Assembly: GCF_035084215.1 (NCBI RefSeq)
Contig: NW_027139623.1
Location: forward strand, 2,232,001 to 2,296,000
Length of the DNA stretch: 64,000 nucleotides
Reading direction: 5' to 3'
From: Heptranchias perlo
Taxonomy: Eukaryota
The position numbers were made by a program, and so were the translations under genes. Below, piece after piece: positions 1 through 64,000 of the stretch. Position 1 is the stretch's first letter, and the number at the start of each line of letters is the position of its first letter. The notes beneath the pieces were generated by a model. It did not search any database. It worked only from the letters and a program-made list of their open reading frames with translations, and was not told the origin of the DNA.

Positions 1-750
1 CAACAGAACCAGTGACTGAGAGATGCAGAATGATTCTCACACTCACATAAATTACCAGAGACTTAGATATACAGAATCAATCCCACAGTCACAAACAGGA
101 CCAGTGACTGACAGATACAAAGCCTCACTTTCATATAGTATCAGCGAGTGACGGTTACAGAATCATTCCCACACTCACACACAGTTCCAGAGACAGTGAT
201 ACAGAATCATTCCCACACTCACACACAGTTCCAGAGACAGTGATACAGAATCATTCCCACACTCACACACAGTTCCAGAGACAGTGATACAGAATCATTC
301 CCACACTCACACACAGTTCCAGAGACAGTGATACAGAATCATTCCCACACTCACATACTGTAACAGAACCTGACAGATACAGAATGAGTCACTCACTCAG
401 ATACAGTTCCATAGACTGACAGATACTGAATGAATCCCACACTGGACCAGAGACTGACAGATACTGAATGATTCCCACACTCACACACAATACCAGAGAC
501 TGACAGATACAGAATGAATCCCACACACACACAGGACCAGAGACTGACAGATACAGAATGAATCCCACACACACACAGGACCAGAGACTGACAGATACAG
601 AATGAATCCCACACACACACAGGACCAGAGACTGACAGATACAGAATGAATCCCACACACACACAGGACCAGAGACTGACAGAGACAGAATGAATCTCAC
701 ACTCACTAACAGTACCAGAGACTGACAGATACAGAATGAATCTCACAATC
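1..750. repeat. 44-46-bp minisatellite array (GAATCCCACACTCACACACAGTACCAGAGACTGACAGATACAGAAT-like)
   Basis: Period of 44 bp seen directly (AATCAT at 161 and 205; CCACACAC at 521 and 565). The repetitive ORFs 389-800 come from this array. Confidence 0.9.
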
Positions 751-1330
751 ACATTACTGCAGACTGAGTTGCGCATTACATACCAGTCCAAAAATCTCAT
801 AGTGTCAGATTGAAAGATACAGTGTCAATTCCATTGGTGCAGACTGAGCTACATATTCGATATATTGGTAATACTCATGTTATACTGAAATAAACATTAT
901 CAATACCATTGGTACAGACTGAGCTACACATTACATTCGAGTCCACAAACCCCATAAATGATCAGACTGGAAGCTATAGTTTAAATTCTATTCACACCAC
1001 CTGAGCTAAAATTATATAACAGCCCAACAATCTCATACAATATTAGACTGAAAGATACAGTATCGATTCCGTGAGTGCAGACAGGGCCACAGATTATATA
1101 GCAGTCCAACAATGTCACAACATATCAGACTCAAAGATACAATTTCAATTCCATTAGCCTAGACTGAGCTATATGTTACTCACCAGTCCAAAAGTCTCTC
1201 ACACTGTTAGACTCCGACACAGAATTAATCCCATTATTGCAGTCTTAGCTACACATTACATACTAGTCCAATAATTTCAACGTGAACAGATTGAAAGGTA
1301 CATTATCATTCACAATAGAGTTCAGAGATT
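750..1330. repeat. diverged ~80-bp satellite array
   Basis: Recurrent GACTGAGCTACACATTACATACCAGTCCAAAAATCTCA...GAAAGATACAGTATCAATTCCATT units. Confidence 0.8.
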
Positions 1331-1539
1331 AAGATGTAATACCACTCCAAAACTCACACACATTGTTTGATTAAAGAAAATCGAAAAGTGTATCCATATT
1401 ATCAAATCAAATACTCGACAAAGAACTGTATATAATTTGGAGTGTTAATGATACAGTTTCAAGTACGATACTCTGAACTGAAATAAGAATATGGAATGAA
1501 TTCAGACTTGCACATTGTCTCAGAGACTGAATTACATAA

Positions 1540-1950
1540 TGAATCCCACACTGAGATAAAGCAGCAGAGAATGGCAGATACAGAATGAATCCCACTCACA
1601 CAGACAGGACCAGAGACTGACAGGTACATAGTTAATTCCACACTCACACACAGCACCAGAGACTGGCAGTGATGGAATTAACCTCACACTGACATAAAGC
1701 ACCAGAGACTGTCAGATACAGAACAAACCCCACTCTCATATACAGTACCAGAGACAGACAGACAGGTACAGAATAAGCACCACTCTCAAAAACGGTACCA
1801 GAGACAGACAGATACAGAATAAACCTCACTCTCATATACAGTACCAGAGACTGACAGATACAAAATAAACCCCACTCTCATACACAGTACCAGAGACTGA
1901 CAGATACAGAATAAACCCCACTCTCATATACAGTACCAAAAACTGACCTC
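1540..1950. repeat. 46-bp minisatellite array
   Basis: CCAGAGACTGACAGATACAGAATAAACCCCACTCTCATATACAGTA units. Confidence 0.85.
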
Positions 1951-3689
1951 TACTGGACGTAAGCGAGAACTGTAAAAAAGCGGAACAAATTCACATTATC
2001 TGTCGTGGTTACAGAAACAGGACAGTGTGCAATGTGAGGAAAGTTTCTGTCTGTAACTTTTACTCTCGTATTTTTGCACATTTTGACGGTGAAACATGAA
2101 GACAATTGATTCATAATAAAGTTTTTATTTCACTCATTCGATAGTTGTGAATTTGCCCCATTATATTTCACTGTACATTGCGCAGTGTTTCTCTCTGATT
2201 TCCCAGGACACGATTTAAATTGCTCCTCTACCCCATTTAGACTCTTATTTTCCAAGCAGTATGTGGCCTCCTTATTCCCCGTAGCGAAATGCCCCACCTC
2301 ACACCTTTCTATATTGAAATTCAATGGCCATTGACACGGCTGTTCTGCAAGTTTATTTTGTCCCAGTCTTCCTCAGTATTGACAATACCCCCGAAATCAA
2401 TTACAAGAATTTAACACAGCATTAGAAGTAGTGTTTGGTCAAACAAAATGTACTTGGAGCTCGTCTCCATTCCCAGTTTTTCTAAATCCCACCCGTGCAA
2501 TATAATGTGAAGAATGAGTTTATCTTCTGTCCCTCTCTCATCTGGAAACTTCAATGACCCGGGGTTTGGGGACATCTACTGGCCGGAAGCAGAACTGCAA
2601 CAGTTCGGAACAAATTGCTGAAACCGGACAAGGTGCAGTGTGAGCGTGTTTGTGATTGGTGGCAGGTATTAAATCTGATTTTTTTATACCTGTCCATTAA
2701 CCTTTAGTGTTTGTTAATGAACAGTAAACAGAGCCGGACAGAAAGTATGTGGGGAGTTATACAAAGAGCATCTATTGCAGGCATCAGGTGAGAAGTTTGA
2801 AGGACTCATTTTAAACAGCGGCTGTTTTGTTTCAGTTGAACTGTTAATTCCAAGGGAGAGGGAATTAGAAATCTGATGTGTGCAAAGGTCCCGTCCCCAT
2901 CGGTAGTCCCATTCATGGATCAGTGCAGGGGTTGGGTTGTGTCTGGATGTCACTAAATGTTGTAAAACAGCCCAACACACCTGGTGTGCAGAGGCTGAGT
3001 GCTGCAGTACTGCAGTGGAGTCAGACACTGACACTGTTTGTATCGCTGGTTTTCATTTGTGTTTATTACAATGATTATTAACAGAGATTCAATTGTTCTT
3101 GAATTACAAGAGATACTTTTTCTTCCCACAGTTGAATCCTTGAAGGACCCAGAATCAGTGTGATGTTTACTCCACCCGGGGCACAAAGAGCAGTCAGTGC
3201 AGCCAGTTCCTTCTCACACACATTAGGTACCTTATCACTCACAGAGCACAGAGACACAGACAAGTCATCAGTCCCACAGTCTCAGACAGCAGAAATCGTC
3301 AGTCGCGCACTGATCCCAATCCAACAGTCAAAGAGTGCAGGAGAGAAAGACATAATTCCCATTTCACAATGACTCAGTATCGCTGACCGGCAGATAAATA
3401 TTTCCCAGTCCAAAATCACACCCAGTATCAGATTGAAAGGCACGGTGTTAATCTCACATTCGTTCAGCCTTAGCTACAAATTAAATACCAGGTAGAACTG
3501 ACACATGGTACTGATCGATAGATACAGAATGAATCACAATAGTGTACTCCAAGATTCAAATTAAATACCAGCCCACAACTCTCACATAATTTGAGTTTAA
3601 AGATGCCGTATTCATGACAATAGTGTACACTGAGATATAAATTAGATACCAGTTGAGATGTTACCCATATTTGACTCACATATATCCAA

Positions 3690-4520
3690 AAACCTCATAG
3701 TGTCAGAATGAAATGTACAGTTTCAATTCCTTTACTGCAGACTGAGGTACACATTAGATACCAGTCCAAAATTCTCATACAGTATCAGATTGAAAGACAC
3801 TGTATCAATCCCATTATTACAGACTGAGCTACACTTCACATACCAGTCCAAAAATCTCAGTGTCAGGTTGAAAGATACAGTATCAATCCCATTAGTGCAG
3901 ATTGAGCTACACATTATATACCAGTCCAAAATTCGCATAAAGTATCGTACTGGAAGATACAATATCAATTATTTTACTGCAGACAGAGGTTCACATTAGA
4001 TACCTGTCCAAAAATCACATACAGTATCATACTGAAATATATAGTATCGATTTGATTAGTACAGACTGACCGACACGTTACATACCAGTACAAAAATCTC
4101 ACACGGTGTCAGACTGGAAGATACAGTATCAATTCCATTAGTGCAGACTGAACTATACCTTACAAACCAGTCTAAATATATTGCACAGTGTCAGACTGAA
4201 AGGTACAGTATGAATTCCATTAGTGCAGACTGAGCGACACATTATATACCGTCCAAAATTCACATACATCATCATACTGAAACAGACAGTGTGAATCCTA
4301 TTAGTGTAGACTCAGCTACACATTAGAAACCAGTCCAAAAATCTCTCGCAGTGTCTGACTGAAAGTTAGAGTGTCAATTCCATTAGTACAGACTGAACCA
4401 CACATGACATACCAGTCCAAAATCTCATACAGTGTCAGACTGAAAGATATATTATCAATTCCATTAGCCCAGAATGAGCTACACAATAAATACCAGTCCA
4501 ATAATTTCACAGTAAAAGAT
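3690..4520. repeat. ~80-bp satellite array (about 10 units)
   Basis: Repeating ACCAGTCCAAAA...GACTGAAAGATACAGTATCAATTCCATTAGTGCAGACTGAGC. Confidence 0.85.
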
Positions 4521-4734
4521 TGAAATGTACATTATCTTCACAGAGATTAAAATGTAATCCGACAACAAAACTCACACACATTGTTTGATTAAAATAAAAT
4601 CCGAAACTGTATCCATATTTACAAATTAATGCTAGATGAAAGATTTGCATACATTAATGACTTAAAGATACAGATTGAAGCACCATACTGTAACCTGAAA
4701 TAAGAATACAGAACGAATCCAGACTTGCACTTTG

Positions 4735-5240
4735 CACAGAGACTGAGTTACAGAATGAATCCCACACTGAGATAAAATACCAGAGACTGACAGTCAAAGA
4801 ATGAATCCCACACTCACAGATAGCACCAGAGATTGACAGATACAGAATGAATCCCACACTCACACGCATTCCCAGAGATTGACAGTCACAGAATGAATCC
4901 CACACTCACATACAGTACCAGAGACTGAGAGATACCGAATGAATATCACACTCACAGACTGTACTGGAGACTGACGGATACAGAATGAATATCACACTCA
5001 CATACAGTACCAGAGATTGACAGATACAGAATGAATCCCACACTCACAGACTGTACTGGAGACTGACGGATACAGAATGAATATCACACTCACATACAGT
5101 ACCAGAGATTGACAGATACAGAATGAGTCCCACACTCACAGACTGTACTGGAGACTGACGGATACAGAATGAATATCACACTCACATCCAGTAACAGAGA
5201 CTGACAGACAGAGAATTAATCCCACACTCACATGCAGTCT
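4735..5240. repeat. 46-bp minisatellite array
   Basis: GAATGAAT(C/A)(C/T)CACACTCACA...GAGACTGACAGATACA units, with alternating variants. Confidence 0.85.
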
Positions 5241-5620
5241 GACATCTACTGGCCATAAGTGAGAACTGTAACAGAGTGGAACAAATTCACATTATCTTTC
5301 GTCGTTCCAGATTCAGGACAATGTGTAATGTGAGGAAATAGTTTCTCTCTGTAACTTCTACTCTCGTACTTTTTCATATTTTGTCCGTGAAAAATTAGAC
5401 AATTGATTCATAATAAAGTTTTTCTTTTGCTCATTCGAAAGTTGCCCCATTATGTTTCACTCTACATTGCACAAGATTTCTGTCTGATTTCTCAGGACTC
5501 GATTTATATTAATTCAAATAAACCGAACTGAAACACAAATAAAAACTGAGCGCAAATCTGCAAGTTTCAACGGCGACCGTCAAAAGTGAAAGGGATAAAA
5601 TATAGAAAAAATTAAAACCG

Positions 5621-5710
5621 AAAATGCTGGAAAGACTCAGCAGGTCCGGCAGCATCTGTTGAGAAGGGAAGCTCGGGTTAACGGTTCAGGACTATGACCC
5701 TTCTATAGAT
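5621..5710 (-). mobile_element. second Penelope-like pLTR fragment (degenerate); mirror copy at 22783-22872
   Basis: Reverse strand reads GAAGGGTCATAGTCCTGAACCGTTAAC...CAGATGCTGCCGGACCTGCTGAGTCTTTCCAGCATTTT, resembling abundant shark Penelope-like termini (recalled, not searched). Confidence 0.5.
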
Positions 5711-6289
5711 CAGAAAGGTTAATCCGACATAATTGAAACAAGGAACGGGAATCAGCAGAGGGAAAGACTTCAGAAAATCAATTAATTTCACTGAATCCGG
5801 GCAATTGTGTTCCGTATCCACTGTACAGATAAGGGCACATAATAATACAAAGGATCAGAGTTAAATTCAACGTTATGGGAGAAATAAATGAATTTTAAAA
5901 GTATTTTTATGTAAATTTGACCCGTTTGTGTTTTGGAAACACTATCGCTCTGAACATCATCAAATTCGGTTCCAGTCTTGGTGTTTCTGAATTCAGCGAA
6001 CTGGGATTCAAACCTGTTGGAATTAACTGTTTGGAAGGCAGCTCTACTCACCATTATAGCACCTTAGTTCACTCGGAGGGAGAAATAGAGTGTTTCTGTG
6101 GAGTTTCGGACTGAATTGCTCCCTTTTGGTTTCTGGCACTTTAATCATAGACAATAAATAGTTCCCAAACATCAGCCCCTGAACAGACACAACAAGCTGA
6201 TGGAATTTCTCATTCTTTGATATTAAATAAGGTGATGGCAAAAGCGAATGGAAAGAGGTTAGGAAGAAGTCACAAAAACAATTAGGGAA

Positions 6290-7130
6290 GCAAACAGGAA
6301 CTACGAAATCAAATTATCAAGGAATACAAAAAGAAATAGTAAATTATTCCACAGGCACAAAAATAACAAAAGGAAAATCAGAATATCTGAGGGCCACGAA
6401 GGGATGCACAAGATAAACTAACAGATAACGTCAGCGAAATGCCAGAAATATTGAATGATTATTTGCCTCAGTATTTACCCGGGAGATTAACAGGGTGAAC
6501 ATGATATTAGAGGAAGGGGTCAATAAAGATATCAAGACATTTAAGTTAGAAAGGGTGGTTAAACTCCTGGTCCAGATGGATTGCATCCGTGCATATTAAT
6601 TGAAGCAAGGGAAGAGATAGCAGAGGCACTGTTACATATATAGAAAAAAATCATCACAAAAAGGAATAGTTCCAGAGGACTGGATGACAGTTAATGTGAT
6701 TCTTATATTTTAAAACAGGAGATAGAACAAGTCCAGGGAACTATAGACCAGTTAACTAAAGGTCGGTGGTCGGAATGATCATGGAATCTTTTACTCAATG
6801 CTGCAATAGAAAAATTGTAAACAATTTTACAACACCAAGTTATAGTCCAGCAATTTTATTTTAAATTCACAAGCTTTCGGAGGCTTCCTCCCTCGTCAGG
6901 TGAACGATGTGAAAATGACGAAGGAGGAAGCCTCCGAAAGCTTGTGAATTTAAAATAAAATTGCTGGACTATAACTTGGTGTTGTAAAATTTTTTACAAT
7001 TGTCAACCCCAGTCCATCACCGGCATCTCCACATCATGACTGCAACAGAAAAACATCGAGAAACCGAAAATATAACAAATAGTCAGCACGGATTTCAGAA
7101 AGGGAAGGTTTAACAGTTTGACAGAAGGTT
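6290..7130 (+). mobile_element. decayed CR1-type LINE ORF2 fragment, interrupted by a Penelope-like insert
   Basis: Encodes PGPDGLHP, PEDWMTVNVI.IFK, PGNYRPV and SQHGFQKG-like RT-proximal motifs with frameshifts. Confidence 0.75.
6815..7039 (+). mobile_element. Penelope-like short element (inverted pLTR, hammerhead motif), copy 1
   Basis: Same arms and tail as 8018-8255. Flanked by a 14-bp TSD, CTGCAATAGAAAAA (6801-6814) / CTGCAACAGAAAAA (7040-7053). Confidence 0.85.
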
Positions 7131-7134
7131 TGAA

Positions 7135-7415
7135 AGTTTAAATTATAGTTCAACATAATTTATCTGCTTTTCAATTCTACTCCTCCAGAAACAAACCTCT
7201 GTGTTTGCTTTTTATGGACTTATCAACCTGTGTTGCTACTTTTAAAGATTTGTCAATCTGTACCCCTAAATCCCTTTACACTTCGACTCCATTTAGACTC
7301 TTATTTTCCAAGCAGTATGTGGCCTCCTTATTCCCCCGAGCAAAATGCACCACCTCACACCTTTCTATATGGAAATTCAAAGGCCATTTGCACCGCCTTT
7401 CAGCAAGCTTATTAA
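7135..7415 (-). mobile_element. CR1 LINE RT fragment
   Basis: Reverse strand encodes WPLNFHIEKCEVVHFARGNKEATY (CR1 W.M.FN..KC.V.HF motif). Confidence 0.7.
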
Positions 7416-7684
7416 AGTCAGTATAGATAATACCCCCTAAATTCATTACAAGCATTTAATACAGCATTACAACTAATGTTTTATCAATAAAATGTTCTCC
7501 ATTCCCAGTTTTTGAAAATCCCACCCGTGCAATATAATGTGAAGAATGAGTTTATCTTCTGTCCCTCTCTCATCTGTAAACTTCAATGACCCGGGGTTTG
7601 GGGACATCTACTGGCCGGAAGCAGAACTGCAACAGTTCGGAACAAATTGCTGAAAGCGGACAATGTGCAGTGTGAGCGTGTTTG

Positions 7685-7835
7685 TGATTGGTGGCAGGTA
7701 TTAAATCTGATTGGTTTCTTCAGATATCCAATCAGATCGATAAAGGAAAAATATTGTGACATCAGTCCCAATCACAATCATTGCCTTCCCTCATCCCTCA
7801 TTACCATAGGGCTGTGGGGCTGCCTATTTAATCCG
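7685..7835 (+). promoter_or_regulatory. H2B promoter (multiple CCAAT boxes, TATTTAA box)
   Basis: ATTGG at ~7687 and ~7710, CCAAT at ~7728 and ~7769, CTATTTAA at ~7823; conserved in the 21790-21945 copy. Confidence 0.7.
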
Positions 7836-8017
7836 AGCTCGGAGCGGATTTGAGTCATTTCTGGGTCTGAAATTGAGTTTGAAAATGCCTGAGGACAAGA
7901 AAGCAGCTCCCAAGAAGGGCGCCAAGAAAACCTTGAATAAAGCACCAGCCAAGGGCGGCAAGAAGCGGAGAAAGTCGAGGAAGGAGAGTTACTCCATCTA
8001 CGTCTACAAAGTGATGA

Positions 8018-8507
<490 letters not shown>

Positions 8508-8546
8508 TAAAACTCCACAATGCACTGAAAAAAAAGTAAACACAAA

Positions 8547-8562
8547 GGCTCTTTTAAGAGCC
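8547..8562 (+). terminator. histone 3' stem-loop (H2B-psi)
   Basis: GGCTCTTTTAAGAGCC followed by ACCCA. Confidence 0.9.
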
Positions 8563-9299
8563 ACCCACAGTCTCTCTGAAGACGCTGTACCGACACCTCT
8601 TTATGGAATCATTTTACTGTAGATAGTTTGATACTAACTGTCTCTCTGTAACTCTTGTGTTTTTGTAGTTTCTCTTGAAATCTGGAAGATTCTCATAAAC
8701 ACAGCCCGGTTTAATCTGTGTGTCGCTTTTTTATTTATTCCCAATAACCAAAAACTTGTCCCTGATCCTCTCATTCCCGTTGATTTTCCACCCCTTCCCC
8801 CGCATCTGCCCCTTCAGAGCCGTTTTCAGGCGGTGGATTAGACTTCAGTCATTTCATTCTCCTTTTCCCGTTTGTTTGTTCATTATTCGGGAATATCACT
8901 TTCAGAACCGCAATCCTTTGTAAAGCAGCAACCCTGAAAGGGACTTTACACCGAGTACAGAATAGTCTAAAGGCTCTGTCACTGTTCGACTTCTTACACC
9001 AGGAGTCTCGGCTCCGGTTTCGATCGCGCTGCAGCTCCTGTGAACAGGGATCAATCCACAATCTGTGGTTTGTTACTTTTACAAAGATTGAGCTGGAATC
9101 TGTCCCGTTACAAAATGGGACTTTATTGGAGCCCGATTGAAAGCGAACGGTGAATGAAGCCGGATTTTAACCGGATTGTAAAAGATTCTGGAAGTTGTGA
9201 CGGGAAATGTGGAAAAACAGAGTAAAAGGAGAGAAATTATTCAACCTTTGTCTTAAGGCGACATTATTTACTAAATCCGCTTCTTGTGTTACAAATATA

Positions 9300-9930
<631 letters not shown>

Positions 9931-9960
9931 AGCGGCCAAGATTTAATCTGATAACCCAAA

Positions 9961-9976
9961 GGCTCTTTTCAGAGCC
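9961..9976 (+). terminator. histone 3' stem-loop (H2A)
   Basis: GGCTCTTTTCAGAGCC followed by ACCCA and a purine-rich HDE (GAAAGGGCTG). Confidence 0.95.
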
Positions 9977-10089
9977 ACCCACTGTATCTGTGAAAGGGCT
10001 GGTTACTGTCTGAAGAGACTGACCTATTGATTACAGTTATCCCCTGTCTACGTTAATATATTACATCACTACAGCGGTTAAAGGAATGT

Positions 10090-10425
10090 GAGCCAATGTA
10101 AGTCACCGAGCACATGGGTGATAGGTGAACGGGTCTTGGTGCGAGTTGGGATAGGGGAACGGAGTTTTGGAGGAGTTGAAGATTTCAGAGGGCGTAAAAT
10201 AGGAGGCTGACCAGGAGAGCATCGGAAGAGCCAAGTCTGGAGGTAACAAGGGCGTGGATGCGGGTTTCAGCACCAGAACAGCTTAGGCGGGGGGCGGTAG
10301 ACGCGCGATGTTTCGGGGGTGGATGTTGGCAGTCTTGGTCGTGGTTCGGATATGGGGCCGGATGCTCATCTCAGGGTCAAATTGGACGCTAAGGTTGCGA
10401 AGTTCAAGATTCCGCTTCACACAGT
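10090..10425 (-). mobile_element. L2-type LINE RT fragment
   Basis: Reverse strand encodes LRNLSVQFDPEMSIRPHIRTTTKTANIHPRNIARL, then IHALVTSRL (typical L2 C-terminal RT region). Confidence 0.7.
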
Positions 10426-11047
10426 GGCCAGGGACGAGTCTCTGTCCATCCCGGTCCCTGAATCCAGTCCCCACACAGGATAATTCTCCATCCATCCCGG
10501 TGCCTGAATCTATCCAGTCCCACACTGACCCAAGCACGGAAAGGTATCGGGTGCCTTCCACACCGATTCATGTTTATTGAACTTTTGAGCGCCTACTGTC
10601 AGGTACAAATCTGAAAACTAAAACTCCCTCTTCCAACGGTTCCGTAGCGGCACTGATTGATTCTGTTATGATAGTGATTGTATTGGAACTGTAGTGTGCC
10701 TCATTTATTGAATTTAAATTGTATTTTCCGCCTTTTTTCCCCAGAAATCCTTGAATATTAAGCCGGAGTCTGTAAGGATTGTGTCTGAATTTATATTTCG
10801 CATTTGATGCTGGTGAAAATTTTATAAAGGACGGTAACTGATTCCTGGAGGCGGAGCTTGACGTCACACGTCCGCTTGTCCGTCATTCTGAGCCAGTCTC
10901 CTCCCCTCCCGCACTTCATGCTCTGTCTGTCATTCAAACACTCCTCCCCGGCCTCTCCGATAATGTGCCTTTCTCAACCAGGTCGGGGCGGGCTTTATAA
11001 ATAGAGAAGAAAGGCGAGAGTTTTTCATTCAGCGGCGATCTGAGTGA

Positions 11048-11368
<321 letters not shown>

Positions 11369-11403
11369 ACGACTCGACCCTTTCAAACCGGACACAAAAC
11401 AAA

Positions 11404-11419
11404 GGCTCTTCTAAGAGCC
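11404..11419 (+). terminator. histone 3' stem-loop (H4)
   Basis: GGCTCTTCTAAGAGCC followed by ACCCA and GAGAGAG HDE. Confidence 0.9.
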
Positions 11420-12704
11420 ACCCACCGCCTCACAGAGAGAGCACTGACCTGGGAACGGGTGCGGGATATATGGGGCTCGGGAATAGTTTTATAATTAAGG
11501 AGTTTTCAGGAACACACAGTACGGTGACGTGGGATCGGCGGTGTGCTGCACCGGTTACTGAGAGGAAAATTTCCCTTAATGAGTGCACTGAATTGTCCAG
11601 GGAACGTTACAAGTGAGTTTACCCGGACCTGCATTTCCCCCCTCAGTGAAATGCTCCTTCACTCCATTCGCTCTGGTTTGGTTCTATTTATCAGTCAGAT
11701 GTTGTGATGTGTGACCGGGGGTTTCCATGGGAGAACAGGTTAAGCTGAGCCGCTGTGATAAGGGGCCAGCTTGTGATGTGGATTTTCACTCTGACGGTTG
11801 TTTCTGACACTGATACTGAGAGGGTTTGTGAAATTGAACCGTTTGAGCTCAGTCATTGGGGACCTGGAATTACCACAGGCCCAACTCTCAAAGCCCGCTC
11901 CAAACTGAGGCTTCTTCTCATTGGTTGCTTTGCTTGAAAACTAATTTCCTTAACCAATCGGAGAGACGTCAATACGAAAACAGAGCAAATTATTGGCCAG
12001 AATTGACCGATTTTTTAAAATTTGAAAAAGGCCGCCAATTTCAGTGAATGAAATCAGTGAATTACTCGGACATGTCGTTTTCAGACAAAGACTTAAAATC
12101 TCTTTGTAATAATGTTATTCCGTATTACACGTCCCAGATTCCTAGCGCTGTTTTAAAAACACATTGTCCATAACTTGCGGAATAAAACCCCATTCATAGA
12201 TTGCTGATATGGACAAATTTCACTTCTACCTGTAAAAGTAACAAATTACAGGTTATCGATTGATTCCGTTGCAGGGACTGAACAGGAGCCGTGTGTCCTG
12301 AAAACGGAATCATTGACGAAGCCTGAAAATGAGCCTGTTCTTTTCTCCAAGACGTTCATTCTGGATTGTGACACTGCGGGGAACGTGCTGCTAATATGCG
12401 GGATATTAACATCAGTAATTAATTATTTCAGAGACTGGCTCCGCAGTGAGAAAGAGGAAGGAACTGAATTCTGATTCATCGCCCTGAAAGTGGTGGTTAA
12501 CGGGAAAACCGGGGGCGGTGTAAATCTGAATGAGAGCGAGAGCAAAGCAAAAGGGGAATTGAACGGACCCCGGACCCGTGTTCACTTTATTGGGCAGTAA
12601 ATTCTACAGAAACAAACATTAAAATGGGGCAGTTTCACTGATTTTATTTCAATTTCTCCACCAGATTCAAAGGATGATGGCCGAGTAAAGCAGCAATTCT
12701 GAAT

Positions 12705-13180
12705 TTGTCAGTCTCAGGTCCTATGTGTGAGTGTGGGATTCATTCTTTATCTGTCAGTCACTGGTACTGTGTGTGAGTGTGGGATTCATTCTGTATCTGT
12801 CAGTCTCTGGTACTGTGTGTGAGTGTGGGATTCATTCTGTATCTGTCAGTCTCTGGTACTGTGTGTGAGTGTGGGATTCATTCTGTATCTGTCAGTCTCT
12901 GGTACTGTGTGTGAGTGTGGGATTCATCCTGTATCTGTCAGTCTCTGGTACTGTGTGTGAGTGTGGGATTTATTCTGTATCTGTCAGTCTCTGGTACTGC
13001 AAATGAGTGTGGGATTTATTCTGTATCTGTCAGTCTCTGGTACTGCAAATGAGTGTGGGATTTATTCTGTATCTGTCAGTCTCTGGTACTGTGTGTGAGT
13101 GTGGGATTCATCGTGTATCTCTTACTCTCTAGTACAGTGTGAGAATCTGGGATTCATTGGGGATCTGTCAGTCTCTGGAA
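12705..13180. repeat. 46-bp minisatellite array (about 10 units)
   Basis: GGGATTCATTCTGTATCTGTCAGTCTCTGGTACTGTGTGTGAGTGT at 12781, 12827, ... Confidence 0.92.
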
Positions 13181-13399
13181 CAGGACACAAGTCAGGATTA
13201 ATACCTTGTCTGTATTTTAATTGGAACTCAGTTTCCAGTTTGGTGTTTTAAACTCTCTCCTTTATATATAAACCTATAAATAGTTTTCCCCTTAGAAGTT
13301 AATTTTTTAAATATTGTGCACATTGGAATTTCTTGCTGCTGGTTTTAATGAGAAAAGCTGTGTACCCTTTGGACTGATATTAAACCTGTATCACAGCAA

Positions 13400-13700
13400 A
13401 CACTAATGGAAATGATACTGGATCTCAGTCTCACACTGAGATTTTTGGATTGCTATGTAATGTGTAGCTCAGTCTGCACTAATGGAATTGATACTGTTTC
13501 TTTCAGTCTGATACTGAGAGATTTTTGGATTGCCATGTAATATGTAGCTTAATCTGCACTTATGGAATTGATACTGTATCTTTCAGTCTGATACTGAGAG
13601 ATTTTTTGAATTGCTATGTAATGTGTGGCTCAGTCTGCACTAATGGAATTGATACTGTATCTTTCAGGGTGTCAGTGTGAGAGACTTTAGCACTTCTCCG
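13400..13700. repeat. 80-bp satellite array
   Basis: ATTTTTGGATTG at 13441 and 13521; similar unit at ~13601. Confidence 0.85.
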
Positions 13701-14564
13701 TAATGTGTTGCTCTGGGTCTAATCGATTTGAAATTGTAACTTTCAGTTTCATAAAATGGGTGAGTTCTGAACTGGTATCTGATTTTGTTTCTCAGGTTAT
13801 ACTATCTTTCAGCATCTCTCACTCTGATACTGTATGTGAGTTTTGGACTTGTCTGTCATTTGTATCTCAGGTTACAGAATTGGGATGGATACTGCGTCTT
13901 TTAATATCATAATGTGTGTGAGTTCTACTCGTTATTTGAGATGAATCTTGGTTTACATTATTGGGGCTAATGTTGTATCTTTCAATCGGGCACCGTGTGT
14001 CAGTTCTATCTGTTATTTAGTTTCTAGCTTTGGCTGCACTATTGTGAAATTGACACAGTGCCTTTCAATCTGATGGTGGTGTGATATTGGACTGGGATTT
14101 ATGGATCTCCCTGGCAGTTGTACTGAGTTGGGGTGAAATAGAAACAACATCTGCCTCTCCTCCTCTGACTGTTGAATTGAAAGTGTGTCTGTGGTACTTG
14201 GGATCAGTGTGGGACTGACTATTTCGACTGTCTTAGATTGTGGAACGGATGACCTATCTGTGTCTCTGTGCTCTGTGAGTTATAATGTACCTACCGTGTG
14301 TGAGCAGGAGATGGCTGCCCTGTTCCTTGTGCCTCCGGTGATGGAAACATCACATTTTTTTCTGGCTCCTTAAAATATTTGCCTGTAGAAAGAAAAAGTA
14401 TGTCTTGTAACTCAAGAACAGGTGAGGTAGAAAATACAAAAGTGATCAGTTTAATATCTCTGATAGTGAACATTTTGAATATCCACAAATGAAATCCAAT
14501 GATACAAACAGTGTCAGTGTCCGACTCCACTGAATTACTGCAGCACTCAGCTTCTGCACACCAT

Positions 14565-14830
14565 AGAAACAAGGAAAATAGGAGCAAGAGTAGGCCATTC
14601 GGCCCTTCGGACCTGCTCCACCATTCAAAATGATCATGGCTGATCGTCCAACTCAGTACCCTGTTCCTGCTTTTTCCCCATTTCCCTTGATCCCTTTAGC
14701 ATTAATAAATATATCTATCTCCTTCTTGAATATATTTAATGACTTGGCCTCGACAGCCTTCTGTGGTAGAGAATTCCACAGGTTCACCACCCTCTGAGTG
14801 AAGAAATTTCTCCTCATCTCGGTTCTAAAT
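14565..14830 (-). mobile_element. CR1 LINE 3' end inserted into the satellite-associated module
   Basis: GAGTAGGCCATTCGGCCCTTCG...AAGAAATTTCTCCTCATCTCGGTTCTAAAT; absent from paralogous modules at ~25240 and ~28880. Confidence 0.8.
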
Positions 14831-16902
14831 GTGCCAGGTGTGTTGGGCTGTTTTAAAACAATTTAGTGACATCCAGACACAATCCAGCCCCTTCACTGAT
14901 CCATGAATGGGACTACCCGATGGGGCAGGGACCTTTGCACAAGTCAGGTTTCTAATCCCCTCTCGGTTTCTCTCAGTATCTTTTGATGATAAAGAGCCTT
15001 TCGGAGATAAAGTGGGCGGCTGTGAAATGAGCCAATGGGTTCTGTTCATTCTTGGCCGCTCCACTGACAAAACTTACGTTTGACTTAGAAACTGGAGGGA
15101 GGATTTCTCAAACCAATCCTGGAGAAACAGGGGAGAAAGTAGGAGTTGTGGTCTTTGCTGGGACCGTGTAAGATTAATATCTGACGGCAACAGTCCCAGA
15201 TTAATATAATCAGAGTGAAACTCTCCGTCACTGAGAGTAATACCAATTGGCCCTCAGCTGCAAGATTGCAAAGGGTACAACATGCAAGAGAGGGTTAAAT
15301 GTGTGACACTGTCCCTGAGAGTGGGATTAATAATGTGTCTGTCTCTGAAATAATATCAGTGAGATATGAGACTGCATCTTCTGTCACTCCACAGTGGATT
15401 AGCAATTGGAACGGAATAATTTCCAATGTGTTACTGGGTGAAAACGGGACATTACAGGTCAGTTTCTCTCTCTTTTTCTACTGTATATGAAGGAGGGATA
15501 CTGTTATTGAGCGTGATACAGGCAAACTGATAGGAAGCGTAAGGCTGATAATATGTCTGTCTGTATCTCTCTCTCTAGCGCTGTACATGAAGGTGGGATA
15601 CTGTTACTGAGCGTGCAACGGACATACTGATGGGAAGTGCGAGACTGATATTGTGTCTTTCTGAGTGTGTCTCTGTTTGTCTGTTTATCTGTCTGTCTGT
15701 ATTTCTCTCTCTCTTGTGCTGTACATGAAGTTGTCATACTGTTACTGAGCGCAATAAATACACGCTGATAGAAAGTGAAAGATTGATTCTGTGTCTGTGT
15801 GCTGATGTTGAAACGGTCACCGTCCGTTCTACTTTGCATCAGCCGGTCTGGCGGTGCATTTATCTGCATCCAATCCTGTAACGAAAGGTCGACTAAGACA
15901 GCCTGTAACTGACTGACACTGGACTGTCTGTGAGTGTTGAATTTGTTCAGTAACGAGCCGTCTCTGGGTGTTGAGAATCGGACGGAGAGGACACCAGTTA
16001 CTATTATCTGTCAGTCAGTTTAGGAGGAGAGAGAAACACAGAGAGACTGGAGGAGCCCAGAGCGGATAATTTGTATTTTCATCGAAACCAAACATATTTC
16101 TGTGTGCCAACAATATAATCCTGTAAAACCAGATATGGATAATCACATCCACAGCTGTGATTGACTCCTGTCCCTGAAACTGGGGACCAGACACTGTGGG
16201 GAGCGCCGGCCTCAGAGTGTTTAACAGTGACTGAGCTGGGAAACTACAACTAACCCCCGAGAATCTGCAGCACAGGCCGAGCGGGGAGGAAAGCCTGTCC
16301 CGGGAATTGTCAATCTGACGAACAGTTTGTCCTGTGAATGTGAAGATGTGAACATTGTGTCAGAGAGAGTGTGTTAAAGGGTTAGATTAATGTCACTGTG
16401 TTTGTGTGGCCGGTCTCATCGCCGGATTTCCAAGTCTATTTTGAGTAAAATTCAAATAAATCCCTGTCAAAGGATCGCCCTCCTCCCCTTGCCGAGCTCT
16501 GAAGTGGAAATTTAAGGTAAAGTTTGAGTTCAATTCAAGATTTCAGCCGAAAAACGGAGATCATGTCAGCGATCGGGTGAGAGAGCGCGATCAGTGCAGC
16601 AATGAAACGGGTTTAAATCGAAACTGGTGCTTTTAATTCCGGTGAAAGTTTATCGACAGCAAACATACCGGTGTTACAGATGGGGAGGGGCTAGTCTGGG
16701 ACTCTGGAGTGCCCGATTTGAATTGGAATCGGGGAGTTTAAGAGGAGAGAGAAACACAGAGAGGCTGGAGGGGCCGGGAGCTGACAGCAGGATGTCTCCG
16801 CCCCGTCCGCTCTGTGCCTTTAAGTAGCTCTGTGCCGCCGCCTCTCGTTTCATTTCTGACCCAGCACTGACTGTCAGAGAGATTTTCGACAGAGTCCCGG
16901 AC

Positions 16903-17520
16903 ATGACAGACACTGCAGCCGCCGAAACGGCACCTCCTGCCGCCGCCTCCGCTCCACCCAAGGCTCCCAAGAAGAAGAAGGCGGTTCCCAGACCCAAGTC
17001 CACCGGTCCCCCGTTGGGAGAACAGATCCTCAAGATTGTGGGGGATTGCAAGGATCGCAAGGGGATATCCCTGGCCGCGATAAAGAAGGTTCTGGCGACC
17101 AAAGGCCTGGATGTGGAGAAGCTCCGGTCCCAGATCAAATTAAGTATCAAGAGAAATGTGGAAAAAGGCTCCCTGGTGCAGATCAAGGGCACGGGCGCCT
17201 CGGGCTCCTTCAGAGTCGCTAAGAAGGAAACCCAGGCAAAAGTGGTAAAGAAGGTGAAGAAACAAGTGACCAAGAAATCTCCCGGAAAGAAACCAGCGGC
17301 CAAAAAAACAGCCGGCAAGAAATTAACGGCCAAGAAACCAGCGGTCAAGAAATCGACCACGAAAAAGGCGGCGAAATCACCAATTAAGAAGAAAGCGGCG
17401 GCGAAGAAGCCCAAGACCCCCAAGACAGTGAAGGCGAAGGCGAAGAAGGTGGAAAAACCGAGGGCCAAGCCCAAGCCGAAGTCAGCAAAGGCAAAGAAAG
17501 CAGCGGGCAAAAAGAAGTAA
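16903..17520 (+). CDS. H1: histone H1 (205 aa)
   Basis: Globular domain (RKGISLAAIKK...KGSLVQIKGTGASGSFRV) and Lys/Ala/Pro-rich tail. Confidence 0.97.
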   Translation: MTDTAAAETAPPAAASAPPKAPKKKKAVPRPKSTGPPLGEQILKIVGDCKDRKGISLAAIKKVLATKGLDVEKLRSQIKLSIKRNVEKGSLVQIKGTGASGSFRVAKKETQAKVVKKVKKQVTKKSPGKKPAAKKTAGKKLTAKKPAVKKSTTKKAAKSPIKKKAAAKKPKTPKTVKAKAKKVEKPRAKPKPKSAKAKKAAGKKK

Positions 17521-17556
17521 AAAATCAAGTGCAACTTGTGACCATCTGAACCCAAC

Positions 17557-17572
17557 GGCTCTTCTCAGAGCC
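17557..17572 (+). terminator. histone 3' stem-loop (H1)
   Basis: GGCTCTTCTCAGAGCC, then ACCCA and HDE AAAAGAGCTG. Confidence 0.95.
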
Positions 17573-17759
17573 ACCCACGTCTCTCAGAAAAGAGCTGATC
17601 CCGGAATCAGATGATTCCTGTCCCGGGGCCGGGCTCAGATTTCAGATTGAAATCGTTTCAAATAAACCCAGGGTCCTGGTGACTCGCTGACATTCGCTAT
17701 CCTCGCCCCACTCCCACTGTCTGAAATAAAATAGAGAGAATGGGATTTCCGGGCCGCGC

Positions 17760-18151
<392 letters not shown>

Positions 18152-18935
18152 ACAACTCGACCTATTCTGACCAAACACAAAACAAAGGCTCTTCTCAGAG
18201 CCGCCCACCGCCTCACAGAGAGAGCACTGACCTGGAAACGGGGAGAGCAAAGATCTCGGGATGGGGAATCAGTTTCTGATATTTAATTAGTATGGGGAGA
18301 TTCCCCAACACTCGGTGCAGTGAGATCAGAAACAACGGCCGGGGTTCTCGGCCATCCCGAGAGAAGGAGCGGAATTCCCGGTTTCACGGTATAAATGAAC
18401 AGGCGGGGATCCAGAGTCTTTCCCCAGACATTACATTCTCCGCTCAGAGTAAAATCCCTCCTCACTCCCTCTCCCGCTGTGTCCTCTCTGCTCGGTCTTT
18501 ATTTCCTGCCCTCATTCAATTATCAGTTCGATGTGAAGTTTCTGTTTGAGGAGCGGTTCACCGGGCCGGAACTGGCGGGATTTTTGAAATTGAAGCTGGA
18601 CTTTGTCCCGTTCCGGAAAGCAATGACCGGGGCTTTATTCCCGCCCGTTTACAGACAGATCAGAGAATGAACCGGAATGTGAAACAGCCTGAGATTTGAG
18701 ATGAGGAGTCGGAAATAATGGAGATTATAAAGAGAGAGATTCTTAAATTGCTGGAGGGAAATGAGATTTTCTTGAAACTGTTATTTGATGCTCTGAAATT
18801 GGCGGGCTTTTTGAAATTGATGATTAATTTCAGCTCAGCCAATTGGGGCCCAATACCTCCCGCCGTTTCGGTCTGACTGACAGAGCTCGGTTCAAACCTG
18901 CCAATCACAGTCCCGGGACGGTCACTCCCTGATAG

Positions 18936-19472
<537 letters not shown>

Positions 19473-20096
19473 ACCCGACCCGGCTTCAGCACCAAGTGCA
19501 ACAAAGGCTCTTTTCAGAGCCACCAAATCGGCGATGGAAAGAGCTGAGATCTCCTTTGTTGAAATGGCATGTCCTTGAGAAATTTGCTTAAACGGGAAAT
19601 GTACAAAGGGGAGGGAGCAGATATCAGACGGGCAGGGACAGAATAAATACCTCACTCACATCCAAACACAAATTTCACACATTCTTTATTCAGTAATCGC
19701 TGACACTATAAACAACTTATCATTCAGCATCTGTTGTATACATCTGGGTAAAATAACAAACCGAGGCAGACTTGTCCGAGGATGGGACGGTAAATAATAA
19801 CAAGCGTCCCTGGTATTTCTGCATCCCACCCACCCAGTTAACAATTCTGACGGTTCTGGTATTTTGTCTCATTCACCAGACAAACTGCAAATTTCAATCT
19901 ATTGGAGGTTGGCGACATCTGCGGTCCGGAAGCGAGTACTGCAACAGACCGATATGGATCATTTGTGTTTAACAAGTTATTGTTAGTTTCTCGAATCGGA
20001 ATCAAGTCCTTTGACAGACAGTAACCAGCCCTTTCATAAATACAGTGGGTGGCTCTGAAAAGAGCCTTTGGGTTATCAGATTAAATCTTGGTCGCT

Positions 20097-20537
<441 letters not shown>

Positions 20538-21299
20538 TTACCCTTCTTATAGACTGAAAGATCATCTGATTGGTTGTTCTTTAATACACCTCATTTGCCT
20601 ATTTCATTAACCAATCAGATAGCTGGGAATCAGAAGAGGGCGGGATTTACCGGCCTCAACGGTCAGACAAGGAATTTGATGAATTTCAAAAAGCCCGCCA
20701 ATTTCAGTGTGGTGAAGGACCGGATTTCGATCAATGTCGCCCTGAGCACAAGATTTTAAACCCGTTCTTTTTATCTTGTCTTATTCAGCGCTACCCGTCA
20801 CCAATCGCTGGAGCTATTTTAAAATCTGCTTTAAATTATGCCTCATTCTATCATCGCTTTCAAACTGTACCGAACGGGACTAAATCCCCATTCACAGCAT
20901 CCCGTGAAGGGACACATTTCAATTTTGTCTTTATAAAAGTGACACGTTATAGATTGGTTCCTTCTCACAGGGCCGGGAGTGTTTCTGTGAAAAGACGGAC
21001 CCGGACGGAGCTCTCATTCTGACCCTATTCCGCTGTGATTCTGCAAGGGGTGGGTTTGCTGTTAATGTGAGGATTTTCACATCAGCTTGCGAACATTCGG
21101 AGAATGGATTCTTACAGTTAAATGAAATACGAAGGGAGTGAGACAGAATTGTAACGCTTTAAGAGCGAAGCAAAGGGGAAGGAGCGGATCAGTTTATGGG
21201 TCAGGGATTTCAACGGGGCAGTTACAGTATCACTTCATTATAAGATTGGAATAATATTACAGTATCAAAATAATCCGAAGTATATAGGAAATGCAGCTC

Positions 21300-24200
21300 C
21301 CTCAGAGAGGTTGTGGGTGGCTCTTAAAAGAGCCGTTGTTTTTTTTCAGTACATTGTGGAGTTTTACTTGGAGCTGGTGTACTTGGTCACCGCCTTTGTC
21401 CCTTCCGACACGGCGTGCTTGGCCAGTTCCCCGGGCAGCAGCAGGCGCACGGCGGTCTGGATCTCCCGGGAGCTGATGGTGCGCCGTTTATTATAATGGG
21501 CCAGGCGGGAAGCCTCACTCGCGATGCGCTCGAAAATATCGTTCACAAAGGAGTTCATGATGCTCATGGCCTTGGAGGAGATGCCGGTGTCGGGGTGAAC
21601 CTGCTTCATCACTTTGTAGACGTAGATGGAGTAACTCTCCTTCCTCGACTTTCTCCGCTTCTTGCCGCCCTTGGCTGGTGCTTTACTCAAGGTTTTCTTG
21701 GCGCCCTTCTTGGGAGCTGCTTTCTTGTCCTCAGGCATTTTCAAACTCAATTTCAGACCCAGAAATGACCCAAATCCGCTCCGAGCTCGGATTAAATAGG
21801 CAGCCCCACAGCCCTATGGTAATGAGGGATGGGGGAAGGCAATGATTGTGATTGGACGATTGGGCGTGATGACACAACACATTTTCTTTCACGCTCTGAT
21901 TGGTTTCTTCAGATATCCAATCAGATTTAATACCTGCCACCAATCACAAACACGCTCACACTGCACATTGTCCGGTTTCTGCAATTTGTTCCGAACTGTT
22001 GCAGTTCTGCTTCCGGCCAGTAGATGTCCCCAAACCTCAATATTTCTGCCATTTCGCTGACGTCACCTGTCAGTTTATCTTGTGAATCCCCGGGTGACCC
22101 TCAAGATATTCTGATTTTCATTTTGTTATTTTTATGTCTGTGGAACAATTTACTATTTCTTTTGATATTCCTTGATAATTTGATTTCGTGGTTCCTGTTT
22201 GCTTCCCTAATTGTTTTTGTGACCTCTTCTTAACCTCTTCCTATTCGCTTTTGTCATACTCTTATTTAATATCTATAAATGAGAAATTCCATCAGCTTGT
22301 TGTGTCTGTTCAGGGGCTGATGTTTGGGAAATATTTATTGTCTATGTTTAAAGTGCCAGAAACCCAAAGGGAGCAATTCAGTCCCAAACTCCACAGAAAC
22401 ATTCCATTTCTCCCTCCTTGTAAAATAAGGCGCTATAATGGTGAGGATAGCTGCCTTCCAAGCAGTTAATTCCAACAGGTTTGAATCCCAGCACGCTGAA
22501 TTCAGAAACAGCAAGACTGGAACCGAATTTGATGATGTTCAGAGGGATAGTGTTTCCAAAACACAAACGGGTCTAATTTATATTAAAAAATGTTTTAAAT
22601 TAATGTATTTCCCCCATAACGTTGAATTTAACTCTGATCCTTTGTATTATTATTTATGCTGATCTGTACAGTGGATGCGGGACACAATTGCCCAGATTCA
22701 GTGAAATTAATTGATTTTCTGCAGTCTTTTCCTCTGCTAATTCCCGTTCTTTATTTAAATTATGTCGGATTAACCTTTCTGATCTATAGAAGGGTCATAG
22801 TCCTGAACCGTTAACCCGAGCTTCCCTTCTCCACAGATGCTGCCGGACCTGCTGAGTCTTTCCAGCATTTTCAGTTTTAATTTTTTCTATGTTTTATCCC
22901 TTTCACTTCTGACGGTCGTCATTGAAACTTCCAGATTTGCGCTCTGTTTTTATTTGTGTTTCAGTTCGGTTTATTTGAATTAATATAAATCGTGTCCTGA
23001 GAAATCAGACAGAAATATTGCGCAATGAAGAGTGAAACATAATGGGGCAACTTTCGAATGAGCAAAACAAAAACTTTATTATGAATCAATTGTCTAATTT
23101 TTCACTAACAAAATATGAAAAAATACGAGAATAGAAGTAACAGAGAGAAACTATTTCCTCACATTGCACATTGTCCTGAATCTGCAACAACGACAGATGA
23201 TGTGAATTTGTTCCACTCTGTTACAGTTCTCACTTATGGCCAGTAGATGTCAGACTATACGTGAGTGTGGGATTAATTCTCTGCCTGTATATGAGTGTGA
23301 TATTCAATCTATATCCATCAGTCTCCAATACATTCTGTGAGTGTGGGATTCATTCTGTATCAGTCAATCTCTGGGAATGTGTATGAGTGGTGCATTCATT
23401 GTGTGACTGGCAGTCTCTGGTATTTTATCACAGTGTGAGATTCATTCTGAAACTCAGTCTCTGGGCAAAGTGCAAGTCAGGATTTCTTCTGTCATGTTAT
23501 TTCAGGTTACAGTATGTTGCTTGAAACTGTATCTTTAATTCATTAATGTATGCAAATCCTTAATCTACCATTAATTTGTAAATATGGATACACTTTTGGA
23601 TTTTATTTTAATCAAACAACGTGTGTGAGTTTTGTTTTAGGATTACATCTTAATTTATGTGAAGATAATGTACATTTCAATCTTTTACTGTGAAATTATT
23701 GGACTGATATTTATTGTGTAGCTCAGTCTGGGCTAATGGAATTGATATTGTATCTTCCAGTCAGATACTGTGTGAGATTTTTGGACTGGTATGTAATGTG
23801 TGGTTCAGACTGTACTAATGGAATTGACACTCTAACTTTCAGTCAGACACTGCGAGAGATTTTTGGACTGGTTTCTAATGTGTAGCTGAGTCTACACTAA
23901 TAGGACTCACACTGTATGTTTCAGTATGATCATGTATGTGAATTTTGGACTGAATATAATGTGTAGCTCAGTCTGCACTAATGGAATTCATAATTTACCT
24001 TTCAGTCTGACACTGTGTAATATATTTGGACTGGTTTGGAAGGTGTAGCTCAGTCTGCACTAATGGAATTGATACTGTATCTTCCAGTCAGATACTGTGT
24101 GAGATTTGTGTACTGGTATGTAACGTGTCGGTCAGTCTGTACTAATCAAATCGATACTATATCTTTCAGTTTGATACTGTACGTGATTTTTGGACAGGTA

Positions 24201-27200
24201 TCTAATGTGAACCTCTGTCTGCAGTAAAGGAATTGATATTTTATCTTCCAGTCTAATACTGCATGCGAATTTTGGACTGGTATATAATGTGTAGCTCAAT
24301 CTGCACTAATGGGATTGATACTGTATCTTTCAACCTGACACTGAGATTTTTGGACTGGTATGTGATGTGTTGCTCAGTCTGCTCTAATGGGATTGATACT
24401 GTGCCTTTCAATCTGATACTGTATGAGAATTTTAGACTGGCATCTAATGTGTACCTCAGTCTGCAGTAAAGGAATTGAAACTGTACATTTCATTCTGACA
24501 CTATGAGAATTTTGGACATATATGTGAGTCAAATATGGGTAACATCTGAAATGGTATCTAATTTGTATCTCAGTGTACAATATTGTCATGAATACTGCAT
24601 CTTTAAACTCATAATGTGTGTGAGTTGTGGGCTGGTATTTAATTTGAATCTTGGAGTACACTATTGTGATTCATTCTGTACCTATCAATCGGTACAATGT
24701 GTCAGTTCTATCTGGTATTTAATTTGTAGCTAAGGCTGAAATAACGTGAGATTGACACAGTGCCTTTCAACCTGATACTGGGTGTGATTTTGGACTGGGA
24801 ATTATTTATCTGCCAGTCAGCGGTGCTGAGTCGTTGTGAAATGGAAATTCCGTCTGTCTCTCGTGCTCTGTTTGACTGTTGGATTGGGATCAGTGTGGGA
24901 CTGACTATTTCTGCTGTCTGAGACTGTGGGACTGATGACATGTCTGTGTCTCTGTGCTCTGAGTGATAATGCACATACTGTGTGTGAGAAGGAGCTGGCT
25001 GCACTGTTCCTTGTGCCTCGGGTGCAGCAAACATCACACGGATTCTGGGTCCTTCGAGGATTTAACTGAAGGAATAAAAAGTATCTCTTGTAATTCAAGA
25101 ACAGGTGAGGTAGAAAATACAAAAGTGATCAATTGAATCTCGGTTAATAATCATTTTAATATCCACAAATGAAAACCACCGATACAAACAGTGTCAGTGT
25201 CTGACTCCACTGCAGGACTGCAGCACTCAGCTTCTGCATACCAGGTGTGTTGGGCCGTTTTAAAACAATTTAGTGACATCCAGACAAAACCCAACCCCTG
25301 CACTGATCCATCAATGGGACTACCCGATGGGGACGGGAACTTTGCACATATCAGATTGATATTTCCCTCTCCCTTAGGACTAACCGTTCAACCAAAACAA
25401 AACTGCCGCTGCTTAAAATGTGTCCTTCAAACTTCTCACCTGAGGCCTGCAATAAATGCTTTTTGTATAACTCCCCACATCCTTACTGTCCGGCTCTGTT
25501 TACTGTTCAATAACAAACACTAAAGTTTAATGGTTGGGTTTAAAAAAATCAGATTTAATACCTGCCACCAATCACAAACACGCTCACACTGCACATTGTC
25601 CGGTTTCAGCAATTTGTTCCGAACTGTTGCAGTTCTGCTTCCGGCCAGTAGATGTCCCCAAACCCCGGGTCATTGAAGTTTACAGATGAGAGAGGGACAG
25701 AAGATAAACTCATTCTTCACATTATATTGCACGGGTGGGATTTAGAAAAACTGGGAATGGAGACGAGCTGCAAGTACATTTTGTTTGACCAAACACTACT
25801 TGTAATGCTGTGTTAAATTCTTGTAATTGAGTTCGGGGGTATTGTCAATACTGAGGAAGACTGGGACAAAATAAACTTGCAGAACGGCCGTGTAAATGGC
25901 CATTGAATTTCAATATAGAAAGGTGTGAGATGCTACATTTCGCTACGGGGAATAAGGAGGCCACATACTGCATGGAAAATAAGAGTCTAAATGGGGTAGA
26001 GGAGCAATGTAAATCGTGTCCTGAGAAATCAGAGAGAAATACTGCACAATGTACAGTGAAATATAATGGGGCAAATTCACAACTGTCGAATGAATGAAAC
26101 AAAAACTTCATTATGAATCAATTGTCTTCATGTTTCACCGTCAAAATGTCCAAAAATAGGAGAGTAAAAGTTACAGACAGAAACTTTCCTCACATTGCAC
26201 ATTGTCCTGTTTCTGTAACCACGACAGATAATGTGAATTTGTTCCCTCATTACAGTTCTCGCTTACGTCCAGTAGAGGTCAGTCTCTGATACTGTATATG
26301 AGAGTGGGGTTTATTCTGTATCTGACAGTCTCTGGTGCTTTATTTCAGTGTGAGATTAATTCCATCACTGTCAGTCTGTGGTGCTGTATGTGAGTGTGGA
26401 ATTAACTATGTACCTGTCAGTCTCTGGTACTGTCTGTGTGTGTGGGATTCATTCTGTATCTGCCATTCTCCGCTGCTTTATCTCAGTGTGGGATTCATTA
26501 TGTAATTCAGTCTCTGAGACAATGTGCAAGTCTGAATTCATTCCATATTCTTATTTCAGTTCAGAGTATCGTACTTGAAACTGTATCTTTAACACTCCAA
26601 AGTATATACAGTTCATTGTCGAGTATTTAATATGTTAATATGGATGCACTTTTCGATTTTCTTTAATCAAACAATGTATGTGAGTTTTGGAGTAGTATTA
26701 CATCTTAATCTCTGAAGTCTATTGTGAATGATAATGTACCTTTCAATCTGTTCACGTTGAAATTACTGGACTGGTATGTAATGTGCAGATCAGTCTGCAA
26801 TAATGGGATTAATTCAGTATCTGAGTCTAACACTGTGAGAGATTTTTGGACTGGTGAGTAACATATAGATCATTCTGCACTAAAGGAATTGATTCTGTAT
26901 CTTTCAGTCTAATATTGTATGAGGTTGTTGGGCTGTTATATAATTTTAGCTCAGGTGGTGCAAATGGAATTTAAACTATACCTTCCAGTCTAATCATTAA
27001 TGTGATTTGTGGACTGGTATGTAATGTGTAGCTCAGTCTGTACCAACGGTATTGATCCTGTTTATTTCAGTATAACATGAGTATTACCAATATATCGAAT
27101 ATGCAGCTCAGTCTGCACCAATGGAATTGACACTTTATCTTTCAATCTGACACTATGAGATTTTTGGACTGGTATGTAATGCGTAACTCAGTCTGCAGTG

Positions 27201-27250
27201 ATGTGATTGTGCGATTCATTCTCCATCTGTCAGTCTCTGGTACTGTTTGT
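21300..27250. repeat. right arm of inverted segmental duplication (includes 46-bp and 80-bp satellite arrays at ~23260-24500 and ~26280-27200)
   Basis: Reverse complement of ~720-8580, lacking 6455-7594 and the H2B insert. Confidence 0.9.
21364..21738 (-). CDS. H2B: histone H2B (124 aa, intact)
   Basis: [12 protein letters not shown]...KYTSSK; stem-loop at 21319-21334. Confidence 0.98.
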
Positions 27251-30200
27251 GAGTTTGAGATTCATTCTTTATCTGTCAGCCCCTGGTACTGTGCATGAGT
27301 GAGATTCATTCTGTTCCTGGTACTGTATTTGCGTGTAGGATTCATTCTATATCTGTCAGTCTCTGGTACTGACTGTGAGCTTGGTGTATATTCTGCATCT
27401 GTCAGTCTCAGGGGTACTATATATAAGTGATGGATTCATTCTGTATCTGTCAGTCTCTGCTGCAATATCTGAATGTGGGATTCATTCTGTATCTGCCAGT
27501 CTGTGGTGCTATATGTGAGTGTGGGATTCATTCTGTATCTGCCATTCTCTGGTGCTATATGTGAGTGTGGGATTCATTCTGTATCTATCATTCTCTGCTA
27601 CTTTATCTCAGTGTGGGATTCATTCTGTAATTCAGTCTCTGAGACAATGTGCAAGTCTGAATTCATTCTGTATTCTTATTTCAGTTTACGGTATCTGAGT
27701 GTGAGATTCATTCTGTATCTCTATGCAATTATTCTCTCAGATTATATTATGGTATTCAATACTGTCGCTTTAATATCTTAATGTTTAAGTAGTTTTTCTC
27801 ATTATTTAATTGGTAAAAATGGATACACTTTAGGATTTGATGCTGGAGGTTTTAATCAGATAATTTGTGTGCTTTTTGAACTCGTATTGAATGTGTATTT
27901 CTGTGATTACTATTGTGAATGATAATGAATCTTTCAAAATGATATGGTGAATTGGTATATAATGTGTAGATCAGTCTGCACTGAAGGAATTGATACTGTA
28001 ACTTTAAATTTTATTTTATAAGATTTTTGGACTCGTGTGTAATGTGTATCTCAGTCTGGACTGACAGAATTGATACTGTTCCTTTAAATCTCATACTATG
28101 AGTGTATTATAAACTGGTATCTAATTTGTTTCTCAGGTTACACTGTCACAGCATTTCTCAATCTGATACTGTACGTGAGTTTTGCACTAGCAATTTGTAT
28201 TCGAATGGTACACTATTTGAATGGATACTGCATGTATTAAACTCACATGTGTGTGAGAGTTCTGGGCTCGAATTCAATAGGAATCTCGAGGAACGTTATT
28301 GGGATTCATTCTGGACCTTTCAATCGGGTACCATGTGTGATTTCTATCTGGTATTTAATTCATGGCTAATGTTGCCCGTTTGTGAAATAGACAATCTGAG
28401 AGTGTGATTTTGGACTGGGATTTTTGTATCTCCCTGTCAGTGGGACTGAGTTCGGGGGAAATGGAACATTGTCTGCCTCACCTGCTCTGTTTGACTGTGG
28501 ATTGAAAATGTGTCTCTGGAATTTGGGATCATTGTGGGACTGAGTACTTCTGCTGTCTGAGACTGTGGAACTGATGACCTGTCTGTGTCTCTGTGCTCTG
28601 TGAGTGATAATGTACTTACTGTGTGTGAGAAGGAGCTGGCTGCACTGTTCCTTGTGCCTCGGGTGGACGAAACATCACATTCATTGTGGATCCTTCACGG
28701 GTTTGCCTGTAGAAAGAAACGTATGTCTGGTAACTCAAGAACAGGTGAGGAAGAAAATACAGAAGTGATCAGTTTAATATCTGTAAATAATTATTTTGAA
28801 TATCCTTAAATATAAATCAGCGATTCGAACAGTGTCAGTGTCTGACTCCACTGCAGTACTGCAGCATTCAGCTTCTGCACACCAGGTGTGTTGGGCTGTT
28901 TTACAACAATTTAGAGACATCCAGACACAACCCAACCCCTCCACTAACACATGAATGGTACTACCCGATGGGGCAGGGACCTTTGCACAGGTCAGGTTTC
29001 TAATCCCCTCTCCCATGGGACCAAACGTTCAACTGAAACCAAACAGCCGCTGTTTAAAATGTGTCCTTCACACTTCTCACCTGATGCCTGCAATTGACGC
29101 TCTTTGTATAACTCCCCACATCCTTACTGTCCAGCTCTGTTTCCACTCTTCACTGTCCAATAACAATAAACAGCGTGAGACTGGAACTAAACCAGAACCA
29201 TTCACTCCTGGTTTGGGGAGAGAAAGCAGCAATGATTTTAAATAGCAGGTTCTTCCCATTCTGTCTCCCTTCCCCTGGACATACCCTGGACACACACAGC
29301 CCGAGAATGACCTCTCCCTTCCCCCGCTCACTCCATGTTCCGGGACCAGTTCCTGATCCACTCCGCCTCTTACAAACAGCCCCCGGACTCCCCCTGACCT
29401 TCCCCCGGACTCAATGCCGATCTCTGAGCCCATCTGCGGACACGGTCCCGAAGCGATGAGCTGCTGTAACGAGGCTGCTCTTTGCTCCCTTCCCCCGGGG
29501 GCCGTGATCTCTCCATTCCCGGCTGTTTTAAACCATCTTCTTCCGCTCACTGAGGGAATGGCACCCACAGGCCAAGCTGGGGGAGGGGAGCGCGCATGCG
29601 CTCTTCTGCTCACCAACAACCAGCGCTGGGGGCGGGGATGAGTCACGCATGCGCAGATATCTGGTTTAATTCCCAATACAAAAATCGATGGAAACTTTCC
29701 CCAATTGGAATTTTTCAGAGTCTGAGCAAAGGAAGTGGGTCTGGGGGAAAGGTCAGAGGGAATGGGGTCCACAGGCAGTGCAGGAACAGGCACCAGAATG
29801 GAAAACAGATGGGATTCCACCAGTGCCTAACGCTGGAATCCAGACTGACTTTACAATCTCCAACTATTAAACTAGATGTTTCCATCCCTGCTGTTTCTCT
29901 CGGTATCTTCTGATGGTAAAGAGTCTTTCAGAGATAAAGTGGGCGGCTCTGAAATGGGTCTATGGATTTTGTTCATTCTCGTACTCTTTACTGATAAAAC
30001 TGATGTGAGCATTTCTCAAACCAATCCTGGAGAAACATGTGAGGAAAGAGTGAGTCGGTGTGTTTGTTGGGACCGTGTCGGATTAATATCTGACAGCAAA
30101 AGTCATCGATTAAATTAACCGGAGTGAAACTCTCGCTCTACTGAGAATAATGCCGAACGGCCCTGAGCTGCATAACTGCAGATGGTAGAAGAGGCAAAAG

Positions 30201-30580
30201 AGGGTTAAATGTAGCCCATTGTTCTTTCACTCTCTGCACTTTCCCTCAGTGTGGGATTAATAATGTGTCTGTCTCTGGTACAATAACAGAGAGAGATGAG
30301 ACTGCACCTTCTTTCTCAACAATGGGATCTTTCTGGATAAAACGCAACTTTACAGGTCAGTCTGGAACTGATACTGTGTATGTCTGTCTGTCTCTGTCTC
30401 TCCGCTTTCTCGATCTCCCTCTCTCATCGTGTCTGTCTGTCTGTCTGTCTCTGGTGCTGTGTATGTAGGTTAGATAATGCTGGCAAGCGTGATATAGACA
30501 CACCGATTGGAAGTGTGAGACTGACAGTGTGTGTTTGTCTCTCTCTAGTGCTGAACATGAAGGTGGGAGACTGTCTGATA
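27200..30580. repeat. further copy of the satellite-anchored module (paralog of 12700-15780)
   Basis: 46-bp array at 27200-27720. 28400-29010 matches 14080-14965, and 29893-30580 matches 14966-15780. Confidence 0.8.
29530..29660 (-). promoter_or_regulatory. housekeeping-type CpG-rich promoter (2x NRF1, GC box, AP-1, ETS, YY1-like)
   Basis: GCGCATGCGC at 29592-29601, CGCATGCGCA at 29646-29655, GGGGCGGGG at ~29629, TGAGTCA at 29639, reverse-strand CGGAAGAAGATGG at 29533-29545. Confidence 0.55.
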
Positions 30581-33500
30581 TAAAACACTGAGAATGGGGT
30601 GTCCGGGCCTCACTGTAACTGGGGATGTGTTCGGCTTCAGGCCCAGTTCACGGTTATTTTCTTTTTACAGATTCAGGGCGAGAGTGTCTGTGAGACTGTA
30701 ACACTGGCGGAGAAACTCCGCGTCACAACTCAAACACCAACACATGAGATTCTCCAAATCAGCTGGAATAAGGTGTTTTTAAACTGCTGAACCCGTCTGG
30801 GAGGGGATGTGTGTGGAGATCGAATCGGGTCTGGGACTGAAATGGAAGAAGGCGGGTTGACTTGTGAGAGAAGGGACTGTATTTATGCAGGAATATTACT
30901 GACTGTTAATTGTAACGGAGTTTATTTGAAAGCTCCGTGTTTCTGTGAATCCTTGAATATGAAGCCCGAGTCTGTAAGGGTTTGTGCGGAGCGCTGTGTT
31001 TCGGTTCTATTATCGATAAACGGTTTGAAATTGGCGGTTGGAGAAAGCTGGAGGTGGTATTTTCATTCTCACAGTCGTTACTAGGGCGATATGAGAGAGT
31101 AAACCAACTCAATATCAGAGTCACATTGAACATATCCATCTACATTCATTATACCAGACTTCCGTGGAACTAAATTGCTGCCGGGTTTGGATGTTCCAGT
31201 TTTATTTTTAATCGTCTGTAATTTAATGCGGACAACACCTCGCTAAACTAGCCCACGGGTGGGCTGTTTTGGGAAATAGAAAAGCAATAATCGATACAGT
31301 AGCTCACCTGAGGTTTGGGTTGAGGCACTTTGTTGTTACATTTTCCTGCGCCTGAATTTTGGGTGCTTGATGCTGACACCGAGTGCCTGAAGTGGGACAC
31401 GGTCCCTTCCCAGTAATAGAGATCCTGACCATGATGGGAGCAATCGTTCTAACTAAACACAAATGATTTACGCTGTTTTCTGGGTACATGGTCCATTCTC
31501 ACCCCTTCATCCTGTGATCACCGTCTAATAGTCAAAGGCTGCCATGTTAGATCATTGCAATGTTCCAAGCCACATCTTATTTCAGGTTGTACAAAACTCT
31601 GTGTTGTTGCTTCAATTGTGGGGACCAACTCATTCCCACCCAGCCTCTGTATCCGCTCTCAGTCTCTCAAACCTTCCGGGTTTGTCCTTCAGTGAGTTGG
31701 AGCAAGTGATTCAGTCGCCGTTCCTCACAGCTCTCATGCCTCAAAGTAGCACTTCTTCGTAAATGGATACAACCGCCTTTTTATTGCTGTTTGGTGAGTC
31801 GTGAAACAATTTTATACCAATTCCCGGTCTGAGTGGGCAACTGTAAGCGGGAGAGTGAGACTGAACCCGGCGGTGTCCGAACTCCGGTATCTCATAATTT
31901 GGTGTGGAGCCTTCTACATTGGAAAGCATTCAGAGCGGTTGCTTGCTTGTGCTGAATTCTCTGCGGGTAACGGTGAGGGGAGTGTAACGGTGAGGGGACA
32001 ATCTCTCTTCATATCGGTATTAAAGTATCTCGGATCTAGTTTTTCTTTGATAATTGAATCTATGAGAATCTGTTTGTTAAAACCTGCAGCTTTGACCAAC
32101 TGTTGGTCACCTGAGCTAATATCTCCTTCAGTGGCTCGGTGTCACATTTTGTTTGATAACGCTCCCGTGAGGCGCCTTGAGACGGGCTGAAAAGGGGAGA
32201 TATTGGTCTCCCGATAGCCCAGTTACTGTCTACAGTGTCGGAGTAAGATGTATATAAAAGGAAAATTCCACGATCGACATCCGCTGAGTTTGCTGATCTC
32301 TATCAAGGTGGGGGGGGGGGGGGAGGGGCGGGGTGGAGTGGGGGCGATACCAGTGGGCTCAGTGCCACAAAGCCATTGAATGAAATATCGGCCAAGTGTC
32401 GCCTTATCGCATCTTAATTGATCTCGAACGAGCCCTGCTATTTTTGGCGGGGCAGTGGGACTAGATGGATTGCTCATGCATAGAGCCAGCACGGACTCGA
32501 TGGGCCGAATGACCTCCTGCCGTGCAGTAACCTTCTCTGATTCTCTGATACGAAATGTTCCATGCTTGGAAGTGAGCATGCGCGTTAGGAGGGTGCAGTT
32601 CGACAGGGGTCACCACGGCTGACCTCAGGTCAATCAACCCCCTGCACTCAGACATGAGCAGATAATGCGGTGGGGTATTGGAGGGCGGCCGTGAGCAACT
32701 CCCTTCGTGAATGCACGTCTTTGGGGGAGATAGAGAGAAAAAAGGGGAGAAGAAACATTTTAACACATTCAGTGGATAATCTAGTAAATATATTTTTAGT
32801 TATTCAGTTGGTGTTGAGACATTGTTCCTTCTGTCAGAGGTTAAGTTCCTCTTTCTTTGAACTAACCCTCCTCTGAGTTGAAACCGCTTTCTTCCGCCAT
32901 GAAGCCAACTGCTCTTACTGTTCTCTTCAGCACTGGCCATTTCCAGTTTGCTTGCTTATTTTTCATTCTCTATTCCATCTTGCATCTCGATTTTAGGGGT
33001 TTTGTGATATTTATGAGCGCGTGTGTACTGTCTGTACAACTAAATATTTCTGGTGAATAATTCAGGCGACATTCAGCTCGAGGATTTTATTTTAACTCCA
33101 CTTCCTCCTTCAGTGTGCTAGAATTGACCATGTCACTAAGATACAGATCTACACAGTGGGTGGAGACTAATGTTCCTCAATAAACACAGTGCTGCAGCTG
33201 CAAGTTGGGCTCAGCATTAACCCCTTATCTCCAACTTTTCATGCTGTTTTGTGTAAATAGACCCAAGGGCACCAATTGATAATTACCATGGATTAATGGA
33301 ATTAGTTACAAATTTACACCTCTCGATAGACCTTATTCAGTTATGGTGGTGAAATGGAGAACAAGGGGGCACAATCTAATATATCCCCTTATTGCTAGCT
33401 TAGGAGATATTAGGTGGAATATTAAACATCTCTATCAATTTCAAGTGAATTCAATTCAATTTTATGAATAAATGAATGCCTGATAATCAGTGTGCTCCTG

Positions 33501-34629
33501 CACCACTATTAGGGGTGGATTTCAAAGAATTAATTAATTACTCGGTTAAAAGCCTATCAGAAAGATTGCCACAATGTATTTTCATTGAATATATTTCAAC
33601 ACATTCTTGGTTCTGCTACAATGTTCTTACTGTCAGGGGTTCCCATTCTGTTTGAGTGTTGTCCCTAAATAGATCCCCTTAATGAAAGCTTCGAAGATGT
33701 TCGTTGCAATATTAAATATTTTTATTCATTTTAAGTCTCTTGAATTGTATTTTATTAATAAATGAATGCCTGAGAATATATCCGTTACTGCACCTCTAAT
33801 AGTGGTTGCTTTCAAAGAATTAATGAATATAACCATCGATTGGAAGAAAATCAGAAAGATTGGCACAATGAATTTTCATTCAGTGTGTTTAAACACACTC
33901 TTGTTCTGCTGATTGTCCTTACTGTCAGCGGTTAAACTTCCTCTTTGTCCGAGGTGAAGCGCTTCTGAGCTGAAACCATTGGCTTCCGTTCTAAGTGTTT
34001 GATATCACTGTTAAATTCTGCCTGCAATATTTTCAGATTCTTTACTTATTCATGTTCAATTTACTTCCTCCTTCCATACCGTTCACCCGAATTGTGACAT
34101 TTGTGACAATGAGTAAACTGTTTGTAAAAGTATCGGTTCCCAGTGAGTTCAAACACCATTCTGTTCTCATTATTTAGACTCGACCTCCTCCTTCAGTATG
34201 CTGCAATTGACCATATCACAGAGATATAGATCTGCACAGTGGGTGGAGACTAATGTCCTTCAACAAACACAGTGCTACTGCTGACCGTTGCTCAGAAAAA
34301 TATAATGAAAGGTTTCAATCGAGTAGTTGGGGAGAGACTGTTTCCACTGGCAGGAGGGTCGGCATTTACCGTTTAATCTCCAACTACCACCTTCAAAGAT
34401 TTGTGAATGTGAATCCGCAGGTCTCTCTGTTAATGCTCCCGCTGTGCAATTTGATCATTTAGGTTATATTGCCTCTTCTCACTCTTCTTTCGAAAATACA
34501 TCACTTTACACTTCTCTACATTAAATGTCATCTGCCACGTGTTTCCCCTTTTCACCAATCTACCAATGTCCTCCTGAGCTCTGCCAACAACCTTCTCATT
34601 GCTTACTAAAATTTCAAGTTGACAAGAAT

Positions 34630-35165
34630 CATAGAATCATAGAATCTTACAACGTGGGAGGAGGCCTTTCGGCCGTCGAGTCTATGCTGGCTCCTTGAAC
34701 GAGCAATCCAAATTAGTAACACACCCGAATTATTTTCTTCATAACCCTGCAAATTAGTCCCCTTCAAGTACATGTTCAATTGCCCTTTGAAAGTTCCGAT
34801 GGAATCTGCTTCCATCACCCTTTCAGGTAGTGTGTTCCAGATCTTCGCAAACCTCTTTATGTAAACATTTCTCCTCATTTCCCTCCAGTTATTTTGCCAA
34901 CTATTTGAAATCTGTGACCTCTGGTTACAGACCACTTGCCAGCGGAAACAATTTCACTCTACTTGATCTATCAAAGCCCCTCATTATTTTGAATACCTCT
35001 ATTAGGTCTGCCTTTACACTTACCTGCTCTAAGGAGAACAACCCCAGCTTCTCCAATCTCTCCACACAACTGAAGTCCCTCATCCCTGGTATCATCCGGG
35101 TAAATCTCCTCTTTACCCTCTCCAAGACCTTGACATCCTTCCTAAAGTGTGGTGCCCAGAGTTGT
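34630..35165 (-). mobile_element. CR1 LINE 3' fragment
   Basis: VQLWAPHFRKDVKVLERVKRRFTRMIPGM...LEKLGLFSLE, with ATAGAATC tail. Confidence 0.85.
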
Positions 35166-36709
35166 ACACTGCCAAGGCCTCGGTCACTTCCTTGCAACCA
35201 TCATAACCGACATCTCCTTACTTACTTCAAATCAAATTACTTCTGCGTTCCAACTTTGGAATAAACACTTTCACACTCCCTGTTGCCTAGACTTTGACCC
35301 GCCATTTGTCATCATACTTCTGCGGCTGTGTAACTTCTCAACCACTCCCGTTCTTCAACCGTTGATGCCTTTGACCCGAGTAAAACGTTTACTCTCTTCT
35401 ATCCTGATCGTTCCTGCTGGTTTAATTCCAAGGGGTGCAGACTTGAGCATATCTGGATCACCACTGGTTTAGCCATCCATCACCAGATATGGCTGACCCA
35501 GAATTAGAACAAGCACTATGTCCTCTCTGAAAACCGCCTGCTGCTCCAGAATGACCCTGGGGACCAAAGATAACCTCCAGCTTCTTTTGCCCACAACACA
35601 CAATCTCCATAAATCTCTTTCCCAGCCCCCTCCACACTCTCCTCCAACAACAAATAAGAGGACCTCGTGAACTTCATGAAGTCTTACAGCACAGAGGAAG
35701 GCCATTTGGCTCGTCATGAATGTGACAGCATTTAAATGAGCTGTCAAATTAATCCCATTCTCCTGTTCTTTCACCATCGCTCTGCATTTTTTCCCTTTTC
35801 AAGTTTCTATCCAATTCGCTTTTGAAAGTTACTATTGAATCTGCTTCCACCACCATTCCAGATCATAACAATTTTTGGCGGAACAAAATTTATCCTCATC
35901 TCCTTCTGGTTCTTTTGCCAATTAACTTTAATCTGTATCCTCTGATTCTCGACCCTCCTGCCAGTGGAACCAGTTTCTCCCTTCATACTCGATCAAAACC
36001 CTTCATAATTTTGTACACACCTATTAAATCTCCACTTAACCTTCTCTGCTCTCAGGAGAACAATCCCAGTTTTTCCAGTTTCTCCACATAACCGAAGTCA
36101 CTAAGATTAAGACCATCCATTCAGGTGCCTCTGCTGCATCCCACAATTCCCAATATCACCACGCCCAACCTCTCCTAAGGCTCTCCAATCACCCAGCCCT
36201 GATCTTGAGCCTTTTTCTAGTTTCCCTCCGATCTCCACGCATGTACTTTCCGAGCTGAGCTTGCCCATTAGACCCACCTCCTGATCCCTTGACCTTATTC
36301 GGAATAAAGAGCTGACTGTCCAACTTCGATTCCGGGCCCCAAACCAGCTGCAATTGTGAATGGTCAGTTTCCTGAGGCATTGTCCTCCTCTTGCCGTGAG
36401 ACTGTTTGTTTCCTCTGCTTTCTCCTATTCTGATCGAATGCTGTCCCTAAATACATCTCCTTATTCATAGCTTAGGAGATGTTAGTTGCAATATTAAATA
36501 TGTCTATGTATTTTAAGTGACTAGAATTGAATTTTATTAATAAATCAATGCCCATGAATAATTCTGTTACTACACCTTTAATATTGGTGGTAATTAACTT
36601 TCGGTTGAAAGCATATCAGAAAGATTGACAGTGAATTTACATTCAAAATGTTGAACCACAGTTTTCGGTTTGATGTATTTGCTCTCACTGCTAACTTCAG
36701 TCTGATGTT

Positions 36710-37485
36710 ATATAGAATTTACAGCATGGAAACAGGCCATTCGGCGTAATTGATCTGTGCCGGTGTTTATGTTCGACGCGAGTCTCGCCCCCTATATCAT
36801 CTAACCCTATCAGCATATCCTCCAACACCTTTATCTCTCATGTACCTATATAATTTGCCCTTAAAGGCATCTATACTATTCGCCCCAATTACTCCATGAT
36901 GCATCAAGTTTCACATTCTCACCACTCTCTGGGTAAAGAAGTTTCTCCTGTTGGATTTATTGTGACTATTCTATATTTAGGCTCCTGGATTTGAACTGTC
37001 TCACAAGTGGGAATGTCTTCTCTACGATTACCCTATCGAACCACTTTATAATTTTCAAAACCTCTATCATGTCACCCCTCAGCCTTCTCTTTTCTAGAGA
37101 AAAGATCCCCAGCATGTTCAATCTTTCCTGATGGGCGTAACCACTCAGTTCTGGTTTCATTCTTGTGAATCTTTTTTGCACCTTCTCCAGTGCCTCTGCA
37201 TCCGTCTTTTTTTAAATGTGGCGACCAGAACTCAGCACAGTTATCTAAGCGTGGTCCAACTAAGGTTCTGTATAAGTTTAAAATAATGTCTCTGCTTTTC
37301 AATTCTATTGTTATAGAAATGAACCCCAGTGCTGTGTTTGCTTTTTATGGTCTTGTTAACTTTCTTTGCTATTGTTAATGATTTGTAAATCTGTACCCCA
37401 GGATTCCTTCGCTCCTATACCCCATTTTGATTCTTATTTTCCAAGGAATACGTGGCCTCCTTACTCCTCTGACCAAAATGTATTG
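36710..37485 (-). mobile_element. CR1 LINE 3' fragment
   Basis: LNLYRTLVGPRLDNCAEFWSPHLKKD and GIFSLEKRRLRGDMIEV. Confidence 0.85.
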
Positions 37486-38084
37486 CATAATATTTTAAAA
37501 TTCATTACTTATTCATCTTGGATCTTGCCCTCCAAAGCGATGACACTCATTTTGTGATATTCGTGACAGTCAGTAAAGTGTCTGTAAAAGTACCAGTTTA
37601 CAGTGACTTCAAACACCATTCGGTTCTCATTATTTAGACTCCACTTCCTCTTTCAGTATGACTATATCACTGAGATATAGATCTGTAGAGTGGGTGGAGA
37701 CTAATGTCCTTCAATAAACTCAGTGCTGCAGTTGCCCGTTGGGATCAGCATGAAGCTTTTAATCTCCAATGTTTCCATATCAATTCCCACCGTTAATGCA
37801 TGCATCCATCCATCCCATAATAGAGCTCCGACACTTCTATTGCATTTCTGTGGTGTTGAGATGTGGGAATCTGTAAAAATGCACAATGTTTGGACACACA
37901 CCCAACCCAGCTGCTTTCCTTTATCTTTCAGTGACGGTTTCATTCAGTCCCAAAACGGGGCTTTTGTACATTTTGAAGAACTTTTCACGCTGTTTTGTGT
38001 CAATAGGCACAAAGGCACATTTTGATACTGACTATGGATTATTGGGATTATTTGCAAACAGACATCTCGATAGACCTCACTGCA

Positions 38085-38890
38085 AAAACAAATTCTCCTC
38101 ATCTCGCCTCTGGTTCTTTTGCCAATTCATTTCAATCAGTACCTTTTGGCTACCGACTCTTCTGCCAGTGCAAATATATTCCCCTTATTTACTCTATCAA
38201 AACCCTTCATGATTTTGAACACCTCTATTAAATCACCGTTTAACTTTCTCTGCTCTAAGGAGAATAATTCCAGAGTCTCTAGTCTCTCCAATTAATTGAC
38301 GTTCCCTATCCTTGGTATCATTCCAATAAATTTCCACTGCTCCCTCTGTCAGGTCTTGACCGCCTTCCAACAATGTAGTGCCCAGAATTGGACGCAGCAC
38401 TTCAGCTGCGGTCAAACCAATGATTTATAAATGTTTAGCATAACCTCTTTGCTTCTTTTCTCTCTGCCTCTATTTTTAAATGATGTGGAGATGCCGGTGA
38501 TGGACTGGGGTTGACAATTGTAAACAATTTTACAACACCAAGTGATAGTCCAACAATTTTTATTTGAAATCTACAAGCTTTCGGAGGCTTCCTCCTTCGT
38601 CAGGTAAATGTCTATTTTTGAAGCCATCGATCCTATAATTTTTTTGAACAGATCTATTAACTTGTACTGCCACCTTTCATGATTTGTGTACATACACCCC
38701 CAGGTCTCTCTGTTTCTGCAAAACCTTTAAAATTGCACCATATGGTTTATATTGCCTCGCTGCATTCTTCCTCCCAAAATGCATCTCTTCACACTTCTCT
38801 GTATTAAATGTCATCTGCCATGTTTCTGCCCATTTTATTACCAGTCTGTCTGAAGTCTGCTACTATCCTCCTCACTGCTTACTACAATTT
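38085..38890 (-). mobile_element. CR1 LINE fragment interrupted by Penelope-like copy 4
   Basis: Reverse-strand CVQFWA..., FSLEQRKLNGDLIEVFKIMKG-like sequence. Confidence 0.75.
38480..38610 (-). mobile_element. Penelope-like short element, copy 4 (single arm plus tail, hammerhead on - strand)
   Basis: Reverse strand reads TTTACCTGACGAAGGAGGAAGCCTCCGAAAGCTTGTAGA...CCGGCATCTCCACATCAT. TSD core TCTATTTTT at 38469 and 38611. Confidence 0.85.
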
Positions 38891-39380
38891 CAAGTTGACT
38901 ACATTTCCAACCGAGCTACAAGGTGACTTGACATTTTAGATAAATGAATGGTGGAAACTGGAACAAATAGATTTCTTTCTCGTGAAAATGTCAATTAGAT
39001 CTTGTGGTTTCAACGTCATTTAATAACTTTAATAATTTGGACTCAGAAATAAATTAGTTTGGTTTCAAGGCCCAGTTAAATTTGCAGCATAATACACGAT
39101 TAAGATGCTGATTATATCCTCCTATTTCTCCCAATCAGTTTGTATATAAGTCGCCTTATATCAAATACAGGAGACACAAGGTGGGATTCCATCTCTGCAT
39201 GTATTTTAACAGAATTGAATTCAATTTTATTAATAAATGAATGCCCGAGAATCAGTCTGTTACTGCAACTCTATTTGTAACTTTCAAAATGGAATTGGGT
39301 AAATACTTTAACGGGGAAAAAAACATGCAGGACTATGGACAAAGTGCAGGCGGCTGGGACTAATTGGATAGCACTTTAAA

Positions 39381-40620
39381 GGTTGTTGAGGCTGTAACTA
39401 GTAGAATAGATAGGGGAGAACCAGTGGATGTGTTGTATTTGGATTTTCAGAAGGCTTTTGATAAGGTCCCACCAAAGAGGTTAGTGTGCAAAATTAAAGC
39501 ACATGGGATTGGGGGGAATATACTGGCATGGATTGAGAATTGGTTGACAGACAGGAAACAGAAAGTAGGAATAACCGGGTCATTTTCCGGGTGGCAGGCA
39601 GTGACCAGTGGGGTACCGCAGGGATCAGTGCTTGGGCCCCAGCTATTCACAATATATATCAATGAACTGGATGAGAGAACTCAATGTAACATTTCCAAGT
39701 TTGCAGATGACACAAAGCTGGGCGGAATATGAGCTGTGAGGAGGATGCAAAGAGGTTCCAATGTGATCGAGACAAGTTGAATGAGTAGGCAAGAACATAG
39801 CAGATGCAGTATAACGTGGATAAATGTGAATTTATCCGCTTTGGTTGTAAAAACAGAAAGGCAGATTATTGTCTGAATGGTGATAGATTGGGAAAAGGTG
39901 AGGTGCAATGAGACCTGGTTGTCCTTGTACATCAGTCGCTGAAAGTGAGCATTCAGGTGCAGCAAGCAGTTAGGAAGGCGAATGGTATGTTGGCCTTCAT
40001 TGCAAGAGGATTTGAGTACAGGATCAGGGATGTTATATAGGACCTTGGTGAGACTACATTTGGAGTATTGTGTGCAGTTTTGGTCTCCTTATCTAAGGAA
40101 GGATGTCCTTGCCATCGAGGGAGTGCAACGAAGGTTTACCAGACTGATTCCTGGGATGGCAGGACTGACGTATGAGGAGAGATTGGGTCGACTAGGCGTA
40201 TATTCACTAGAGTTTAGAAGAATGAGAGGTGATCTCATCGAAACATATAAAATTCTAACAGGACTAAACAGACTAGATGCAAGGAGGATGTTCCCGATAG
40301 CTGGGGAGTCCAGAACCAGGGGTTACAGTCTCAGGATACGGGATATGCCATTTAGAACCGAGATGAGGAGAAAATTCTTCATTCAGAGGGTGGGGAATTT
40401 GTGGAATTCTCCACCACAGAAGGCAGTGGAGGCCAAGTCATTAGATGTATTCAAGAAGGAGATAGATATATTTCTTAATGCTAAAGGGATCAATGGATAT
40501 GGGGAAAAAGCGGGAACAGGATACTGAGTTAGATGATCAACCATGATCATTTTGAAGGGTGGAGCAGGCCCGAAGGGCCGAATGGCCTACCCTTGCTCCT
40601 TTTTGCTATGTTTCTATGTT
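39381..40620 (+). mobile_element. 5'-truncated CR1 LINE (RT domain to 3' end), nested in an older CR1 tail
   Basis: [42 protein letters not shown]; 3' end GGCCGAATGGCCTAC...CTATGTTTCTATGTT. Confidence 0.93.
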
Positions 40621-41803
40621 AAGGAGCTGGCACAGGCACAATGGGCTGAATGGCCTCCTTCTGCGTTGCAAGGTTGTATAATTTTATGATTGTAATTGTG
40701 GTGGCATTCGAAAATTAATTATTCTGTTTGAAACGTATTACAAAGATTGCCTCAATGTATTTTCATTCAATGTGTTTAAACACATCCTTGGTTCTGATGC
40801 TCTGCTCTTACTGTCAGTGTTTAACTTCCTGTTTGTCTGAGGTGAAGCGCTTCTGAGCTGAAACCTCAGGTGTCCATTGTGAACATTTCCTGTCGCAATT
40901 AACTTCAGCCTGAAATACTTTTTGCTGCTTTACTTATTGGCATTCGATTTTCCTCCTCCTTCCATGCCGAGGACACCCGGATTGTGCAATTTGTGACAGT
41001 GAGTAAATTGTTTGTAAAAGTATCGGTTTCCAGTAAATTCATACAACTTTCGCATCTCATTATTTAGACTTAACTTCCTCCCTCAGTATGCTCGAGTTCA
41101 CCACATCACTGAGAAATAGACCTGCACAGTGGCTGGAGACTAACGCCCTTCAACAAACACAGTGCTGCAGCTGTCCGTTGTGCTCAGCATTAACCCCATA
41201 ATCTGCAATTTTTAAAATCTCAATTCCCACCGTTAATGCATCCATCGATTCCATATTGGAGCTCCGACGCTTTCATTGCAATTCTGTTTCGTGATGTGGA
41301 CGCATGTGAAGATCTGTAAAGATACACAGTGTCTGCACACACACTCCACATCAGTTGCTTTCCCTTGTCTTTTACTGACGGTTTCACTCAGCCACAAAAT
41401 GGGCCTTTCGTGTTTTTTGAACAAGTTTTCATGCGGTTTTGTGTCATTAGGCCCAAGGGCAGCTTTTAATACTTGCCGTGGGTAATTGGAATGTTTTACA
41501 AAGGGACGTCTCGATTGATTTTATTCAGTTATCGAGGGGAATCGAGAACAAGTAGGCATGGTATTAAAATTAGAGCTGGACCATTTGGAGTGAAAGCAGG
41601 AAGTACTTTTTCAAACAAAGGGTAGTGGAAATCTGGAAATGTCTCAAGTTCTGGAGTGGGAGTTTAACCGAAACGGACCAAAATGCCACCAATGCAATCA
41701 CACTGAGAAATATCCATAAAACAATTCACGAAAATCAGCTTGTTATGTTGATCGTCTAAAGGTGTTGGTGTTAATTTAACTAATTAATGTTTTCTCCTTT
41801 TAG

Positions 41804-41836
41804 TTGTCTTTGGGGCTCGGCGGAGCATTTCTCAAG
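41804..41836 (+). CDS. putative 33-bp signal-peptide mini-exon (S2) of the Ig receptor: xVFGARRSISQ
   Basis: Acceptor TTTTCTCCTTTTAG and donor AAG|GTTAGT; phase 1-1, joins in frame to 47018 (G+AA = Glu). Confidence 0.6.
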
Positions 41837-42174
41837 GTTAGTGTCGACGTTTTTCTCTAAAATAATGAAATTTAATAACTACTGTTCTAGACTGCTAAAT
41901 CATTCAGTTAGTTTTTATGTAAATGAATTTGATTACTGTAACCAATCGTGTTGTGTCATTGGTAGCAGTAATACAGGTCTGTATCTCAGCAGCTGTCATT
42001 GCGAAGGCACTATGGGATATGTCCATGTTATGGACAGCACATCTATACACTTACTCTGTCGTGGGTTACAGAACTGCAAACAACACTCCAGATGGAACAT
42101 AGGGACACAGGAACAGGTGTTGACCATTCGGCCCCTCGAGCTTATTCCACCATTCCTTTAGACCATGACTGATC

Positions 42175-42720
42175 TTGCTTAGACCACACTTGGAGTACTG
42201 TGAACTGATCTGATCTCCATATTATAAAAAGCACATTGGGGGACTGGAGAAAGTGTAAAAAGAATTACTAGGCTCATTCTAGAACTGAGAGGTTATACCT
42301 ATTAGGAAAGATTGAGCAGGCTGGGGCGCTTTTCTCCGGAAAAGAGAAGACTGATGGGTAACCTGATAGAGGTCTTAAGATTATGAAATGGTTTGTTAGG
42401 GAAGACGTAGTGATGATGTTTCCACTTGCGGGGAAGACCAGAACTAGAGGCCATAAATATTAGGTAGTCACTAATAAATAGGGAATTCAGGAGAACCCAG
42501 GGAGTGGTTAGACGGTGGAACTCGCTACCACATGTTGTCGTTGAGGCAACTGGCAGAGAGGCATTTAAGAGGAAGCTAGATAAACACATAAGGAAGAAAG
42601 GAATCGAAGGATGTGCAGATAGGGTTAGATTTGGAGGGAGGGACAAGGCTCGTGTGTACCATAAACACCAGCATGGAAATGTATGGCCGAAAGGCCTGTA
42701 TCTGCCCTGTACATTCTGTG
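42175..42720 (+). mobile_element. CR1 LINE 3' fragment
   Basis: RPHLEYCEL, FSPEKRRLMGNLIEV, VVRRWNSLP. Confidence 0.8.
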
Positions 42721-42949
42721 TAATTCTATGTAATTCTATGAACTGAATCTTAACTCCATTTACCCGGCTAGGTTCCATATCCCTCAATAACCTTGCCGAA
42801 CAAAAATCTATCAAAATATTCCAGGTTACTTGATTTATGGAAAAGTGAGGCAATATGGAAAAGTTTGTGGCGGGTGTGTGGGGACGTTGTTGGAGGTAGC
42901 CTTGATAATAAAAGATGAGATACAGAGAGAAACATCTTATCTCAAAAAA

Positions 42950-45518
42950 TCAGGAAGTAGAATCAGAATGGGTGGAGTTGAGAAATAACAACGAGCAGAA
43001 AACACTGGTGGGTGTAGTTTAGAGGCCCCCTAACGGTAGATACAGTGTTGGACAGAGTATAAATCTGGAAATTAGAGGAGCATGTAACAAGGTTAATGCA
43101 ATAATCGTGGGGGACTTTAATCTTCATATAAACTGAGCAAACCAAATTGGCAAAAGTAGTCTGGAGGAAGAGTTCATGGAATGCATTCGAGGCAGTTTTC
43201 TGGAAGAAGATGTCGAGGAACCAATTAGGGAACAGACTATTTTAGATCTGGTATTGTGTAATGAGACAGGGTTAATTAGTAATCTTAGAGTCAAGGATCC
43301 TCTGGGGTAGAGTGATCAAGATATGATAGAATTTCACATTGTGTTTGAGCGTTAAGTCCGAAACTAGGGACTTAAATTTAAACAAAGATAATTATGTAAG
43401 TATGAGGGGCGAGTTGCCGAAGGTAGATTGGGAAATTAGATTAAAATATATGGTGGTTGATAAGCAATGGCGAACATTTAAAGAAATCATTCATAATTAT
43501 CAACGAATATATATTCTCTTGAGGAATAAAAATCCATGGGAAAAGTGATCCATCCGTGGCTAACTAGAGAAGTTAAGGATAGTATTGGATTAAAAGAAAA
43601 GGCTTACAATTGTGCCAAAAGGAGTAGTAAGCCTGAGGATTGGGAGGGTTTTAGAAATCAGCAAAGGATGACCAAAAAGTTGATAAAGAAGGAGAAAATT
43701 GAGCTTGAGAGTAAATTAGCAAGAAATATAAAAACAGGTTATAAGAGCTTCTACAAGTATGTAAAAAGGAAGAGATTAGCGAAAGTAAACGTGGGTCCCT
43801 TAAAGGCAGAGACAGGAGAAATTATAATGGAGAATAAGGAAATAGCAGAGACGATAAACAAATACTTTATATCTGTCTTATAGTAGAAGACACAAAAAGC
43901 ATACCGGAAATAATGTGGAACCAAGGGTCTAATGAGAGTGAGGAACTTAAAGCAATTAAGATTAGTAAAGAAAAAGTCCTGGAGAAATTAATGGGGCTAA
44001 AGGCCAACAAATCCCCTGTACCTGATGGTCTTCATCGTAGGGTTCTAAAAGAGGTGGCTGTGGAGATAGTGGATGCATTGGTTTTGTTCTTCTAGAATTT
44101 CCTAGTTTCTAGAACAGCCCCTGTGGATTGGAAGGTAGCAAATGTAAACCCGCTATTCAAGAAAGGAGGGAGAGAGTTAGCCTGTAAAAGGGCACTTAGA
44201 AAAACATAATATGATTAGGTAGTGTCAACACGGTTTTATGAAAGGGAAATCGTATTCGACCAGTCAATTAGAGTTTATTGAGGATGTAACTTGCAGGGTC
44301 GATAATCGAGAACCAGTGGATGTAGTATATTTAGATTTTCAAAAGGCATCCAATAAGGTGCCACAAAAGAGGCTGTTACACAAGATTAGGGCTCATGGGA
44401 TTGGGGTAATGTATTAGCGTGGATTGAGCATTGGTTAACGGACAGAAAACAGAGAGTAAGTATAAACGGTTCATTTTTAGATTGGCAGGCTGGAACGAGT
44501 GGGGTGCTGCAAGGATCAGTGCTTGGGCATCAGCTATTTACAATCTATATTAAAGACTTAGATGAAGGGACCCAGTGTAATTTATCCAAGTTTGCTGACG
44601 ATACAAAGCGAGGTGGGGAAGTAAGTTGTGAAGAGGTCGTAAAAATGCTGCAAAGGGATATAAACAGGTTAAGTGAATGGACAAGAAGATGGCAGATGGA
44701 GTATAATGTGGGGAAATGTGAGGTTATTCCCTTTCGTAGGAAGAATAAAAAACAGAATATTTTTGAAAAGTGAGAGACTAAGAAATGTTGGTAGTCAGAG
44801 GTATTTGGGTGTCCTTGTACATGAATCATAGAAATTTAACATGGAGGTAAATCAAGCAATTAGGAAGGCAAATGGTATGACAGCCTTTATTGCAAGGGGG
44901 TTGGAGTATAAGAGTAAGGAGGCGTTGTTGCAATTTTACAGGGCTCTGGTAGACCACACCTGGAGTATTGTGTACAGTTTTGGTCTCCTTACCTAAGGAA
45001 GGATACACTTGCTTTAGACAAGGTTCAACAAAGGTTCACTAGATTAATTCTTTGGATAAGAGGATTGTCCTATGTGGAGAGATTGAATAGAATGGGCCTA
45101 AACTGTCTGGAGTTTAGAAGAATGAGAAGTGATATCATTGTAACGTATAAAATTCATAGTCGATTTGACCGGATAAATGCAGAAAGGCTGTTTCCCCTGA
45201 CTTGAGAGTCTAGAACTAGAGACCATAGTCCCAACATAAGGGGTCGGCCATTCAGGAACGAGATGAGAAGGAATTTCTTCACTCAGAGGGTCCTGAATGC
45301 TTGGAATTCTCTTCCCCAGAGTGCTTTGGATGCTCAATCGTTGAATAAATTCAAAGCTGAGATCGGCAGATTTTTGGACTCTTGGGGAATCACTGGATAT
45401 GGGGATCGGGCGGGAAAGTGGAGTTGAGGTAGAAGATCAGCCATGATCTTATTGAATGGCGGAGCAGGCTGGAGGGCCCATATGGCCTACTCCTGCTCCT
45501 ATTTCTTATGTTCTTATT
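42950..45518 (+). mobile_element. long decayed CR1 LINE ORF2 (endonuclease end, RT, 3' tail)
   Basis: IIVGDFN, ILDLVLCN, KSFYKYVKRKR, KSPVPDGLHRRVLKE, QGSVLG, KFADDTK; many stops and frameshifts. Confidence 0.93.
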
Positions 45519-46269
45519 GGGTTGCAACTTCAGATGCCCGAAAAAACGTGCACTAGCGCCATCTGTCGGCGAACAATGCCAACACAAAAGATGATCACTG
45601 TTATCAATCCCTTTTGGGCTTGGGCAGAATCGCATAAAATCGACACTGAAAAGTGAGAATCAATTAATATTTTGAACATGACAATTTAACATCGATGTTT
45701 TTCCTTCTTTATGGTAGTGTGGAGACAATGTTATATTTCCCTTTCGTTAGATATAGTTTGGAAAAGCTTAACTCCCAAACAGGCAGGCGGGGAAAATTAG
45801 CTGGAGTACCAGTCATCTCAGAAATGTGCATTTTCACACATCACATTACTTTCAAACAATGGGAGTTCGGCCGAAACTTTCCAAAGATATTTACAGCTCT
45901 GTAGGGGGGTTGATTACATAGAATTAGTTAGAATGTACAGCACAGAATCGGACCATTCGCTTCTGCTGGTCTATACAGGGTTTAGAATGACCGCTTCCCA
46001 CACTGCCCCCACAGCCCTCTGTTCCCTTCTCCCTCGTGTATGCATCTAGCCCCCCTAAGATGCACCAATGCCACCTGCTTCAACCACTCCACCTGCCAGC
46101 GACTTTCACATTCTCTGTATGAGAAGAAATTCCTCCCAATTTCTCAGTTAAAGGGACAACCGGCTTGGCGGAGATCCAAAATTAAGTTGGGCGTGGTTTC
46201 TCGACCAAGGGAGTTTGTGAGCTCGGCGAGCCAATCAGCGACAGAGATAGCTGAGGGAGAGGTTAAAGG

Positions 46270-46855
46270 TCCAGCTTCTCTCTCTCTTTCTCCCGCTCAC
46301 TTCCTCTTTCCATTTCTTTTTCATTTCAGTCACCTCTCCTATTTCACCACACTCTCTCTCTCTCATTGCCCATTGTCTATTCCCTGCCTCTCTTTTTCAT
46401 ACTCTCTCTTTCGTCCCACTGTCTTCTTGCACTTGTCACTCCCTCCCGCCCACTCTCTCATTTTTTCTTCCTATCCAGCCCCGCTGATACCACTCTTTCC
46501 ATTTCTCCTGCTTCTCTCACAGCATTCCTCTCTCTGTTTCTCTTCCACTCCTATTTTTCATTCCTCTCTGTCGCTCTGTGTTTCTCTCCTGCCCTCTCCC
46601 AAGCCTCTGGCGTGATCTCTTTTAACCCGTTGAATCTTCCTTCTACGCCCCGATCTCCATCTCTCTCAGTCGCTCCATCTCTCTCTGATTACCATTTCCT
46701 TGTCTCTCTCTGTGGTTCTCTCACTCCCCTCTGTCTGTCTGTCCGTCTCTCTCTCTTTGTCTCCCTCGCTGTTTCCCCTTCTCTTTCCCTCTCACTCTTT
46801 CTGCCTGTCTATTTTCCGTATCCTCTCTCTCTCTCGCTTTCTCTCTTCTATCTAT
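46270..46855. repeat. CT-rich low-complexity polypyrimidine tract
   Basis: About 580 bp almost entirely C/T. Confidence 0.85.
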
Positions 46856-47017
46856 AAAATAGCTCTGTAGTTTTATGCTCATAAGAAAACACAAACTGAT
46901 CTATGTTCTCCTGTTGGTTGGGAGAGCAGCGCCCAGTTTCCCATTCTCTGTACCGCTTAGCCGCCAACGTGCGTTGTTGGTAACTGCTCATTGACGGTCA
47001 ATGTCTTTTTTACATAG

Positions 47018-47302
47018 AACTTCTGGTGAAACCTGAAATTACCATGAATGAAGAGACTGGCGTGTACTTACCCGGAGAAACCATCACGATTAACTGCCTT
47101 GACGACAAAAAATACCGGAGTGGCAATTATGCCTTTTACAAAGATGGGAACGAACTGCAATTTTCCACCAGCAGCACAGTGTATCAAATTGCAACAACCA
47201 ACAGAAATGATCAAGGAGATTACCAGTGCCGGTATAGTTATCGGATTAACGGGGAATGGAAATGGTCCTCGTTCAGTGACTCGGCGCCAGTAATAGTAAC
47301 AG
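47018..47302 (+). CDS. Ig receptor exon, C2-type Ig domain D1
   Basis: TTTTTTACATAG acceptor, G|GTGAGT donor, 285 bp, phase 1-1; KPEIT...GETITINC...FYKDG...DQGDYQCRY. Confidence 0.9.
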
Positions 47303-48084
47303 GTGAGTGAGACAGGGCAGGGTTTTTGCAACTTTACAACGAGGCAAATGTTTCAGTTATGTGGCGATATTAGATAAGATATGATTGTACTCCTTAGAGC
47401 AGACATGAAAAAGGGGAGATTCAATAGAGATGTGCAAAATGATGATGGGTTTTGATAGAGTGGACAGGGAGAAACTGTTCCCACTGACAGAAGGTTCGGC
47501 AAACAAAGGTCACAGTTTAAGGTAATTGGCAAAAGAGCCAGGTAGGAGATGAGGAAATTATTTTTACGCAGCGAGTTGTCATCTGGAATGCACCGCCTGA
47601 AAGGATGGTGGAAGCAGGTTCAGTAATAACATTCAAAATAAATTGTATATATACTTTAAAAGGAAAAAAATGCAGAGGTAATTGGTAAAGAGCGGTGGGA
47701 GTTGATCTAATTGCGTATCTCTTTCAAAGAGTCTGCACTGGCACGATGGACCGAATGGCCTCCTTCTGTGCTATAAGATTCAATGATTCGTTGTGAACAG
47801 GTGAATAGACGCCGCACTTCACAGAAACTAAACAGAAAACAGAGCAGCTAATTTGGTGAAAATGCCCGGCCGCATATTGCACTGTCATTGGACAAGTTTC
47901 ATTCCAATAACATCGCCACAACTGAATATTAAAAGTTGGATAATTGTTTGCAGAGTTTTAATTGTTTTAAACACAAACGTCTAGGAATGAATCGTGACTC
48001 ACAGTTAACTGTAGCTGGAGAATACTGTAACCAAGAGCCAATGGGAAGACTTATAAAAATATTGGACAAGATTCGTTTCCTACG

Positions 48085-48630
48085 ATTACATAGAATTTAC
48101 AGCACAGAAACAGGCCATTCGACGCAACAGGTCCGTGCCGGCGTTTATGCTCCACAAGCGCCTCCTCCACCCTATTCCTTTCTCCCTCATGTATTAATCT
48201 AGCTTCCCCTTAAATGCATCAATACTATTCGCCTAAACTACTACTTGTGGTAATGAGTTCCACATTCTTAGCATTCTTTCGGCACAGAAGCTTCTCCAGA
48301 ATTCCCTATTGGATTTATTGGTGAATTTCTTATATTTATGGCCCCCGAGTATTGGTCTCGCCCACAAGTGGAAACATTTTCTCTCCGTCTACCGCATCAA
48401 ATCCCTTCATAATCTTAAAGATCTCAATCAGGTCACCCCTAAACCTTCTGTTTTCTCGAGAAAAGGGTCCCAGGCAGTTCAGTATCCCCTCAGTGTTCGA
48501 ATCGTCCAATAAATCGCTTTGCACCTGTCCAGTGTAATATGGATATCCTTTTTGTAATATGGAGATCAGAACTGTAGACAGCACTCAAAGTGTGGTCTAA
48601 CTAAAGTTCTATGCACGTTTAACATATTTC
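48085..48630 (-). mobile_element. CR1 LINE 3' fragment
   Basis: FSRENRRFRGDLIEIFKIMKGFDAVDGEKMFPLVGE. Confidence 0.8.
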
Positions 48631-49104
48631 TCTTCGCAGAGATTCTTAAACTAAAATGTGCAAGACAGCTGCAATTCTGCTTGTCTGATTCCAGTCGGTT
48701 GCTGGAGGAATACAAGGATGTCATACAGATTATGGAGAAATTACAACACGGAAACAGGCCGTTCGGCCCAACCACTTCGTGTTGGTGTTTATCCTCCACA
48801 CGAGCAATAGTCCTAATCCCATGTGCGTGCTCTGCACCCAATTCCCTTCAACCGTCGATCGAACCTATTCTTAAATGTTGACATGGTCTCTGCTTCATTC
48901 CACAGCCTCGCAACACTTGCTTTAAAATGTCCCTCCTGCTCCCTGCCCGAAATACCATTTTTAACTTATCAATCTCCACTCGTTCGGGCTCCCGGAAACC
49001 GCCTGTGTCTCTATACTCGGTTCCAACCCTTCTGAAATTTAAAAACGGCCACTAAATTACCCCCATTCTCCTTTGTTACAAGGAAAACAGCCACAGTTTT
49101 TGAA

Positions 49105-49460
49105 TAAAAGAAGGAAGTACCATTTAGTTGGCGCCTTTTATGACCTCTGGACGTCCAAAGCGCTTTACAGCCAATGAAGTACATTTGAAGTACAGTCACT
49201 GTTATAATGCAGGAACCGCGACGGTCAAATTGCACTCGGCAAGGCCCCACAAACAGTAATGTGATAATGATCAGATAATCTGTTTTAGTGGTGTTGATTG
49301 AGGGATAAATATTTGGCTCAGGACACCAGGGAAAACTCTCCTGCTCTCCTTCGAAATAGTGGCGTGGGATCTTTTACATTCACTTGAGACGGCAGCCGGG
49401 GCCTCGGTTTAACGTCTCATCTGAAAGACGGGACATGTGACGGTGCAGCAGGCTCTCAGC
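49105..49460 (-). mobile_element. DeuSINE-like SINE body and tail
   Basis: Reverse strand has GTCTTTCAGATGAGACGTTAAACCGAGGCCCC and TTGGCTGTAAAGCGCTTTGGACGTCC; same family as 52670-52790 and 63805-64000. Confidence 0.65.
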
Positions 49461-49914
49461 TCAATATTCACTCCCAGTGAGGTCATTGACTCTCATCCCC
49501 AAGAATGATAATGATGAAATCGAGCCCACCATCACTTACCTCCTTTATTTGAGATTCTAATCTCCACGGTTTAACAGAGAAGTTCACTCTTTTTAATCCG
49601 GTTTGCACCACAGGCTAAATGACCAGAAATTGGAATTTCAAATCCACGCATTTCCATGTGCCCCTCGTATCGCAGAGTGCAATTTCAGGGCTAAAATCTG
49701 ATTTTGGAAATAGAACCACAAACTTATTTCTTTTCTCTCGCAACTCAGTTTGATTCCACTAATGAATGGTTAATTCCCGTTTTGAGGAACTTCAGCCATC
49801 GATTCCAACTGTTCCCGAAAATACAGCGCAATCGTTATTGAGTTACCAAACTTCCACCGTACACATAATCCACAGATCCATTTCTAATTGTTCTTTCCAT
49901 TCATTTTGCCACAG

Positions 49915-50208
49915 ATCCGATAACAACGCCAAGGATATCCCCTGATAAACCGACTGGGGTGTATTTGAAAGGAGAGACGGTTACCATTACCTGCATCGTG
50001 ACCGGATACTATCGCGATAAAACCTTCCATTTTTACAGAGGTAGCTCACCGCTGTACTCTGATCAAGTCCTCGCAAAGGACAACATTGCAACATTCAAGG
50101 TCAGCAGAGCAGACCAAGGAGGGCGGTACCAATGTAAATATGGAACCACCGTCAATAGAAGGTATTTATGGTCCCAGATCAGCGAGGCTGTGACGGTCAC
50201 TATAGCAG
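49915..50208 (+). CDS. Ig receptor exon D2
   Basis: CACAG acceptor, G|GTGAGT donor, 294 bp; GETVTITC...FHFYR...DQGGRYQCKY. Confidence 0.92.
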
Positions 50209-50960
50209 GTGAGTGAAGGGGTGCAGAGATTAGGAAAATGTTTATTCAACACCATTAGGGGTAGATTTTAACTGTGCGCTCGGGTAGAATGGATGATAGT
50301 GAATCGGCAGGCTGTTTCACATATCTCCTGATTTTTATTTCCATTGACTTCAATGTAGATGATAATTGGGTGGTGTATAAAACGGGTGGAGTATAAAATG
50401 AGCTGCAGATGCTCGACCGCCCGTTCTTCAGTAAAAATGGAGTAGAAATCCGCCACGGGCAGTTGTGTAAGACGGGCGGCATCGGATCGGCCGCCTGATA
50501 TCAGCCCGATCCGATATTCAGATCCAGTGATGTCATTGATTCACATCCCCAAGAATGATAAATAAAAAATCGACCATCACTTCTCTCCTTTATTTGAGGT
50601 TCCAATCTCCACGGTTCAGCAGAGAAGTTCACTCTTTGATATCCGATTTGCACCATAGCCTAAATGACAAAGAATGGGAATTTCAAATCAGCGCATTGTC
50701 CATGTTCCCCTCGTATCGCAGGGTGCAACTTCAGGACTAAAACCTGATTTTGGAAATAGAACCACAAACTGATTTCTTTTCTCTCGCACCTCAGTTTGAT
50801 TCCACTAATGAATGGTCAATTCCCGTTTTGTCGAATCTCAGCCGGCGATACAAACATTTCCCCTCAACACCGCACAATCGGTATGGAGTTCCCAAACTTC
50901 CAGCGTACGCTTAGTCCACTGGTCTATTTCTAATTGTTCTTTACATTTATTTTACCACAG

Positions 50961-51254
50961 ATCCGCTAACAGTGCCAGCGATATCTCTTGATCAACCAAG
51001 TGGCGTGTATTTGAAAGGAGATACGGTGACCATTACCTGCACCGTGGCCGGAGACGATCGCGATAAAACCTTCCATTTTTACAGAGATCGCCAAACGCTG
51101 TACTCTCATCAAATCATCACAAAGGATAACATTGGAGCATTCACGGTCAGCAGAACAGACCAAGGAGGGAGCTACCACTGTCAATATGGAACCTCCGTCA
51201 ATAGAAGGCAGTTATGGTCCCAGCACAGCGAGGATGTGACGGTCACTATAGCAG
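50961..51254 (+). CDS. Ig receptor exon D3
   Basis: 294 bp, phase 1-1; GDTVTITC...DQGGSYHCQY. Confidence 0.92.
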
Positions 51255-52959
51255 GTGAGTGAAAGGGGCGGGAGGAGCAGAGATTGTTTAAATATCTATT
51301 CAACAGCATTAGGGGTAGATTATGACAATGCGTTATCGTAGAATGGACGATAGTGAATCGGCAGAGCGTTTCTCATCTTTTCCGGTTTTTCTTTACATTG
51401 ACTTCAATGGAAATGATAATTGGGTGGTGTTTAAAATCTGTGGAGTATGAAATGTGCTCGATCGCCCGTTTCAGGCCTGCGCCTCAGACGGATTTATATT
51501 CCACTGTCAGAAATTATGATATCAATCCCGACTAAATCTTCATCTCACAGCCCAAGGCGATAGTTCGAGAATAATTTTAACTGAACACGCCCGGCGGAAA
51601 AGAGGCGGGTTCGAGTCTGCCACTTGTTTAAACTCTTCCCGATTTTGCCCCAAGTGACTTTAATGGAGCGTAAAATCGGTCAGAGTTTTAAACGGGCGGT
51701 CGACAGAACTTATCCAACTCCCACAATGCCGGTTGTGTTAAAATTGTCCTTTTTAACTCCGTGCTGAGGAACTGGAGAATTCCAGAGGTGATGGCGTTCA
51801 TTTCAGCAGTTGGCCAGAGAATAAATATGAAGATGTGAACGCAAGACCTTCGATAAACAAAACAATGTAGGTTGTGTGATATTATTACATGACCTCTGTT
51901 CCTGATTTCCAATTTTACACCCTACAGGTCTCAATTAACAGAGCGAACAATTTAATATTATAATAAGAGCACAGCGCCGGGGTTCTAACTCCATTGAGTG
52001 TAGAGTCACCTCATGAGGCTCTGCCAGACTGGCTGCTCTTGTCACGTTGCAAATTTTCAGTCTGATACCCGCAACTGCGTGCAGAGATTTTAAAAATGAA
52101 CCTGTTTTGGGGGTTGCTTTAACTTAAATACGTTGTGGCTTTCCCTATATCGACAGCACCTCCCAAACCCGCGACCTCCACCATCTTAGAAGGACAAGGA
52201 CAGCAGGCACATGGGAACAACACCACCTGCACGTTCCCCTCCAAGTCACACGCCATCCTGATTTTTACAAGAACCACCGTTCCTTCATTGTCACTGGGTT
52301 AAAATCCTGGAACTCCCGACCTAACAGTACTGTTAGAGAACTTTCACCATACGGACTGCAGCGGTTCAAGAAGGCGGCTCACCACCACCTTCTCAAGGGC
52401 AACAAGGGATGGGAATAAATGCCGGCCTTGCCTGTGACGGCCACCTCTGTAATGATAAGAACGTATTTCGGCCACACCAAAAAAATCCTTAATCTGAAAT
52501 GCGAATCCCCGGTTTAACGGAGAAGTTCACTCTTTCTATCTGCGTTCTCACCTGGGCTAAATTAGCAGAAATAGGAATTTCAAATCAAGCATTTTCCTTG
52601 TTCCGCTCGTATCCCAAAGTACATTTTCTGGCCTAAACCCTGAGTTTGGAAAGAGAACCCCAGCTGTGGTGCTGCCAATTGATTTCCTACTTTACAACAG
52701 TGACTACACTTCAAATGTACTTCATTGGCTGTAAATCGCTTTGGGAAGTCCTGGGATGGTGAAAGGCGCGATATTGATGCAAGTCTTTCGGTGTTTCTTG
52801 TGAAACAAATCCAGAATCCCACGTTTGTAGAACCCCAGTCAGCGATGCAAACCCTTCCCGTCAACACAGCTCAATCGTTATTGAGTCTCCAACCTTCCAG
52901 TGTACAAGGGAACGCCAGAGATCCATTTCTAATTGTTCTTTCCATTTATTTTGTCATAG

Positions 52960-53253
52960 ATCCGCTAACAACGCCAGGGATATCTCTTAATCTTTGGAGT
53001 GGTGTGTATGTAGAAGGAGAGATGGTCACCATTACCTGCACCGTGAGCAGAAAAAATCGCGATCAAACATATCACTTTTACAGAGAGCAGGAACTGCTGA
53101 ACTCTGGTCAAATCACCACTGAGAACAACAGCGGAACATTCCCGGTTACCGGTACAAACCAAGAAGGGCGGTACTACTGCCAATATGGAATTTACGTCAA
53201 AACAAGACGGCTACTGTCCCAGCGCAGCAAGGCTGTGACGGTGACTATAGCGG
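52960..53253 (+). CDS. Ig receptor exon D4
   Basis: 294 bp, phase 1-1; GEMVTITC...NQEGRYYCQY. Confidence 0.92.
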
Positions 53254-53274
53254 GTGAGTGAAGGGGAATATACA

Positions 53275-53915
53275 TTGTTCATATATCAAAGTGAGGGTCT
53301 CTGCGCTCTGCTCCTGACAGGGTCTCTGTAACAGTGTTCAATACTCAATGTGAGGGTCTCTGCGCTCAAACCCTGACAGGGTCTCTGTAACAGTGATTAA
53401 TAGTCACAGAGAGGGATTCTGCGCTCAGCTCGTGACAAGTTCTCTCCGACAGTGTTTAATATTCACAGGGAAGGTGTCTGCACTCAGCTCCTGACAGGGT
53501 CTCTGTAACCGTGTTTAATATTCACAGAGAGGGTCTCTGCGCTCAGCTCCTGACAGGGTCCCTGTCACAGTGATTAATACTCAGAGTGAGGGCCTCTGCG
53601 CTCAACCCCTGACAGGGCCCCTGTCACATTGTTTAATGCTCAAAGTGAGGGCCTCTGCGCTCAACCCCTGACAGGGCCTCTGTCACATTGTTTAATGCTC
53701 AAAGTGAGGGTCTCTGCGCTCAACCCCTGACAGGGTCTCTGCAACAGCGAATAATAGTCAGAGAGGGAATCTGCGCTCAGCTCGTGAAATGTTCTCTCTA
53801 ACAGTGTTTAATATTCTGAGGGAGGAACTCTACGTTCAGCTCCAAACAGGGCCTCTGTAACATTGCTTAATATTCACAAAGTATCGGCGCTCTGCTCCTG
53901 ACAGGTCTCAGTAAA
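53275..53915. repeat. 59-bp intronic minisatellite (about 11 units)
   Basis: GAGGGTCTCTGCGCTC at 53293, 53352, ... Confidence 0.9.
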
Positions 53916-54439
53916 AATTGATTAGAAATCCGCCACGGGCAGTTGTGTAAGACGGGCGGGATCGGACCTGTCGTCTGATATCAGCCCGATCCGATATTCA
54001 GATCCAGTGATGTCATTGATTCACATCCCCAAGAATGATAAATAAAAAATCGACCATCACTTCCCTCCTTTATTTGAGGTTCCAATCTCCACGGTTCAGC
54101 AGAGAAGTTCACTCTTTGATATCCGGTTTGCACCATAGCCTAAATGACAAAGAATGGGAATTTCAAATCAGCGCATTGTCCATGTTCCCCTCGTATCGCA
54201 GGGTGTAATTTCAGGACTAAAACCTGATTTTGTAAATAGAACCACAAACTGATTTCTTTTCTCTCGCACCTCAGTTTGATTCCACTAATGAATGGTCAAT
54301 TCCCGTTTTGTCGAATCTCAGCCGCCGATACAAACATTTCCACTCAACACCGCACAATCGGTATGGAGTTCCCAAACTTCCACCGTAACTTAATCCACAG
54401 ATCCATTTCCAATTGTTCTTTCTATTTATTTTACCACAG

Positions 54440-54733
54440 ATACGCCGAAAAAGCCACGGATATCCCCTGATCAACCAAGTGGCGTGTATTTGAAAGGAGA
54501 GACGGTGACCATTACCTGCACCGTGGCCGGAGACTATCCCGATAAATCTTTCCATTTTTACAGAGATCGCCGACTTCTGAACTCTCATCAAATCATCACA
54601 AAGGACAACATTGGAACATTCAGAGTCACCGGAACAGACCAAGGAGGGAGGTACCACTGTCAATATGGAACCTCCGTCAATAGAAGGCAGTTTTGGTCCC
54701 AGCTCAGCGAGGCTGTGAGGGTCACTATCGCAG
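54440..54733 (+). CDS. Ig receptor exon D5
   Basis: 294 bp, phase 1-1; GETVTITC...DQGGRYHCQY. Confidence 0.92.
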
Positions 54734-55091
54734 GTGAGTGAAAGGGGCGGGAGGAGCAGAGATTGTTTAAATATCTATTCAACAGCATTAGGGGTAGATT
54801 ATGACAATGCGTTATCGTCGAATGGACGATAGTGAATCGGCAGAGCGTTTCTCATCTCTTCCGGTTTATCTTTACATTGACTTCAATGGAAATGATAATT
54901 GGGTGGTGTTTAAAATCTGTGGAGTATAAAATGTGCTCGATCGCCCGTTTCAGGCCGCCGCCTCAGACGGATTTATATTCCACTGTCAGAAATTTGTGAT
55001 ATCAATCCCGACTAAAATTTTACCTCACAACCCAGGGTGATAGTTGGAGAATAACTTTAAACGAACACGCCCGGCGGAAAGGGGAGGGTTC

Positions 55092-56033
55092 GGGCGCTAA
55101 ATTGGGCTGTGTAGCGCCCATTGTTTCGGCCCGACACGGCCTTTTCGATATCCAAGATGGCGTCTTGGATGCTCACGCACGTTTCCAGAGTGACATGCGC
55201 CAGACGCTATTTTAGTATAGGAGTTAGCGCAAGCTAACAACTCACTGGTCACACACACTGGCAGCTATTCAACCATGACAGGCACATCATCCAGACACGC
55301 GTCACACTTTCTTGCAGGAGAAGATGTTGCATATCAGGAAGCAGCAAGTGGCGGTGGCATTTAGCCCATCGAGCCTGTTCCACCATTCAATGAGATCACG
55401 GTGGACCTGTGACCGAACTCCATATACCTGCCTTAGCCCAATATCCCTTCATACCCTTGGTTCACAGAAATCTATCAATCTCAGAATTAACTTTCACAAG
55501 TGAGCGAGCATTAACTGCCGTCTGCAGAAGATATTCCAACCATCTCCCACCCTTTGCGTGTAGAAGCATTTTCAAGCTTGACTCCATCACGTGCTGGCTC
55601 TTAATGTTGGACTATATCCCCGCATCCGAGTATTCAAGAGTAGGAAACCTCCAAGAACAGTTACAAATGTCTCAGCAGCCAGAAATCATAATCCTTCCAC
55701 TAACCTGTAAATCCTGCATGGTTAGTTTAAATAGCGCCGGTGAGTGTCCTCCAGGCACTCGAAGACATGTTCAGATGGTCGGGGTTAAGACTGTGCGTTG
55801 AGTTGTGCGTTAAGTCCCAAAATGGTGTCTATCACTCTAAATCAGCGTTGCAATCTGATTGAAGCTATTTTCTCCTTACTTTACATGATTCCGGCGTTCG
55901 TTATCTGCGCCTGCTGCTAACTCTAATACCAAGGTGGCATCTAGCGCATGTCACGCTGCAAGACGCCATCCTGGATGTCGAAGAGGCCACATAGCACCCA
56001 AACAGCGGGCGCTACACGGCTCAATTTAGAACC
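55092..56033. mobile_element. non-autonomous DNA transposon with long imperfect TIRs (contains a CR1 tail)
   Basis: GGGCGCTAAATTGGGCTGTGTAGCGCCC...CAAGATGGCGTCTTG at the left end is the inverted match of CAAGACGCCATCCTGG...GGGCGCTACACGGCTCAATTTAGAACCC at the right end. Confidence 0.7.
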
Positions 56034-56039
56034 CTCAGT

Positions 56040-57305
56040 TTCTCAAATCTTTCCTCGTATCTGAAGTCTTTCATCCCTAGTGCTATTCTAGTAAATCTGC
56101 TCTGTACCCTCTCTAAAGTCTTGACATCCCTCCTAAAGTGTGGTGCCCAGATTTAGCCCCAATACTACAGCAGGAGCCTAACCAGTATTTTGTAAATGTT
56201 CAGCACAACTTCCTTGCTTTTGTATCATTTTCATCTGTTTATAAAGCCAAGAATTCAGTATCCCCTTTTAGCAGCCTTCTCAACTTGTCCTACCACCTTC
56301 GAAGTTTAGTGCATGTATACCCCCAGTTCTCTTTTTTTCCCGCATCCCCTTTAAAATTGTACCATTTAGTTTATATTGCCTCTCCTTTTTCTTCCCACCA
56401 AAATGAATCAATTCGCACTTCTCTGCGTTAAATTTCATCTGCCACGTGCCTGCCCATTTCAACAGTCTGTCGATGTCCTCCTCAAGTTTGTGACCATCCT
56501 CCTCACTTCTTTCTATGTTTCGTATCACCTGCAAAATTTGAAATTATGCCCTGTGTCCCCAAGTGCAGGTCATTACCATATATCAACAAAGAGCAGCGGT
56601 CCCAACCGCGACCCCTGGGTGACACCACTGCACACTTCATTCTAGTTTGAAAATCAGCCACTACTGTCTGCTTTCTGTCTCTTTGCTTATTACGTATCCA
56701 CGCATCCACTGCCCTTTAATCCCATGAGCTTCAATTTTGCGAACAAGTCTATTGTATGGCACTTTTTGAAACGCCCTTTGAAGATCTTTAGACACAACAT
56801 CAACCACATTACCCTTATCAATCTTCTCCAGCAATCCATCAAAGAACTCAATCAAATTAGTCCAACACAAATTTACCTTTTAAAAATCCGTGCTGGCTTT
56901 CATTTATTAACACACATTTTTCCAAGTGCCAATTAATTTTGTCCCGGGTTATTGTCTCTAAAAGTTTCACCACCATCGACGTTAGTCTGACTGGCCTGTA
57001 GTTGCCGGGTTCATCCCTCCACAATTTCCACCCGTACTTTTCTCAGCAAGCTGGGATGCATCCCATCCGAACCGGGTGACTTTTCTACTCTGAGCTTTGC
57101 TAACCTTTTGCGTGCCTCGTCTTTATCTATTCTCATCCTATTCAGTTTCTTCTCCTTTACTGGAACATTGGCAGCATCCTCTTCCTTAGTGATTACAGGT
57201 GCAAAGTACTCATAAGGTATCTCAGACATGCCCTCTGCCTCCACAAGAAGATCGCCATTTTGGTCCCTAATCAGCCCCACCCTTCCTTTGACTTCCTTTT
57301 TACTA
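56040..57305 (-). mobile_element. CR1 LINE ORF2 fragment
   Basis: KSPGSDGMHPSLL, CWTNLIEFFD, DLQRAFQKVP, NFAGDTK, WQMKFNAEKCELIHFG. Confidence 0.88.
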
Positions 57306-57469
57306 TTAACTCCACTGAGTTTAGTGTTACCTCACGAGGCACCTCTAAACTGGCTGGACTTGTAACATTACAGGTTTCTCTGTCAGATAAGCGAAACTGC
57401 GTGCCGAGATTTTCAAAATAACCCTGTAACTCGGAGTACTTTAATGAATTACATTCTGGTTTTCCATAT

Positions 57470-57790
57470 CATCTCACTGGGTTGGATTTCGACAGTAACG
57501 CCCAAACCTGAGACCTCCAACACCGAGAAGGACAAAGGTAGCAGCTGGATGGGAACAGCATCACCTCCAATTTTCCCCCAAGTTATAAATCATCTCGACT
57601 GAGGCACATGTCACCGTTCCTTCATCGTCACTGTATCAAAATCCTGGAACTCCCTACCTAGCAGCAATATGGGAGCACTTTCACCACATGGACTGCAGCT
57701 GTTCAACAAGGAGGCGGCTCACCACCACCTTCTCAATGGGCAATTAGGGACGGGCAACAAATGCTGGCCTGCCCAGCGTTGCGCACATCC
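57470..57790 (+). mobile_element. LINE-type 3' end of another family (also at 52135-52445 and 62390-62525)
   Basis: Shared GGACTGCAGCGGTTCAAGAAGGCGGCTCACCACCACCTTCTCAAGGGCAATTAGGGATGGGCAATAAATGC-like block. Confidence 0.65.
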
Positions 57791-58215
57791 CAAAGCCCGC
57801 TAACACTTAACTCCTTTATTTGAAATGGGAATCTCCACTGTTTAGCGGAGACGTTCATTCTTTTTAATCAGGTTATGGCTCGGCTAAGTTACCACAAATG
57901 CGAATTTCAAATCAATGCCTTCCCTCTGTTCCTCTGGTATCCCAGAGCGAAATTTGAGGGATAAACGCTGATTTTGAAAATAGAACCCCAACTGATTTAT
58001 TTTCTTCCGTTTCATCCCACTAATGAATGGGCAATTTCCCCCTTGTATATAGTATCCTCCTCAGTGCTTACAACTTCTATGTTACGTGTCATCTGCAAAC
58101 AGTTGAAATTATGCCCTGAATACCAAAGTCCAGGTCATTGATATTTTGGTTCACAAAAAATAAGTCTGTATTGCGGTTGAATCGATTGTCACTGCTTTTT
58201 CCTTACATATTGCAG

Positions 58216-58509
58216 ATCTACCCAAACCAAATATATCAGTGGATTCTAGTCTTGTTTTGAAGGGTGGAAAAGTTACCTTTAATTGTACAAACCCCCGGGA
58301 CCATCCTGGCTTCACATTTTACTTATACAGACACCGAGAAGCGAATTACTCGGATGTCCAGACTGCTGCACGGGACAATTCTGTCACTTTCACCATCACG
58401 AATATAGATCACACCGATGGAGGAAATTACACCTGTCTGTATAAAGGGGATGTGTGGGGAAGGCTGCTAACGTCGGCTGAGAGTGACCCTGTATATATAA
58501 CTGTAAGAG
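58216..58509 (+). CDS. Ig receptor exon D6 (membrane-proximal)
   Basis: 294 bp, phase 1-1; DLPKPNISV...GGKVTFNC...FYLYR...DGGNYTCLY...SAESDPVYITV. Confidence 0.92.
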
Positions 58510-59769
58510 GTGAGTGAGATTCACACGGTGAATGTGTTCATCCGACCGCAGTACAAGGCATTCCGTGTTGTAATTAACGATCAAAACTAGCGTGGAAATG
58601 ACATCCAGGGGTAATATTTGGTCTTGGGCTGTATCGGATCGTGCATCCGTTTTACGCCCCGCCTGATATTCAACCCCATTGGCTGCAATAGAACTTGAAT
58701 ATCGGGCGCAGCGTAAAACAGGCGGCCTATGCGAAACTGTCCAGTTTTCCCTATCGCCCAATGGCCTCTTAACGCTTATTTCACGAACTGTTCGCTATTT
58801 ATCCTGTTACTGAGGAAATGTTCAATCACCAAACGTTGAACGGTTTTATTTCTCCAACTCTGATGAAAAGTTTGATTCACTAGTTGTGTCCTTTAGTTGC
58901 TCTCCGATCCCCTAATAGTCCAGGGTCGACTCCCAGAGAAGCTGAGAAAAAATAACACCCATTCTACCAAATTTAACACAAGGTAATTTGAAACTAGTAA
59001 GCACAATGCACAAAACAGGTGCTGTAAACGTACAGCCCGTCAGTGAGCTTCTGTGGAGAGAGCAGGTGAGTTCTGATCAAGGTCCCCACCTGAACCGTCA
59101 CCACATCTGTTCACTCTGTCAATGTGCAATTTTGACCCAGTGATCATTCAGAATGAAACTGACAGAATGAAACTGATTCATTCCCACACTGTCGCTATTA
59201 AACTTTTGACACCAGCTGGTAATAATTAAACATTCACCTTGTTCCAGGTCCACGGTTAATATCCAATGAACGAATCAATGAATTAATGAGGCAATTAATT
59301 AATCGACCAATGACAATTGAGCTTTGTGCCGAGTCGTTTTTAACAGGTGCATCGTGATGTCATCACGGTCCCAAACCACTCGGGGCCTCATTACTGATTC
59401 ACTGACTTTGAATCATTGAATCAATGGGAGAGATTTATTGGTGGAAAAGAAAGGAGGGGAGACAGACTCAGAGTATCAGAGACTGAGGTACTTTATCAAA
59501 ACAGTGCAAAGCTAGGGACAGAGGAGGAAAGTGGGATTAATTGGACAGCTCTGTCAAAGAGCCAGCAGTCACAATGGGCAGAATGGCCTCCTTCTGCGCT
59601 CTAAGATTCTATGTGAACATTTTAATGCCTTATTTTTTTCTGTTATGCGGCCCACTCCGTCTACACAGTCCCAGTGCCTATTTTGTTCTTCTGTCAAGCA
59701 GCAGATTATTTATTCCGTGTAGATAATGTTGGTTAACTTGATTCCACTGTGCCCCTTTATCTCATTTAG

Positions 59770-59859
59770 ATAAATCCGTTGCGCTGGAGGTTGGTGTTGG
59801 CTCTACTGTGGTTCTGATTCTTATCCTTGCTCTGTTGGGTGTGTGTTTCTGGAAGAAAG
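59770..59859 (+). CDS. Ig receptor transmembrane exon
   Basis: CATTTAG acceptor, G|GTGGGT donor, 90 bp, phase 1-1; DKSVALEVGVGSTVVLILILALLGVCFWKK. Confidence 0.88.
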
Positions 59860-61849
59860 GTGGGTTAAACAGTATGTAATATCCGTTCATTGCCAACACA
59901 CGGACCAAGCTAACTGTCGTCTCCATTCTTCCCCACCACTAACCATCCACCATCTGACCCCTAACCTCGGATAGTAAATATAAGGAGATCATGAACTGAA
60001 AGGTGAAATCGCTGGTGGCGAAGCTGAAAGATACCTGGTCTGAAATCTGTCTCTGGAGCTGGCGCAAAACGGGCGGTATCGCGATTGCCGCCTGTTATTC
60101 ACCCCACCCGATATTCAGTCCCATTAATGTGAATTGAACTGAACGTCAGATGGAGCGTATAAAGGGCGCCCAATGCCTTACCGCCCGTTTTCCGGTACTG
60201 CCCAAAGACCAATTTCGACCCCATAGTGTCACATTATGAAGAATGACTAGAACAACTCGGGCTTCTCAGTCTGGAAGGAGACACCTGAGAGGTGATTCTA
60301 TGGAGTTTCTTAAGATAGTAAATGATATGGAAGGGATAAATCTGAAACATGACATGAAATGAAGTTATAGGTTTGGGCAAAGGGAGACAGGTACAAACTG
60401 GTGAAAGATAATCTAAATTGGATATAAGGAAGTTCTTCATCACGCAGTGATCATGCTAGGAATGGAATCCCAGATACAGTTCTGGAGGCGATTACCCTCG
60501 CATCATTGACAGGATATTGAGATACGGCAACGGGGGTGGGGGCTGTAGGGTCTTTCTAGGAGGGGGCGGTGAATTAAGATGCAATGAATGCCCTTCCTCA
60601 TCTGTACATGCCTTGTGATCCAAAGTCGAAAACAACCCTCTTCTGCCTGGGCCTCTTCTGACCACTCTACTTCCTAACCCTTCCCACTCACCCTTGTGTG
60701 AACCTCTCCAACCTGATTCTATATATTTTTATATCTCCTCATCCATCACCATTAAATTCATCTCTTCCATAAAACCCACGAACTGCTCAAATGACACTTT
60801 CCCTTCTGAGCTTCTCGCCACCCAAATTCCTCACCTCAGTTGCCTGAGTACCAATCCACTGATCTTGTCCCTCCCTTTTGCCTCAGTAGTCATATCCTGC
60901 AGAACTGCTGTCATCACACAATTCCCAGGAAATCCATCTCTCAAACCTCCCTGCTCTCCAGCTCCCCATATCCAAAGGCCGCTTTCTCTATGAAGTGTTT
61001 GAAGGTGAGGTTCTGTTACAAGTATGCTCCGATTTCTCCCACCACTTCCTGTTCAAGGCCTTCCCATCAAGCTTCCATCCATCCATCCATAATACCAGTC
61101 ACTTCCTGTGTGATTGCTTACGTGGCTTGTTATCATTCCTCTTCTTCCTCGACTTCTCCACTCCTTTAAAACATCGGTCATTCCTCAAGTGTCTGTCCTC
61201 CATACACCGCCTCCCTGGAACTGCCCCGTTTATTTCCACTCCTACCTCTCACATCATAGTCCTAACATTTCATCCATTGACATCGCCTCCCTTGGCTGCA
61301 CAATCACCTCTGCCGTGCCCAGGATTATCTCCTTTGACCCACTCATCTTCATCATCCATACCCTACACCTTAAGTACATCGTTGAGCAGTATGGGGTCCA
61401 CTCTCCTCGGTACCCTTACTCTCTCTCTATCTCTCAGCGTCCTCCATGGCCACCACAGCGGTGACCACTCGCTCCAACTGAATAAAACATTGAGACATTT
61501 GCAGCCAACACGTTGTCCAGATTAACATATGTAAACATCGAAGCCATCTTCTTCAGCTCCTCAAATCCTTGATGTACTTCTGGCCTGTCAATGGAGAGTG
61601 AAATTAGGCGGCTTCTGGAATGGGAACCCTGTCCGTACCCGCCCGGTTCCCACTCGGCGGGTTAGGTTAAAATTATAACATACCGGGTTTGTCCATAATC
61701 GAGTTGGATGTGGTAACGGGAGGGAGATGGTTCTGGAGAATAAGTTTCAGTGGCCCAAAGACCTTTACTGCTCCTTGACCTTTCTCATGTTCCCATTTTG
61801 TAAGCCAGTAATTGGATCCGTATTTCTAATACTTATGTTTTCTTCTCAG

Positions 61850-61877
61850 GGAAGTGTAAACGCAACAGAGAAATGAG
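61850..61877 (+). CDS. Ig receptor cytoplasmic exon 1 (GKCKRNREM)
   Basis: TTTTCTTCTCAG acceptor, AG|GTGAGA donor, phase 1 to 2, open in frame. Confidence 0.7.
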
Positions 61878-62004
61878 GTGAGACATTAAGTGTTGAATTT
61901 TAAATTTCAACCGTACGCAACCGAAATAAAACCCACCAGCAAGCATTCGGAACAATTTGTCTGTATTCTGCATTTTAAATTTTAGAATCGAGCTCTCCCA
62001 CTCG

Positions 62005-62160
62005 CAGTCACACTTACACTCACACTCAAACACACAATCACACACACATACACACACAAACACAAGCACAAACACACAATCACACACACGTACACACACA
62101 CACAATCACACATATCAAACACAATCACACGCACACACATGCGCACACACTCACCCAAAC
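62005..62160. repeat. imperfect (CA)n microsatellite
   Basis: CA-rich run seen directly. Confidence 0.85.
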
Positions 62161-62877
62161 ATGTGCAGGTTTCATTTACTTGAATAATTTTCATTTTATC
62201 TCCCTTTCATTTCTTTAAATGTCTTTTCAGCCACGTTGTTATTATGCTATGGCCTTTCTCATCTGGGGATCCCTCATTACCCACCGCTCAATGAGATCAG
62301 AAATTCCTCTGTTTGCTCTGTGTAATGACATCGTGAATACATTTGTGACGATGTCGTTAAACAGAGCAAACAGAGTAATTGTGAAGCAGTGTGGGAGAAC
62401 CTTCACCACACGGACTGCAGCGGTTCAAGAAGGCGGGTCACCATCATCTTTTCAAGGGCAATTAGGGATGGGCAATAAATGCTGGCCTCGCCAGCGACGC
62501 CCACATCCAGTGAACGAATTAAAAAAATGTCGTTCCTTAGTTATTTCTCGCCAAGTGGATTCTGCGCTTGTAAAAAGGACTGTCCAACGGGAGGAAATAT
62601 TCTCAAACGATTTAATGATGTCGCTACATATAGTGAAAGCAGGACACGGTTCCTCAATAATCGCCCGACACGTCAAACAAATTGTTAGTTTTCGGGCAAG
62701 AAAAAAAATTCTCAGGAATATACTTGGTTTTGCAACAGCTGGATAAAACCATTCTCCTGACCATGCACCGAGGGTCATTAATACATATAAGGCGGGATCC
62801 ATTCACTACCTGTCCAAACATATGAGCTGTGCCATGCAAAATAAAATGATTGAATTGACGATTTCTATTCTTTTAAG

Positions 62878-62921
62878 GACCACGGCGCCTCCTAGCGACC
62901 AAACCAACGAAGCCCTGACAT
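62878..62921 (+). CDS. Ig receptor cytoplasmic exon 2 (RTTAPPSDQTNEALT plus first base of the next codon)
   Basis: TTCTATTCTTTTAAG acceptor, T|GTAAGT donor; phase 2 matches the previous exon. Confidence 0.7.
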
Positions 62922-63804
62922 GTAAGTTCTTTTTTGCATTCGTGCATCCGGAATTACCTTTGGCGTTTAATGTTTTCTTTTACATTTAACGAACAAGACT
63001 AAACAAAAACCTATTAACAGTAATAGTTTGTAGACTTTGTATTGTATTTAGCAAACCTGCTGTGAATCACAGAGTGTCAATCATTTCTGAAATATTTTGT
63101 GAACCTGACCAAGAAGCAATATAAACATTGATTTTATATTTTCACCATTCAATCCACTGTGGAGTGAAAATCCAGTGTAGCCCATAGTTGAAGGGGAATA
63201 GCCGGAAAAAGATCAAAGGAGCCGGGCGCACAGACGTAATTCAGTTCCCCTTTTAAAATTCGATGTTACGTGCCTGTTTGTATATAATAGGAAGTTTGCG
63301 CATGCATTGTTTAAATTGTTATAGATTTACAGTAAAGTACTCAAATATTAGTCAAGTTCTGAAGCAATGAGAGTTAAGAGGTTTTTGCAAACAGATTGAG
63401 CAGGTGGGAGATGCAAAATCGAGGTCCTACAGCTCCACTGCTGGCCGGCGGGTTCAATTACACGATGGCAAATTTACATCGGCAGATTTTTATTGAAAAA
63501 ATGAATACAGTACCGGAATTTATAGTGGAAAAAGTGACGCAAAAGTGTGACAAAAGTAACAACCGGAAGTACGTTTTGGTAAATAGGAAGTGGATGTAGG
63601 CATAGGACTTTTAACATATTGCTAATTTAACTCGCAGGGCAATGTGCACTCAGACTCAAGGCTAAGTATAGTCTGCAGGTGAAATGTAGCTGGAGGGTTG
63701 GGGATTACCGGACGAGGTGGTGTAGATGTAATTCAATCATCATTTTTAAGACATTCTGATCTTTTAAAAAACACTTCACTTTTTATTACAATTTATTATT
63801 AGGT

Positions 63805-64000
63805 GTCAGTCCTGGCTCAGTGGGGAGCAATCTCATCTGAGTCCAAGGTTGTGGGTTCAAATCCCACTCGGTGAGAATTAAGCACAAATCCAAGGCAGTG
63901 CAGCACTGATGAAATTCAGCACTGTCAGGGGTGTCGTCTTTCGAATGAAACGTTAAATCAAGGTCATGTTTTCCCTCTGAGGTAGATGTAAAGTATTGTA
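63805..64000 (+). mobile_element. tRNA-derived SINE head (DeuSINE-like)
   Basis: Box A TGGCTCAGTGG, box B GGTTCAAATCC, then GTCTTTCGAATGAAACGTTAAATC. Confidence 0.7.

Follow-up and report, generated by a model that had tools for sequence, protein, structure and literature searches.

Gene structure and exon organisation

The window, i.e., the whole stretch of 64,000 nucleotides analysed here (Heptranchias perlo, contig NW_027139623.1, positions 2,232,001 to 2,296,000), contains a gene on the forward strand that continues past its end. Assembly of the exons gave a stop-free frame of 13 exons encoding 695 amino acids, with six C2-type immunoglobulin (Ig) domains, an uncharged transmembrane (TM) core and two ITIMs. 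The features are as follows, the sequence L001 starting at the base after position 64000:

31763..31793, forward strand: coding portion of leader exon 1 (31 nt, phase 1); absent from the first-pass annotation
41804..41836, forward strand: leader exon 2, the mini-exon, 33 nt; AG/GT borders and open frame
47018..47302, forward strand: Ig domain D1, C2 type, the most divergent of the six; Pfam and predicted structure
49915..50208, forward strand: Ig domain D2; open frame and Pfam
50961..51254, forward strand: Ig domain D3, which has a duplication unit in common with D5; open frame and Pfam
52960..53253, forward strand: Ig domain D4; open frame and Pfam
54440..54733, forward strand: Ig domain D5; open frame and Pfam
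58216..58509, forward strand: Ig domain D6, of the membrane-proximal type common to the family; Pfam, genome copies and fold
59770..59859, forward strand: TM exon, uncharged core at about residues 614-634; frame, and helix in a paralog model
61850..61877, forward strand: cytoplasmic exon 1, 28 nt; frame, length matched by RNA contig
62878..62921, forward strand: cytoplasmic exon 2, 44 nt; its last base is the first base of the ITIM1 Tyr codon
62922..64000, forward strand: start of an intron that leaves the window
L001:672, past the window end: alternative acceptor yielding an isoform without ITIMs
L001:977-1017, past the window end: exon completing ITIM1 (LTYAVL, Tyr661)
L001:2650-2715, past the window end: last exon, with ITIM2 (STYAVV, Tyr690) and the stop codon

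All ten exons between 41804 and 62921 showed AG/GT borders and a single open frame. The chain proposed in the first-pass annotation (a 33-nt mini-exon, six Ig exons, a TM exon and two cytoplasmic exons) was recovered without stops and with all Ig exons in phase 1/1; the extent assigned to the gene was right for these ten exons and too short at both sides, since the gene starts at leader exon 1 (31763-31793) and ends two exons past the window. Leader exon 1 was present upstream of the mini-exon in six of seven paralog regions read, the NCBI models P0044 and P0046 open with the same exon, and the leader mini-exon was found in all 40 scored matches in the genome (83 candidates). The absence of charge from the hydrophobic core was also borne out, a Glu being located immediately before it. 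The two ITIM-consensus motifs, LTYAVL and STYAVV, are 29 residues apart; both lie past the window end, and the inhibitory type had previously been proposed without any ITIM in view. The NCBI isoforms P0008, P0041 and P0043 terminate at the alternative acceptor point. The domain ends described as "SDP" proved to be so only in D6, while the other five domains retain S-x-x-S only. The canonical Trp is missing from these domains, and for that reason a Trp-based Ig pattern, tried as an exon finder, matched none of the six exons.

The closest NCBI model of the same length (XP_067836613.1, Heptranchias perlo, 695 amino acids) is a paralog identical at 670 of 695 residues and different at 25 positions. 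The automatic RefSeq models of this species bear inconsistent names (FCRL5, KIR3DL1, LILRA3, OSCAR, IGSF1, A1BG, NCR1), given without family analysis.

Transcript support

RNA-type contigs connected D6 through the tail exons, in this gene or in a near-identical paralog, and their exon lengths matched the predicted ones exactly. These contigs derive from four runs of one sample, with no run recorded as RNA and no tissue label. Co-splicing of the exons, a check suggested in the first-pass annotation, is thereby supported from D6 to the last exon; the junctions from the leader to D5 are based on splice signals and the same-length NCBI paralog model.

Identity of the Ig domains

All six Ig exons passed the Pfam Ig_2 and Ig_3 cut-offs. 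A profile built from a lizard protein only scored them at 27-47 bits, the best of 20 shuffled windows reaching 9.3. With a 40-domain family profile, chains of the leukocyte receptor complex (LRC) scored about 26-36 bits per domain with almost the full domain covered, FCRL5 and Fc-gamma-RI about 18-19 and CEA about 14, these values being totals divided by the domain counts of the chains. The order was reversed with a profile of shark FCRL-like domains (FCRL5 about 34, PirB about 12).

Fold comparison of D6, for which the model was paralog P0007 with a D6 identical to that of the window, matched LAIR1 (Z 14.3, rmsd 1.7, 93 aligned), CHIR-AB1 (14.2) and LILRB4 (14.1), with FCRLA (Z 11.7), CD22 (11.5), Fc-gamma-RI (11.3) and CEACAM5 (11.0) from other families. 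For D1 (model pLDDT 92.8), the top folds were CHIR-AB1 (Z 14.2, rmsd 1.6, 88 aligned) and PirB (13.7); CD22 (12.7), Fc-gamma-RI and FCRLA (both 12.5) were level with LILRB4 and LAIR1. The margin for LRC was about 2.4 Z for D6 and 1.5 Z for D1. D1 is of C2 type with a Cys spacing of 44, not the N-terminal V-set domain of CD22/Siglec and CEACAM. Grouping with CEACAM or CD22, named in the first-pass annotation as evidence against an LRC-like receptor, was not observed, CD22 being compared by fold only.

In the tree, the family and a lizard LRC-type protein fell on one side of a branch (support 95/92), and the same split was obtained when shark FCRL-like domains were added (97/93); the trimmed tree held 66 of 88 rows, and its LRC reference is this one lizard protein (P0036), found by similarity to the query, with no mammal or bird LRC sequences. 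The PDB matches of P0036 are LILR/KIR/OSCAR. The window domains lay apart from the FCRL-like domains of frog and shark and did not fall into the FCRL D1-D5 subtypes. By fold, profile and tree, the domains belong with LRC (LILR, KIR, LAIR1, CHIR), not with FcR/FCRL, CD22 or CEACAM. On the choice between LILR and FcR, previously undecided, these tests favour LRC, and the earlier inference of an inhibitory, LRC-related receptor from a shark held in all three respects. For distant bony-fish and tetrapod relatives, covered by word-based searches only, no chimaera or mammal protein was among the matches listed, a negative of little weight.

The gene could instead belong to a chondrichthyan paired-receptor family, e.g., skate MDIR, that lacks orthology with the LRC of tetrapods and resembles it through an old, shared C2 origin and signalling modules gained by convergence. 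This reading is rather improbable. Signalling modules are exchanged between receptor families, and skate MDIRs presumably also bear C2 domains. Linkage to the LRC flanking genes was not shown on the contigs read: CNOT3 was located on C43 and C1364, and contigs of 28-38 kb carried NDUFA3 as well as a third Tweety gene; no family exons were found in the 200 kb read near CNOT3 or in the small NDUFA3/Tweety flank contigs, and PRPF31 was not found in the synteny search. Skate MDIRs are, moreover, a published multigene family of a cartilaginous fish that comprises both activating and inhibitory members (Cannon et al., 2006, as cited in PMC3031540). However, the same source describes them as CD300/TREM/pIgR-like with V-type similarity, whereas the receptor is C2-only here and the 214 kb surrounding the gene yielded no V-type exon pattern. 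In addition, lizard LRC-type domains nest inside the chondrichthyan domains in the trees.

Less probable again is an inhibitory FcR-like (FCRL/LITR-type) receptor, possibly binding shark immunoglobulin. The closest paralog was auto-named "Fc receptor-like protein 5" by NCBI, and a narrow profile of the six window domains alone ranked FCRL5 (105 bits) above PirB (80), with best single domains of 24 vs 20. Foldseek likewise placed Fc-epsilon-RI and Fc-gamma-RIIa at the top and LILRB2 third, with a poor two-domain rmsd for all. FCRL, Xenopus XFL and teleost LITR are also multi-C2 paired receptors with a split leader, and Xenopus FCRLs have a two-exon leader and an NxxR TM (PMC2413239). However, per-domain scores and folds favour LRC, and the domain lineage differs: a separate FCRL-like family, several domains of which lie beside frog FCRL domains, is found on contig C511 of the same genome, outside the clade of this family. 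The AU test rejected the family and frog FCRL as a single clade (p 5e-05), a rejection made to look stronger by the fact that the frog FCRL domains do not form a single clade even on their own. The mini-exon is not of 21 nt; leader exons of 30/21 nt occur in only a fraction of XFL genes (PMC2413239), and here they are of 31/33 nt.

A multigene family with putative activating forms

Counting of paralogs, as the first-pass annotation had proposed, revealed 70 close D6 copies in the genome, a number that may include haplotype duplicates (C1562, C1499). On C1456 the D6 copies are 93-100% identical and about 0.1-0.6 Mb apart, and the flank with histone genes was duplicated together with the receptor. 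In the paralog tails, the last exon (second motif) was out of register at 5 of 11 loci, where the second motif is putative at the DNA level. Besides 50-70 close copies, the family includes a diverse cluster of 0.8 Mb, and on C511 an LRC-like cluster directly adjoins an FCRL-like cluster.

Alternatively, a segmental duplication of a histone/zinc-finger/GPCR block might have carried this copy along in a silent or damaged state, with the RNA and NCBI models derived from paralogs. This agrees with the near-identical D6 copies, the co-duplicated histone flank, the paralog-type letters in contigs spanning D6 and the stop just before the start codon that cuts off an upstream in-frame ATG in two of seven leader exons read. 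It is highly improbable, however, given the open frame and canonical splice sites of 13 of 13 exons and the zero mismatches to this copy in some of the contig pieces that cover D6 and the last exon. The family-level interpretation survives even with this copy silent.

A distinct arginine-bearing TM exon was detected at seven places in the genome: two carry an in-frame N-L-I-R, four S-P-I-R and one a frameshifted N-L-I-R, with a C-terminal Glu in all. The NxxR TM motif was defined in PMC6557307 and ranked there as the most conserved LRC element; the two in-frame NLIR exons combine it with the acidic TM-end residue expected of activating LRC partners. The same arginine TM type was found in Mustelus and Carcharodon proteins. 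Regarding adaptors, the PF11628 profile for FcR-gamma gave only a CD3-zeta-like exon and one stop-bearing fragment, which does not establish its absence, and an ITAM profile had no match in the genome or in the controls.

Proposed function and significance

With a probability of roughly 0.78, the gene encodes a type I membrane protein of 695 amino acids that likely serves leukocytes as an inhibitory receptor of the LRC kind (LILR/KIR/CHIR), paired with likely activating paralogs. As in inhibitory LRC receptors (mouse PirB, human LILRB1/2/4, long-tailed KIR, LAIR1, chicken CHIR-B), there are C2 domains without the canonical Trp, one phase-1 exon per domain, a two-exon leader, an uncharged TM, tandem ITIMs and arginine-TM paired paralogs, in a large family with variable domain number; mouse PirB also has six Ig domains. 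In contrast to these receptors, four of the six domains are recent internal duplicates, the genes are scattered among histone, zinc-finger and GPCR blocks and not in tight tandem, and there is no one-to-one orthology. The leader exons also differ (31/33 nt), those of LILR/KIR being of 34/36 nt with a mini-exon of 36 nt.

By analogy with the LRC receptors of mammals and chicken, the receptor would cluster on binding its ligand, Src-family kinases would phosphorylate both ITIM tyrosines, and recruitment of SHP-1/SHP-2 would damp ITAM-Syk signalling. The arginine paralogs may signal via an adaptor of the FcR-gamma/CD3-zeta type, with ligands overlapping those of the inhibitory form, and the alternative acceptor would give an ITIM-less tail, likely a decoy form. 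As guesses at the ligand, MHC class I and other self or microbial molecules are possible, immunoglobulin Fc and collagen somewhat less so.

The gene adds to a known receptor kind, and its paralogs are already auto-annotated by NCBI; the signalling design is textbook, and as one of many near-identical copies it matters less than the family. One study reportedly found a single LRC-like gene in the elephant shark, and no published description of this shark receptor family was found in the literature searched. C2-only LRC homologs have been described as first appearing in bony fish, with sharks lacking them (PMC4016189), as have Fc receptors and the gamma chain (PMC5742104), and the NxxR membrane module has been traced back only to amphibians (PMC6557307). 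The present results suggest that LILR/KIR-type paired receptors were in place before the shark/bony-vertebrate split. If sharks and rays do have a large family of paired receptors, this would move the origin of the LRC type to the jawed-vertebrate ancestor and would provide concrete candidates for shark receptors of MHC class I or immunoglobulin, relevant to the setting of NK-cell and myeloid thresholds in sharks. More speculatively, sharks and rays might possess a complete, much expanded LRC-type paired system predating bony vertebrates, signalling through CD3-zeta because FcR-gamma is missing, and the adjacency on C511 might be a trace of an ancestral complex before the LRC and Fc-receptor loci separated.

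Divergence among the duplicated domains

Across the six pairs of D2-D5, dN/dS ranged from 0.59 to 2.04 on small counts. Divergence between D3 and D5 is higher in the exons, at 10.9%, than in the introns on either side, at 4.3-5.6% (P 5e-4); the synonymous sites of the exons are equally divergent, and thus exon exchange between paralogs explains the excess as well as selection does.

Gene structure

The window corresponds to G000:C1456:2232001-2296000. All ten exons proposed in the first-pass annotation were recovered with canonical borders and a stop-free joined frame, and three further exons were added (L001 begins at the base right after the window end):

window, starting at 31763 (31 nt): leader exon 1
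L001:977-1017: exon beyond the window
L001:2650-2715: exon beyond the window

The predicted complete receptor frame encodes 695 amino acids. The six Ig exons are all phase 1/1 and above the Pfam Ig_2 and Ig_3 cut-offs, and scored 27-47 bits against a lizard-only profile, compared to at most 9.3 for 20 shuffles. Two ITIMs lie in the tail: LTYAVL (Tyr661), with an intron splitting the Tyr codon, and STYAVV (Tyr690). This architecture corresponds to an inhibitory receptor of the leukocyte receptor complex (LRC). The domain-end motif described earlier holds, as literal SDP, for D6 and not for D1-D5. D2-D5 share 73-89% DNA identity and are products of internal duplication; dN/dS above 1 in four of the six pairs is only suggestive as a hint of selection.

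An upstream in-frame ATG occurs at window 31736-31765; in two of seven leader exons read, its frame ends in a stop that immediately precedes the main ATG, while the other five read through. Introns 1 and 2 (window 39364-40620 and 42950-45520) contain decayed LINE-type retroelement pieces, CR1/L2-like by their appearance, and the intron following D4 a minisatellite with units of ~59 nt (window 53272-53900).

Relationship to LRC and FcR/FCRL receptors

Foldseek and a narrow profile of the six window domains placed Fc-type chains first. A 40-domain profile gave higher per-domain scores for LRC proteins and reached almost to the C-terminal end of most LRC domains, and only to position 80 of 101 in FCRL5. 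The D5-D6 model, built from paralog P0007 with a D6 identical to that of the window gene (pLDDT 77 overall, ~90 within domains), matched best the folds of LAIR1, CHIR-AB1, LILRB4 and KIR3DL1 (Z 13.9-14.3), followed by PECAM-1 (13.1), FCRLA (11.7), CD22 (11.5) and CEACAM5 (11.0). For D1 (pLDDT 92.8), CHIR-AB1 (Z 14.2) and PirB (13.7) ranked above CD22 (12.7) and Fc-gamma-RI (12.5).

The strongest control on the LRC placement came from C511, an unplaced 1.24 Mb contig of the same assembly (stretches L053-L059, L134-L151 and L167-L170). It carries diverse LRC-type Ig exons at ~22-822 kb, minus-strand FCRL-like exons that start at ~858 kb and extend to 990 kb or beyond, and, past these, an RBFOX-family gene; linkage of the LRC-like and FCRL-like clusters is possible. 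The profile of the FCRL-like exons, a second C2 family, scored 308 bits to FCRL5 and 75 to PirB. In a tree of 83 columns with one LRC reference, the branch uniting 26 chondrichthyan and five lizard LRC-type domains (97/93) included none of its 12 domains. The earlier interpretation as an LRC-like inhibitory receptor is supported and narrowed to the LRC type.

Family size and paired forms

D6 showed 79-100% identity to NCBI-named proteins of Heptranchias perlo. Among the best 150 of 595 candidates scored, at least 70 D6 copies had 70% identity or more (35 on contig C1275, 13 on C1456, 12 on C1499, 9 on C1562 and 1 on C2), three being partial or with a stop; should C1562 and C1499 prove to be haplotype duplicates, the number would drop to ~49. 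For the uncharged TM exon, all 40 places scored (best 40 of 69 candidates) were matches. Downstream of D6, 20 loci including the window gene had an uncharged TM (16), an arginine TM (3) or neither within the stretch (1). The arginine TM exon was found at seven places, as S-P-I-R in four, in-frame N-L-I-R in two and frameshifted in one; C511 also carries one, with A-L-I-R-L.

Among 36 database proteins, the arginine type occurred in five (Heptranchias, Mustelus, Carcharodon), and 11 combined an ITIM with another tyrosine motif. Relatives among the matches listed came from nine shark species, one sawfish, one skate and one stingray. The Scyliorhinus torazame member P0058 is annotated with an SRCR domain (PF00530), which the gap between its Ig domains (residues 212-318) may house.

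A literature search found no published account of an expanded paired LRC-like family in cartilaginous fish. LRC-like genes in these fish are, as such, probably not new, since Wang, Belosevic and Stafford (2021, Immunogenetics) reportedly described from elephant shark an LRC-like gene along with two fcrl-like ones. Work on MDIRs is attributed to Cannon et al. (2006). PMC4016189 states that sharks lack C2-only LRC homologs and FcR-gamma, and PMC5742104 that cartilaginous fish lack Fc receptor genes and the gamma chain. PMC3031540 treats skate MDIRs, and PMC6557307 gives the NxxR TM as known in amphibians, birds and mammals and warns that automatic names can mislead. Expression of genes named fcrl3 and fcrl5 in bamboo-shark B cells is described in PMC11372145; these may or may not belong to the LRC-type family. 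The portions available of PMC4810170, PMC8302630, PMC1458963, PMC6795676 and bioRxiv 10.1101/2021.06.11.448072 contain no description of the shark LRC-type family.

Signalling and adaptors

By analogy with mammals, chicken and Xenopus, the receptor would recruit a phosphatase, and adaptor pairing and ligand binding would follow the same models. Xenopus receptors with NxxR associate with FcR-gamma, according to PMC2413239. A PF11628 search of the genome returned a single intact match, a CD3-zeta-like TM exon (G000:C11:52321803-52321904, L043) scoring 46 bits to CD3-zeta and 37 to FcR-gamma.

Putative transcripts

Four runs, presumably RNA and all derived from a single sample, were aligned to the stretch from D6 to the 3' end. 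One contig aligned at D6 and again 6 kb downstream, and the 164 letters in between equal the combined length of the TM, C1 and C2 exons (90+28+44) and the final 2 bases of D6. The D6-spanning contig joins an alternative acceptor, L001:672, which turns the intron-split Tyr codon into a stop ahead of the first ITIM, with loss of both ITIMs; NCBI isoforms terminate at the identical point. The last-exon acceptor was the exact alignment start of contigs in two runs, one with 139 preceding letters. These D6-to-3' contigs may derive from near-identical paralogs rather than from the window copy; an NCBI model of a paralog has, like the window gene, 695 amino acids, with 25 differing positions, mainly in D5-D6. 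The leader-to-D5 junctions are predicted from splice signals and this paralog model.

Genomic setting

A distance of 10 kb separates the receptor gene from a histone cluster, and downstream of the gene come frames for zinc-finger proteins and single-exon GPCRs:

window 8235-21813: histone cluster of the replication type (H2A, H2B, H3, H4, H1), duplicated along with the receptor in four of six paralog flanks read
L002:4063-4986, L003:139-1029 and L007:5216-6259: GPCR frames of the rhodopsin family, each a single exon, and genes for C2H2 zinc-finger proteins, located between copies of the receptor

We take these GPCR frames to be GPR139-like. No other Ig exons of the family were detected within 214 kb around the gene. 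Four of the six paralogs read had histone genes no more than 30 kb upstream, and flank alignments reached 99% identity, so the family has likely spread as large duplicated blocks. An additional leader exon 1 at L003:9532-9661, ~30 kb downstream, has no family Ig exon in the 70 kb after it and is probably an orphan remnant.
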